This document shows positions 1-64,000 of a stretch of DNA of 64,000 nt, in pieces; the first letter of the stretch is position 1; each line of letters opens with the position of its first letter. Source of the stretch: Pachysolen tannophilus NRRL Y-2460 (Eukaryota); contig KV454012.1 in the NCBI GenBank assembly GCA_001661245.1, positions 1,662,418-1,726,417 on the forward strand, given 5' to 3'. The translations under genes were made by a program, and so were the position numbers. A model generated the notes under the pieces. The model saw only the letters and a list, made by a program, of their open reading frames with translations. It had not been told where the DNA came from and searched no databases.

Positions 1-571
1 TATAGTTTATGCTATCTTTAAACTGCGAAAGCTGTCTTGAATTTTGTGAAATTTTTATCTTATGTGTTGTTATACCTCTAGGTAGTATTGCTGATTCATC
101 AATTTGATCTGGATTTGATTCTATTAATTTTCCTTCTCTTATTCTCTCGATCCGATCATTAATCTCTGGTAACGTAGCACTAAAACCTTGAAATAATGAA
201 AACATATCGCCAGTACCATTACTAGTAGTTGAATGACTATTACTAGGAATATCCATCAACAGCTCATCGGATAATTCATCAAAACTTTTCGATCTTCTCT
301 TTTTTACAAAATATTTCTGCTTTTTTTTCTTATAATTCAAACTTCCTGGTTGCTGATCTTGCCCTAGGTCTGTATGCTTATAAATTAATTGATGAGAATT
401 ACTATTCTTCAAAGTATTACTGAGGGACTCTTTATAATTCTTATTATTTATCAATATCTCACTTGAACCAAACCCGTTGGGTGAACTAACTATAGCAGAT
501 GCAGTCGTTGCAACAGCTTTAGAAAAATTCAACAAATCATTGCTATTATTTGAATGATTCGTATATGACAT
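1..571 (-). CDS. MDV1: Mitochondrial fission adaptor Mdv1/Caf4, N-terminal part (runs off the window edge)
   Basis: Not in the ORF track. Manual translation from ATG 571 is open to position 1: MSYTNHSNNSNDLLNFSKAVATTASAIV...DELLMDIP...SLFQGFSATLP. The TTASA and SLFQGF motifs match the Fis1-binding N-terminal region of Mdv1/Caf4. Confidence 0.8.
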   Translation of the reverse strand, partial: MSYTNHSNNSNDLLNFSKAVATTASAIVSSPNGFGSSEILINNKNYKESLSNTLKNSNSHQLIYKHTDLGQDQQPGSLNYKKKKQKYFVKKRRSKSFDELSDELLMDIPSNSHSTTSNGTGDMFSLFQGFSATLPEINDRIERIREGKLIESNPDQIDESAILPRGITTHKIKISQNSRQLSQFKDSINY

Positions 572-1131
572 CTTCACTTCCCTATCTTTATGAATAAATG
601 CTATCAACTCAGCTAACTACTCCAAATTTAATGTATATTCTTTATAAAAAGGAAAAAATCTTCTTTACTCCTAGTTGAAACCTTTCAAAAACAATTTAAA
701 GCAAAAACAGAATTAAACAAATTAATGAAAAATAACGCCACTAGCAACTGCCAAATATGAAAGATCAATCGGAGTAAAAGATAACTGATATTCAAATATA
801 ACTTCTTCTATGATTATAATCAAAAACCTTTAATGGAGAACTTTTGGCTTACTGCAATACTGCTTCTGATTGGTGATCGGGAAATTCTTAAGGTCCTGCA
901 GCCCTTGAAGTGGCCTTTGAAATGGAGGGGACTCGGGCAAACTACAAAGATGAGCTTGATTCTATTGATAGCAAGACTAGATGAAGAGAAGAGAATTAAA
1001 TGGAAACAGTAGAGATTAGATTAAATGATATTAAAATTATGTGGTATATATATATATATATATATATAAAATAAAAAAAAGGGAAAAGAAATGGCTAAAA
1101 ATGAGAAACTCGTTGGAGAAAACTCGTTTGG

Positions 1132-3525
1132 TTAAACTCGTGGCGGACCTTTCCTTAAAATATCCATGATATCTTCTTCTTCTTCTTGAGAATCTTCTTC
1201 GACAAATGGATCATGGATGCTATTAGCGTGAGATTGACGTTTTGTAGAATGATAACCGAACCCATGGCCATGGCCACCATTACTGGATTTCTCATTTGTG
1301 TTTGGATTTGTATTATCGTGATTCATATCAAATAATGATGATCTTCTGTTGCTACTACTACTTTGACTTCCAGTATTTAAACCTAATGCTAATGACAAGG
1401 ACTTACCAAAATGTGAAGTTGATATACTACTTCCGCTGACTCCACTTGTACGTCTAAAATTTGGGGAATAATTGGCATTAATTTCTTGTTTTGTTTCTAG
1501 ATTGTTTCCATTTGATTCAATGTCTGAATCACCTTGTAATTCATTCGGTATCTTAGGATTTGTAGGAGAAACTGGATCATGTGGATCATGTGGACTTGCA
1601 GGAGAAGCTTCGTTGATATCAGAAAGCAGTTTATGCATTGGTTCTTGAAATGCAAAATTTTTCAAAAAAACAGTTTCTTGCTTTTCAGCTATTCCAGTAT
1701 TATCTTTATTTGTAGAGGATCCATCCTTTATAGAATTTTTTTCAGATTTGGAACTCAAATCACTTTGAATTGATTTTTTTCTAGAGTCCCATATATTATT
1801 ATTAGTAGTAACATCGGTATTTGTAGAAGATCTTTTTTCTTCGCTACCAGTTGTGAAACCAGTAATCCAACTAAGTTTAGATGATTTTCTTCTTCGCCCA
1901 TCAGACATTGATACATCCATAAATTCTAAAGGTTTTATAGCCGAAGACTGAGGTGTTCCATAAAAAGCAGTTCGATATGAATTATCTCTTGGTGTTACAA
2001 CATTATTACTATTGATATTATTATTATTAAATTTAAATGAATTCAATGATGGTTTTCGAACAAAGTCTAGATCATCACCTCCAGCTAATATGCTACTGAA
2101 ATCATGAGGGTTAATATTGGACTGCTCTTGCTGTTGGTTAATGCTGTGTGAAGGTGTACATTGAGATTGTAGCTGTTGCTGTTGCAGAAGTCTTTCTTCT
2201 TTCCTTCGATAATTTTCAATCTCTTCATTAATAAATTTTTTACGGTTTGATTCTTTTGTAGGTAATTCATACAATGGCAATTTTTGTAAACTTTTACTCC
2301 ATTTTGAATAGTGATAATCTTCATTTGGATCTGTATCAATTCTTGAAGTTGTTATTGTCCAAGGTCTTTCTCGATATAAAAAAACCAAAGTATCAATTGT
2401 ACAATTAAAAGGATAGAAAAAAGCTGCAACTGCATTTAACCACAAGACCTTATTCGATGGGTCATGAAATTCAACACATTGTAATATAAATGGGAAACTC
2501 CAAAGGAAAATATATGATATGGGATAAATAAATATTGATTTCATTTGTTTTTGAATCTGCAGTCTTCGCACTTGAAATTGTTGATATGTTGCTCTATGTA
2601 TATTTTTTTGTAAAGCTCCAGCTTTTCTTGTTGTAGTTGATAAATCATCATTTGTAGGAACAATATCAATTTTTTCATCATCTGATTCAAAATTAATATC
2701 TGCAAAAAATATAGCATTCTTCAATGTTTTACAAGTTTTATTAAATTTTTTCCAAAATTTATTTTTTTCATCATCATTTTGATCATTTTCAGATTCAATA
2801 TGAATACTACTAAATGTTCCACCTACTGACTTGTACTGTTGCATTACATAAAAATAGATGGCACAATAAATAGTCACAATAACAACAATAATTAAATAAC
2901 GAGGAACCCAACTTAATACCAATCTATACCATATTGGAGAATGAGTCAAATAACACCATATAGTCAAATCTTCATAACCTTTCCCATCAATGTAAGCCAA
3001 AGATGCAAGTAATACTGGAGTTAAAAATGATATTAAATAAACCAAATATCTATACCTAAATAATCCACCTTCTACATTATTACCAATTTTTACTTTAAAA
3101 TTAGGTTTAAAAATCAATAACCCTGTATGAATTGCAAAACTTAATATAGCAATATCAGCACCTTCAATTGAAAATGAAGTAAAAAATCCAACAAAATTAC
3201 AAAAATTTTGATTATAATATGAAAAATATTTGCTTTCTGCTCTAGCAGGGTATATCAAAAATACAACCAGCTTGATAAAATCAAAAAAAATTAAAAATAC
3301 AATAAGTTGATGACGGAAAGCTCTCTTCTTATGATCAATAGCACCAAACATATAAAATCCAACCAACCCAGAAAGAATAGAAATACATGAAGCTGATATA
3401 GAACATACCCTTAAAATATGTGATTGGCTTTCATCAAATCGTCTATCTTCCTGATAATCTCTTTTTGTCATAAGAATCATCGAATACTCCAGCCATGGAT
3501 TCCCCTGACTACTTGGAGACATCAT
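1132..3525 (-). CDS. GPR1: Glucose/nutrient-sensing GPCR (Git3/Gpr1 family)
   Basis: Seven hydrophobic segments. Motifs FRHQLI, WCYL, WYRLVLSWVPRY, MKSIFIYP and LYRERPW, then a long Ser/Asn-rich tail. Confidence 0.93.
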   Translation of the reverse strand: MMSPSSQGNPWLEYSMILMTKRDYQEDRRFDESQSHILRVCSISASCISILSGLVGFYMFGAIDHKKRAFRHQLIVFLIFFDFIKLVVFLIYPARAESKYFSYYNQNFCNFVGFFTSFSIEGADIAILSFAIHTGLLIFKPNFKVKIGNNVEGGLFRYRYLVYLISFLTPVLLASLAYIDGKGYEDLTIWCYLTHSPIWYRLVLSWVPRYLIIVVIVTIYCAIYFYVMQQYKSVGGTFSSIHIESENDQNDDEKNKFWKKFNKTCKTLKNAIFFADINFESDDEKIDIVPTNDDLSTTTRKAGALQKNIHRATYQQFQVRRLQIQKQMKSIFIYPISYIFLWSFPFILQCVEFHDPSNKVLWLNAVAAFFYPFNCTIDTLVFLYRERPWTITTSRIDTDPNEDYHYSKWSKSLQKLPLYELPTKESNRKKFINEEIENYRRKEERLLQQQQLQSQCTPSHSINQQQEQSNINPHDFSSILAGGDDLDFVRKPSLNSFKFNNNNINSNNVVTPRDNSYRTAFYGTPQSSAIKPLEFMDVSMSDGRRRKSSKLSWITGFTTGSEEKRSSTNTDVTTNNNIWDSRKKSIQSDLSSKSEKNSIKDGSSTNKDNTGIAEKQETVFLKNFAFQEPMHKLLSDINEASPASPHDPHDPVSPTNPKIPNELQGDSDIESNGNNLETKQEINANYSPNFRRTSGVSGSSISTSHFGKSLSLALGLNTGSQSSSSNRRSSLFDMNHDNTNPNTNEKSSNGGHGHGFGYHSTKRQSHANSIHDPFVEEDSQEEEEDIMDILRKGPPRV

Positions 3526-3620
3526 ATATATAATAAATACATATATAGATATATATAGATATATATAGATATATATATCTATATCTGTATATATATATAT
3601 TAATATTAATATTGTATATA
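3526..3620. repeat. (TA)n / (ATATATAG)n microsatellite
   Basis: The run atatatagatatatatagatatatatagatatatatatctatatctgtatatatatatat fills most of the short intergenic gap. Confidence 0.9.
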
Positions 3621-3656
3621 TGAATTATTTATTATTTATCTTGTATATTAAAACTA

Positions 3657-4757
3657 CTATACAAAAAATTCTATATTTTTAAGAGAAAATTTATTTTTAT
3701 TTTCTGTTTGAATTGCTTTAAAACCAGCACCAAGTTGTTTATATCCAACGATAAATGATTCTGTTGAGTGAACTATGAATATCACGTATCTATCATTAAT
3801 TTTAATATATCCACAGCATCCAATATAAAGGTTATTTGCCTTTAATATGGTTTTCTTGCTATGTTTAATTATACCTTCTTTGCATAATTGGGAAACGCTT
3901 AAAGTACTAGATTCGATTTTCTCCACTATGTAATAGCATAAGAATCTTGCCAAATCCATGGATATTATATCTTCACCATTCCCGCTACACATTATACTTA
4001 TAGAGTACCCATTTTGTATCAAATTATAATTACTACTGCCTACAATTGCTGCACATCCGATTCTACCTTTTGGTTTAAAAAAATTTCCTCCAGATGATGA
4101 AGAGGAAACCATGTTCCCCCATGAATCTGATATTGATACACCAACTGTATCAGTTATTAATTCCTCTTCTTGTTGCTCGTCTATTTGTAAATCTTGCTTA
4201 TATGTATTATAAATTTTTAAAGACTTTGCTGATATCAAATCACTATCTCCGCTATTGTGATCTATAACGAAAACAGGTTTAGTTATACCTAACTTACTTT
4301 CAGGACCATATTGATGCTTTAAAGACTCTAAACATCTTGAGATGGGATATTTGTTCCTTATTGAACATAAACTTGCCTGTATATTTCGATAATTTCCATC
4401 ACTATCCTCGTTGTCATCGTCATCCTTATTGTCGCCTTTATCCGACACCACAGTTAACAATATATTTGAATCACATTCGACTTGGCCCTCAATATTCAAA
4501 GAAGATCCATACCCAGTATTTGTAAGAGGAGAATCCTCTACTATCTTGCTTGATTTTTGCAACGTCGATAATAAGTGATCATAGCTCGAAAGTTTGAACT
4601 TAACATCATCACATCTGTCGTTATCTTTACTTTCAACAATCTCATTCAATTCGTTACAACTTTTTTCCAAAAGACTCTTGAAGATTTCTCGATTCGAAAC
4701 AGAGTGCCTTCCTGCACCCAAATGAACCATTATAATAGGCAGACTAGTTAGACTCAT
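3657..4757 (-). CDS. Threonine aspartase (taspase1-like), type-2 asparaginase Ntn-hydrolase
   Basis: VHLGAG, LEDSPLTN-like TGYGSSLN...VECD, autocleavage site D|TVG, SSGG..K.KGRIG.AA and SGNGEDI. First ATG at 4757 (the track uses GTG 4760). Confidence 0.85.
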   Translation of the reverse strand: MSLTSLPIIMVHLGAGRHSVSNREIFKSLLEKSCNELNEIVESKDNDRCDDVKFKLSSYDHLLSTLQKSSKIVEDSPLTNTGYGSSLNIEGQVECDSNILLTVVSDKGDNKDDDDNEDSDGNYRNIQASLCSIRNKYPISRCLESLKHQYGPESKLGITKPVFVIDHNSGDSDLISAKSLKIYNTYKQDLQIDEQQEEELITDTVGVSISDSWGNMVSSSSSGGNFFKPKGRIGCAAIVGSSNYNLIQNGYSISIMCSGNGEDIISMDLARFLCYYIVEKIESSTLSVSQLCKEGIIKHSKKTILKANNLYIGCCGYIKINDRYVIFIVHSTESFIVGYKQLGAGFKAIQTENKNKFSLKNIEFFV

Positions 4758-5009
4758 CACTCATTGCTCTTTATTGGAGAGTATTGACCAACCTGATCTC
4801 ATCGTCAAGATATCACTTATCAACCAAAGGCTCGATACCCAGAAGCAGTAGTTATGTCCTTTAAAGAACTACTTTTGAATTTTTCAACAGATGAAGAAAA
4901 AAAAAAAAATGAAAAAAAATTTTAGTGATTGATTTTTTTACATGATGAAGATAAAAATATCGGTATTATTGAATGGGGACATAATTAATAGGACATAATT
5001 AAGAGGACT

Positions 5010-6290
5010 ATGATACCCAGAATAATGGTGAAGAGACCTTTAGTAGAGGGCTATTTAGCTTTTTTCGCTGTGAGAAATTTTTCAAAATTTGGTAAAATCA
5101 ATAACAAGGATCCACTGATATCAGATTGGTTAAATTCAGGGAAACTTGAATCACAAAAGTCTCGGAAGCCGATTACTAGAAATGATAATTCTGATGGTGA
5201 TGGTGGTGATGGTGATGTCTTGGATGATTTAACGACTTTTGGGGACTTATATGAGCCTTCGACAAAATCAGATTCGATATTGGCCATGGATGAAATACAA
5301 AAATTGCTTGATGATTTAATCAAGACAGATTCAGATCCTATATTAACAGCTGAACATCAAACTGAAGATCAAAAGAGATATTCATCAATAAGGGAAAGAG
5401 ATGTTTTTAATAATATTTTTCAAGAGATTATGGGGAAACAAAGTTTTTCTAAAACAAAAGCCCAGCAAAATGTACAAGCTATAGTTTCTAATGACAGTTT
5501 TAATTTAACAAACGAAGATATTAGACATACACCATTATCAACATCTTCAGATTATTATGTTAATAGAGAAAATATTGATATCTTATCAAAAAGTTCTCAT
5601 GATTATAAAAGCTCACAACTACAAAAATTAGAAATTGTTAAAAGTTTATCAACTACTTTTGAAAAATTGAATTTTCTTTTTAAAAAAAATAAAGATTTGA
5701 TTGAATATGTAGATAAAGAAATTATTCAAAGATTTATATATATTGAACAAACTGGAAAACTTGAAATTGAAAAAATTGGAAAAATTGAAAAACAAAACAA
5801 ATCATTGAAAAAAATTGATTCTAGTACATCACAATTTGAAGAAATTGAAAAAATTTCTAAACATACACCTTTGCAACCAGTATTAGATCATTTTACCTTA
5901 CCAATCTTGGTTGAATTTATTTTAAAGTATTCAATTCAAAATTTTAATTCGGTGCAGGATGCATTGACAATATTTCAATCTTTGAAAACATCTTCAGTCA
6001 GATTATACATCTTATCATGTAATAACGATATTTACAATTTAATGATACAAACAGTATGGAATTATACAAAAGATTTTAATCAAATTAAATCACTATTAAA
6101 AGAAATGAAAAACAATGGTATCTTGGGTGATTTGAAAACAATTAAAATTTTAGCTCAGATTAAGATTGAATTCCTCAATATGTTACATAACAAAAATGGT
6201 AATTTATATTTGAGTAAATTCGATAAATATGATACAAAGGCTATAGATACTAAGCTTCATGAATTGAATAAAGAACTTTCATTTTCCTAA
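5010..6290 (+). CDS. MTF2: Mitochondrial Mtf2-family protein
   Basis: Presequence-like N-terminus. C-terminal PPR-like motif YILSCNNDIYNLMIQTVWN...LLKEMKNNGILGD.KT, typical of the Mtf2 family. Confidence 0.7.
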   Translation: MIPRIMVKRPLVEGYLAFFAVRNFSKFGKINNKDPLISDWLNSGKLESQKSRKPITRNDNSDGDGGDGDVLDDLTTFGDLYEPSTKSDSILAMDEIQKLLDDLIKTDSDPILTAEHQTEDQKRYSSIRERDVFNNIFQEIMGKQSFSKTKAQQNVQAIVSNDSFNLTNEDIRHTPLSTSSDYYVNRENIDILSKSSHDYKSSQLQKLEIVKSLSTTFEKLNFLFKKNKDLIEYVDKEIIQRFIYIEQTGKLEIEKIGKIEKQNKSLKKIDSSTSQFEEIEKISKHTPLQPVLDHFTLPILVEFILKYSIQNFNSVQDALTIFQSLKTSSVRLYILSCNNDIYNLMIQTVWNYTKDFNQIKSLLKEMKNNGILGDLKTIKILAQIKIEFLNMLHNKNGNLYLSKFDKYDTKAIDTKLHELNKELSFS

Positions 6291-6705
6291 TCATTTGGAA
6301 AAGTTAATATTATCTGTATATACGATTACATCAATAAAAGAAAAGAAAAAAAATTTCTTTTTTTTTTTTTCACCTCCCCCAGCAACTAACCACCTATATC
6401 CAGGCTCTAATGCGCTTACTATACTTTCTTCATCTTTCTTCTATCTTCTTATGTTCTTCTGTTTTTGTGTAAACTGACTGGTTTGTATACAGTCCGGTAT
6501 TAAAGAAGAAAAAAAAAGTTAGCCGCACATAAAGTAAACAAAAGATATGCCATCTTTACAAACTAATCATTCAAAAGGTGATTCTCTCATTTTTATTAAA
6601 TCAAATGGTAAATGGCTGGTCATTATTTAGAGATAAAGAAAACAATTTCTCAAAAATTATATAGGTACTGGTCAATGTTAGATTTTTTTTATTTGTAAAA
6701 AGAAG

Positions 6706-9210
6706 ATGGGTACGATTTTTACCAGAATTATGCTTTTCAATTTTAAATGCACTGACTAACTTTAATTCAAAATAGACTCAGCAGTTGATATTAATAATAA
6801 TAATAATAAAAATAATAATAATAATAACATTGTGACTCCAGAAGAACAGGATTCTCTGCAAAGCCCATTCAAAGTTCCTGATGTTAATCCTTTTGCAAAT
6901 CCTAATAAAGAGGAAGAAACTAACGAAGTTATCTTTGAAGGTAAAAATGTTTCTGTTCCTGCCACAAATGTTGATGATACACATGAATACCTGAAAAATA
7001 TTTCTTATTCGGCTGCTGTTGATGATGTTTGCAAAGAAGAAGAATTAACAGCAAATATCAATAAGCAAACTGATTCAAGCAAAAGTCCAATAAAGACAGA
7101 TCTGGATAGTTCTCAATACTATATTAATCAAATGCCTCATTTTACAAGTGCCATTCCAGGATTGTTATTCAGTGATAATCAAGAATATCCAATCGATGAT
7201 CCTTTGGCTGCAGAAAATCTTTCCTCATCTCTGGAACATAAAAATAAAACAATTATGGAAGCAATGGAGCAACAAGCTGCAGACATTAAAAGAATCAAGA
7301 TTACAAAAGATAGCGAAGATAATGAAAATAATAAAGAGTTGAAAAGAACAAAAAGTTCAAGAAGTTTGAAAACTTTGAGTACAAAGTTGAAAAATTTAAA
7401 ATCTCCAATTGAAGTTCCAACAGAGGGGTTATCTGAAAAAGAAGCTTTAGGTGTTGAATCTGAAACTTTACCTTTGGAAAAACGTTCAATGAATTTGAAA
7501 GAGCCTTTACTTGGTGTTTCTAGATACAACAGACATTCTACTACAATTAATGAACCACTACTAAAAATTCATAATTTTATTGACAGTGATAGTGTTGAAT
7601 CAAGTATGAATTCTCCAGTTGGTCCTGAAACCCCGACATTTCCACCTTCAACAAATCCTTTGAAAAGTAGTGATAACGTCGACAGATCAAATCCTTTCTT
7701 TTCAGAAAACTTTACATCCTTGATCGCAACAGGTAACGAACTAAAAAATCAGAGCAATTCTGGTGAAAACGAAAAAAATATTTTAGGCACACAAAATAAA
7801 ATAATTAACCTTCAAGAAAATAGTTCTCCATTTCAACCACCTTCTGTTGGCAAATATTCTGGTTCTTCCAAAAAAAATGCAAAAAACTTTGTTTCCAAAC
7901 ACAAGTATGCTATAATTATAAGTTTATTATTATTTTTCTTCATTGTTTCATGTGGTACAATGATTCCATTGACGTATGTATATATTTTTATAATCGGTAT
8001 TATTTTGCAAAAATTCTTTACTAACAATAATTTTCAAAACAGCATATATTACAGCAGAGGAACTCTGTCCTCTGTAATGAAATATTTTGAACGGTTGTCT
8101 CCAAACTCAAAAGCTGCAGCTTTGGATGAGTTGATATCAAAATATGACTATGTTAAAGGTGAGTTCAATTTCCAGTATCGTAACTCATCACAACCTGCAA
8201 GTAAAATCGATAGGAAAGCGCCGCACAGATCTAATCTGAAATCTAGTAGAGGAAGAGTATTGTACAATACATTTGAAGGAATCAATGAAAAATACAAGAA
8301 GGATAAGGAAATTGAAGCTTTAATGAACAACTCGGCCTTGCAAAATGTCTTTTATGGTATTGATTATGCACCAAGAGGTGTTATTGCTCCTATATGTGGA
8401 GCCAGTTTACATGAAATTATGTTGGATCTCGCAGTACTTTCCCGAGTTACTACAAGAATTAGAACTTATGGTATGCAATGTGATCAACCAAATTTTGTGT
8501 TGGATGCTTTATTAGAATTGGGTCTTAATATGACACTTTCAATGGGTGTGTGGATTGGTGCAGATGAAAATTTGAATTCAGCTCAATTAAGTGTAATGGA
8601 AGATGTATTAAGAAGCTATCCAAGAAGATTGTTTGATTCTGTAATGATCGGAAATGAAGTATTATTTAGACAAGAAAAGTCTAGTAATGATTTGGTTAAT
8701 TATATTACGAAAACGAAGGAAATATTGAATCGTATCGGATACACAGATTTGCCGGTAGGGACTTCAGAAATTGGATCAAAAATTGATTCTATGGTTTTAC
8801 AATCTTCCGATATAATAGGAGCCAATGTCCATCCATTTTTTGGAGGAGACGATGTTAAAGTTGCAACGAAATGGACCTTAGACTTTCTTCATAATCAAAT
8901 TGCTGCTAAAAGTGGAAATAAAAACATTTTCGTTTCAGAAGTTGGCTGGCCATCTGGTGGAGGTAAATATATAAATTCCGTTGCTGATCGAGAGTCTTTA
9001 GAATATTTTATTAATAATTGGGTATGTGAAGTGAATAAAAAAGATATTGAATGGTACTGGTTTGAAGCATTTGATGAACCTTGGAAGAAAATATACGATA
9101 CTCCAAGTACTCAATGGGAAGCACAATGGGGTATATTTACCTCAGATAGAGTATTAAAAATTACATTACCAGACTGTAATGACTATGCTAATTCAACAGC
9201 TGTTAATTGA
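6706..9210 (+). CDS. Membrane-anchored GH17 beta-1,3-glucanase/glucanosyltransferase (BtgC-like); 4-nt first exon, intron 6710-6775
   Basis: GH17 motifs RIRTYGMQC, IGNEVL, ANVHPFF, SEVGWPS and WFEAFDEPWK, with one TM segment before the domain. ATGG|GTACGA...GACTAAC...TAG|AC gives in-frame MDSAVDINNN. Confidence 0.88.
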
Positions 9211-9330
9211 ACTTTGCTTTAATTCTTTTTAAATGTTTTAAATATATTGTTTTTACATACATAAATATATGTATTATATATATATATATATGTAAGTTTA
9301 TTTATTTTTGCTTTTTGATGGATAAATAAA

Positions 9331-10956
9331 TCACAGTTTACTTAATTGAATCATTTTATAATGAAGCCATACCCAAAAAATGACAAAACAACAAAATGAT
9401 AAAGTGATATTGCCTATAACAAACAAATCTGGATAACGTTTTGGTGGGTTATAAAAAATTTCAAGGAAATGAATTACACCACATGCAATATAACTACCAA
9501 TTATAATTACTCTCCAAAGGAAATTGTTTGGTAAAGCCATTATAATAGATTTTGATTTAAGCTTGATTGTTAATGTAGGACCAGGGATCACAGAATTTGG
9601 TAAAAGTTTACTAATCCAATTCAAATTCCCAATTAACCAATTGCTTAATATGAATAACACATAATACTGTAAAACCAATCCATCTTTTTTCAACAATGGC
9701 CAAAGACTAAAATAACATATATTTGAAATCCAACATATCATAGATATCACATTAGGATCATTGTCAACTAATAATAATATTGTTGGTAGTAAAGGAACCA
9801 AAACAGATTTTTCATGGACTTGGAAAGAGAAAAAATAAAAAGACCATGAAGTAATTGCAAATCCATATAGTAACAAAATTTTTTTGCTATTATCAATTTT
9901 TTTTTGAATAAAAATTAAAATACAGCATGGAAGAAATCCAATTAATGTTAATAATATGGAAAGTTTTTTCAATTGATCAACACTGAAAATTTCTCTATAT
10001 TTTATAAAAATATTGGTTGTACACCAAAAATTGGCAACTTTATCTTCAAAAATTCCTCTATCAAAGGGGAAAACTCTGTATAAAATTTGACCTATATCTG
10101 TTTTTAATCCATTTCCATAAATTAAAAATGGTAAAAACACCATGAAGAGAGTCCATGTAACACTTGATCCTATGGAAACTAATCTTGGTAAATTAATCTT
10201 AAAATGTTTTAAATCAATAACACATAGACTTAACAAATAACTGAAGATAAATGGAGCATAATACAATGACATTTGCTTAAAACATATAGATAGTACAAAG
10301 AAAATTGAACTCAATTCATAATTGTCATAAAGCAAATTAACAAAACTCAGAAGGGCCAACCCTAACATTACAGAATTATACTGAAAATGACCATGGTCAA
10401 TGATTATCAAGCAAGGTTGAAACAAAATCAGTGCCGCAATACAGGTTTGGTCAATCGGTGATTGTCCATTGTTTCTTCCAAACCACCTTGTAATTAATAT
10501 CACCCAAGGAAATAAAAAAAACAATTCACTTACTAAAGAGGTAAACCTCATATAAGATTTCAACGTTAAATCCTCATAACCTCTTGATACCCCTAATTTA
10601 AACCACTCCTCGTTACAAAAAAATGATCCAATCTTACCAAAAATCCAAGAATGATACAGTGTCAATGGTGGATAATCCAACCCCCAATAATTCAAATCGT
10701 AGAAATACCAATCCTTAAGTGGAAGATTGATTGTTATTTCAAGCCAATGCCTTTGAGCTTCAAAATCACCATACATCGGAGGAGTCTTGAAGCCAGAAAA
10801 AGAACCCAACCCAACTGCATACCTTATGATCAGTGCAAATATTATTATAATATATCGAGCTACCCATTGATTTTGAGCTGGCTTGAAAGGCGTAAGAAAA
10901 TCATGGAGCGGTGATGAATAAAAAGATGATTTCTGTAACTTAGCTCCCTTCACCAT
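9331..10956 (-). CDS. ALG6: Dolichyl-P-Glc:Man9GlcNAc2-PP-dolichol alpha-1,3-glucosyltransferase
   Basis: GDFEAQRHW, YWGLDYPPLT, IDHGHFQYN, RGIFEDKVANFWC and FQVHEKS. First ATG at 10956. Confidence 0.97.
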   Translation of the reverse strand: MVKGAKLQKSSFYSSPLHDFLTPFKPAQNQWVARYIIIIFALIIRYAVGLGSFSGFKTPPMYGDFEAQRHWLEITINLPLKDWYFYDLNYWGLDYPPLTLYHSWIFGKIGSFFCNEEWFKLGVSRGYEDLTLKSYMRFTSLVSELFFLFPWVILITRWFGRNNGQSPIDQTCIAALILFQPCLIIIDHGHFQYNSVMLGLALLSFVNLLYDNYELSSIFFVLSICFKQMSLYYAPFIFSYLLSLCVIDLKHFKINLPRLVSIGSSVTWTLFMVFLPFLIYGNGLKTDIGQILYRVFPFDRGIFEDKVANFWCTTNIFIKYREIFSVDQLKKLSILLTLIGFLPCCILIFIQKKIDNSKKILLLYGFAITSWSFYFFSFQVHEKSVLVPLLPTILLLVDNDPNVISMICWISNICYFSLWPLLKKDGLVLQYYVLFILSNWLIGNLNWISKLLPNSVIPGPTLTIKLKSKSIIMALPNNFLWRVIIIGSYIACGVIHFLEIFYNPPKRYPDLFVIGNITLSFCCFVIFWVWLHYKMIQLSKL

Positions 10957-11227
10957 GACAAACTGCAAAACCAAGACAACAATTAAGTGACTTGACTTGA
11001 CTTGACTTGAAACAAATAACTTAACGAAAAATGCTATTTAAATATATAAATGTACTTGATTTTAAGTCGTGGCGAAATTTTTGTTTTTTTATTTTTTAAA
11101 ATGATATTGATAATTTAAGCATAAATTTTTTTTTAAATGATGATAAAATAAAATCTATATTTAAATTATTCATTATTTATCCGTTAGAATAGAGGGATTA
11201 TGGAGAGTAAGATCATAAGGATATAAC

Positions 11228-12772
11228 ATGAGTAAATCTGCAGATACCAGTTTATTTGGAAGTGATATTTTTTCAGAAAATAACTGTTCAGTTTATTTTT
11301 TACCGTATGGAACCATTAGTTTATATGATCAATTTAATGTTTCAGTACTATCCAATGAGACAATCGTTTTTCCTGTGATGTATATAACCAACTGCTCGGC
11401 GGAGAGATCAAATGAAGAGATGATGCAATATTACTATCTTTTGGGTGAGCAGATGGTGCAGGCAGGATCTTTATCATCGACAAAAGATATTTTTGGTGGG
11501 AACTTGATTTCATTGGCATATGTCTATAGTTGTATATTGGTTTCTTCTATAATGTTGACGGTGTTATTATTCTTATCCACCAATTTCAAGCCCATGAGTC
11601 TTAAGTTTACTTGTATTACATTTGCTGCAAGTTGTCTTGTTATAGTTGTGAAGACCACTAATTGTATGAGAGAATTACTGATGTTAAGTTTACAAGATAG
11701 TTCTGAGTTTAGATTGGAAATATTAGTGAGTAATTATTATTTAATATTAAACATTATTATTGAACTATTTGTATGGATTGCATATTTGGATATTTTACTC
11801 TATTGTTTTAGCAATAACAAGAAATTTCAATTTAGAATAAAAATTGCAGGTTCTATATTAATTTTATTCCATTTGATTTTCACAACTTTAGACCTGTTTT
11901 TAAACAAAACTATTGGGGATTTGACAAAGGCAAATGCTATAAGTGTTATTAATATTATTTCTCAGTTGATGTTACAATTTTTATTTATTATAATATTTAT
12001 TTCCTTTACTTTAAGGAAACTTAAATTTTCTTATAATTTGAAAACTTTTAAATTTTCAATAGCAACTTTGTTTTTAATCTTTCTTCCTATTGTGTTTTTC
12101 ATATTGGCAAATTTTTCAAAAAGTATTAGGAACTGGTCTGATTTATTTTATAAATTCATCAAAGTCTTGGTTTGTTGTTTGATATGGGAATGGATTTATG
12201 ATATTGAAGTTGTTGAAAAAGATTTTGAAGCCCATGGTATTGTTGGAAGAGAAGTAGATGTTGCAGATATCTTGGATAAGGATGATAATGACTATGGAAA
12301 ACGTTGGAAAGGAAAATTTATGAAAAATAAAAAGTCAATTAAAAAATATTCTTATATCGATATAAAGGATAAAGATGGAATCCCTAATGATGTTTCAATT
12401 CAGTCTACAGAACATGACGGAGATGAAGATGATGAACAAACGCAATCAGAAATAACTTTTAGAAGTGGTACAACTTCTGTGATGGATAACCATGAAGATG
12501 AACTAGAAGATGAATTATATTCGAACGCTGTTCTTCATGATGATGAAAGCATTAACAATAATAGTATTGACCATAATGAAGACCAAACTTCCTTGCCAAG
12601 GTTTGAAGTACATGAAGGTTTCCAAATTGGCGATTACTGGTTAGACGAAAAAACTGAAACACAAGAGGGATGCAGTAACAATAGTGGTAGTGGTAGTGGT
12701 AGTGGTAGTGATAATCTTGGCTCTACTAGTAATAATAATAGTGATGATATAGTACAAACAGCAAATGTGTAA
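11228..12772 (+). CDS. PalH/Rim21/Dfg16-family 7-TM ambient-pH sensor
   Basis: About seven TM segments, the motif IWEWIYDIE..E.......IVGRE and an acidic cytosolic tail. RIM21 versus DFG16 cannot be resolved by eye. Confidence 0.8.
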   Translation: MSKSADTSLFGSDIFSENNCSVYFLPYGTISLYDQFNVSVLSNETIVFPVMYITNCSAERSNEEMMQYYYLLGEQMVQAGSLSSTKDIFGGNLISLAYVYSCILVSSIMLTVLLFLSTNFKPMSLKFTCITFAASCLVIVVKTTNCMRELLMLSLQDSSEFRLEILVSNYYLILNIIIELFVWIAYLDILLYCFSNNKKFQFRIKIAGSILILFHLIFTTLDLFLNKTIGDLTKANAISVINIISQLMLQFLFIIIFISFTLRKLKFSYNLKTFKFSIATLFLIFLPIVFFILANFSKSIRNWSDLFYKFIKVLVCCLIWEWIYDIEVVEKDFEAHGIVGREVDVADILDKDDNDYGKRWKGKFMKNKKSIKKYSYIDIKDKDGIPNDVSIQSTEHDGDEDDEQTQSEITFRSGTTSVMDNHEDELEDELYSNAVLHDDESINNNSIDHNEDQTSLPRFEVHEGFQIGDYWLDEKTETQEGCSNNSGSGSGSGSDNLGSTSNNNSDDIVQTANV

Positions 12773-13008
12773 TGGTATAAGAGAGGGTTTTTTACATGAC
12801 TGATTTTTAGGAATGGTTGTTTTTTTTTTTCTTGTTTTTTTATTTAATTTAGAACATAAATATATGGAATGAAAATGTATACCAAGGAGTTCATATTTAT
12901 AGACCAGCGATAGAGGAGAACTAAATCATCGGTTGAAATTATATTCCAACTGATTTTGTTTTCATACATACAACTTAGGACAATGAACACCTTCTCTTGT
13001 AATCGTTT

Positions 13009-13092
13009 GGAGGGTTGGCCGAGTGGTCTAAGGCGGTAGACTTAAGATCTACTGGACAGACGTCCGCGCGAGTTCGAACCTCGCATCCTTCA
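13009..13092 (+). tRNA. tRNA-Leu(UAA), intronless
   Basis: GGAGGGTTGGCCGAGTGGTCTAAGGCG-GTAGA-CTTAAGA-TCTAC, long variable arm, GTTCGAACC, ending ATCCTTCA. A T-run terminator follows at about 13103. Confidence 0.98.
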
Positions 13093-13187
13093 TTATTTAC
13101 ACTTTTTTTTTTTAATTTTTCTTTTAATATATATTTTTCACTACTGTTCTAAACTACTAGGCTACTAACCATTAATATTGAATTTAT

Positions 13188-15668
13188 TTACTGTATAATT
13201 TTACAAATCTCAATACTCATTTCAATGACCTCTCTATCGCTATCGTTATGTCTGATAAGTTTATTTAGGGATTCTTTTAATCCTTCAACCTGCTTAAGAC
13301 CATCCAATTTCGTTCTCTCAGACAGTATTGACTGAACTAAATTTAACAAAATGTAAACTGCTCTCAATACCAAGTCATGTTCATGTGATTCTGTATTCAA
13401 AATGTCAACCAAATTATGTACAATTTGAAATTCTTTTTCAAACTCGAGTATTACTAGACAAATAAATTCATAAGACTGTGTAACATTTGCAAAAAAATTT
13501 AAAGTAGCCACTTGGATTTTTAAATCATTTGACATCATTAAGTTACTCATTATTTTTAAATTTTTTTTCGAATCGATTGACTCAAAGTTGAAAAATTTTT
13601 CAACTAAAATGGGGGATATGATTAAATTTGATAATAATTCCAATGCAGATACAGCAATTGAACTATTTGAATCTAAAATCAAATTTTGTAAATTTTGATC
13701 GAAAGATATTTTAATAATTAAATTCTTAATGTTCATGTTTTCCAATGAGGATAAATTAGTTAAAGCCAAAAGTGCCTCAAAAGTGTCCAAATATGTTAAT
13801 TCTTCAGAAAAAGGATGTGAGTTGTCACTTGATTTCAATAACTCGACTAAGAATGGAACTGGAGTTAAGGAAGAAATTTCTTTAAAAAGCAAATTTGGGT
13901 CATTGTTAATCAAGATTTTGGCTAATGATCTTACTGCAAATATTCTAAATTCAAGATATTTTATATCTTCAAAATTTTTTATGTTACCAGTCTTTTCATA
14001 TTCCAAATTCTTTGATGTGTTAATCAAATAGTCCAAGATTAACTTCAAACCCCCTTGTTCAACAACAATTGGCCTGAAAGTTTTATCATTACATAAATTA
14101 TAAATCAACTTCATTAATTGATTATTGGCCCCAATACTGTTTCTTTCCAATTTCAAATTATCAAGAAATTTATGGGTTAACAATTTTTTAATGAATCTAG
14201 AAATATCTTCATCATCATCTTCAGTTGCTTCTTTATTATTGGAATCCACATTATTCAAATTAGCATGATCTTTTAAAGATTTAAAAGATTTCTGTTCCTG
14301 AGTTCGTATAACATTATATGTAGTTACATTTGTCAATATAACAAATATTCCATAAACTATAGAAGAGTCTATTGCATCTTTATCGTTGCTAAATGATTTT
14401 ATGTATTTCATAATAAATTTGAAAAATAAATCGTTATTTCTTAATTTCTTTTTAATATCAATTTTCAACGAAATATAAGCTAAACCTTCGATGCTCAACG
14501 TTATAAGTTCTAAAATATTTGAGTTATTATCATTTGTATCATCATACTCAAATGCTTCCATGAGATTCTCATATAATTGAATCAATCCAATTTTATCTTT
14601 TAAATCTTGTAAAGTTTCCAATTTGATAAAATTCCAATTTTTCAAAATCACCAATGAGATCAAAATTTTCAATTTCAAATCTTGATATTTGCTAAATTCT
14701 CCATCATTGAATAATATCAAACCATCAATCAAAATTTTAAGATAATTTTCGGCTATAAAATTTCTTGATTGCACATTAATACATGAAGAAGAAAACAATT
14801 TTAAAATTGATTCCAATTTCTTTAAAGACAGTAAATTTTTAATATTTTTCAAAGAAACATCTTTAATTATATCTGCTATTTCATTGTTTAAAAATTCAAT
14901 AAATCTTGCATTGGTAATGAAAAAATTTGCAGCAAAATCAGTTAATATTGGAAATAAATAATTTAATAAATTGAATAACAATAAAGCATCTTCGTTAGTA
15001 TCTGCGATTAATATCAAATTATCCAAATAATCTGCTAATGTTTCTTGTAATAATTTACCATTCAATTCGCTTAATTTGATTAAAATTAATAAAATATTTG
15101 TATGGAAAAATGGATCATTAAAGTATCTCAAGATGTAAGGTATAAATTGATGAAATAAAGATCCAGTATTAGGAAGAGTTATCAATGATCCTATAAGAAA
15201 TAAATAAAAATTGACCTTCTCTCTATCTTTAATACCAAATTTGAATTGTAATTTTAGTGTTGCTGCAAACTTATCTAACAATTTTGAACAAGTTTCTTGA
15301 TCTTGGTTTAATAATAATCTTATCAGGTAATCATAAACTATATTTGTTGTTGATTCAATTTTTTCAGATGTTAATTGGAAAAGCAAATTTAAATAAGTTT
15401 CAGCACAATAATTATTTCCACTTAACTTTATGACCAATTTTTTAGAAAATTCTGAATTATAATCAGTAGCAACTGTACCAATTTTCAATAATTGATAAAC
15501 ATTCAAAAGTTTTGTGCCTTCTTTAGACAAGAGTAGTTGGTCTACCAAAATTGACGATTTTTCTCCATTGTTGATAGCCATTTTCAAATACGACTTATCA
15601 CCATCATCACTAATAGCTATAGTCTTGAAAGAGTTTATGAATTTTTCAAACTCTGTTTCACCTGGCAT
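13188..15668 (-). CDS. SHE4: UCS-domain myosin chaperone
   Basis: SIEGLAYISL, R..VVEQGG, A.RSLAKILI..DP and FEALLALTNL motifs of UNC-45/Cro1/She4. Confidence 0.92.
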   Translation of the reverse strand: MPGETEFEKFINSFKTIAISDDGDKSYLKMAINNGEKSSILVDQLLLSKEGTKLLNVYQLLKIGTVATDYNSEFSKKLVIKLSGNNYCAETYLNLLFQLTSEKIESTTNIVYDYLIRLLLNQDQETCSKLLDKFAATLKLQFKFGIKDREKVNFYLFLIGSLITLPNTGSLFHQFIPYILRYFNDPFFHTNILLILIKLSELNGKLLQETLADYLDNLILIADTNEDALLLFNLLNYLFPILTDFAANFFITNARFIEFLNNEIADIIKDVSLKNIKNLLSLKKLESILKLFSSSCINVQSRNFIAENYLKILIDGLILFNDGEFSKYQDLKLKILISLVILKNWNFIKLETLQDLKDKIGLIQLYENLMEAFEYDDTNDNNSNILELITLSIEGLAYISLKIDIKKKLRNNDLFFKFIMKYIKSFSNDKDAIDSSIVYGIFVILTNVTTYNVIRTQEQKSFKSLKDHANLNNVDSNNKEATEDDDEDISRFIKKLLTHKFLDNLKLERNSIGANNQLMKLIYNLCNDKTFRPIVVEQGGLKLILDYLINTSKNLEYEKTGNIKNFEDIKYLEFRIFAVRSLAKILINNDPNLLFKEISSLTPVPFLVELLKSSDNSHPFSEELTYLDTFEALLALTNLSSLENMNIKNLIIKISFDQNLQNLILDSNSSIAVSALELLSNLIISPILVEKFFNFESIDSKKNLKIMSNLMMSNDLKIQVATLNFFANVTQSYEFICLVILEFEKEFQIVHNLVDILNTESHEHDLVLRAVYILLNLVQSILSERTKLDGLKQVEGLKESLNKLIRHNDSDREVIEMSIEICKIIQ

Positions 15669-15856
15669 CTTTCAATAATTTATTTCAAATGTGGTGATTA
15701 TATGAATTTTTGATATTTTATTATTATTATTTTTATTATTATTATTATTTAAATAGTTTACATGGAAAACAGTAGTGCCTACAAAAAAATACATACATCA
15801 AAATCGTTAAAATTAATACATAAAACATCTCTATCTATACCAAGCAATGAATCAAA

Positions 15857-17052
15857 TCATTTCTTTTTCCTTCCCTTTTTGTTTGCATTATTATTACTAT
15901 TTGCCATTATCACAGCACAGTCTGGACAATACCAAGTACCTTGTGGAGGTTCTTTTAATCCAACACAATCATAATGAAACCATTCATATTTACAATTTGC
16001 GTTATCACAAGCAATCATATTACCAAAAGAAACTTGGCGACAAAAGCAGTATAATTCGTCCTCTTCACCACCTGTAGCACCACCATGAACAATAAGGTTT
16101 ATATTACCATTTAATGGTTTATGTGCAGAGTTTGGGGTATTTGCTGAAGATGCTAGTACTAAACCTTTACCATTATTTGTTGAAGTTGTAGGAAATGTAG
16201 AACCATCAAGACCAGTAGTAGCAGTTATATCAGCCACTGAAGATCTTTTTAGGGTTGAAGACAATTTATTATTAATATCATTATCTGATAATTCATCAGT
16301 TTTAAGTTTCTTTGTTGGTCTACCACTTTGATATAATCCATTTGTCAGTAATGAAGGTGTTGAAGTTCTTGAAATTGATGCAGAAGATTGATGACCTCCT
16401 CTTCTTGAAAGAGTTCTCTTATGACCATTAATCAGTGCTGATCCCATCAGCATTCCTGTTGTTGAAGTTGAAGTTGGAGTTGCTGATTTTCTATCGCTTC
16501 TTAAAGATAAGCCATCAAGCAGCATACCACTACCACCTACAAATGACAGTAAATCAGATGATTCATGATCCAATATTTCATCCATTGGTGCTATTAAACC
16601 TTCCTTTTCAAGTCTTTCAATTTCATCTTGTAATTTTGTTAAATGTTGTGTCACAGAAAATAAAGCTGTATTTGAAAAAACTAATTTTTCTTCTTGTAAT
16701 TTAAATGCTTTTTCAAAATCTTCTTCAATTTTACTATAAATTTGTTGTTCCTTAGGATGTTTTGTTAATGAACCATGTAATCGTATAAATTTATGTAATT
16801 GATTATCTCTTTGTTGTATTCTCTTTCTAGTATCATAATATTTCATATCTTTCTCTCGTAATTCTGTTAACAAGAAAGTTAGCTCAGCGGGTAAATTCGA
16901 CACTAATAAAAAATAAAAATAAAAATAAAAATAAAAATAAAAACAAATACGTTAGTATGTATGAACAACACAACGAAAAAAAAATATATATATATATATA
17001 TTAATTACTTACAGTCCTGAGTGAACTGATCAAGAACAGTAGCAGCATCCAT
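15857..17052 (-). CDS. YNG2: ING-family PHD subunit of NuA4; intron 16903-17012
   Basis: Spliced N-terminus [20 protein letters not shown] (GTAAGT donor, TACTAAC 16951-16957, TAG acceptor). C-terminal PHD finger YCFC..VSFG.MIACDN..C.YEWFH..C. Confidence 0.92.
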
Positions 17053-17240
17053 ATTTGAAATACAACTTCAGTTCTACTTAATACACAAAAAAAATAATTA
17101 AATAAATATATATTTAAATAAATAATTAGATAAAAGAAAAGAAAAAACTAAAAAAAAAAAGATGTTTTTCGTTATTTAAAAAATAATTTTTTTTTTTTTT
17201 TTTTTTTGAAAAAACTAAAAAAACTAGTATGAATTGTACA

Positions 17241-17974
17241 CTACTTTTTTTGATTTCTATTTCTCACTAGTGGAAGATAGCTAAAAACGTCTAAATAACT
17301 TGGATCTGGTGAGTTAATTGTATCGATATGATTTAATGATTCAGCCAGTGACAGGTTTAATTTTGTTTTATTTCCAAAATTGATCAAATATTTTTCAATG
17401 ATCAATGCATTTCTGCTATTTGCCTTATAACCAACTTCAATTAAGTCACCTACAATTGGTATAAATCCTAATAAGAAATCCACCATAATATTTGCCAAGA
17501 GTTGTAGATGAATAGTTATTGGTAATTTCATTGAAAATTCAAATACCATTCTATATAATAATATTGAATTTATAACTGAAAGACCTGATCCAATTACTGG
17601 AATCAGTCCCAATAAACCATTCCAACCAAACCTTAAACCAATAAAACTAAATAACATATCCAAATGATACGACCTTCTTTTAATTTTTTCAAAAATTTTT
17701 GCATCTTGCAGAGATAAACCTTTTGGAATTTGTCTTTTACGTTTTATTTTCTTTGGTGGATCAATTCCATTTTGCGAAGGAATTATTACTTCCTCATAAT
17801 ATGGGTCTTCGGTGAAAAGCTTATTCCAATGATTTTCTTGAAACACCTAAAATTTTAATTTAATTTAATTTCAAGATTGGTATGTTAGAAAAAATATTAT
17901 TACTTTATAAAATATTGAAAAAAAAAATTATTTCTTACTTTACGTGTTGCCAACTTTAGTATCCATGTTAACAT
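17241..17974 (-). CDS. DUF4112-family membrane protein; intron 17847-17938
   Basis: Motifs LD..FSFIGLRFGW...LGLIPVIG and N..VDFLLGFIP.VGD.....YKAN.RN. Exon 1 MLTWILKLATRK|GTAAGA...TTCTAAC...TAG|GTG is in frame. Confidence 0.85.
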
Positions 17975-18709
17975 TATTTCTTAATTTTTTTAATTTCGTT
18001 AATTTTCAAAATTCAAGCGAATAATGAAAATTAAATCAACTATTTATCTATATACTATTAAGAAATCCATTATTGCTATTATTCTTTTCAAGTTGCTTTA
18101 TGCGAGTTTAAATGCAAGGTATTTTAAAAAAGAACGGTTGCGGCTCATACTTTTTTTTTTTTTATCTTTTTTTTTTTTATCAATAAAATAAATTTATTTG
18201 TTTCCCTTGATTTAGTACCCCCTTTTTTTATTTTATCTTTTAAGTTACTTTACTTTTAGACGTAAATAAATAAGTTAAGTAAAAAAATACGCATTTGGTA
18301 TTTTTTGGTATTTTTTTTTGTCACATGGAAACAATTTAGATCATTACAAAAGGTGACGTAACATGTCGAAATTGATCCCACAGTACACGTACAAAGATTA
18401 CTTATTTAACTTTAACAAACTAAATTTACGTAAGTCAGCAGTCCGAAAAGACAGATCCGAAAAATGAGTCCTAAAAAAAATGAGTCCCAAACATAGGTGG
18501 GTCCCAAATATGGAGATAAAGAACAAGAACAATAAAAAAAAAATAAAAGACAATTTATTGTAATGACAAACAAGGCAACAATAAAAATGATTTTTTTACA
18601 ATAATTATAGTAATTATAATAATTAGAATTTTTTTATTATGGACAAACAGATTTTCTCCACTCGTCATTACGATCAGATAAGAAAAGAAAAAAAAAAAAA
18701 AAATAAAAA

Positions 18710-19227
18710 NNNNNNNNNNNNNNNNNNNNNNNNNNNNNNNNNNNNNNNNNNNNNNNNNNNNNNNNNNNNNNNNNNNNNNNNNNNNNNNNNNNNNNNNNNN
18801 NNNNNNNNNNNNNNNNNNNNNNNNNNNNNNNNNNNNNNNNNNNNNNNNNNNNNNNNNNNNNNNNNNNNNNNNNNNNNNNNNNNNNNNNNNNNNNNNNNNN
18901 NNNNNNNNNNNNNNNNNNNNNNNNNNNNNNNNNNNNNNNNNNNNNNNNNNNNNNNNNNNNNNNNNNNNNNNNNNNNNNNNNNNNNNNNNNNNNNNNNNNN
19001 NNNNNNNNNNNNNNNNNNNNNNNNNNNNNNNNNNNNNNNNNNNNNNNNNNNNNNNNNNNNNNNNNNNNNNNNNNNNNNNNNNNNNNNNNNNNNNNNNNNN
19101 NNNNNNNNNNNNNNNNNNNNNNNNNNNNNNNNNNNNNNNNNNNNNNNNNNNNNNNNNNNNNNNNNNNNNNNNNNNNNNNNNNNNNNNNNNNNNNNNNNNN
19201 NNNNNNNNNNNNNNNNNNNNNNNNNNN
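18710..19227. other. Assembly gap (N run)
   Basis: Run of n flanked by poly-A. Confidence 1.
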
Positions 19228-19856
19228 TTTCGGTCCGGTTAGGAAAAAAAAAAAAAAAAAAAAAAAAAAGGAAAAAAAATTTTTTAAAAAGCTTCTCTTT
19301 ATGTATGAGAAGAAGCTTTTTTTTCTTTTAAGATCTTGATTACTATTTAGGATGGTTGGTTGGTTTTTTTTTTTTTTTTTTTGTCTCTCTCTTTTTTCTT
19401 TTTGTTTGGACTCGCCGCGCTGTTTTTCTTTTTTTCCCCTGGTAAAAAAAAAAAAAATTTGGTAAGTAAAAAAAAAAAAAAAAACTTCCGTTCTTCCACC
19501 GTTAGTATCATGATTTTTTTTTTTTTTTTTGTTATTTTTTAGCGCTGCTTTATATTTTTTTGATTATTACAAAGGCAATGGAAATCTTCGACCCTTTTCT
19601 TTATAGTATTCGTAATAATAGATTGATCTCAAATGCATAAAAAATAAAAAATATTATTATTAAAAAAATAACTAAGTAAGTGAAAAAGTGAAAAAGTAAT
19701 TAAGTAAGTAAGTATATGTGTGAGTTAGTAAGTGTGAGATCTTTTACGTTTGAAAAATTATAGTATATATTTACGTAAATTCTTCTTCCGTTCAAAATTT
19801 AAACAAGGAATTATAGATTTATTGATTGATTGATTAATTGATTAATATACATATAC

Positions 19857-19888
<32 letters not shown>

Positions 19889-19990
19889 ATATTAATATAT
19901 ATATAAATATATTGAACAAGGGTTTTTTTTTTTTTTTTTTTTCTTTGTTTTCTTTGTTTTCTTTGTTTTAAAAAATAAACTTGTTGGAGT

Positions 19991-20674
19991 ATGGATGATA
20001 TACTTTTCCAACTTTCAAATAGAATATACACTTTATTAAATGAAACACGATATGATCAAAGATTAATTATATCGATTTCTGGGGCTCCAGGATCAAATAG
20101 ATCCACAATAGCACAAAATGTTGTTAATAAAGTTAATAAGATTGCTCATAATAGAGGATTTATAGAGCATAATCAAAATCTTGCAATACGTATACCTCAA
20201 GATGGGTTTCGCGATATAATACATAATACAAGAACATTAATAATGCATGATTATCCGTCTATTTACAATCCAAAAAATTTTGTTGATTTGGTAGAAAAAT
20301 TACAAGAACCAATTCATGAAATACAAACAAATACAATTTATTGTCCTTCATATAATGATGATAAGGAAGAAATAGTTGAAGATAATATTGAAATTACACC
20401 TTCAATAAGAGTAATAATATTAGATGGTGGATATACTCAATTAAAAGATCCTATTTGGGTAGAGATTTCATCTTATGTACAAGAACGTTGGTTTGTTAGA
20501 GTAAGATCTAGTACTTCAAAAAAGAGAATTATTGAAAAATATTTAAAAAATGGTATTTGTAATAATCTTGATGATGCTTTAAAAAGATGTGAGGATATCG
20601 ATATGGTTAAGAGAGAGTACATTATTATGAATACTTTGATGCCAGATTTGATTGTGGATAGTGTAGAAGATTAA
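19991..20674 (+). CDS. YFH7/pantothenate-uridine kinase-like P-loop protein with degenerate Walker A
   Basis: Overall YFH7-like layout (IISISG.PGS, P.DGF, IY.P.Y....E.VED.I.I, ERWFV), but the P-loop reads GAPGSNRST. Confidence 0.75.
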   Translation: MDDILFQLSNRIYTLLNETRYDQRLIISISGAPGSNRSTIAQNVVNKVNKIAHNRGFIEHNQNLAIRIPQDGFRDIIHNTRTLIMHDYPSIYNPKNFVDLVEKLQEPIHEIQTNTIYCPSYNDDKEEIVEDNIEITPSIRVIILDGGYTQLKDPIWVEISSYVQERWFVRVRSSTSKKRIIEKYLKNGICNNLDDALKRCEDIDMVKREYIIMNTLMPDLIVDSVED

Positions 20675-21814
20675 AATCATCCCATTATTGTCATTATAAT
20701 TTTTGTTTAATGTGTAGTTAGTTAGCTATTAAAAAAAAAAAAAAAAAAGTAACAATTAACAAGAGAAAGGAAAGAAGGAAGGAAGGATAATAATATTTAA
20801 TGAAAAAGGTATATTATTTAATGAAAACAACGCGGAATTTTAAGGAAACTGATCTTTATGCTTTTTTTTTTGTAAACATTTTTTATTTAATGAATTTTTT
20901 TTAAATTATGTAAAAAGTTTCGAGAAATCGAGAAAAAAGGGCATCACCTCACACAACATATTAATTATTATTATTATTATTATTATTATTTTTTATTTTA
21001 TTTTTTTTAATAAATATTATAAAAATCGTTTCATGTGATGCATAAAAAACTACTATTTGTTCTTGTAGTATTAGGATTAAATTTACTTTAAGATTAATTT
21101 TTTTTTTATATCATCTAGCACGGACCGTAATTGCAAGGATATTGTACCTATTTGGTGAAAGTGAGCAAAAAATAAAAAAAATAAAAAATAATTTTTTTTT
21201 TGCAAAATAGCTTTTAGTTGTTAAAAGGAGTGAGTTTCAAATTACAATTAAAAGTGAAAAAAATAAAAATAAGCAACAGAGTTTGAAAATTATTGTAATT
21301 TTCCTTTATTATATTGCACAAGTTCTATCTATTTCTTTATATATATTCTTGTTTAGTACCAATTTTCTTTCTCGTACTACATTACTTGCATGCAGAATAT
21401 GCAGATGAAATCTTTATTTTCTCCCAAAAAAGGAAACTTCAACTTTATCGATATATGGGGATATTAAAATCTGGTTCTTATTCTTTCTTAAAAGATCAAT
21501 ATAAAACAATTGGAGAGATCTATTGAATTTTGCTTAACAGAGTAAGAATGATGATTTGTAGAATAGAATAGAATAGATTTTTACTCTGTTGTAGATCGAT
21601 ATAAATTCTCGTTAAGAATCGAATTTCTTAAATCTTTAATTTCTTTTAGCTTAAATTAAGTAAAAAATCATAATTTTTTGATTATTTTGTATTATTGATT
21701 CAATAATTCAAAAATTATATCTTTGTTAATTTTTAAGCACTTATTGTTTAGAAAAAAAAACCCTCCTCATCGACTTTATATCTTTTTTTTTATAGAACCA
21801 AAAAAAAAGCAACA

Positions 21815-23635
21815 ATGGGGATCAACTATTATGGGACTAAAGCTCAAGATGATGAGCTTAAAAATTACGATTTTAGTCCATATACAAAGAAAAGCAGAAT
21901 AATTTATTCAAATAGATTCAAAGTTCAAGCTGTTCCTGGAAAAGCACTCAAGTTTTATTATCTTGTGATGCTTCTTGCCATAACTCTGTTGTTTTATTTT
22001 TTGTTATTTGGTACAGTCTTAGTTGATGGTGGTATTTTTATGCAGCTTGAAACTAGTCAAATAAAAACATCACCAGAATTATTCGTTGAACTAAATGAAA
22101 AATATTTTAATCAAACATTTGAATTTGACAACAGTGATAAATATAATCCTCATTTTATAGAGAAAAAGATAAAGACAACGGAAGAAGAGCAACGTTTTGA
22201 TCCATTGTTATATCAACCTAAAATGATAATGTCCTATCGTACTCTTGCTGCATTGAACAATACAATGCTGCAAAGTAATGATATAAACACTACTTTGGAA
22301 TTAAACCCCCAATTATTTCAAGCTAAACTTATTCTTCAAACAAACTTCTTGGAGCAAAAATGGTCACATGGTATAAACAATTATACTTTGACCTTATTGA
22401 GTAACAATGATAATAAAAAGATTCAAGAAAATAATTCTGATATTGATTTAAGAACTCAATTTTTTCATCCGGCAAAAACACATAGTTCTACAATTCAAAG
22501 TTTCTTGGAAACTGAAGAAGCTCAAGAGGCAAACCTTACTTTGGATTATTTTAGAAAAAATAGTTATTACAAAAATACTGAAACAGAGGATGGAACAATG
22601 GAAATGGTTAGATATTGTAATATTTCAACTCCTTATCATAATGTCATCAAATCTGTATCTTGGCCAATAGATGTTACTACTAACTGGGATATTGGTGATA
22701 CTCTTGATGATGAATTAGAAACCGACTTCTTTCAAAATTTGACTAATGCAGTTGTATTCATGAACAATTCAAAAAGGTTCATAACCGAAAAGAAAACATT
22801 TGTGGATTATGAAACAGCAGTTGAAAAAGTATTAAAATATTCAATTGAAAAAATAATGAAAATTAACAGAACTTGTAATATTTTTTACTGCATTTACTTC
22901 CCATTAGCTTTAATGGTACCCATTTATTTAATGATTAATGATTACCTATTTTTAAAATTCAATAGTGAAGAGTATTTAAAAATAGTGAAGGTGATTTTGA
23001 AGATTCTGGTAGTCTATGAATTTTTAATAGGTATTACAGATATAGTGATATATGTTTTCCATATTACTTCTTTAACATGTGTTATATCACACATACCGGA
23101 ATTCTTGGAATATTCGAAAGAATTAAAAAATTTATTTCCACAAATATTTATTGGTTCGAAGTTTGGACTTGCTTCAAATCTTTTAGTTAACAAATCCCTG
23201 TCTCATTGTCTAATATTAGCCATTATTGGGTTTTCAATCGTGGAAGCAATTGCCACGATAAACCAAATCGATGATGAAAACCATTTAAATGCTGCATTGG
23301 TTCATAAGTTTGAAGAGTTTAAATTAGATCCAGTTGAATTGAAGCACAAGCATGATGCTGAGAAATATAAGATAATTGAAAAAATATACATGGAATTTTG
23401 GTATCTTGATCATGGTCTTCTAAATGAGTTTGATAAAGACTTTGTGAACGAATGGTTGTTGGCTAAAAAAAATTTTTATTTCTACGGTAAATGCTTTATG
23501 AATTACATGGGAAAGAAAAAGGGCGAAGAGAAATTTATGTATGAATTGTTTAAGGATATAAAAGAAGTTGGAAATGACTTGATAGAACATGTTTCTGATG
23601 ACTGTGATTTTATTAAAAAAAAGTTGAACATTTAA
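21815..23635 (+). CDS. Uncharacterised membrane glycoprotein with 1+3 TM topology (possibly a diverged SUR7/PalI-type tetraspanner)
   Basis: 606-aa ORF: one N-terminal TM, a large loop with many N-x-S/T sequons, then three hydrophobic segments. The family call is inference only. Confidence 0.6.
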   Translation: MGINYYGTKAQDDELKNYDFSPYTKKSRIIYSNRFKVQAVPGKALKFYYLVMLLAITLLFYFLLFGTVLVDGGIFMQLETSQIKTSPELFVELNEKYFNQTFEFDNSDKYNPHFIEKKIKTTEEEQRFDPLLYQPKMIMSYRTLAALNNTMLQSNDINTTLELNPQLFQAKLILQTNFLEQKWSHGINNYTLTLLSNNDNKKIQENNSDIDLRTQFFHPAKTHSSTIQSFLETEEAQEANLTLDYFRKNSYYKNTETEDGTMEMVRYCNISTPYHNVIKSVSWPIDVTTNWDIGDTLDDELETDFFQNLTNAVVFMNNSKRFITEKKTFVDYETAVEKVLKYSIEKIMKINRTCNIFYCIYFPLALMVPIYLMINDYLFLKFNSEEYLKIVKVILKILVVYEFLIGITDIVIYVFHITSLTCVISHIPEFLEYSKELKNLFPQIFIGSKFGLASNLLVNKSLSHCLILAIIGFSIVEAIATINQIDDENHLNAALVHKFEEFKLDPVELKHKHDAEKYKIIEKIYMEFWYLDHGLLNEFDKDFVNEWLLAKKNFYFYGKCFMNYMGKKKGEEKFMYELFKDIKEVGNDLIEHVSDDCDFIKKKLNI

Positions 23636-23766
23636 AAAAAAAAAAAAAAAAAAAAAAATAGAATCTTTTATTTTTTTAATTTATATTTTTTTTAAAAGTG
23701 TCAGGTTATAATATTAATAATATACGTATATGCATTTCATTAATTCAATTAAATTAAAATTATTTC

Positions 23767-26379
23767 TTAAATTTCCCAAAGTGCTCTTAGTCTTTTATTT
23801 TTCATCATTGGTTGAGATATAAAGACCCCAACGCATAAAACTAATATAGTACCAATTAACTTTAATTTGTCGAATCCATTCCCCAATAAATCAAATTGTA
23901 AAGAAGGTTGAATCCTGGTGCAGTATATATCATAATCAACGGAGCACACAATGGAAGTTGATTCTAGATTCGTAGGAGTAGAAACGAGTTCCTCAAAAGA
24001 TTTATCGATGTTTTCAATAATCATCAAATTCCTCAAATTCGTTACAGCAGCTTGGTCATAGAAAGGAATTACTGGATTATAACTCATCATCATAAATTCT
24101 TGTTTTTCAGTAGCTGTTAAATCTCTATTCATATCAACTCTTCTACTATTTAATAGAAATTTTGGAATAGATACAATTTGTCCGTTGTATAATAACAGTA
24201 GTATAGCTTTTGTCGTAACGCCAAATCTCGTTCTTGAGACAATCAAACTCTTGATTTTCTCAGGAAAGATAAATGACTTTGTCGAGATCTCAGGAAGTAT
24301 CGTTTCGTTAAAACTAGATAAAAGTCGACCTTCTTCTGAATATCTAACATTTGGAGTTAACGATTCAAACATATCAATGACAACAATCTTTTGATCTGGT
24401 GTTGGAAGTAAACTGAAGTAACTGTAGATAATAAAGTTTTCATCATAGATGACGTTGATATTAAATTCTTCTTTATGTATTTCTTCGTTTTCATGATTAT
24501 TTGTGAAAAGAAATTCCCCAGTTAGAATATTAATCAAATTAATAGATAATGACTTTTCTTTATGATTATAAATGGCTAAAGTTGCTAAATTTGGATATAA
24601 ATATTTGTATAAAACTTTCCCATCTCCTAAAACTATTCCAACTGAAGCAATGTTTTCATTTTTATTATCTTGCCTAGCAGTCAAAGAAACAATTTCTTCA
24701 AATGTTGAATCTATCTCGTATGACCAAGTTTTAACTTGTTCTGTACCTTTAATAATAGAGCCTTCTACAAGAGTATTATTGTTTTTCAACTCAATAATAT
24801 ACTCTGGTTCCAAAATTTGTTGAGTTTGATCAATTATTGTTAAATTCTGTTCATCTTTTAGCCTTAAATAAAATATATCATCTATTTTCATAATTTTTTC
24901 AATTTTTTTGTCAAAACGCTTTATTTCTGTAACTTTCCCATTTAAAGGATCAACTGTAGTAACTGTACTAGATGAAAACAAATAAATTAAATCATTGCTA
25001 CTTTCAACTTTGGAATAAACATCATCTAATTGCACTTTCCACAAAAGTTGATCATTGTTCAGATTTCTTTCTGTCCTGAATGCAAAAAGTTTATTATTTG
25101 AAGTCAAGATAATCAATTTCTTATTAAAGCCAAAATAATTTAGCTTTGAATTATCATCAAATTTGTCAACTTTATTTTGTTTTGAAAATAATTTCAACAA
25201 ATCACTTTTCAATCTATAAAAATATGCATTAATGAAAAATGAATTTTCTTCATGTTCAAGTTCTTTTGTAGCTACAGATAAATCTTCATGTTCAGAAATA
25301 ATTGTATAATCAGTGATATTTGATAATGACTCATCTCTGGACCAAACTAATTTATTATTTTCAAATAACTTAATTTCTTTATCAAAATATTCCAGTACAG
25401 TTAAAATCAAATCATTTTTCAATATAGTGGTCAATTTTTTCAAGTTTTTAAAATCAGGAATTGATCCATTTATTGTATTCAATTCCACACCTGTCTCAGC
25501 ATCGTATACATTAATTGTATTCCAATTATATAATATTATATTTGAATCGACAATATCATATTTCAAGTTATTACTAATATCAAGTTCAAAATTAATCAGA
25601 GATAATGATTTACAAATCAATGTCCCCACAGCTGAAGTTACAAAATTTGATTCATCAATAAGCGCTTCTACTTTTGCATGTATTGGTGATTTTGAACCAA
25701 ATTGATATAAATTCCTGTTATTTAACAATATTTTATTTCCAATTATTTGCTTAATAGCTGTACTTTCAAATACCGATTTTTTGATTGATATTAATTCTAA
25801 TTCTTGAGATAAAATTATTTCTTCATTACCACAAAATAAATGTAATTCTTCATTATTTAAAATTGAAATTTTAATATCATTATTATTATCTTCAAATTTC
25901 AACTCCTTTTCTTTAAAAATTTTTAAATTCTTGTCTAACATTATTACTCTATCATCTGAAATAACTAACAAGTTACCATTACCTAAATTGAATAAGTTTA
26001 AAATGATACCTGGTTGAACAATCTCTTTAACTAATAACCCATCAATTCCAAATATTTTTAATTTAAATCCACCTTGTACACGATTTAATCCCAAAACAAG
26101 ATAATTATCATTAAAATTAACTAAATTCAGTGCACCACTATTATTAATCTCCCCTGATAAATCATACCTCCATAATATACCTCTCTTGTCTAAACCAACA
26201 AACAATTTTGAATCTGTAACGGCGGTTATTATTTCATTATTAACGACAATAGGCCCATTGATAAAATTCCCCACTTGAGATTGTTGCCAATCAATTCTAA
26301 ACAACTCATCATCATAAATCGCATTAATAGGAATTATAACAAGCAGCACTAACAACAATATCGACAACCAACACTTCAT
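23767..26379 (-). CDS. EMC1: ER membrane protein complex subunit 1
   Basis: Signal peptide, WSRDESL, VLGDGKVLYKYLYPNL, T.FGVT.K, PTNLESTS, PS..FD.L and a C-terminal TM. Confidence 0.95.
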   Translation of the reverse strand: MKCWLSILLLVLLVIIPINAIYDDELFRIDWQQSQVGNFINGPIVVNNEIITAVTDSKLFVGLDKRGILWRYDLSGEINNSGALNLVNFNDNYLVLGLNRVQGGFKLKIFGIDGLLVKEIVQPGIILNLFNLGNGNLLVISDDRVIMLDKNLKIFKEKELKFEDNNNDIKISILNNEELHLFCGNEEIILSQELELISIKKSVFESTAIKQIIGNKILLNNRNLYQFGSKSPIHAKVEALIDESNFVTSAVGTLICKSLSLINFELDISNNLKYDIVDSNIILYNWNTINVYDAETGVELNTINGSIPDFKNLKKLTTILKNDLILTVLEYFDKEIKLFENNKLVWSRDESLSNITDYTIISEHEDLSVATKELEHEENSFFINAYFYRLKSDLLKLFSKQNKVDKFDDNSKLNYFGFNKKLIILTSNNKLFAFRTERNLNNDQLLWKVQLDDVYSKVESSNDLIYLFSSSTVTTVDPLNGKVTEIKRFDKKIEKIMKIDDIFYLRLKDEQNLTIIDQTQQILEPEYIIELKNNNTLVEGSIIKGTEQVKTWSYEIDSTFEEIVSLTARQDNKNENIASVGIVLGDGKVLYKYLYPNLATLAIYNHKEKSLSINLINILTGEFLFTNNHENEEIHKEEFNINVIYDENFIIYSYFSLLPTPDQKIVVIDMFESLTPNVRYSEEGRLLSSFNETILPEISTKSFIFPEKIKSLIVSRTRFGVTTKAILLLLYNGQIVSIPKFLLNSRRVDMNRDLTATEKQEFMMMSYNPVIPFYDQAAVTNLRNLMIIENIDKSFEELVSTPTNLESTSIVCSVDYDIYCTRIQPSLQFDLLGNGFDKLKLIGTILVLCVGVFISQPMMKNKRLRALWEI

Positions 26380-26618
26380 ACTGCCAAATTCCTTTCATTT
26401 GAATTAAATCAATATAATCTTTTAATTTTGAAGGTTAATTTTTAAAAATTGTCTTTTAATGTTCATTTTATAACTATTGATTCACTTTGACTACAGAAAC
26501 ACGACAATTAAACAACTACAATTTAAATGGTTTTAAGATGGATACTATAGATTAATATAGATATATATAGATATATATATATAGATGACAAGATTATGCT
26601 TTTGGGGTTTGAGTTTGG

Positions 26619-27374
26619 TCATTCTTCCTGTGCCGTTGTTGATTCTATTGCTTCTCTAACCATTTTCCATCTTGGTATGAATCTAAAGCTATAATCGACT
26701 TCATGCCATAGTTCTTCCCATGGATTGAAAAGATTATCCCATGCAAATTGTAAATCTTCATCTGTATCTAGATCTGTTGACAGGAGTTGTAATTCTGGTT
26801 TATCTGCCAAAGTATCAATTTTATTATTTAATTGTATTTTTTGTATTTCCAGTTTTAAAGAATTTTGAAATGCTACTGCTAATACAATCTCGGAAATTGT
26901 TAATTGCTTTGCAGTTTCCAGTTTTTCTATAAATTGATCCAATTTATTGACAAATTGTTTTCTATCCATCGGCTTATAATCTTTTGGTCCAAACCACCAA
27001 CTAACTTGTTCTCCTTTTGCTTCTGCTAAAATTCTTGCCTTACGACATTCTTCAGCATATGGATTATAATTATAATGTGATAATAATTCAAGTACAGAAA
27101 ATCCAGTAAAATATATTGAACTAGCAAGTCCAAAATATTTTCTAAATCTAACAGTCCAATACCTATTCTTGGTATTCCAATTTATTCTTGCAAATTTAAA
27201 CATGAGTAATCCAAGACCAAATTGAACTCCTGATAGTATAAGAATTGCTGTCTTATTATCCGGAGCAGGTACAAGTGGACCCCAAAAACCTAAACCAACC
27301 GTTGGTCTAGCATAAAAAATTGGGGTCTTATCCTTATCATTACTCTCATTCCCCTTTGGTAAATAAACTCCCAT
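26619..27374 (-). CDS. MGR1: i-AAA protease complex subunit Mgr1
   Basis: FYARPTVGLGFWGPLVPAPDN matches the Mgr1 signature; adjacent to EMC1 as in S. cerevisiae. First ATG at 27374. Confidence 0.88.
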   Translation of the reverse strand: MGVYLPKGNESNDKDKTPIFYARPTVGLGFWGPLVPAPDNKTAILILSGVQFGLGLLMFKFARINWNTKNRYWTVRFRKYFGLASSIYFTGFSVLELLSHYNYNPYAEECRKARILAEAKGEQVSWWFGPKDYKPMDRKQFVNKLDQFIEKLETAKQLTISEIVLAVAFQNSLKLEIQKIQLNNKIDTLADKPELQLLSTDLDTDEDLQFAWDNLFNPWEELWHEVDYSFRFIPRWKMVREAIESTTAQEE

Positions 27375-27565
27375 CTTATCCTTAGCTACCAATGGACAAA
27401 TAAACGAAAAATATCGATAATTCAGTGATTCTAATAAATAATGAAAAATTACAAAAATTACAAAAAATTACAAAAAATTATTAAAAGCAAAAAAATAAAA
27501 AAATAAGGAAAAAACAGTTTTTGGAAAGCTCAATTATATTTATATAATTAATATGATGATATTGA

Positions 27566-28699
27566 ATGACATTAATTAGAATCATAAATTCAAGACTTTG
27601 TTTAAGAATGTTTAGGTTTCGAATGTATCGAACAAGTTTTTTTGGAGCCAAAAGGGTTTTAAGTTATTCTTCAATACTGAAGAATAAGAATGGCGCATTT
27701 ATTACGGATAGCATTAGTATATTAGAGCAACAAACAAATTCACTTTTAAAAGATAATAAAAATTTAGAACAAGTTGAATTATCTCTTGATGTATTAAAAG
27801 CTTGTAAGATATTACAGGATAAAATATTATCATTTGATAAGTTTGATTCCAATGGAAAATTACAAGAATTACAAAAAATAAATTTAAAGATATTAAATAA
27901 TTCTAAAATTGATAAAAAATTTTTATCACAATATTGGTTATTAAGACCATATTTTGACGATTTAAAAAATTCAATTGAAATTTTTTATTTGCAAAATAAA
28001 AAACTGATAATTCCTAAAGAATTGGTTATGATACCGTTTAGAAATTTTTTAAAAAATGGTGACATTGATAATGCTATAAAATTACTTGATTTATCAGTTG
28101 CAAGTGATAGATATTTAAAATTTCAAAGAAATAAGACTACAAAATATTTGATTCAATATGCATTATCATGTTTTGGATTTATTGGATTAATTGAAATTTT
28201 AACAAGAATTTTTTTCACCGATGTTCAAAACATGGCTAAAATTTATGCAATGTTATTAGCATATATTGGTAATACATCTTTTTTAGCTACAATTGCATTT
28301 AGCGGTAAGAATTCCCAAACTGATCATTTGAGATTTGCCAATGGTACTTTTCAAAGGTATTGGTCTGAACATGCTGATGAATTGAATATGATATCAAAGA
28401 TTGTTGATGTGGATTTGAAAATAAATGATAAGCAAAATTCGGGATTTATTTCAAAAGAAATTTCAGATGAACTTGGCAAGAGAAATATCATCTATAAAGA
28501 ACCAGAACAAGAGATCATGTTAAGACAATATTGGCTAAGTGGAGGTGATGGCTTCGAATGGGTCGAACCAGATCAAGACCCAGCAGAGTTATTATGGGAC
28601 GAACATTTGAAAAACTTGAAACTGAAAAACTTGAGGCAAAGCTCACAAGAAGATATGCTAGAAATCACTGATCAGATCATCTCCAATAAGAAGAAATGA
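27566..28699 (+). CDS. Uncharacterised probable mitochondrial inner-membrane protein
   Basis: Arg-rich presequence-like start, two TM segments, and a conserved-looking C-terminal WLSGGDGFEWVEPDQDPAE motif. The start could be a downstream ATG. Confidence 0.7.
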   Translation: MTLIRIINSRLCLRMFRFRMYRTSFFGAKRVLSYSSILKNKNGAFITDSISILEQQTNSLLKDNKNLEQVELSLDVLKACKILQDKILSFDKFDSNGKLQELQKINLKILNNSKIDKKFLSQYWLLRPYFDDLKNSIEIFYLQNKKLIIPKELVMIPFRNFLKNGDIDNAIKLLDLSVASDRYLKFQRNKTTKYLIQYALSCFGFIGLIEILTRIFFTDVQNMAKIYAMLLAYIGNTSFLATIAFSGKNSQTDHLRFANGTFQRYWSEHADELNMISKIVDVDLKINDKQNSGFISKEISDELGKRNIIYKEPEQEIMLRQYWLSGGDGFEWVEPDQDPAELLWDEHLKNLKLKNLRQSSQEDMLEITDQIISNKKK

Positions 28700-29000
28700 A
28701 TACTTGAAGTTGTCAATTGGCTCCAAAAAAGTACTTTTTTTTTTTTTTTATAATTCCAACTCCATTTGATTCCTGATTACTGATTCCTCCTACACTATTA
28801 TTTATTTATTTACTCTACTAATTTATTTATTTATTTATTTAATATTTATTCACCATTTCACTCTTAATTGCCCAAATTGACCAATTGTCTATTCATTTCT
28901 AGTATACTGAAACATCTTATCAGAAACGAGTCGCTAAGTATTAAATAAAGTCTTTAAAGCTAAAAAGCTTTTAAGCCGCAATGAAAAATACCGTTTTTTT

Positions 29001-29010
29001 TTTTGTGTTA
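29001..29010 (-). promoter_or_regulatory. Candidate Ndt80 middle sporulation element
   Basis: TAACACAAAA on the minus strand, and CACACAAAG at about 29104, upstream of an SPS2/SPS22-like gene. Confidence 0.45.
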
Positions 29011-29265
29011 ATATGCGAGATTGTATGCATGATCTGTATTTGTACCATTTTTTTTTTATTTTATATCACACTTGGGTAACCAAGACTATACTAATTGATG
29101 TTCCACACAAAGCAAGGCTCTCCAGAAGCCATTTAGTTGTTGATTGGGTCTTAATTTTTCTTTATTTTTTTTTTATTTTTTTTTTTCTTATTTTTTAGTT
29201 TGTTTTCACCTTTTTTTTTGAAGATTAAGTTTAGTGAGGATAGTTGAGGAGAAACCCATTCAGCA

Positions 29266-30660
29266 ATGAGATTGAACAGTTTTAAATTTGTAGTATTGTT
29301 GACCTGGGTTGCAAATGTTTTGAAATTTGCAACTTGTCTTCTGGCATTAGATTCTGATGCTAAGGCCTTGATTGAGGAGATTTCTTCAAGAGGTAGAGGT
29401 GACAAGCCAGATTCTATAAAGCATACTGATGGTAAACAACAGCAACAACTGTTGAAACCAGATACCGATTCTTATTTTGTTCAAGAAGAGATTCCTGAAC
29501 ATTGTTCGAAAGACCATTATTATATTAATAGTTCTGCTGATTTGAGTGAAATTGCAGATTGTGAAACTATTTCTGGTACGATTTCGATCACTGATTATGA
29601 AGGTTCATTTCTTAACTTGGGTGATATTAAACATATTCGTGGAAGTTTAATTATTAAAAATGCACATAATTTGGTTAGAATCGAAGGTATTGCAGTTCAA
29701 AACATTGCATCAGCTATGTGGCTTCAAGAGTTGACATCGTTAACTTCATTATATTTCCCATCATTAGTTACAGTTAATGAGATTTATTGGAAAGTTCTTC
29801 CTATTTTGACAACAGTTAGTTTTGATACAGGTATTCAAAATGTTAATCGTATTACTGTTTCTGATACATCTTTAACTGGATTTTCTGGATTTGATGTTGA
29901 AAAATTGGAAAAATTGGATGTTAATAATAATAGATTCTTGGAAAGTGTTGATTCACAAGTTAAAAAAGTTTCTGAAGAATTAAGTATTGCAGCAAATGCC
30001 AAAAATGTAGTTGTTAAATTCCCACAATTAACTTGGGCAAATAACATTACAGTTCGTGATGTTTCTTCATTGGATATTGGATCTTTAGAAGAAGTTGAAG
30101 CATCTATTGGTTTTATTGATAATCTTTTTTCTTCATTAAAAGCACCAAAATTGAAAAATGTTGGTGGTACTTTAATGATTAGTGAAAATGAAATCTTATC
30201 TGATGTTCAATTTCCAAATTTAACTCAAATCGGTGGTGGTTTGATGATTGTTAATAATACTGAAATTGATAAAATCAATTTTTTCCCAAATTTACAAGCT
30301 ATTGGAGGAGCTATAAAGTTTTCAGGAGATTTTAAAGATTTTTCATTCTCTAAATTGAGATTGGTCAAAGGTTCTGCTTCGATTAAGACTACTTCGGATA
30401 ATTTCGATTGTTCAAGGTGGATGAGAACCGATGCAACAGCTTTTGTAAGAGGCGGTAAAATCGAATGTGCCGCTGCCGCAAGAACTTCAGAAACAATACA
30501 TGTTGATAAAGATGGTATTGTTACAGGAAGTATCAGCGGTAAAGAATCTGGCATCGGCTCTTCAAGTAGTGATGCTTCCGAAAGTATTTGTCGTCCGGCA
30601 ACTTTTATCTTGCTCTCTGTGCTAACTTTGAACTTTTTCTATCTATTAGCTGAGTGGTAA
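29266..30660 (+). CDS. SPS22: SPS2/SPS22 (Ecm33-family, receptor-L-domain) GPI cell/spore-wall protein
   Basis: Signal peptide, L-domain repeats, W.VLPIL, I.VSDTSL, LDVNNNRFL, RGGKIEC and a hydrophobic GPI tail. Syntenic with URC2, FPR2 and POF1. Confidence 0.85.
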   Translation: MRLNSFKFVVLLTWVANVLKFATCLLALDSDAKALIEEISSRGRGDKPDSIKHTDGKQQQQLLKPDTDSYFVQEEIPEHCSKDHYYINSSADLSEIADCETISGTISITDYEGSFLNLGDIKHIRGSLIIKNAHNLVRIEGIAVQNIASAMWLQELTSLTSLYFPSLVTVNEIYWKVLPILTTVSFDTGIQNVNRITVSDTSLTGFSGFDVEKLEKLDVNNNRFLESVDSQVKKVSEELSIAANAKNVVVKFPQLTWANNITVRDVSSLDIGSLEEVEASIGFIDNLFSSLKAPKLKNVGGTLMISENEILSDVQFPNLTQIGGGLMIVNNTEIDKINFFPNLQAIGGAIKFSGDFKDFSFSKLRLVKGSASIKTTSDNFDCSRWMRTDATAFVRGGKIECAAAARTSETIHVDKDGIVTGSISGKESGIGSSSSDASESICRPATFILLSVLTLNFFYLLAEW

Positions 30661-30964
30661 TTTATTTCTCTTCTTTTCATTTTCCATAGTTATATCTTCT
30701 ATATATACTATATATGACAAGTAAATCAATTATATATATACTCATGGCTTAAACTTGATTCGATATTTTTGATAAAATTATTTTCTGTTTCCATTTTTTC
30801 ATATAGTTAATCACCGAGACCGTTGATTTTCGGCGTAGATAAATTATTTCTGTTATCAACATGTTTTCCTAATCAAAATACATTTGAAAAATAATCATAT
30901 ATAAAATAGAGAATTATTGGTTGGCCGAAGAAGTAAGTTTTATTTCTTTTCTTTTTCTTTCATT

Positions 30965-33625
30965 ATGGGTAAATCAGGTACTAATAAGGTTGTTAGTCCG
31001 GATCATGATCGTTCTAAGGAGGAATCGCAAGAGAATAAACAGGATGATGGTTTAGAAGACATTACCACTGGGTCAACCGGTAATTTAGAGAATCTAGAGA
31101 ATTTGGATGAGTCCTGTGCTGATATCAAGAGAGAATATGAAAGTTCCGAGCCACTGAAAAGAAGACAGTCAGTTTTAATTCATGAGATTGATGAAGGGAC
31201 AGGTGAGTCTTCGTCATTATCAGCTTCTAAAAAACCCAAGAAGAGAAGAGCTCTTTCTTGTCTCTCATGTAGAAAATTGAAAACTAGATGTGATTTTGAG
31301 CTTCATTTGGGGAAATGCCATAGATGTTATAAATTGAGATTAGAGTGTTCGTTGACAACAGAGTATAATATCAATCCGGATCAATTACGGGCTTCAAGGT
31401 TAGATACAATTGCAGATAAGAGTTCTGATATTAATGGTATAAACACTAGGTTGAATAATGTCGAAGCTTCTATGGGGAAGTTGGCACAGAAGATGGATAT
31501 GTTAATTCAAATGGTTGGGAATAACCAATTCTCTTCTGCAGGAGAGAATGGTACTAATTCTAATGTTACTAGAAGATTATCAGGCTCAATTGGCTCCGAT
31601 CAGAGATCTCAGTTGACAAGTTTTGCTAAACATATTACTAGAAATACTAATAATGATCTTGATACATATGTCAAAGAATCCCCATTGAGTATTATCAAAC
31701 AAATTGATTCTAAATTATTTAAGCGGATTAACAAGTATGATCTTTTGGAGAAAGCATGTGAGGAATTCTTGGAGTTTTATTATGCAAATGAAGAATTATG
31801 CTTACAACTTGGTAAATCTTTTTTAGAAATATCTCATTTCTGGATTATACCTGGAGGTATCAAAGAATTGAATAGAAAATATGTTATGGAACATCCGTTC
31901 ATTACGTGTGTGTTTGTGATCTTGGCAATGTGTTTTGATGAAAATTACAATTATGTTGAAGAGCAAAAACTGTTGTATCGTTTGACCACAAAATTGTTGG
32001 GAATTGCTTTAATTACTGATCCTTTAACAGACCACGATATAGAAGCTATATTATATATATCCTTGTATAATATAGCTAGAAAACCAAAGCAACCACAGAT
32101 TGATAATTGGTTTCTTTCCGCTACAGGTATTAAACATTTCATATTATCCATGGATTTCATTGCCATTAAAGAGAGAATCTTAAGGTATAATATTTTTGAT
32201 CCTGATGACTTATATCATTTAAGAATATGGAATTCTCTTTGTGCTTCTCATTTCCAGGCAGCAATTTCTTCTGGGCGACCAGTTAGTATTACAAAAGACT
32301 ATTTCGATATTCATAGCCTAAGCTTGAAATTTCCAAAAGCTACTATTGGTGATGCTATAAAAGTTTCAGAATTAGATTTAGATGTTAAATTTTTAACTAT
32401 ATTGGATGACTTATCACAATATTTCAAGACAATAGATTTTGAAGAAATAGTCTGTGATAATTTTTTAAAATTTAAGGAATTAGAAAGTTGGAAATTGAAA
32501 TGGGAGCATTTAATCAAGAAAGATGTTTCTGGAATATTGTTGTTTGCTTATGATTATTTTTATATTATTCTTTCTCGCCGGTTAATAGGTTATATAAAGT
32601 GTGATAAAACAAGATCAAAAGATACACGCCGTTTATCATACACCTATAATACAGCTTGTCATCATTCGTTTATGACACTAGAAAGATTATTAAAATTGCC
32701 ATCTTCATTGATTAGAGGCTCACCCTCGACAGCGTTGGCTCAAATAGTTTATGCTTCTTTAACCTTATGTGATTTTCTTCAAATCATGAATGTTGAAGAA
32801 AAGACCATGACGTTAAATTTGATTTCCAAAATATATTGGCATTTAAACCATATTGGTGAGAAGATGAATGATGCTACCGATACTGTTGGTAAGATCATTA
32901 AAAGTATTGTGGAAGCAGCAAATAACAACAACAACAATAATAACAATAATAATACCGGCAATTCTACCACGTCTCTTGCTGCTAATGGTAATGCAACTAA
33001 TAGTAAACGTGAAAATAGCGAGTTTATGAAAGTTACCGAGCCTAACCCAACTAGTTCATACCAGAAACATCCAAACGATACAGTCTATGAAGCTCAAATT
33101 AAACCTCATGCTTCAAGGTCTAACACCAATATAGGTTCTTTTCAAACAGCATCACCAGGAGAAAGTATTACAAGTAATTCCAGTTTCTCAATGTTGAATA
33201 ATCTATATTCAGGGAATTTGAAAAATATTCCAATAAGTTCTATGACAACTGAGTTTGAGAAGTATGATAGTCCTCCTTCTTTAGAGCTGCATCCTCTTAC
33301 TTATCAACGTGCGATACCTACTCCTCAGAGATCAAGACTGAAAAGGGTGTCTCAGACATCCATGTCTGCTGTTTCATCAATTGATGATAATAAGAATACT
33401 GATGGCACCAAGGCATCTCCTTTTGAATTTGAGTCTGTGGAGATACCTGATGTTTCTCAATTTAATACTTTTGAAGAATTTTTTAATGGGTTGTTCAGTG
33501 ATTTGCAAGGGAATTTTGGCAATATCAGCGGTTCAGGCTTAGGAACACCAAAACTTACAGGAATAGGAAGTACACTGGGGTTTACAGGTACAGGCAAGAA
33601 TAATGATGGGAATGAAATGTTATAA
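30965..33625 (+). CDS. URC2: Zn(II)2Cys6 transcription factor, Urc2-like
   Basis: SCLSCRKLKTRC......KCHRC......C cluster and a HFWIIPGGI motif. Lies between SPS2 and FPR2 as YDR520C does. First ATG at 30965. Confidence 0.8.
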   Translation: MGKSGTNKVVSPDHDRSKEESQENKQDDGLEDITTGSTGNLENLENLDESCADIKREYESSEPLKRRQSVLIHEIDEGTGESSSLSASKKPKKRRALSCLSCRKLKTRCDFELHLGKCHRCYKLRLECSLTTEYNINPDQLRASRLDTIADKSSDINGINTRLNNVEASMGKLAQKMDMLIQMVGNNQFSSAGENGTNSNVTRRLSGSIGSDQRSQLTSFAKHITRNTNNDLDTYVKESPLSIIKQIDSKLFKRINKYDLLEKACEEFLEFYYANEELCLQLGKSFLEISHFWIIPGGIKELNRKYVMEHPFITCVFVILAMCFDENYNYVEEQKLLYRLTTKLLGIALITDPLTDHDIEAILYISLYNIARKPKQPQIDNWFLSATGIKHFILSMDFIAIKERILRYNIFDPDDLYHLRIWNSLCASHFQAAISSGRPVSITKDYFDIHSLSLKFPKATIGDAIKVSELDLDVKFLTILDDLSQYFKTIDFEEIVCDNFLKFKELESWKLKWEHLIKKDVSGILLFAYDYFYIILSRRLIGYIKCDKTRSKDTRRLSYTYNTACHHSFMTLERLLKLPSSLIRGSPSTALAQIVYASLTLCDFLQIMNVEEKTMTLNLISKIYWHLNHIGEKMNDATDTVGKIIKSIVEAANNNNNNNNNNNTGNSTTSLAANGNATNSKRENSEFMKVTEPNPTSSYQKHPNDTVYEAQIKPHASRSNTNIGSFQTASPGESITSNSSFSMLNNLYSGNLKNIPISSMTTEFEKYDSPPSLELHPLTYQRAIPTPQRSRLKRVSQTSMSAVSSIDDNKNTDGTKASPFEFESVEIPDVSQFNTFEEFFNGLFSDLQGNFGNISGSGLGTPKLTGIGSTLGFTGTGKNNDGNEML

Positions 33626-33747
33626 ATTAAAAAGTAAGGACGCAAAGCTAGATCGGTTTCTTTTTTTTTTATTTTTTTTATCTTTTGTATATTTTATCTT
33701 CTTCTATGTATATTAATAGATTTATATATCATATAACATAATTGAGA

Positions 33748-34295
33748 TTATAATTCATCTTTGGATAATTCATCTTCTGGTGACTCATAACCGTCAATAC
33801 CTACTAGTTCGGTATGGAAAATCAATGTAGCACCAGGAGGAATAACACCACCAGCACCTCTACTACCATAAGCTAAGTCTGGTGGGATGGTCAACTTACG
33901 TTTTTCACCAATACACATATTGGTCAATCCTTGATCCCAACCTTTTATAACTTGTCCACCACCTAATTTAAATTCTAAAGGCTGACCTCTTTCGTACGAA
34001 GAATCAAAAGTGGTTCCATCTTGTAACTCACCTTGGTAATGCATCTTGATAACATCCCCAGGTTTTGATTTCCTTAAGCATTTTGATGCTGGAACTTTTT
34101 GTGTGATTCCTACAAATATCAATATATAATTCAATTTTTCAAAAAGTTAGTTTTGTAATTTTTAATAATTAATATGAAAAATATCAACTTACCGATCTGC
34201 AACTTATCAGAGGCAGCAGAAGCCTGCACCTCAATTGAAAATAAAACAACAATTAAAAGAGCTAACCAAGCTGAGAAAGACTTTAAAGAAAGCAT
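33748..34295 (-). CDS. FPR2: ER FKBP-type peptidyl-prolyl isomerase; intron 34110-34192
   Basis: Signal peptide, LQI-G|GITQK splice (GTAAGT...AACTAAC...TAG), intact FKBP motifs ([26 protein letters not shown]) and C-terminal KDEL. Confidence 0.95.
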
Positions 34296-34580
34296 TTCAA
34301 CAATTCCAAGATCTTTAATTTGTTTAATTAATAATAAATAAAGTATATATGTATACGTATCTTTTTTCAACTTTTTTCCTTTTTCACTAAGAAAATTTGG
34401 GTTTAAAATAATTAATTGGAATATAAAGTTTGAATTATTTCTTTATACAATTTAGCTAGCTATACACGGATGCCTATATTGTATTGTAAGATTCTATTGT
34501 CCATATGGAAACAAAGATGAACAAGTTTAATAGTCTTCTTTTTCTTTTTTTTTTTTTTTTTTTTTTTTTATGAATTGTAT

Positions 34581-35275
34581 TCACAATTCATCTTTTTCAA
34601 CATTGTTCTTTGGCAGTTCATAACCTTCAATACTCAACAATTCAATTTTGAAAACTAAAGAATCAGCACTTGAACCTACAATTCCAGCCAAACTAGAAGG
34701 AACAGTTAATTTACGTTCTTCACCAATACACATATTTCTTAAACCTTGATCCCAACCTGGTAAAACTTGTCCTGCACCCAATTTAAACACAGTTGGGCGA
34801 CCTTTAATTTTTGAGGAATCAAATACCGAACCATCTGCCAAGTACCCTGTATAATTAATGGTTAAAACATCACCATCTTTGGTTTTTCTAGCACATTCAT
34901 CATCTCCAACTTTCTTTGTAACGCCTAAATCATTTAAGTTTAATTAGCAAAAAAAAAAGCAAAAAAAAGTTAGTAAACAATAACTTATCTTATCAATCAT
35001 ACAATCTTGAAAAAAGGTGGGAAAAAAAAAAATAATTTCAACTCACCTATTTGAACAGAATCATCACTATTTTGATTTTGAGCTTCAGCCCAATTATGTT
35101 TTATATCATTGGAATTCACATCAATCACCTGAGGTTGTTGATACGGATTATCTCTCTTAACAGATCTTGCATTTTTCCTTTTTTTATTGGATTTTTTAGC
35201 ATCAACATCAGAAATAAGACTTAAAACTATCACAAACAACAACAAATAAAACAAATAACTTTTTCCAAACAACAT
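34581..35275 (-). CDS. Second, divergent ER FKBP (tandem FPR2 paralog); intron 34925-35046
   Basis: Exon 1 ends VQI-G|GTGAGT, with TACTAAC at 34969-34975 and TAG|GC GTT. Exon 2 reads VTKKVGDDECARKTKDGDVLTINYTGYLADGSVFDSS...GWDQGLRNMCIGE...KDEL. Confidence 0.9.
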
Positions 35276-35487
35276 TTTTCATCAAGTTAAATTCTTTTTT
35301 TATAAAAAAACTAATATTTGTATCTTTTAATGTAATGAGCTGATCAAATTGATAAAAAAAAATGAAAATTTCAAATTTTTTGGTTGTAAAAAAAAAAAAT
35401 TTTTTTTTTTTGGTTTTTGTACAAAAAGGAAAAGAAAAGGAAAAAACTTGAAGTTAAACTTGAACTTGATTTCAATTGAAATGAATT

Positions 35488-36342
35488 ATGAACAAATTAG
35501 ATTCTGAGAAAGTATTGAATAGGTTTCTTGGATCAGATTTAAATTTTGAGGTTATTTATCAAAGTTGGGATGGTAATTGTTGGAATTGTGAGAATGATGG
35601 AAATGATGGGATGATTTTTGCAGGTGTGAAAAGATTATGTATATTAGATTCTTCATTTAATCCACCACATGATGGTCATTATTCTTTAGCATTTAAATCA
35701 GTGAAATTCCAGTTTGAACAAGATATTGATGAGGATGAGGATAAAGCGTTATTGCTTTTACTTTCTGTTAAAAATGCAGATAAGATAATACCTGAACCTG
35801 TTTCCTTTAATCATCGAATTAATATGATGGTATTATTAGCTGATGATTTATCAAAACATTTAAATATTAAAGTTTATGTTGGATTAACTAAACATGCAAA
35901 ATTTGTTGATAAGGCATTTTCAATTTTGAAGAATTTTGATAAAAAATTACAAGATTTTATTAAATTAGTTTTCTTGGTAGGATTTGATACATTAGTTAGA
36001 ATATTTGATGCTAAATATTATAAACCAATTAGTTTACAAAAAGCATTACAAGGTTTTATGGAAAAAGTGGACTTGTTTGTGTTGACAAGAGAGGATGATA
36101 AACAAAATTTTATTAGTTTAAATGATCAATTCAATTATGTTGAAAAAATTAAATTAAATAAATTCCAAGATATTCCAGCTGAATGGGGCCAAAACATTTA
36201 TCTATGTAAAGGTGACAATAATAGTCTCAAATTAAGTTCTTCTAGAATTAGGAAATCTATCAAAAATGGTGATTCCAATTGGAAGAATTATGTTAATGAA
36301 GAGGTACAAAAATATATTGAATCATTAAATTTGTACAAGTGA
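35488..36342 (+). CDS. POF1: Nicotinamide mononucleotide adenylyltransferase Pof1
   Basis: ILDSSFNPPH.GH, LLLLSVKNADK, KFVDK, FLVGFDTLVRIFD.KYY and SSSRIR. Confidence 0.92.
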   Translation: MNKLDSEKVLNRFLGSDLNFEVIYQSWDGNCWNCENDGNDGMIFAGVKRLCILDSSFNPPHDGHYSLAFKSVKFQFEQDIDEDEDKALLLLLSVKNADKIIPEPVSFNHRINMMVLLADDLSKHLNIKVYVGLTKHAKFVDKAFSILKNFDKKLQDFIKLVFLVGFDTLVRIFDAKYYKPISLQKALQGFMEKVDLFVLTREDDKQNFISLNDQFNYVEKIKLNKFQDIPAEWGQNIYLCKGDNNSLKLSSSRIRKSIKNGDSNWKNYVNEEVQKYIESLNLYK

Positions 36343-37740
36343 AAAAACCAAATATATACAACAAAAATACCATTTGGTGAAAAGTTAAAAAGTCTTGGTC
36401 AACTCCTGCTAGACTATAGAAGATAGACGACAGTCCATAGTGGGGAAACAAGAGAGGGGTCGCACTACTAATTTGGTAGTTTTGCACAGCCCTTAACAAA
36501 TACAAAATACGAAAAGAATGGGGCTGTTGTTTGATTTTTTTTTTAATTTTTATTTTTTTCCATGAGGTTCTTTCGAAACCAAAATCGCCCTTATATTAAA
36601 GGATATATATGCCCTTAATTTTTCCATTCACTTTAGAAACAGGAATGGGCAGATTGAGAAAAGGGCAGACTCGGTAAAGTAACATGCTTTTGTTTGTAAA
36701 AAAAAAAAAATCAATTTTTTTAAAAAATATCTTTGAAACTCAACTGCACAAAACTGGACCTAAAAATGTTGCAAAGACTTTGAAAAAATTCTGAGTAAAA
36801 CTAAAACTCTTGAACTTTCAGTATATCGATTTTCAAGTTCATCCATAAATTTCTTTATAGTCTTGATAGACATTAAACAAATAAATTGATTCTGTGGCAA
36901 ATATAGGTGAATATGTTGTACTTGCCCTTGTCCATGGAAAAATGACAGAAAAATTCGCGAATTCACCCCTGCAACTTGGGTCTCCGCACATAGAGTAGCC
37001 AATCATAGCAAAGAATTTATAAGGTTGCCATGGTTACAATATTATAAAATTTAATTGCTGGGAATTTGAATAAATTCTTTTTAATTTCCACCACTTTTCT
37101 ATAAAATTTTTTCTATTTTCTATTGTTCAAATTATTTTTTTAATTTTTTTTTTTTTTTTTTTTTTTCTCCAAATTTCGCTGGAAAAAAAAGGGTTGACTA
37201 CTTTTTTCCTAAGCGTTAAAGCATATTTTTGTGGTAATACACTACAATAAATAATAGGTTTACTCTTATTAGTTGTGCTATATTATTTACTACTACACTA
37301 CTACAGCCAATCGAACCGAGTTTCCAGATACATATATATATATATATCATATTAGTTTTACTAGCGGGTCTCAGTAATATTATCATATATATTATCTATC
37401 ATTTGGAATTTTTTTTCTTTTTCTGTTTTTAAATTTGTCATTTTTTCCCCCTTCAAATTTATTAAACTCCCAGCAGTTGTATTCTGACCACTTAATTGTG
37501 CCGTTCAGTTTTAATTTTGCCACCGTGTCCATAATAGTTGTTCAAATTTTATTCTGCCAACCAAAAAAGGAAGGAAAAAAGAATTTTTTTTTGTTTCGGG
37601 TCAACAACTTATATTTGAGCTTTTGACACTACTATTTTGAATAATTGGACAAACAGCCCCGTCCCCCTAATTTCAGAATACACCCCGCACCACCAATTAA
37701 TTTTTTTTTTTTTCAAGTATTATTATTTTTTTAACAGAAT

Positions 37741-39000
37741 ATGGCGTTATCGATGAAGCGTGATAGTTCGAATTTATCATTATCAACTTCTAGTCACCGT
37801 TCTTTCAAGAAACCACGTATTTCGTTAAACAGGCATCTTAATAAGGATGCTACTGTTTTGAACTGTGGTTATTCCATTCCAATTCCACATGACCAAATAT
37901 TATTAACACGTTCATCAGGTTATTATTGTTCATCGAGTGAAGAGGAAGATCAAGAAGATCAAGAAAATCTTTCTGTTGCTAATGATAATGATGATGAGGA
38001 CTTGGTAAAGACCTTATCTTCTAAGACTAGGCTGCCATCTTTACTGAATAAGAGGAAAATTACTTTGTCGAAAAATAAAAGATGCCTGGGAAAAAACTTT
38101 AAATCAATGCCATCTAATCTTATGAATATAGAGTTGTCACGTGCGATTTCCTTGTACAGTGATGAAGATGAAGAAGTTGATAAGAAAAAGATGAAAAAGA
38201 TGAAGAAGAAGAAGAGTAAGGCTAAAAAGCCTTTGCAGGACAATCAAAATTGTGTGACGAAAGTACCTTCTTTATTATCTGTAAAAGATAAGGAAAGTGA
38301 AGTTGGAGATGATGAAGAAAATGGTTCTTCTTCCTCATCAGCCTTGAAGCCAACCAATGATCAGATTGATAATAATAACAACAACAACAACAACATGTCG
38401 TCATCGTGCTCGTTTAATAGTAAACAGAGAGTTCCCGATTATGATAGAGTTGCCAGATCTAGATGCTTTGAGTATTTGGTTGGTGCTATCGATGAGGCTT
38501 GGGCTAGGTATTGCGATGCGACTTCTTATGCTGAAGAGGAAACGTATGGGTACGATTCACCAAACACCCCAACATCTATCTCAATATCAGATGGAGATGA
38601 AAATGAATCAAGTTGCTCAGGTAATAATGAAACTGAAATTACGGATTATGATGATTCAGATTTCAATGATTCTAAAGAAACTACTTCCCCAACTACCAGG
38701 TATGCCAACGTAAATGTAAATAAGTATATGGCTAGCGGTAGTTGCAGTGGTAGAGTAACAGGTGGTCAGAAAAACCAACATCAATCTTTACAAGATCTTA
38801 AAGATAGATTAACAAATGCAAAGTATTATTTACAAGATTTTGTTGATAGTGACGATTACGAAGATTGTATTCTGTTTTGGAAAAGATGGGATATGATCAA
38901 ATATTGCACTATTGAGTTGGTTGAAGATGACGATGAAGATGATATAGTTGAAAATACAATTGATGAATTGGAAGAAGGTCGTTATCATATTGTCAACTAA
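37741..39000 (+). CDS. Uncharacterised largely disordered protein with two conserved-looking helical blocks
   Basis: 419-aa ORF with blocks ARSRCFEYLVGAIDEAWARYCDATS and LQDLKDRL..AKYYLQD...FWKRWDMIKY, plus NLS-like Lys runs. Confidence 0.75.
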   Translation: MALSMKRDSSNLSLSTSSHRSFKKPRISLNRHLNKDATVLNCGYSIPIPHDQILLTRSSGYYCSSSEEEDQEDQENLSVANDNDDEDLVKTLSSKTRLPSLLNKRKITLSKNKRCLGKNFKSMPSNLMNIELSRAISLYSDEDEEVDKKKMKKMKKKKSKAKKPLQDNQNCVTKVPSLLSVKDKESEVGDDEENGSSSSSALKPTNDQIDNNNNNNNNMSSSCSFNSKQRVPDYDRVARSRCFEYLVGAIDEAWARYCDATSYAEEETYGYDSPNTPTSISISDGDENESSCSGNNETEITDYDDSDFNDSKETTSPTTRYANVNVNKYMASGSCSGRVTGGQKNQHQSLQDLKDRLTNAKYYLQDFVDSDDYEDCILFWKRWDMIKYCTIELVEDDDEDDIVENTIDELEEGRYHIVN

Positions 39001-39065
39001 AGATGATTTAAAGAAGTCATAAAAATAAAAAAAAAAAAAAAAAAAAACGGGAAGAAATAAAAAAC

Positions 39066-39435
39066 NNNNNNNNNNNNNNNNNNNNNNNNNNNNNNNNNNN
39101 NNNNNNNNNNNNNNNNNNNNNNNNNNNNNNNNNNNNNNNNNNNNNNNNNNNNNNNNNNNNNNNNNNNNNNNNNNNNNNNNNNNNNNNNNNNNNNNNNNNN
39201 NNNNNNNNNNNNNNNNNNNNNNNNNNNNNNNNNNNNNNNNNNNNNNNNNNNNNNNNNNNNNNNNNNNNNNNNNNNNNNNNNNNNNNNNNNNNNNNNNNNN
39301 NNNNNNNNNNNNNNNNNNNNNNNNNNNNNNNNNNNNNNNNNNNNNNNNNNNNNNNNNNNNNNNNNNNNNNNNNNNNNNNNNNNNNNNNNNNNNNNNNNNN
39401 NNNNNNNNNNNNNNNNNNNNNNNNNNNNNNNNNNN
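39066..39435. other. Assembly gap (N run)
   Basis: Run of n. Confidence 1.
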
Positions 39436-39909
39436 AAANAAAAAAAAAAAAAAAAAACATTTGAAAATGTGAAAATTGAATGGTTTTTATAGTAACATAT
39501 GAATGATTATTATGTTTTTGTTTGCTACTTGTATTTTAAATTGGGTGTTTTTTTTTTTTTTGATTATCATTTTTGAAATTTTTTTTTTGTTATTTGTCAA
39601 AGGGTGTCTAATAATTCATTTGCTTTTTTTTTGTATATTAGTTGATACATAGGAAATAAAATAAAAATTGAAAAATTTATTAAAACAATTTTTTGTAGAT
39701 AACTAAAATTATTAACTACCAATTTAGCTAAAGAATCAATCAGAGTTACAAGGAATATTTCATGTTTTAAATCTTTTAATAAGTATACATGATAAATTCA
39801 AAAATAAATAAATACAACTATTAAAAAAATAAAAAATAAAAAAATAAAAAGGAACAAAACAAAACAAAACAAAACTAAACACAAATTTTTTTTATTCTCA
39901 ATTCTAAAA

Positions 39910-41202
39910 TCATTTTTTTTGAACAGGTGACTTTGGTCTTAGTTGTTCAATTTCATTATCGATAGGAACGTTACTACCAACTCTGTATAATTCTTGTTTA
40001 TAACTGTTTGGGTCGAAATTATCCAACAATACGTCTGGACTTAAAATGACCCAACCAGATCTTAATCTGATTGGGGTATTTAAACCAACTCTTGAAGGAA
40101 CTATATGTAATCTTCTAGTTGAAGAAGAGAAGTTTTCCAGTACCTGATATAAATGTTGAGGTACTGCATTATTAATCGTTTTGTCATTTTCTATATTCAA
40201 ATCTGTATTGATATTACAATGAATCAAATGATTATCAATTGATCTTCTAACTGTGCCTGTTATACACATCCAACAATGCCATTGCAAATTTTCTAAAAAA
40301 TTTTCATCAGAATCAGATTCACTATAAGGATAATAAGGAGAATCTTTATCAATTGGAACAAAAATTAATTCTTCTGATCTTCTAAATTTTTTATTCCAAT
40401 CTTTATTTTTAATTAATAAATTAGTTAATTCTGTAATTTTTTGAGTAGAAGCCCAAATGAATAAAAAACCTGGTTTGGAACATAATTTATCAATTGGTAA
40501 TTGTGTTAATAATGGATAAATAAATTGATTTTCTGTTAAAGCACCAATCATTATAACATCAAATACCAATTTATCTCTATAAATCCAATTATTTAAAGTT
40601 TCGACCATCTTATTAGGTTCAACTCTACATCCATAAGGTTTTGTTGCATATTGACCAATTTGTTGTTCTTTTAATTTAAATAATCTTTGTAATTTAGGAT
40701 AACCTTCAATTGTATTTTCAACATTTCTAATATATTTAATTGGTAATTTATCTGAATGAATATAATTATTGGAATAATCATTTTTAAAATCTTCCTTCAG
40801 TGAAATCTTGAATCTATTATCCTGTTGAACATTATGATTATGATTACGATTATGATTATGCTGATGATGCTGGTGATGCAGGTGATGCAGATGTTGTTGT
40901 TGTTGTTGCTGCTGCAGTTGTTGCAGTTGTGAGTGCAGCTGCAGTGAGTGCAGTGAGTGCTGCAGCTGAGAGTGCTGATTTTGATTGTTTCTACCAGAAG
41001 GAGTTATAGGGGGTCTACTAGTAGCACCACCAAATTTAGAACGATTCAATCGTTGTGAAACTTGTTGTTGACCCCATGATAATTGCTTAGAGTTCCCAAG
41101 TAATGATGGTTGAATTGTATTTAGTCCAGTTGCGGGCAGATTAATGAAATCATTATTAAATCTTTGCTTTTGGTAATACGAGTTCAACGAATTATAATCC
41201 AT
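39910..41202 (-). CDS. KAR4: Karyogamy factor Kar4 (MT-A70 family, METTL14-like)
   Basis: NDYSNNYIH, FD..MIG.L.ENQFIYPLL, PGFLFIW, FRRSEEL.FVP, QWHCWMCITGTVRRS and IE.LRPKSP. Confidence 0.96.
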   Translation of the reverse strand: MDYNSLNSYYQKQRFNNDFINLPATGLNTIQPSLLGNSKQLSWGQQQVSQRLNRSKFGGATSRPPITPSGRNNQNQHSQLQHSLHSLQLHSQLQQLQQQQQQQHLHHLHHQHHQHNHNRNHNHNVQQDNRFKISLKEDFKNDYSNNYIHSDKLPIKYIRNVENTIEGYPKLQRLFKLKEQQIGQYATKPYGCRVEPNKMVETLNNWIYRDKLVFDVIMIGALTENQFIYPLLTQLPIDKLCSKPGFLFIWASTQKITELTNLLIKNKDWNKKFRRSEELIFVPIDKDSPYYPYSESDSDENFLENLQWHCWMCITGTVRRSIDNHLIHCNINTDLNIENDKTINNAVPQHLYQVLENFSSSTRRLHIVPSRVGLNTPIRLRSGWVILSPDVLLDNFDPNSYKQELYRVGSNVPIDNEIEQLRPKSPVQKK

Positions 41203-41840
41203 CCCTTCTATAATCTATTCTTTAAAAATTAAAATGACAAATTTGTTCTGTCTTTAGTATTCCTTTTTTTTTCTTCTTTGTTCTTTGTTTTTTTTTGGTT
41301 TTTTGGTTTTTGTTCCTTCTTTCCCTCAAGAGAATTCCCAAAAAAAAAAAATAATAAAAAAAAAGAACAAATTAAATTAAATTAAAATAAATTAAAATTT
41401 CCCTTATTAAAATAATGTAAGTAAATGATTAACCGATATTAAACACTATTTATACTAATGAATATTAATTTATATTGATTAACAAATGATTTCAAACCTG
41501 TTTTCTTATAATACAAAAGATATAATTTATAAATAAATTTAAAGCCATAAAAAAAGAAAAAAAAGAAAACAAAAACAGATAATGAATGTATACTTCTTAT
41601 TCTTCTTTTGTCTAGACAATTGGTTGTCAAGCAAACCTTTTTCTTTTTGTTTTTTTTGTAACAGTAAATATAAACAAAAATTAGAGCAAAAAATAAAAAA
41701 GAAAGAAGAAAGAAGAAAGCAAAAAAAAAAAAAAAGAAAACGTTATTCAAATTATTATCTAATTTCTTCTTATAAATTTTTAAAACGAATAGCTTCTTAA
41801 ACCAAGTTTGTTTAGAATATATCTTTAAAAAGAATTCTTT

Positions 41841-41929
41841 TGTTTCAAAAATATAAATTGGGTTTGTTTCATCCTGATAACTAAATAATAGAAAGAGAAA
41901 AAACACACAAAAAAAATGGGTCACGTGAC
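41841..41929 (-). promoter_or_regulatory. Two Ste12 pheromone-response elements and a Cbf1-type E-box upstream of KAR4
   Basis: TGAAACA (minus strand) at 41841-41847 and 41865-41871, and the perfect palindrome GTCACGTGAC at 41920-41929. Confidence 0.6.
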
Positions 41930-42183
41930 TGCAACTTATTGTGTTTATGTGTGTGTGAGTTTATGCATGATGCATCAATTAACCGCATAAGCGAGCAGGA
42001 AAGACAAACAGAAAAGACAACTGAAAAGACAGCAGAAACCAACAAGAAACCAATAACAAGAATAGAAAGAAGAAGAAGAAGAAGAAGCTAAAGAGAGCAA
42101 AGCAAAGTAACGTGTGTATTGGAGTAGTTTTGGAGGCTTTTTCTTCTTTTTTTTTCTTTTTTTTGTGCTTATCTTTTTTCGGG

Positions 42184-44265
42184 TTAGTGTTGGGTGATAC
42201 GCACACAATTTCTTTCCATCATATCTATCAACCTATTACAGGCATATATTTCGAGGTATAACTGTGGGAACGAATCCAAGTTGCTCTGGATAATAATAAT
42301 TTGTTTGTTTTGAAATTCATTGAAATACTTTATCAAGTATGGAGTAAGAGTTACTGTGTCATCTTGGTGCAGTGAGATGAACATATTCTTCAACTTGTCT
42401 AGTACATCGGTAAAACTCATTTCTGATCCAAAACTTTGGTAATGTTTGTAATGTTTATAATTTTGGTACAAATAATTTAAAATTAATTCAAAATGAGTTT
42501 CTTTATCACCATTTATTATATCGTTATGGGTGAAAAAATTAACAAGTTTACAATTTAATGAACATGTCAAAATTAATAAAATCTCATTAATTTTGATATT
42601 AATTTGAGTATTATTTTCAAATGATTTAATAAATAATAATGATAAAATCATTGGGAAAATTTTGGTGATATCAAAATAATAATAAAAAAAATTATTTTCA
42701 ATGTCATTTTTAATGTCATTTCTAATTTCATCTTTATGAGCATTATTTTCATATAATGATGAATAGATTCTTAATTTTGATTTTTCAAAAAGTGAAACTG
42801 ATAAACAAATATTTTCATTTTTATGTAATTCCAGAGAATTAATTCTAAAATTTTTCAAAATATCTTCATTTTCAATTTTATCAATTTTATCCATATAATA
42901 ATTATTTTTTGTGAAAATTCCTTTAATTATTTCTTTATTTTTTTCATTATTCTTTAAAATTTTTATAAATAAATCTAAAATCAAATTAAAAATAAGAAAA
43001 TTTTCTTCTTGATTGGTTAATAATAAAGAATAAAATAAATAAGCTCTGAATCTATCATGACCATTAAATAAGGCTAGAAAATAATCATCAAATATTTTAA
43101 AACCTGTATTGGTGAATTTTTCTAAAGTAATAATTAAACACACAGCATAATTATCATTACGATCTTTCTTTTCATCATCTTTTTCTTCTAATGATATTAA
43201 TATTTGATCAAAAAATAAATTATGGAAAACACTTAAAAATAAATGTTGAACAATTTCTTTATCCGATAATCGAATTACATTTTGTAATAAATCAATATAT
43301 TTAATAAAATCTTTTATATCATTATCATTCCTTGAATGTGCAAATAAATTATTTGAACAAATCTTGTTAAAATTTTTTAAAATTCCTGTTACAATTACCT
43401 TGGGAAAAGATGATAATAATAACCAATTTCTTAATTGCTTATTGTGATTAGAAATCTTGATTAAATCTAATAATGATTCAATGATTAAAGAATTTTCATT
43501 TGATAAATAAAGACAATTGCTCAAAATCTCATAAATTGGGAAACAACATTCACTATTATTATCCAGAGATGGCAAAGTATTTTTACAATATTCATCATGA
43601 ACTAAATTTAAAAACCAATCACTAACAATAAAGTCATTTTTGTTTAAACAAAACTCAGTTAATGTTTTGACAAAACTTAAATAATTTGTTAAAGTTAAAT
43701 TGGAAACATTTTTCTTAATATTGTTTAAATATTTTAAAATATTTAACACAGTAAAATTCAAAATTTTGGATATTTTTAAATTATATTCACCAAAAATTTC
43801 ATAACTATAGTTGTCAATTAAAATTTTCATCAATAACAACAGTTGCTGAATCAATTCCACTGAAGGATAATATAAGCAATTAGAACTATCACTATGTAGC
43901 CCTAATTTTGATATCAAGTAAAAAACATCTTTTTCAATCAAATGAATAAGTTTACTCAATGTATTATTTGCCATTATTGATTTATAAAGCGTTTCAAGGT
44001 TTTTCCTTAAAAGTGATTCGTCAAAATTTTTCACATTTGGCTTAACAAAATAACAACAGCATTAGCATATTATTTTTTTTTTTTTTTGCAATAATAAGGC
44101 CATCAAAAATTATGTAGTATATCTTACATTTGTATATACAATTAATAAAGATTCTCTCGTTTCATTGGTAAGATAAATAAATGTTTGATCACATATTTCA
44201 AACTTATTTTCATTGACTGCATTGGGTGAAACCAATTTTTTTAAATTGCTTGAAAAACTATTCAT
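42184..44265 (-). CDS. Divergent helical-repeat protein, probable FHIP/RAI16-like (FAM160); intron 44041-44127
   Basis: A 46-codon exon 1 (MNSFSSNLKK...VYTN) joins in frame through GTAAGA...TGCTAAT...AAG. LRNWLLLSSFPKVIVTGI, FIKYIDLLQNVI and FENNTQINIKINEIL resemble RAI16-like blocks. Confidence 0.55.
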
Positions 44266-44586
44266 TTCTCAAAGTTTTTTTAGAACTTCGAAGATTCAAC
44301 CAATTTATTCTTGAAAACTTCTATAGTTATAGCATTAGAAAAGTTTTATTCACTCAAGTAATTCTATCATTGATGGGTTTTGTATTTGTGTTTGCTGATC
44401 TGCATCTTACATAACAAGGTGGTGTGTGTACATGATATCAAGTGTCCAAAAGAGGAAATGTTGTTTCAAAGTTCTTGTGGACCAACAGCCAAAAACTTAT
44501 ATAATATTACTTGTTGTTATAGGTTAGTTGTTATAGAATCCGGGGACTCAAGATAAATGTCTCATTAAAAAGAAAGATAGAAAAAT

Positions 44587-44621
<35 letters not shown>

Positions 44622-44699
44622 GTATTTATATGCATAGAATAATAATGAAAGAGGTCATGTCATTCGTCTAGTTCGTTTCCGTTAAATTGTTATTTCATT

Positions 44700-47474
44700 T
44701 CATTTTTTTCTCATTTTTTTACAATAATCAATTAAAATTTTCTTGTACAAAATGCCCATAAATTGCCCATTTTCATGGTTTAATATAGCAATTTCTCTAT
44801 TACCTAGCTTGCTGAAAATGAAATAGCAGTAGGATAACTTCGAGTTATCACTAATCAATATTGGATTATAATCAATAACGTTGACAAAGTTTGTTAAATC
44901 GCTTAACAGCTTAGCTATTAGCTCCAGTGTATCATCTTCATGCACACTATTATTCGCTGCTGTGCTACTTGAAATTATAGAATATACATCTGCATTAGTG
45001 CCGACTGCATCATCATTATCTTTGATCAATTTAATATAGATTTCTTCATTTATATTATACTCTGAAATAAATTCATCAATTTTGTCTAATCTCAATTCCA
45101 AGTCAGGCAATGAAATTAAACCAACAAACTCTTCTTGATCTTTTTCTTCAGTGGTGACATCTCCTATTTTTTTCAACTTTTTAGTTTGTGCAATAATTGG
45201 TAAGCATCCATCAATTAACGAGTTCAGCTTTAAATAATTTAATTTTAGTTTCAACTTTGAGGCTGGGAAATAACCATCATCAACACGAACTATTAAATTT
45301 TCATTTCCACAATCGTCCATTAGTAAATCTTTCAGAGTTGTAAAATTGTTTTCAAAAACTGGTGGGTTTCTATTATCCAAAATTGGAAAATCATTATTAT
45401 CAATCAAAATTTCATATAGTGATCTTGGCTCAATCATATTAGCAATCCAATTGGATACCGCTATAGCAATGGAAATAGGCAAGACATAAGTATAAGAGGA
45501 AGTTAGTTCGAACAAGATTGTTGCTAATGTAACATTCATTCTAGTCACTCCTGCCATAAATGCTCCTGCACCAATCATGGCAAAAATCCCAAGATCAACA
45601 TAAGTTTCTCCATCTCTTAGATGTTTAGAAAATAAAAAAGCAGAAGGATAAAGCATCACAAAATATTGCATTATCATTGCAAATAATCTGCCAAATAGAG
45701 CACCAATAACCATTGAAGGGACATAGATACCAGCTGGTAACTTGATTCCAAACGTAATACTTGTCAAAAAAATTTTGATAATTAAAGCAATAGATAAATA
45801 CCGAATTTCATTTAGGACTTCACCAAATTTGATTATGACAATACTTCCTGCATCAGATAATTGTTTTTCTTCCAAGATAGAACACTTATTTTCAATAGTG
45901 CAGGGACTTGCCAATTTGTATAATAGCTCTGTAGTGGGTGTCTTTGAATATTTATTATAATATGTGGTTAAACCAGTAACTAGGGCGATCAATAAAACTT
46001 CTCTAACAGGATGATGTTTAATCAAGGAATTTTTTCTGAAAAATTTATTCCACCATTGAGTAAATAAGCAAAAACATGCACCAAAAATCCCTCCTGCAAC
46101 TCCAAGAATGATGTAAAAAATTAATTCAACTGGTTCCCAATCTGAGTTATAATGAACTTCAAAAATTACTGTTTTACCAGTTTCGTAAGGATTTAAGAAT
46201 TTTAAAAATAATACTGAAGAAATTGCACAAAAAAATATATGAAACAATTGATTTATAGGTAAATAATAAGCAACTTCTTCAATGACAAATAATACACCAC
46301 CTAATGGCGAACCAAAGGCTAATGCAACACCAGAACCTGCAGCCGCACTCAATATTTGTCTTTTCTCCAATTCATTTGTGTTTATGCTAGTGAAAAGACG
46401 GCAGCATATATTCCCAATACATGTTGATAAATGCACATAAGGGCCTTCCTTACCTAAAGCCATACCAGATGCAATGGCTAATACCAAGGCAGTAGATTTA
46501 CATAATAAGGTCCAAGTACCCAAGAATTTTCTTATAATGAAACCAGATAATATTGTTTTAACTTCAGGAACACCAGAACCATATGCTGTATACCATATTC
46601 TATGATTATTTGTCTTACAATCTTTTCCTCGTAAAGGATTAATAGTTTTCGTTAAAAGTGTAATACGAACTGCCAGAAACGCTAGAATCAAAGTTAAAGC
46701 GACATAAATTGAAAACTCTAATGGGAAAATTGAATTGAAATCATAAAACCTGTCTGACCACATCTTAAAATCTTTACACATTGCAATGTTATTATCTCTA
46801 ATCCAAAATTCTGGTGGTGTCGGTACCATCAGTTTTGAAGAACAGCAAGTGCTTTCACTTAATAGCCAATTTGCGGAACAATATCCTCTTTTCAAATCAA
46901 CCAAGACATTCTCCACTTTATCTATGCTATATGCTAGTAATGAGCAACAAAATGAGATTATCAAAATCAAAACCCAAGATTTTAATTGATCAATATTTTT
47001 AAATATCTTATACTTGAAAGATTTTTTTGATTTTTTATTCAAATATGTTAATCTCTCGGATTGCTTTATTGAATTTTGTAACCAATCTACAGTTGTAAAA
47101 TCATCATAGAAATTTCTCTCTAAATTAGTGTTAGGGCCATTAGCATTATCATTTTGACTATGAATACTATCTTGATGATTTTCAATAGACCCATAATTAG
47201 CTCTCAAGCTACTCTTGTTTCTTATTGAAAGCTGAGATGGAACACTTGCATACCTCATTAAAACCTTTGTTGGGTCTTCAATATTATTTGTATTAGAAGA
47301 CGAGTGCTGATATGTGAAATAATCATTATTAGCGTCGCTATTGATAGTGTTGTTGTTATTGTTATTGTTAATTCTTGGAGATCTTAACGATTGATTATAA
47401 GTAATGTCCAATAACCTTTTTAAAGGAGTAGTTTTATTTTCATTATTGTTATCATTATTATCGTTAGCCATCAT
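44700..47474 (-). CDS. CLC chloride/proton exchanger (Gef1-related, probably a second fungal CLC clade)
   Basis: GSGVPE, GKEGP, FVIEE, PAGIYVP, SLYE and degenerate CBS domains. First ATG at 47474. Confidence 0.93.
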   Translation of the reverse strand: MMANDNNDNNNENKTTPLKRLLDITYNQSLRSPRINNNNNNNTINSDANNDYFTYQHSSSNTNNIEDPTKVLMRYASVPSQLSIRNKSSLRANYGSIENHQDSIHSQNDNANGPNTNLERNFYDDFTTVDWLQNSIKQSERLTYLNKKSKKSFKYKIFKNIDQLKSWVLILIISFCCSLLAYSIDKVENVLVDLKRGYCSANWLLSESTCCSSKLMVPTPPEFWIRDNNIAMCKDFKMWSDRFYDFNSIFPLEFSIYVALTLILAFLAVRITLLTKTINPLRGKDCKTNNHRIWYTAYGSGVPEVKTILSGFIIRKFLGTWTLLCKSTALVLAIASGMALGKEGPYVHLSTCIGNICCRLFTSINTNELEKRQILSAAAGSGVALAFGSPLGGVLFVIEEVAYYLPINQLFHIFFCAISSVLFLKFLNPYETGKTVIFEVHYNSDWEPVELIFYIILGVAGGIFGACFCLFTQWWNKFFRKNSLIKHHPVREVLLIALVTGLTTYYNKYSKTPTTELLYKLASPCTIENKCSILEEKQLSDAGSIVIIKFGEVLNEIRYLSIALIIKIFLTSITFGIKLPAGIYVPSMVIGALFGRLFAMIMQYFVMLYPSAFLFSKHLRDGETYVDLGIFAMIGAGAFMAGVTRMNVTLATILFELTSSYTYVLPISIAIAVSNWIANMIEPRSLYEILIDNNDFPILDNRNPPVFENNFTTLKDLLMDDCGNENLIVRVDDGYFPASKLKLKLNYLKLNSLIDGCLPIIAQTKKLKKIGDVTTEEKDQEEFVGLISLPDLELRLDKIDEFISEYNINEEIYIKLIKDNDDAVGTNADVYSIISSSTAANNSVHEDDTLELIAKLLSDLTNFVNVIDYNPILISDNSKLSYCYFIFSKLGNREIAILNHENGQFMGILYKKILIDYCKKMRKK

Positions 47475-48010
47475 GCAAGTAGCCAACTGACTAAAACGTT
47501 AAAGCAAGAGTATATCAGTTGGCTGAATGTTGTATATCCAAATGAATGAATTAATTGTATTAATTATATTATTTAAATGAAAATATAGTGTGGGAAGGAG
47601 ATAAAAAAATATAAAAACAAAAAAAAAAAAAAAATTAATTTGAATTTTATGGAAAATTGGTGATGGAATTAATTACAATTACAAAAATTAAATTAAAAAG
47701 ACTGGGAAGGGAGTAGAGATGGGATCTAGATAGGATTTACCGCTTAATTATTAATTGTAAAGAGTGGTAGAAGCTTTTTTTTTTTTTTTTATTTTTTTTT
47801 ATTTGAGTTGTTCTTGATTTTAATTGTTAATTTTCTTTAGTTGGTCTGTTACTCTAGATAAATTTGAAGAGTGGGTTTGATATTGTTTAGAATAATGGTA
47901 GTATTAGTATTAGTAGAAGTGCTATTGCTACCACTACTGCTAATTCTATTGAGTTTATTTTTGTTGTTTGTGCTGCTGGTTTGATTATTGAAATTGTCTT
48001 GTTGTTTAAA

Positions 48011-48910
48011 ATGAATTTGAATACGATTAATGGAGATAACAATTATGATGATCCAATTATTATTCGTACATTAGTTCCCAAGATTTTATTAAATATACTT
48101 TTTGATCCATCTTTAGTACAATTTATTAATAAGAAATATCGTATGGTTAAGATTGAAGAGAAAAGGCAAGCTTATAATTTATCATTTACCATTTTAGAGA
48201 TTAATTTTAATACAACAGATTTTGTTATACCAATTATTATAATTTTATCAAAAATTTTAAATGGTAAAATTATAAATACAAATTATAAATTTTTCCAAAA
48301 TTTATATTTAAAAAATATTCATTATGATTATAAGAGTTCAATTTTTATTCCAAAAAAATTTTATTATGGTCATTCTTTTACAAATAAACAATTTGAAAAA
48401 TTAATTAAAGAAAGAAAAATTTCAATAATTTCTTTACCTGATTGTGATGAAGTATTAGTAAATATAAATAAAATTCATTTTAATGAATTTTTCAATATAA
48501 TTAAATCAAATTTAAATTTATACAAGAATTGTTATAATAATAATAATAATAATAATAATGATAATAATAATAAGAAAGAATTTAAATATTTTAATAAGAT
48601 AAATACTGAAGAATTGGTATATAATAAAATTTCTAGAAAATATCAAGATTGTCAATCTATAATGAGCAAATATAGTGCAGTAAGACATATTATTGAATAT
48701 AGATCATGTTGTTATTTAAATTTTATAACAAGTAATAATGATTTGGGACATGATTTAAATTCAAATCAAATTTATTTAGAAATTATTGGACCTTATGATT
48801 ATAACGTTAATTTCGCAGAACAACTATTGGATAAGTATATCGACAAGATAAGAACTAGGAGAGAAACAGATTTTGCTGCTGATACTAAAAACCAAGATAT
48901 ATCCATCTAA
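48011..48910 (+). CDS. Uncharacterised protein with a possible degenerate C-terminal KH domain
   Basis: About 299 codons open in very AT-rich DNA. The C-terminal IMSKYSAVRHIIEYRSCCYLNF...YLEIIG....VNFAEQLL follows KH spacing. Confidence 0.55.
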   Translation: MNLNTINGDNNYDDPIIIRTLVPKILLNILFDPSLVQFINKKYRMVKIEEKRQAYNLSFTILEINFNTTDFVIPIIIILSKILNGKIINTNYKFFQNLYLKNIHYDYKSSIFIPKKFYYGHSFTNKQFEKLIKERKISIISLPDCDEVLVNINKIHFNEFFNIIKSNLNLYKNCYNNNNNNNNDNNNKKEFKYFNKINTEELVYNKISRKYQDCQSIMSKYSAVRHIIEYRSCCYLNFITSNNDLGHDLNSNQIYLEIIGPYDYNVNFAEQLLDKYIDKIRTRRETDFAADTKNQDISI

Positions 48911-49319
48911 TTACTCTATTTATTTATTTATTTATTCTATTTATTTTATTTATTTAATTAATTATATGCTTTACTGGGGGGAGGTAGGCGGGAAATGGAA
49001 ATAGAAATAGGGGGAGATTCCTTCCCTTTCTTACAAAGAGATTTTTAAAAAATTAACCAACCCCATGTTCTTTCAGCCCCGATGTGGCTCCGCCGCCCCG
49101 TCTCTCCCAAATTGGGCGGAGATTTTCGCGAATTTTTTCTTTCTTTTGCAAGGAAAAATTCACCCAAAAAAGTGAGATAAAAATGAAATGGAGAAAATTT
49201 AAACTGGTTTTAACTAAGATAGTATTAAATTAAATTAAATATATAATACTTGTAATTGAATTTAATATATTAATTTCTAGTTGAGTTGAATATATATATT
49301 TATATATTTATAATTTAAA

Positions 49320-50381
<1,062 letters not shown>

Positions 50382-50535
50382 AGAAATAATGTTTAAAAAT
50401 AACTATATATATATAAAAAAAAAAGTAACTTTTAAAACAATAAAATAGTTGATAAAAAAAAAAAAATGAATATCGAAGGAGAAGTGATAAAGCTAAATTC
50501 CAAAAATTTTCGAAATGAAATTGAAAAAAATATAT

Positions 50536-50571
<36 letters not shown>

Positions 50572-50943
50572 NNNNNNNNNNNNNNNNNNNNNNNNNNNNN
50601 NNNNNNNNNNNNNNNNNNNNNNNNNNNNNNNNNNNNNNNNNNNNNNNNNNNNNNNNNNNNNNNNNNNNNNNNNNNNNNNNNNNNNNNNNNNNNNNNNNNN
50701 NNNNNNNNNNNNNNNNNNNNNNNNNNNNNNNNNNNNNNNNNNNNNNNNNNNNNNNNNNNNNNNNNNNNNNNNNNNNNNNNNNNNNNNNNNNNNNNNNNNN
50801 NNNNNNNNNNNNNNNNNNNNNNNNNNNNNNNNNNNNNNNNNNNNNNNNNNNNNNNNNNNNNNNNNNNNNNNNNNNNNNNNNNNNNNNNNNNNNNNNNNNN
50901 NNNNNNNNNNNNNNNNNNNNNNNNNNNNNNNNNNNNNNNNNNN
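50572..50943. other. Assembly gap (N run)
   Basis: Run of n. Confidence 1.
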
Positions 50944-51685
50944 AAAAAAAAAAAAAAAAAGCAGATAAAATATTACTTTATAATTAATAGTTTTTGTTAA
51001 TAGCTTTCTTGTTATTTCCCCAGAGAACATTTTGGTTCTTATTCAAGTGTAACCTTTTTTTTTTTTTTTTTATTTTACTTTATTTTTTTTTTCTTCTTCT
51101 TCATCTTTCTCTATTTTTTATATATTCATTTTTATTATTTTTTCTTATATTTTATATTGTTATCGGGGAATTGATGTATTGTTACAATTTTAAGCCCTAA
51201 TATTTTTTATAGCAGCGTTAACTTAGATTAAAATAATTGAATATCAATAAAGTAGAGTAGTAGAATAATTATCAGTTGATTTATCTTTTCCGTATATAAT
51301 ATAAATTAAAGAAAGAGCCACTTTTATCGTATGTTGCAGTGGCTGCTACTGCAGTTGGTAATAAATTCAGATCTGCTTTATTGGTATAAATTTGAAATTT
51401 CACTTTGAAACTGAAGCATTTAAAAAAAACACACTTTTTACAACTTGTTCTTGACTCCTACAGAATAATTTGGAAAATGTTTTTGGCTAATATAGCGTAT
51501 ATCTGCATTTTTACTTACCAGTAGTATTAACTTTTAAGAAGTTATTTTTGATAACAAGATGGGAACTATGATAAAATAAATAATAAAAATAATCAAAATA
51601 GGACAAAAAAAAAGAATAAAAAAAAAACATAGGAAAGAAAGAAAAAACCTAACAAAACATTTGGCTGTATTAAAAATCAAACTTC

Positions 51686-53314
51686 TTATTTGGCCCATTC
51701 TTCACCTTTCAATAAACCTGTTTGTCTTGGAATATATTCAACTCTATGATATGAATTAAGGTTTTTTCTTAAGGTAATTTGATAACAAGTAGCACCACCA
51801 TCTCTTGAAATAATCGTTGATGAAGCCAAGAAAAATTCCCAAATTCTAAACCATTTAATACCATACTTGTTGACAACTTTATCCTTGTTAGACATCCAGT
51901 TTAAGTACCATCTGTATAAAGTAGCTGAATAATGAACACCAATATTGTCAACAGCAACAACTTCGAAACCAACACCTTCCAATTTAGATGTAACAAAATC
52001 TAATGGGGTTGAAGCATCAGCACCTGGGAAAATGTACTTGTTCATGAATAATCCCCATTGTAAATCTTCATATTGCCATGGTTTTCTTAAACCAGAATAT
52101 TGGAAACAAATTATACCATCATCTTCAAGCATATCATATAATTGTTGTAAAAATGAACCAAATTTTCTAATACCAACATGTTCAGCCATCTCAAGACAAG
52201 TAATCTTATCATATTTCTTGGTTTTACCATCACTATCTTTAGGTAATGGTGTATCTCTGTAATCATGACATAAAATTTTGGATTGAGATTCTGGAATACC
52301 ATATTTCTTTAATTGTTCATTACCATATTTAGTTTGATTTTTACCCAATGTAATACCTGTGACTTTAGCACCATATTTATAAGAAGCAAAAGAAGCAAGA
52401 GTACCCCAACCACAACCAAGATCTAATAATTGTTCACCTGGTTTCAAATCAATTTTTTCTAATACTGTTTTCAATTTGTTATCTTGAAGTTGTTCCAAAG
52501 TTTCAGACTTGTTAATATCTGAAATAACACCAGAAGTATAAATCATTCTGTCACCTAAGAACCAACTATAAAAATCATCACCACGATCATAATGATCTCT
52601 AACTTGTTCTTCATCTTGAGACTTGGTGTGCATAATAACTTCTGGAATCATATCCAAGAGAAAATATTTGAATAAACTAATGGTGAATTTGAAATTACAC
52701 CAATCATGTCTATATTCTAAAATATCTAATGCATCACCTTTAAAAGAAACTTTATTGGCAAAATATAATTCATGAAAAGTTTCATATGGAATTTTATTTT
52801 GACCAGAATATTTCTTGGCAAGTTCCTCATCATGAAATTCCAAATAATATTCAACACCTCTGTTTGGTAACTTAACTTTTTCATTAATACGTGGAGAATA
52901 TGTTGAAAGTACAGTCCAGTAAGCCATTAAAATTGGAATGACCAATAAGATAGTGAAAAAGATAAAAGTCTTAAAACCACCTCTAAACTTTCTTGTAACA
53001 AAATACGGAATCAAAACAACAATGGCAATCAACAACAAATTAGAAAAATGTTTTGAACCAGGACCATCTGCTGGCAATGGAGCATTTTTAATACATGGAT
53101 ACTAATTGAATAAAATAAAAATAATAATAATAATAATAATAATTGTTAATATTCCAACTTGAAAAAAAAAAAAAAAAAATTCAAATTAGTTACTCACGTT
53201 TGTTGTTCTATAACCACAATCAAATTCATCAAGTTTACGAGTTCCCGATGATTGCTGTTGATCATTGGATGCTTGATTTCCAACAAACTCATAAGAAGAA
53301 CTTGGTGACGCCAT
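51686..53314 (-). CDS. MTS1: Sphingolipid C9-methyltransferase (glucosylceramide pathway); intron 53102-53197
   Basis: Spliced CGYRTTN|YPCIKNAPLPADG (GTGAGT...TAG). QDEEQVRDHYDRGDDFY, LDLGCGWG, CLEMAEHVG and YIFPGADAS (CFA-synthase-like). Confidence 0.93.
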
Positions 53315-53876
53315 TGGAAGTACAATATTGCTTTTTTTTTCCTCTTTCTTTCTTTCTTTCTTCTCTAATTTAACCTTTTCCAACAATAATAGAAATTAGA
53401 ATTTTCTTACTTCTTTACGATTGCTATCACTATGGAATTATAAAAGACAGAATTAAATCAGATTTAAATAATTTATATTTTGAAAAATTGCCAGCTATTC
53501 ATAATGCTGCAATCTTCCAATCTTTTATATGGATGAAATTTTTCCACTTTTTGCTACACGTAAAGATTTCGACAATTTTTTACACGTTTAAAATCAACAT
53601 ATTAAAATAATAATAAACGACGAAATGGATGTTAAAAAATAGGGTCAATTTCTAATTAAAGTGTATAAAGCGATCAATATTTTGTATAAAAGAATTCAAG
53701 TTATATGAAAGTTTAAGTTTTGGAAAAGAAATGCCAAAAACAAGAAAATAATAAAAATTGCCAATAACCCATTGAACAATAAAACGTATGAAATAAAAAA
53801 TGAACCAGTTTTCCTATAATCTAAATTGAAACAACAAATAAAAAAAAAAAAAAAAATCAAAACAAAAAATTGTAAT

Positions 53877-53907
<31 letters not shown>

Positions 53908-53971
53908 CTATGCATGTGGAGATGTAAACGATATAAAGTAAAGTAAAGTAATCTTTCTTACTTATCATGTT

Positions 53972-56614
53972 TCATCTCTTTTTAAACCACCATTTGTGTT
54001 TCTTCTCTTTCTTCTGCATATTCTGCGACCCTATTGATCTGAGATCAGAATTATTGTTCTTTATGCTAAAGGCACTGCTGGAAGTTGTTTTTGATGCGTC
54101 ATCAGTGTTGTTACCATTTGTATCGCCACTACTCCGCCTGCTTATGTCAAAACCTTCAACAACGCGTAGTGGTGATCTATAGGCATCGTTATCCGATATA
54201 TGAATCATAGGACCAGGTTCGCCAATATCAAGAAATGACGATGATTCCAACAATGGGAAAGTGTAAGTTGCTTTCTGAGTTAAAGTACAATTGATTTCCT
54301 CATCATCTGTAGTGTCATTACCAACAAAAGTAACACTATTATCTCTTTGACTATCATCTAAACAGTAGTTTTTCAATGTTGATTGAGAATGAGGAGATTT
54401 GAAGTGTTGACCTGATGAAAATTTTGTCCTTGGAGTGTAAACAAATACCAGTTCTTCTTTTCCCAATATTTTCGTAGGAGATTTATATGAATCAGTTTTT
54501 CTATGATTAATATCTTTATTATAAGATGTAGTGGATGAAATAAAAGAAGAAGAAGTATGAGATTCTGCAGGGACTCCATAATCATGTTGTGTGATAGCTG
54601 TAGCTGACAAAGATTTTCTATGGAATTTGGATGATATTGTATTAAATAATGAATTGTTTTTCTTGTGCTGTTTTCGTATCTTAGAAGACAGCAATTTATC
54701 TTCACCATTAACAGAACCAATACCATCATCTTTACCGATAGCACCACCTGTACTATTTGCCTTTATATTATTAACGCTATCAGATGATTTGGTCAAAATA
54801 TTAGAAGATGAAGAAGATTTCTTCTTTTTAGATGTATGAGAAGATGTCCTTGATGCTAAAGAACTCGATAAAACACTTTCGTCTGTAATTGAAGAAGAAC
54901 GCAGATAAACCTTATCAGAATGTTTTCTTGAATGTGTTTTTCTATGATTAACCAGTTCAATGCTCGATGTACTATTGGAAAAAGTTTTTGATCTTTCATG
55001 TCCTCTACTATACTGTTCTTTTCTTAAAGGGGATGAAGAACGAATCAATTCTGAGCCAACATTACCGAAAAACAGCTTTGTGGGAGCACTACTAGATGCA
55101 GAATTATTATTGACACCAATAGTACTTGAAGAAGGATTACTTGTATTCTTATTCACATCTGATAAATCTAAACTATCACCACCATGGTAGTAGTTTCTTA
55201 ATAAACCTTCAGGCATATCATATATAACACTTTCGTAATTTAAAGCACTTCTATTATATTTTTTCATACTACTGGTTCTGACAGGTGATCTTGAGGCAGA
55301 TCTATTTCTCAAATGGACTGTAGGTTGTGGAGATAATGCCTTACTATCAGTATTTGTTTTCTTCCAACCATTGTTATATTGATTTCCCATACCACTAACA
55401 ACTTTTTGTTGATTACTATAATAAGACTGGTACCTAGCTTTACTTCTTAAACTAGTAATACTTGGAGTTTTTGTATCAGTCAATAAATGGCTTGTTAAAG
55501 AATTTTGGCTTGATGGATTGTGTAAATTTTTATTAAAATTTACTGCTGGTTGTAATTGCAGTTGCAGTTGTAAATGTGATTGTGATGATTTTTGAGATTG
55601 TTGTGACTGTTGTAAAGAGTTACTTGAATGCAAAGAATTTGCCGAATTATTAAAACTCGTAAACATAATAGCGTTACTATTAGTTGAAGCTGTTGACATT
55701 AGTAATGAATTTATAGATGATGACTCAGAAGCATTATTATTATTAATATTATTACCGTTGTTATTGTTATTGTTATTGTTATGATCATTGATCGAGTCTT
55801 GATCATCAAATCTACCATCGTCAATTTTATTATTATTATCCGGAACTTCTTCTTCATCTTCTTCCACTATTGGATTCCCGTTCCTGACAGGAGATGTAAA
55901 ATTACCAGGACCTGTACCTGGAATAGCTCCAAAAATTCTTCCGCCATCTGCATTGAAAAATGTATTATTAAATTCTGGAGCACTTTCAGTTCTATGATGT
56001 CTTATAGTAGGAGTTGGTCTTGAAATAATGTTATTATTAATATCGTCCAAATCGATTAAAGCATTTGGAATGTTTGTTGATTTATCAATCTTAGTTTCAT
56101 CTGTTATAAAAAATTTTGTAACAAAATTTGGAGGTGATGAACAATTTTTAAAAGGACTATCATATAAAAAATTATTTGAATTTTCTGTGGAAGCAGAAGA
56201 ATCCATAGTAACAACCAACGGTGGAGGTGGTGTAATCTTTCTCTCATCCATAGAACGTACGGGAAAGGAAATACTATTATCCGCCGCAGATGGTGTTGGT
56301 TGAAGATAACTTTTTTTGGAATTTATTCTTACTGGACTTGTAAAACCTGAACCTGGTGCACTCTTTGATATTGAAGATTGTTGTTGTTGTTGTTGCTGTT
56401 GCTGTTGTTGCTGAAAATTCGGTTGTGCTGGAGGAATAAACAAGCCTATACCGTTAGCGCTATTGATATCAAAATCTCCAGATATTGCCGATGACCTCTT
56501 GTGCCAATGCCTTCGGATATTGGGCGGCAGAAGTTGCTGGGGATTCGAACCATTTATATTTATATTCATTTCTCCTGGAGCTGCTGCTGTTGTTGCTGTT
56601 ATTGACATGGACAT
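53972..56614 (-). CDS. LRE1: Lre1/Hlr1-family Cbk1 regulator (low complexity)
   Basis: HKRSSAISGDF, FFIT..T......IP.ALIDLD and HHRTESAP motifs. Neighbour of PBN1 as in S. cerevisiae. Confidence 0.8.
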   Translation of the reverse strand: MSMSITATTAAAPGEMNININGSNPQQLLPPNIRRHWHKRSSAISGDFDINSANGIGLFIPPAQPNFQQQQQQQQQQQQSSISKSAPGSGFTSPVRINSKKSYLQPTPSAADNSISFPVRSMDERKITPPPPLVVTMDSSASTENSNNFLYDSPFKNCSSPPNFVTKFFITDETKIDKSTNIPNALIDLDDINNNIISRPTPTIRHHRTESAPEFNNTFFNADGGRIFGAIPGTGPGNFTSPVRNGNPIVEEDEEEVPDNNNKIDDGRFDDQDSINDHNNNNNNNNGNNINNNNASESSSINSLLMSTASTNSNAIMFTSFNNSANSLHSSNSLQQSQQSQKSSQSHLQLQLQLQPAVNFNKNLHNPSSQNSLTSHLLTDTKTPSITSLRSKARYQSYYSNQQKVVSGMGNQYNNGWKKTNTDSKALSPQPTVHLRNRSASRSPVRTSSMKKYNRSALNYESVIYDMPEGLLRNYYHGGDSLDLSDVNKNTSNPSSSTIGVNNNSASSSAPTKLFFGNVGSELIRSSSPLRKEQYSRGHERSKTFSNSTSSIELVNHRKTHSRKHSDKVYLRSSSITDESVLSSSLASRTSSHTSKKKKSSSSSNILTKSSDSVNNIKANSTGGAIGKDDGIGSVNGEDKLLSSKIRKQHKKNNSLFNTISSKFHRKSLSATAITQHDYGVPAESHTSSSFISSTTSYNKDINHRKTDSYKSPTKILGKEELVFVYTPRTKFSSGQHFKSPHSQSTLKNYCLDDSQRDNSVTFVGNDTTDDEEINCTLTQKATYTFPLLESSSFLDIGEPGPMIHISDNDAYRSPLRVVEGFDISRRSSGDTNGNNTDDASKTTSSSAFSIKNNNSDLRSIGSQNMQKKEKKHKWWFKKR

Positions 56615-57211
56615 AATATGAGTCCAGTCTCCATATGATGAAAAAAAAAAAGAATAAAAATAAGAAAAAAAAAGAATTGTGTGACGTATAGTAAATAACC
56701 AACTAACTAAAATGCGATGTTCTGATTTTTTTAGTACTAATTAATTATTACTCTATTGCGGAGTCCACCCTTTCCTTTCCTCTAAAAAATAAACTCAAAA
56801 AAAAAACACAAGAAAAAAAAACAAAAAAAAACAAAAAAAAAAATTTATTTTTAAGAACGACCAACACAGTATAGTTCAAAGTCAAAGTTTTCAGTCTAAT
56901 AATAAAGTCTGGAAGATTTCTTTAACGGATAACGAAATAACGATATGTAATTATAATTTTTGATGTCTCTGTTTAACGGAAAAACGAATGGACGCCAACT
57001 TTTCTTTTTCTTCAAGTAACTTAATAAAATCTCTTGTATTAGCGGTTAAACTATTGAAAAGTAGCAAAGTTAAAACAAAAACCCAAATAAAAAAAAAAAA
57101 AAAAATTCAAATTAAAGAGAATTCCCCTAACACCTTTGTTATGATATGACAAATATGTTAATTCTCTCTAATTCATTGATTGATATATCTTATATGAATA
57201 TATATTTTTTA

Positions 57212-57242
<31 letters not shown>

Positions 57243-60200
57243 TATATATTTAAATGGAAACGGTGTACGAATTAATCGCACGTACAGTTTTACGGAATCT
57301 GTAAGTTTTTATAAAAAATAAAATAAAAACGAGCCAAAAAAAAAAAAAAAAAAGAAATTTTAAAGGTCCCTCCGCCAAAAAAAAATTAGCAACTAGAGCA
57401 AGTTTTTTAATATATATATAAAAAATATATATAATAACCATTAATTTTTAACGGCGTTTAACCTAAAAAGAATAATTTAAAATCTATTTAAAAGCACTGC
57501 ATTAGACCCATATCAGTAACAAGGACCAGGGCATGTTAAAAAAATAATATTAAAAATAAAAATAAAATCCAAATCCATTTGAAGATTAATTGAATTTGTT
57601 ATTTTTTTTTGAATGTGTATGTATGTTTTGTGAGTTTCGCAGAATGTGAGTCCAAATGTAATATGTAACTTGAGTAACCTTCTTTTCTTTTCTTTTTTTT
57701 TCTTTGCAAATATATAGGCGTGCTACTATTATTATTTTTTATTAAAAAAAAAAAAAACGTACCTAATCAAAAGTTAATCATATTATGCCACTTTGACTGT
57801 ACTGCAGTTCATTAAACAATATGACAAACATTATAGTTTCAGCGGAACCGAGTTATCAACGCGTTGTTGTATATGGCAGTGGAAAATTTAAGATCTTCAG
57901 TGTGGACTAAATAGAGATATGACATACGACTTGAAAAAAAAAAAAAAAAAGAAAATTTTAAAACTGATACGCGTCCTTTACCGAATACAGAATTACAGCA
58001 GCATTTTAGCTTAGCAGCCGATGAAATGTAAACTAGACTCAATCGCTAGAGTAATTTACATATATTCAACTAATTTACAACTAAAGAAGATGGACTTATT
58101 CAGTCTAATATTTCTAGATATGTATATCTGCAACAACATGTAACAACAACATTTTTAATTTGCTTTGGAAGCCAAAGAAAATTAATTTTTTGAATTAATT
58201 GTAGTTTTTGAAATTATCTTTACCCCTAGTTTCAAGATTTTACCTTTTGATTGCAGATCTGGATAGAAATAAAAGAGAAAAAGAAAAAAAAAGTGCAAAT
58301 TTAAAGTTTTCTTTTTTTAGGTTTTTTTTATTTTTTTTTTGTAAAAGGAAAACAGTTTACCTAATGGGGAAATGTAATATTTTACATGGTTTCATGTTTA
58401 AAGTACCCATACTCTTTTACATATGTTTTTCTTTTTTTTTATTTTTTACCTTATGGTGCGTATCGTTTCCATGTTTCATTAATTGGTCATAGGCCTAAGC
58501 CAATAAAAATAAACACAATAAGATCGATGATTATGGGTGAAATGAATTCAAACGTCATTTTTCATTTTTTTCATTTTTTCATTTTGCTTTTTGTTCTATT
58601 TATTAGATTCATTTTTTTTTTTTAGTTTTTGCAGAAGAACGCGTGACTGCAAAACGTACATACGAGTTTAAATAAAGAGAGGACTAAATATTTAAAGTTT
58701 ACTCTCTCTACTGAACTCGAAAGATAAAAAAAATTATAGGTGTACAAAATTTGACTATTTTTTTTTTTCTTGTTTTTGTTCTTGTTCTTGAGGTGACAAT
58801 AACCCAATAGACCAAATTAATCATTTTAGGAAAATCTTTCTGCAGCTTTTCAATTTTTTTTTTTTTTGTTTGTTTGTTTTTTTGAGATATATTTTATTTT
58901 AAAATGGCAAAAAAAAAAAAAAGCATAACCCTTGTCCAAGCCGTACTTCTGCTATTCCCTGGATTTAGACCCATAATGAAGAATGCACATGGTTAATTTT
59001 CCGCATTAGATAAGAGCAAGCCATAGTTTGGACCAAACTTTTAAAATTTTAATCAAGAAATTGTGAACTCTTTAGGTACGGGCTTGGCATATCAAGAAAG
59101 AAAAACAAAAACTTTTCTCTCTTTCTCTCTCTTCCTTAAGATAAGAAAGTTTGTATGTATGTATATACGAGTTATCGATGTATTAATGAACCTTGTAAAA
59201 AGATCGATTATCTTCACCGACGATATCTACTAAACACACATAAGAAAAACTAACTTATTTATTATATATGTAGAAAATAGAATTCATATCGGAAAACACC
59301 GCGCGTGTATTCATATTCGAAACGTAATATGTGTAAACCTTTAAACTTTTAACCAAAATGATTGCTTAACTACTTCTGTAGTGAACATAATCAGTTCATT
59401 CAATTCTTAGTAAATTGATAGATTATAACAGTAGCGCTAAAACACAGAGAGTATCTCTAGCGTTTTTATTTTGTGCATCTGTTTATCTCCGACAATCTCC
59501 CAGTGTAACCATGGAAAATGTGCATAAACTTTTTTTTGTTTTTCTTGTTTTGTTTAGTAAAAAAAAAAAAAAAACTTTGAAGCTTATTTCCTGACTTGGA
59601 AACTTTGAAAACTCTTTTAGCAGATAAACATATAAATACAGATAAACAGCGGAATAAGCCCAATAAGCTCAAAAAATCAAAAAAAAAAAAATCAACAGTG
59701 CTGAAAAGCAGAAAAAGGGAAAATGAAAACATTTGTTGGATGGGGTAGATAGAAAGAGAGAACTTTGAATGGATGCAACTGCAGTGGCGGTACATGCAAT
59801 TGCAATGACTATGATGCATTTGAACTTTAGATATCAAGCTCAGCCGTTCAATGCTATAATCTTTGTTCATCTAATCCAAGTAAGTTTCTCTAGCAACATC
59901 TTTAATCTTTAGGGCCTCCCGCTAAAAGAGAGCAAAAAAAAATAAAATAAATAAACTGATTAGCTTTAACTTTCTTAACTTGCTCTTCCTTTTCCTTAGA
60001 TTGCTCTTCATACTAATTAAAACTCTAATAGAGTAATGGTATTTGAAATCAAACTTTCACCTTTAATACCGCTTTGACTTTGCCTAGATAAGATCCATTT
60101 TTCACTCTTGAATTCTTTGAGCTCACCACTAAGGTTATGCACTAGAGGTGTACACTATATAAGATTATACAGTACCAGGCCTAAATAATAATAATGTCCA

Positions 60201-60527
60201 ATATTAGCAGTACTATTTGTAGTAAGAAGTTTATTTGCTAGCTCTAAAAAAAATTCCAGCATCAGTTAAACATAAACCTTCAATACCTTTTAATACCATC
60301 GCCTGGAGAGTACGAACTCTTTTCATAAAACTCAATTTAGTTTATTAACTGATATCTTGAATTTTTTTTTAAAGCAAAAAAATTAGAAAATTCAAAAAAG
60401 CTGATATCTTTCATATTGTCGTAATATGATAATGATTTACTTGCTTTGAAATATTACAGACTACCGCAGTTACTGGATGAATATGGCTATACAGCATTAT
60501 TACTTGGGGCAAGGTTATGAAAATTTC

Positions 60528-60561
<34 letters not shown>

Positions 60562-61330
60562 CAAAATGATAGATCCAAATTTAGAATGAATGGTTTACTC
60601 AATTGTATATTAATTATAAATTTAGAATCAAAACAAGGTTTTAAAGTTGAAGGTCAAAAAATTTTACACATTGAGGTACTTTAGTGGATATTTGTTAAGT
60701 CTGAATTTTGAAAGTATTGTTTCTCATTATAAAATTGAACACCAACAAGGCATTCTGCAAGGTCCAGAAAATAACTTTAAAGCTTTTAAATCAGTTAGTT
60801 ATCCAAATCAATATTAATAACAAGAAAAATTGTGTTTAATTTCGAATAAAATTGCTTTCTTGATGAAATGAAGATAGGGGAAGTGAATAATTATGTCAAG
60901 TTGAAAACTCACGTTGGTTGCAGTATGGGGTCTTATTTTTATAGGAAGCTTTTTATAACGTAGTTTTGATGTCGTATTAGTGGAATCAAAAAATTAATTG
61001 TTGGTTTTAAAAATGATCACTTCTTTTTTGAAAAATATCAATGAATATTATATTGAATCTTCCAAAAAAAAAAATTGCAAAATCATGTCTTAAACTGGTT
61101 AAGCCTGAATATAGAACCTATTGAGTCAATACGGCAAAGAAAAAGGTGTTAAGAAAAATTAGGTGATGGGTTATAAATGATGATTTCAGAAAAACCATAG
61201 CAATGAATTAAACAAGAAATTCACAAATAAAGACCAAAATAATGAAGCTATTGATGATTTAACCGAGAATTTGGATTGGATTATTATATTATAACAAAGT
61301 TTTTATGTACTTAAAAATTCAACTATTTCT

Positions 61331-63034
61331 TTAATGAAATAACTTTTTTAAAATATAAAATCCACTAAACATAACAACCAACAAAGTGATAATATGTACG
61401 TTATTGAAATCATTCAAATCAGCAACAGGGATAGTTAGATCAAAGGTTAATTTCTGATTGTTAGTGTCACTGTTGATATCTAATTGTGGTTGAATGTGAT
61501 AGAAAACTGTGTTATCATCAAAATACGATTCAAAACCTAAAAACTTGTGATGAAAAGGAGACTTCTGTAAAACTTGTAATTCTTGTTCAAAGTTGCTTAT
61601 TATGCGTGAATAGGGATTTTTGCTTAAAATAATAGAAGTTTCATCCCCATGTTCTTTAATAAAAGCAGCACCTAAAGATGTAAATGTTTCAATTGGTATT
61701 GTTAGATCACAAGCCCAGAATAAATTTGGATAGGGGATCTTGGTTTCAAATGATGTTATATTTTGCATTGGTTTGCTATACCTAGAATGTAACGGTATTT
61801 CAAAAGTAGGTACAGATGAGGATGAGGAAGATGGAAGATGCAGTTGACTTATATTCAATTCAAAAAGCGCTTCGCTTCCCCATTTTTTAATCAAGTAATT
61901 TGGTAATTCAAGATTTGTTTCTCCGTATAATCCTATCAAATTTAATCCAGTTTCCTTCATCCGGTCGTCTTTCAATTGATATTTGTCCATAAAAAAATCT
62001 TTTGGTAAATTCCAGCTCAAATATAATTTACATACATCCAAATTATTTACTAGATCACAGTATTCAGTTGAATCCAGCTGTTCTGGAATAAGATTCAGCG
62101 GTTGAATAAGTAGAGGAGGTTGAAGTGGAGTTTCAGATTTCTCATTATGTAGTGACAATTTATATTTCGGGTGAAGCCCAATTGGTTTTATAAATTCATT
62201 CTTGTAAGAAATATCGAGCAATGTCCTGTGCCTAGGTGTAAACTGGAAGCTGGTCTTCATAGGAACAATGTCATCACTATTATCCAAGACAAACCTAACT
62301 CCAGCAAGACCAGTGTTATCAACATTGGTCAATTTCTCTTCGATAGTGAAAATTCCAACCTCAGTCTTGTAATCTTGTTTTTTGGTAAAAATCAAATCTT
62401 CAGAGGCCATTACGTCCAGCCAGTAAAATTGGACCATAAATTTATCAGAATTATTAATCGAATCATAGCTAATCTCTAAATATTGAAAGTCTGTAGATAT
62501 ACTTTTTTCTAATATGTCTTCAATTGATTTTTTTAAACTATAAGATATTTCGTTTGTTGGTTCAAAGTACTTCAATGCGGTTGGTGTAACAATAAACTCA
62601 TTGAATAAAACAGATTCATCATTAATGTCAGCGTACAACAATTTTTTAAGCTCCTGATTTATTGCAGTAATTGTTTTGTTGAAATTTGTTTCATAAACAC
62701 CGGCTGAATCATCAGCAATTTGTGGGATAAAGTTGACACTTAATCCAGGAGAAGCAACATCACCAAAGATGGAAGAATCATAATCTTCAAGTTTAGAAAA
62801 TTGTAGGCGAAACGAATAGCAATCCTTTAAAATCTTGAGCAAATGTGATTCATATGAAACATCTTTTAAAATTCGAGCTATTGGTATTGTGAATCTATCC
62901 TGTCTCTTAAATGGTACAATTGTCGAAGGAAGAGTTATTGAGTAAGCTTTATCAATCTTAACCTTTTCATGAAACTGTAATTCGGATGACTTGGGAATTA
63001 TAATTGTTGTCCTTTGGACAATATTTGTAGACAT
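61331..63034 (-). CDS. PBN1: GPI-mannosyltransferase I subunit Pbn1 (PIG-X)
   Basis: P.GLHP, LPK.FFMDKYQL, G.TNLELP.Y....WGSE, IPLH.RY, P.LFWAC and a C-terminal TM followed by KK. Confidence 0.93.
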   Translation of the reverse strand: MSTNIVQRTTIIIPKSSELQFHEKVKIDKAYSITLPSTIVPFKRQDRFTIPIARILKDVSYESHLLKILKDCYSFRLQFSKLEDYDSSIFGDVASPGLSVNFIPQIADDSAGVYETNFNKTITAINQELKKLLYADINDESVLFNEFIVTPTALKYFEPTNEISYSLKKSIEDILEKSISTDFQYLEISYDSINNSDKFMVQFYWLDVMASEDLIFTKKQDYKTEVGIFTIEEKLTNVDNTGLAGVRFVLDNSDDIVPMKTSFQFTPRHRTLLDISYKNEFIKPIGLHPKYKLSLHNEKSETPLQPPLLIQPLNLIPEQLDSTEYCDLVNNLDVCKLYLSWNLPKDFFMDKYQLKDDRMKETGLNLIGLYGETNLELPNYLIKKWGSEALFELNISQLHLPSSSSSSVPTFEIPLHSRYSKPMQNITSFETKIPYPNLFWACDLTIPIETFTSLGAAFIKEHGDETSIILSKNPYSRIISNFEQELQVLQKSPFHHKFLGFESYFDDNTVFYHIQPQLDINSDTNNQKLTFDLTIPVADLNDFNNVHIITLLVVMFSGFYILKKLFH

Positions 63035-63224
63035 ATTCCTTAAATATTGACCTTGAAATCATTCACTGCTAATATCTTAACTGTTATCTTACTTTTGATT
63101 TTTTAATGCAACTTGTTGATTTTTCAGTAATTTTTTATTTTTTTATTTTTTATTTTTAACTACGCGTTAAAAAGAAGAGATTTTATAACATTATTGCTTT
63201 GAAACAAAAAGACGGTACGTTCAT

Positions 63225-63533
63225 ATGGGCCTAACTTCGTTGGAAAGCATTCACAGGAAGAGGAGAGGATCATTCTTTGAAAGAAAGAGTTTTGGTGATG
63301 ATGATAGTTGTAATTTGGAGAATTGTTTGGATGAAAAAAGAAAGCAAGATCGAACTGTTAAAACAAATCATTATATAACAATAGATTTAATGATGAATGC
63401 TTCTAGAAATGCATATAAGCTGTTAGAAGCTGGTGATGGCAATGGAGATAATCTTGAAGAGAAAGAAACGCCCCTAGAGGATACTTTCAAGCAGAAACCT
63501 TTTTGGCCAGTTATCACAAGAATACGACAATAA
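63225..63533 (+). CDS. Small hypothetical protein, possibly frameshifted (alternative end at 63601)
   Basis: 102-aa ATG ORF with coding-like composition, divergent from PBN1, with an MCB (ACGCGT) at 63162. Confidence 0.45.
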   Translation: MGLTSLESIHRKRRGSFFERKSFGDDDSCNLENCLDEKRKQDRTVKTNHYITIDLMMNASRNAYKLLEAGDGNGDNLEEKETPLEDTFKQKPFWPVITRIRQ

Positions 63534-63699
63534 AAAAGGCGGAAAACTCAGGTTTGTTGACTAAAGTTGGCGAATTTTTATTTGGTTTCAATAAAATCTG
63601 AAATACTCCAAAACTAGGTTAGATCTCTTTTTTTTTTTTTTTTTTTTTTTTTGGCATTTGGACTTTTTTAACTTAATAATAATATATTTAAAATTGATT

Positions 63700-64000
63700 C
63701 TATCTATATGTATAATCCTGTTCTTCTAATTGCTTATGTTTATTTATAAATAAATCGGTACCATCTTTAATCTTTAAAGTGTTTGGTCCGATTTGCGAAT
63801 TTGTCGTCAAATCGAAAACTTCATTTTTTGCTGTATTGACTGGTGTACTAAAACTTTTATTATATTCTCGAAAGGCACCTGGGATTTCAGCTTCTTTAAT
63901 CTCAGATGGAAGTATGTTGTTAATTCTAGCATTTTCACCTTTATTACTTGGTGTACTTAGTAATAATTCAGTTTTTGTGCTGGAATTTAAAGTAGTTCCT
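63700..64000 (-). CDS. 3' end of an unidentified gene entering from the window edge
   Basis: Manual translation is open for 99 codons: GTTLNSSTKTELLLSTPSNK...EIPGAFREY...EEQDYTYR, stop TAG at 63700-63702. Confidence 0.7.
   Translation of the reverse strand, partial: GTTLNSSTKTELLLSTPSNKGENARINNILPSEIKEAEIPGAFREYNKSFSTPVNTAKNEVFDLTTNSQIGPNTLKIKDGTDLFINKHKQLEEQDYTYR

Follow-up and report, generated by a model that had tools for sequence, protein, structure and literature searches.

The window analysed here, the whole 64-kb stretch of DNA (64,000 nucleotides), very probably reads CTG as alanine; judging from sequence comparison, its source would be a budding yeast belonging to the CUG-Ala lineage, which translates with NCBI genetic code 26. 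An initial annotation of this DNA had proposed CUG=Ala, and our results favour the same reading through Pfam profile scores, ortholog columns, public records and nearest relatives. It follows, as it had also claimed, that standard-code translations are wrong at CTG codons. Taken alone, the evidence from the window favours CTG=Ala moderately. The code is already known: it was described in 2016, and public databases apply it to these genes. The 2016 report is said to have combined tRNA and mass-spectrometry evidence, and the code has its own NCBI table.

The strongest site lies in ALG6, which we aligned with 119 orthologs (120 sequences with the query). The gene and the CTG codons that matter here are as follows.

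9331 to 10956, minus strand: ALG6 open reading frame (ORF), 541 aa, Pfam family Alg6_Alg8, five CTG codons.
10831 to 10833, minus strand: ALG6 CTG codon 42, variable hydrophobic column (L54/I41/V21).
10657 to 10659, minus strand: ALG6 CTG codon 100, Ala in 115/119 orthologs and in S. cerevisiae, the strongest site.
10429 to 10431, minus strand: ALG6 CTG codon 176, in AA-x-ILFQP, Ala in 94/119 orthologs and in S. cerevisiae.
10348 to 10350, minus strand: ALG6 CTG codon 203, variable column (L45/Y43/F17).

The initial annotation did not mention codon 100 (10659-10657). It read GCG GCA CTG ATT TTG TTT CAA at codon 176 (CTG 10431-10429) and CTT CTG AGT at codon 203 (CTG 10350-10348), and both readings are correct, as is the S. 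cerevisiae Alg6 motif SAILFQP that it cited, since PDB 6snh shows A-S-A-ILFQP. Its description of the CTG codons as lying at conserved alanine positions stands for codon 176, one of its three named sites, and for neither codon 203 nor the KAR4 site treated below.

Under the standard code CTG would be leucine, and the sites in Ala columns would be lineage-specific Ala-to-Leu substitutions. We consider this highly unlikely. Leu at column 100 would be one of only two among the 120 sequences, the single Leu among the orthologs being that of P0010. Moreover, where ALG6 columns are at least 75% Leu (n=31) the query uses TTG (17), TTA (9) or CTT (2), that is, 28/31, and never CTG. When the standard code is applied, at least two Leu residues in the ten Ala-conserved ALG6 columns are found only in the query and P0010 (2/120). 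The latter is 60% identical to the query ALG6 and groups with it; it carries Leu precisely at column 100 and column 176, and Ala opposite the query's CTG codon 203. This pattern would be expected of a sister species that shares CTG=Ala and whose gene calls were made under the standard code. The case of P0010 suggests that, for CUG-Ala yeasts, large protein collections can contain assembly-derived gene calls with such mis-translated residues.

A second deep alignment was available for a CLC chloride channel, with 150 representatives.

44700 to 47474, minus strand: CLC chloride-channel ORF, six CTG codons, two of them in well-occupied columns (150 representatives).
46674 to 46676, minus strand: CLC CTG codon 267, L42/I34/V19/T14/A10/S7.
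45333 to 45335, minus strand: CLC CTG codon 714, V43/A43/L20/I11.

Together, ALG6 and CLC provide seven CTG columns, over which the column likelihood was highest for Ala (+3.0 bits), followed by Leu (+0.06), Val (-2.0) and Ser (-19.3). When 58 other codons were put through this method as a control, 54 received their standard amino acid; the mis-called ones, TAC (7 columns), AAC (13), TCG (3) and CGG (1), had comparably few columns. The margin of Ala over Leu in the alignments is only about 3 bits, and the sample of seven CTG columns is small. In the tabulation of ortholog residues that the initial annotation had advised, Ala is the best reading overall; it is the plurality residue in two of the seven columns, and Leu is in three. 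Ala plurality is nevertheless more frequent at CTG than at other Leu codons (4/160; Fisher p=0.02). Conversely, Leu plurality at CTG, although weak (30-46% Leu), is more frequent than at ordinary Ala codons (3/54; p=0.017). These Leu-plurality columns, at ALG6 codons 42 and 203 and CLC codon 267, are what the alignments offer in favour of the standard code. On the other hand, none of the seven columns reaches 75% Leu.

The CTG columns look intermediate between those of typical Ala and typical Leu codons, and this could also be accommodated if the decoding of CUG were split between Ala and Leu, on the model of Ascoidea asiatica. Dual coding exists in that one yeast, according to PMC6041473, in the form of stochastic Ser/Leu decoding, and an Ala/Leu version in the window would account for the three of seven alignable CTG codons found in Leu-plurality hydrophobic columns. 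If true, yeasts would have two kinds of dual sense-codon decoding, this one and that of Ascoidea asiatica. It seems to us an extremely remote prospect. Indeed, the Leu-plurality columns are variable and hydrophobic, not conserved Leu, and are equally expected of Ala codons recently derived from Leu or Val codons, while the mass spectra of Pachysolen reported in PMC4937558 give Ala at 97.2% of fully supported CUG positions.

Under CTG=Ala, most present CTG codons would not be ancestral Leu codons; some would occupy sites kept as Ala and others weakly conserved hydrophobic positions that tolerate Ala. They may have arisen after the reassignment, through single-base changes from TTG, CTN or GTG codons, and CTG both at Ala columns and at weakly conserved hydrophobic positions would be expected under such an origin.

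To compare the readings by a different approach, Pfam bit scores were obtained for ten families under tables 1, 12 and 26, in which CTG is Leu, Ser and Ala, respectively. This comparison and the alignments overlap at the ALG6 sites and are not fully independent. The scores for nine families are given here and the tenth, MT-A70, below.

Git3, GPR1-like ORF at 1132 to 3525, minus strand, CTG codon 86 in the domain (3268 to 3270): Leu 269.1, Ser 272.4, Ala 273.1.
GPR_Gpa2_C, GPR1-like ORF, minus strand, CTG codon 322 in the domain (2560 to 2562): Leu 98.8, Ser 100.6, Ala 100.8.
Alg6_Alg8, ALG6 ORF: Leu 468.3, Ser 469.8, Ala 473.0.
PalH: Leu 175.8, Ser 178.0, Ala 177.3.
UNC45-central: Leu 54.0, Ser 56.2, Ala 55.3.
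EMC1_C, EMC1 ORF at 23767 to 26379, minus strand, CTG codon 728 in the domain (24196 to 24198): Leu 224.5, Ser 223.3, Ala 224.2.
Voltage_CLC: Leu 251.3, Ser 254.8, Ala 251.1.
PIG-X: Leu 151.0, Ser 151.1, Ala 151.5.
Mgr1: Leu 72.3, Ser 72.5, Ala 72.6.

Summed over the ten families, Ala exceeds Leu by 13.5 bits. Ala is above Leu in seven families, and the standard code is preferred in the other three (EMC1_C, MT-A70 and Voltage_CLC) by 0.2-0.3 bits. The genuine Leu codon CTA behaved in the opposite way in the nine family-bearing ORFs: reading it as Ala cost 22.4 bits, with all six changed families scoring lower, and reading it as Ser cost 28.9 bits. A second round with nine further ORFs changed the score of Mgr1 only, and no Pfam family was matched in the ORFs 21815-23635, 27566-28699, 37741-39000 and 42184-43974.

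The same scores bring in a further reading, CUG=Ser, as in Candida/Debaryomyces (Ser1) or Ascoidea/Saccharomycopsis (Ser2), under NCBI table 12. Its gain over Leu (+13.3 bits) is close to that of Ala, and Ser is better than Ala in PalH, UNC45-central and Voltage_CLC. Hence, the Pfam totals fail to separate Ala from Ser, and because they are about equal the rejection of CUG=Ser rests on the alignments. There, Ser is split from Ala by 22 bits: it occurs in 0/119 orthologs at ALG6 column 100 and in 2/119 at column 176, and hydrophobic residues (L/I/V/Y/F/A) make up four of the seven CTG columns. Public databases likewise give Ala for these genes. With this evidence, we attach almost no probability to CUG=Ser.

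The codon that gave the initial annotation its title lies in a different gene, and the counter-example that it offered lies at the edge of the window.

39910 to 41202, minus strand: KAR4/METTL14-like ORF, 430 aa, Pfam family MT-A70, 11 CTG codons.
40138 to 40140, minus strand: CTG codon 355 of the KAR4-like ORF.
260 to 262, minus strand: CTG in SDE-x-LMDI, edge ORF 2 to 616, taken as 'MDV1' in the initial annotation.

Reading the minus strand yields CAG GTA CTG GAA AAC TTC, as had been reported, with CTG at 40140-40138. This site is weak evidence for CTG=Ala and does not discriminate between the readings; the motif IAENF, given for S. cerevisiae Kar4 in the initial annotation, would place Ala here. 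It faces Ile in human METTL14, the sole solved relative found: a PDB search with the KAR4-like protein returned METTL14 chains only (17 distinct sequences) and yeast Kar4 was not found among them. Eight of the 11 CTG codons of this ORF fall within codons 80-108, a Gln/His-rich low-complexity stretch, and its MT-A70 score is 45.0 bits with Leu and 44.7 with either Ser or Ala, placing Leu 0.3 above Ala. The CTG codon in DE-x-L is likewise present (262-260, minus strand), and the edge ORF 2-616 gave no significant PDB or Pfam match.

Two other deep searches were made. The one with an 880-aa ORF carrying eight CTG codons, a Ser/Asn-rich low-complexity protein, had no match at E<=1e-10, and that with EMC1 recovered its own record only. 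Comparisons with single PDB structures show EMC1 codon 728 facing Met in yeast EMC1 and Ile in human EMC1. The CTG sites of SHE4, PBN1 and YNG2 lie in poorly conserved stretches where the S. cerevisiae residues are Q, P, L, M and A. S. cerevisiae has Leu at the positions aligned with codon 329 of EMC1 and codon 206 of PBN1, which would favour the standard code, albeit in low-confidence alignments. The PDB comparisons of EMC1, SHE4, PBN1 and YNG2 were left out of the evidence, as they involve poorly conserved or low-confidence stretches.

Public records match the exact CTG=Ala translation for six of the seven ORFs checked, spanning 29 CTG codons. The public copy of ALG6 (P0001) differs from the standard translation solely at its five CTG codons, with Ala at all five, and that of EMC1 (P0122) has Ala at 6/6. 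Among the five ORFs looked up by translation, GPR1, CLC, SHE4 and PBN1 have entries identical to their table 26 translations; the KAR4-like gene model is absent from public records as a table 26 and as a table 1 translation. The Leu translation expected under the standard code was on record for 0/5. These Ala translations reflect the table chosen by the annotators and are no independent measurement.

Codon usage is also at odds with the standard code. CTG makes up 24% of its CTN box. Across the remaining seven four-fold boxes the codon ending in G accounts for 4-12%, which makes the CTG share two to six times as large, in a window of 28% G+C. CTG is present in 20 of 25 ORFs, at 3.4 per ORF. 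For Pachysolen, PMC4937558 gives CUG in 80% of genes, with 16,824 CUG codons in 5,288 genes.

By extension from the literature, decoding would be carried out by a tRNA with anticodon CAG and alanine identity elements, charged by alanyl-tRNA synthetase, and the peptides of this yeast would accordingly carry Ala at CUG. Following PMC4937558, the code would be recognised by a tRNA(CAG) whose alanine features are a short variable arm together with G3:U70 and A73, in a genome that lacks tRNA-Leu(CAG). Scans of the 64-kb window, with and without introns, revealed no tRNA(CAG); the sole tRNA found was a tRNA-Leu(TAA) at 13008-13093.

The nearest named relatives of the window's ALG6 are Pichiaceae of the Leu2 clade, with 58-62% identity. 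The named Ser1/Ser2 species are farther (Babjeviella 54%, Ascoidea 50%, Yamadazyma 48%), which argues again against CUG=Ser. We built an ALG6 tree, a single-gene tree, from 44 rows chosen from the 120 sequences (query and 119 homologs). In it, a clade of 20 rows (SH-aLRT 92) unites the query with Kuraishia, Komagataella, Ogataea, Brettanomyces and Candida boidinii, and the query groups with P0010 and Yamadazyma tenuis (SH-aLRT 96). The latter belongs to the Ser1 clade, so its position would favour CUG=Ser, albeit on a long branch. According to PMC5951914, the CUG-Ala clade is the sister group of the Leu2-clade Pichiaceae, to which Komagataella, Ogataea, Kuraishia and Pichia belong. The ALG6 tree is consistent with such a position for the query, and one gene leaves the order of the clades unsettled.

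For science, the window adds nothing new. The practical point is that this genome should be translated with table 26, as a standard or bacterial table puts Leu in place of Ala at about three positions per gene in some 80% of genes.

Among known systems, CUG-Ser1 (Candida, the 'CTG clade', table 12) resembles the window in that CTG has moved off Leu, is rare and shuns conserved Leu positions; small residues are favoured at several sites, hence the similar Pfam scores of Ser and Ala. Unlike in CUG-Ser1, the conserved CTG columns of the window show either Ala, with hardly any Ser, or hydrophobic residues. CUG-Ser2 (Ascoidea, Saccharomycopsis) represents a third occasion on which CUG changed independently in budding yeasts. 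The window shares with it a change of CUG in a budding yeast and possibly mixed column signals. In contrast, the Ascoidea ALG6 is 50% identical and sits elsewhere in the tree, and the columns of the window carry no Ser signal. The closest match is the CUG-Ala code of Pachysolen, from which no difference was found within the sequence data of the window. As described for that code (PMC4937558; PMC5951914), CTG in the window occurs in Ala-conserved columns and is missing from Leu-conserved ones; also as in Pachysolen (PMC4937558), 80% of the ORFs contain CTG, at about three per gene, in AT-rich DNA. The CUG-Ala clade comprises Pachysolen, Nakazawaea and Peterozyma, according to PMC4937558 and PMC5951914, and, like this clade, the window has Leu2 Pichiaceae as its nearest named relatives and public translations in which CTG is Ala.

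The initial annotation had proposed that this genome reads CTG as alanine, citing CTG codons at conserved alanine positions of KAR4 and ALG6 and, as a counter-example, a CTG in a DE-x-L motif of 'MDV1'. All of these codons are present in the sequence:

9331-10956, minus strand: ALG6 ORF (Pfam Alg6_Alg8, E=4e-140)
10431-10429, minus strand: CTG in GCG GCA CTG ATT TTG TTT CAA, ALG6 codon 176
10350-10348, minus strand: CTG in CTT CTG AGT, ALG6 codon 203
40140-40138, minus strand: CTG in CAG GTA CTG GAA AAC TTC, codon 355 of ORF 39910-41202 (Pfam MT-A70, KAR4/METTL14-like)
262-260, minus strand: CTG of the DE-x-L counter-example, in an ORF running past the window start

A deep search with ALG6 yielded 119 homologs besides its own record, and CTG codons of the query were masked as X for column reading. 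Among 150 cluster representatives of the CLC channel, only two CTG columns were well occupied.

Residues in ortholog columns opposite CTG (S. cerevisiae Alg6, PDB 6snh, in brackets)
ALG6 codon 42: L54 / I41 / V21 (V)
ALG6 codon 100: A115 of 119 (A)
ALG6 codon 176: A94 of 119 (A)
ALG6 codon 203: L45 / Y43 / F17 (Y)
ALG6 codon 541 (C-terminal residue): K40 / T14 / Q11
CLC codon 267: L42/I34/V19/T14/A10/S7
CLC codon 714: V43/A43/L20/I11

Codon 176, for which the initial annotation had cited the S. cerevisiae motif SAILFQP, is good evidence, and the yeast structure bears out that motif. The best site is codon 100, which had not been cited. Codon 203, also put forward as an Ala position, lies instead in a column of Leu, Tyr and Phe, and the KAR4-like codon 355, the title site of that annotation, is not supportable as one: METTL14 chains, the sole solved relatives found in a PDB search, have Ile there, and the MT-A70 profile scores Leu 0.3 bits above Ala. 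The edge fragment with the DE-x-L motif has no match in PDB or Pfam.

Summed over the seven CTG columns of ALG6 and CLC, Codetta-style log-odds were +3.0 bits for Ala, +0.06 for Leu, -2.0 for Val and -19.3 for Ser. The same sum on the 58 other codons seen recovered the standard amino acid for 54, missing AAC (13 columns), TAC (7), TCG (3) and CGG (1), and the method is hence fallible at seven columns. Ala-plurality columns lie opposite 2/7 CTG codons versus 4/160 other Leu codons (p=0.02), and Leu-plurality columns opposite 3/7 CTG codons versus 3/54 GCN codons (p=0.017), so that CTG columns resemble neither those of typical Leu codons nor those of typical Ala codons. Dual decoding of CUG is nevertheless highly improbable in our estimation. 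None of the seven is a conserved Leu column, and at the 31 ALG6 columns with at least 75% Leu the query has TTG 17 times, TTA 9, CTT 2 and CTG 0, which argues against the standard code, with CTG as leucine.

CTG-containing ORFs were also compared with Pfam after translation with tables 1 (CTG=Leu), 12 (Ser) and 26 (Ala). Ten families shifted by at least 0.2 bits across tables; the others were static, except for PHD-1st_NSD, a below-threshold match that shifted by 0.1 bits.

Pfam scores (bits) with CTG read as Leu, Ser or Ala
Git3: 269.1, 272.4, 273.1
GPR_Gpa2_C: 98.8, 100.6, 100.8
Alg6_Alg8: 468.3, 469.8, 473.0
PalH: 175.8, 178.0, 177.3
UNC45-central: 54.0, 56.2, 55.3
EMC1_C: 224.5, 223.3, 224.2
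MT-A70: 45.0, 44.7, 44.7
Voltage_CLC: 251.3, 254.8, 251.1
PIG-X: 151.0, 151.1, 151.5
Mgr1: 72.3, 72.5, 72.6

Totals over Leu were +13.5 bits for Ala and +13.3 bits for Ser; being near-equal and both higher than Leu, they count against Leu and do not discriminate between Ala and Ser. As a control, the true Leu codon CTA (76 codons versus 86 CTG) was read as Ala or Ser in the nine ORFs holding these families. All six families that moved fell, with totals of -22.4 bits (Ala) and -28.9 bits (Ser), so CTG, whose scores rise, behaves opposite to a real Leu codon. With columns and profiles both against it, the standard code is very unlikely here. Decoding as serine, which the profiles would accept as readily as alanine, is contradicted by its strongly negative sum on the ortholog columns, and we give it a slightly smaller chance still. 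Ala is the sole reading scoring well in both tests, which have ALG6 sites in common and are not fully independent. CTG avoids conserved Leu columns, occupies some conserved Ala columns, and has profiles that favour Ala over Leu. CTG thus very probably encodes alanine in the genes of the window, and the overall claim of the initial annotation stands with the same high confidence.

The window has a G+C content of 27.8%, and 86 of the 13,819 codons in its 28 ORFs that begin with ATG and span at least 150 aa are CTG. ORFs 18639-19331, 50359-51030 and 50466-50987, which run through masked stretches of N or overlap each other, are masking artefacts and were left out of codon counts, leaving 25 ORFs with 85 CTG among 13,165 codons (3.4 per ORF; present in 20/25, or 80%). 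CTG makes up 24% of the CTN box (CTG/CTA ratio 1.16), compared with a share of 4-12% for the codon ending in G across the other seven four-fold boxes (G/A ratios 0.09-0.54). This suggests that CTG is not acting as a synonymous member of the CTN box in this AT-rich genome.

The gene set (GPR1-like, ALG6, RIM21/PalH, SHE4/UNC45, YNG2-like, EMC1, MGR1, Zn-cluster factor, KAR4-like, CLC channel, ARF, PBN1) is typical for budding yeast. Other features are:

13008-13093, plus strand: tRNA-Leu(TAA), 86 bases, between the RIM21/PalH and SHE4 genes, sole tRNA in the window
18710-19227, 39066-39435, 39439 and 50572-50943: N runs, 1,261 bases in total
40879-40965, minus strand: CTG cluster, codons 80-108 of the KAR4-like ORF
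49836-50381, plus strand: ARF, 181 aa, zero CTG codons
51686-52927, minus strand: CMAS-type methyltransferase, 413 aa, zero CTG codons
53972-56614, minus strand: Ser/Asn/Gln-rich ORF, 880 aa, apparently disordered, 8 CTG codons

The tRNA scan, with introns allowed too, found no tRNA(CAG) in the 64-kb window. ARF and the methyltransferase, both CTG-free, are its two most conserved genes. No Pfam family matches the 880-aa ORF, and at E<=1e-10 a deep search returned neither a homolog nor the ORF's own record. Positions 56741-61330 (~4.6 kb; G+C 21-32%) hold no ATG-started ORF of at least 150 aa, just short stop-to-stop frames. The KAR4-like cluster gathers 8 of the 11 CTG codons of its ORF within 29 codons, in a low-complexity stretch rich in CAG, CAA and CAC that table 26 renders as a Gln/His/Ser/Ala-rich tract. 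CTG being the reverse complement of CAG, repeat dynamics may be the origin of this cluster.

Database copies of ALG6 (P0001) and EMC1 (P0122) differ from the standard translation exactly at their five and six CTG codons, respectively, all Ala. Five further ORFs were looked up by exact match in both translations: GPR1, CLC, SHE4 and PBN1 are on record as table-26 translations (NCBI, UniRef, nr) and none of the five as a table-1 translation. Translated from its first ATG, the KAR4-like ORF has no record under either table, and the published gene model probably starts elsewhere or includes an intron. Hence 6/7 ORFs checked (29 CTG codons; four by look-up, two as self-copies) are already public with CTG=Ala: the phenomenon is known, and the annotation of this genome already takes it into account; table 26 is the one to use for it. 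These translations mirror the annotators' choice of table and are not independent proof of decoding.

Among the ten ALG6 columns with at least 75% Ala, the query under the standard code has Leu in two, and of 120 sequences only the query and P0010, an assembly-derived homolog 60% identical to it, have two or more. P0010 has Leu in three, two of them being columns 100 and 176; at column 203, another CTG site of the query, it has Ala. In the four columns with at least 90% Ala, Leu is confined to the query and P0010. P0010 is thus probably a mistranslated CUG-Ala yeast protein in a public collection. In a 44-row ALG6 tree (the query, 29 named and 14 unnamed near homologs, drawn from the 119) both group with a long-branched Yamadazyma (SH-aLRT 96), inside a wider clade (SH-aLRT 92) that also takes in Kuraishia, Komagataella, Ogataea, Brettanomyces and Candida boidinii. 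As judged from the protein sequences, the simplest reading is that P0010 probably belongs to a sister species that also reads CUG as Ala, its genes called by the standard table.

Going by the literature, CUG would be read by an alanine-type tRNA whose anticodon is CAG and which is charged by an alanyl-tRNA synthetase that disregards the anticodon. We further infer that, once reassignment had taken place, TTG, CTN or GTG codons at sites where Ala may be tolerated would have become the CTG codons of the hydrophobic columns through one-nucleotide substitutions.

According to PMC4937558, Pachysolen tannophilus has a tRNA(CAG) with G3:U70 and A73, and mass spectra show Ala at 97.2% of fully supported CUG positions. 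In this species CUG occurs 16,824 times across 5,288 predicted genes, is present in 80% of them and lies chiefly at conserved Ala positions, overlapping with standard-code yeasts only at poorly conserved columns. The window matches these figures in CTG per ORF and share of ORFs with CTG, and shows the same blend of Ala columns and hydrophobic ones of weak conservation. In PMC5951914, Pachysolen, Nakazawaea and Peterozyma make up the Ala clade, the deep sister of the Leu2 clade, whose members include Kuraishia, Komagataella, Ogataea and Pichia, and the nearest named ALG6 relatives of the query are Leu2-clade genera of that source.
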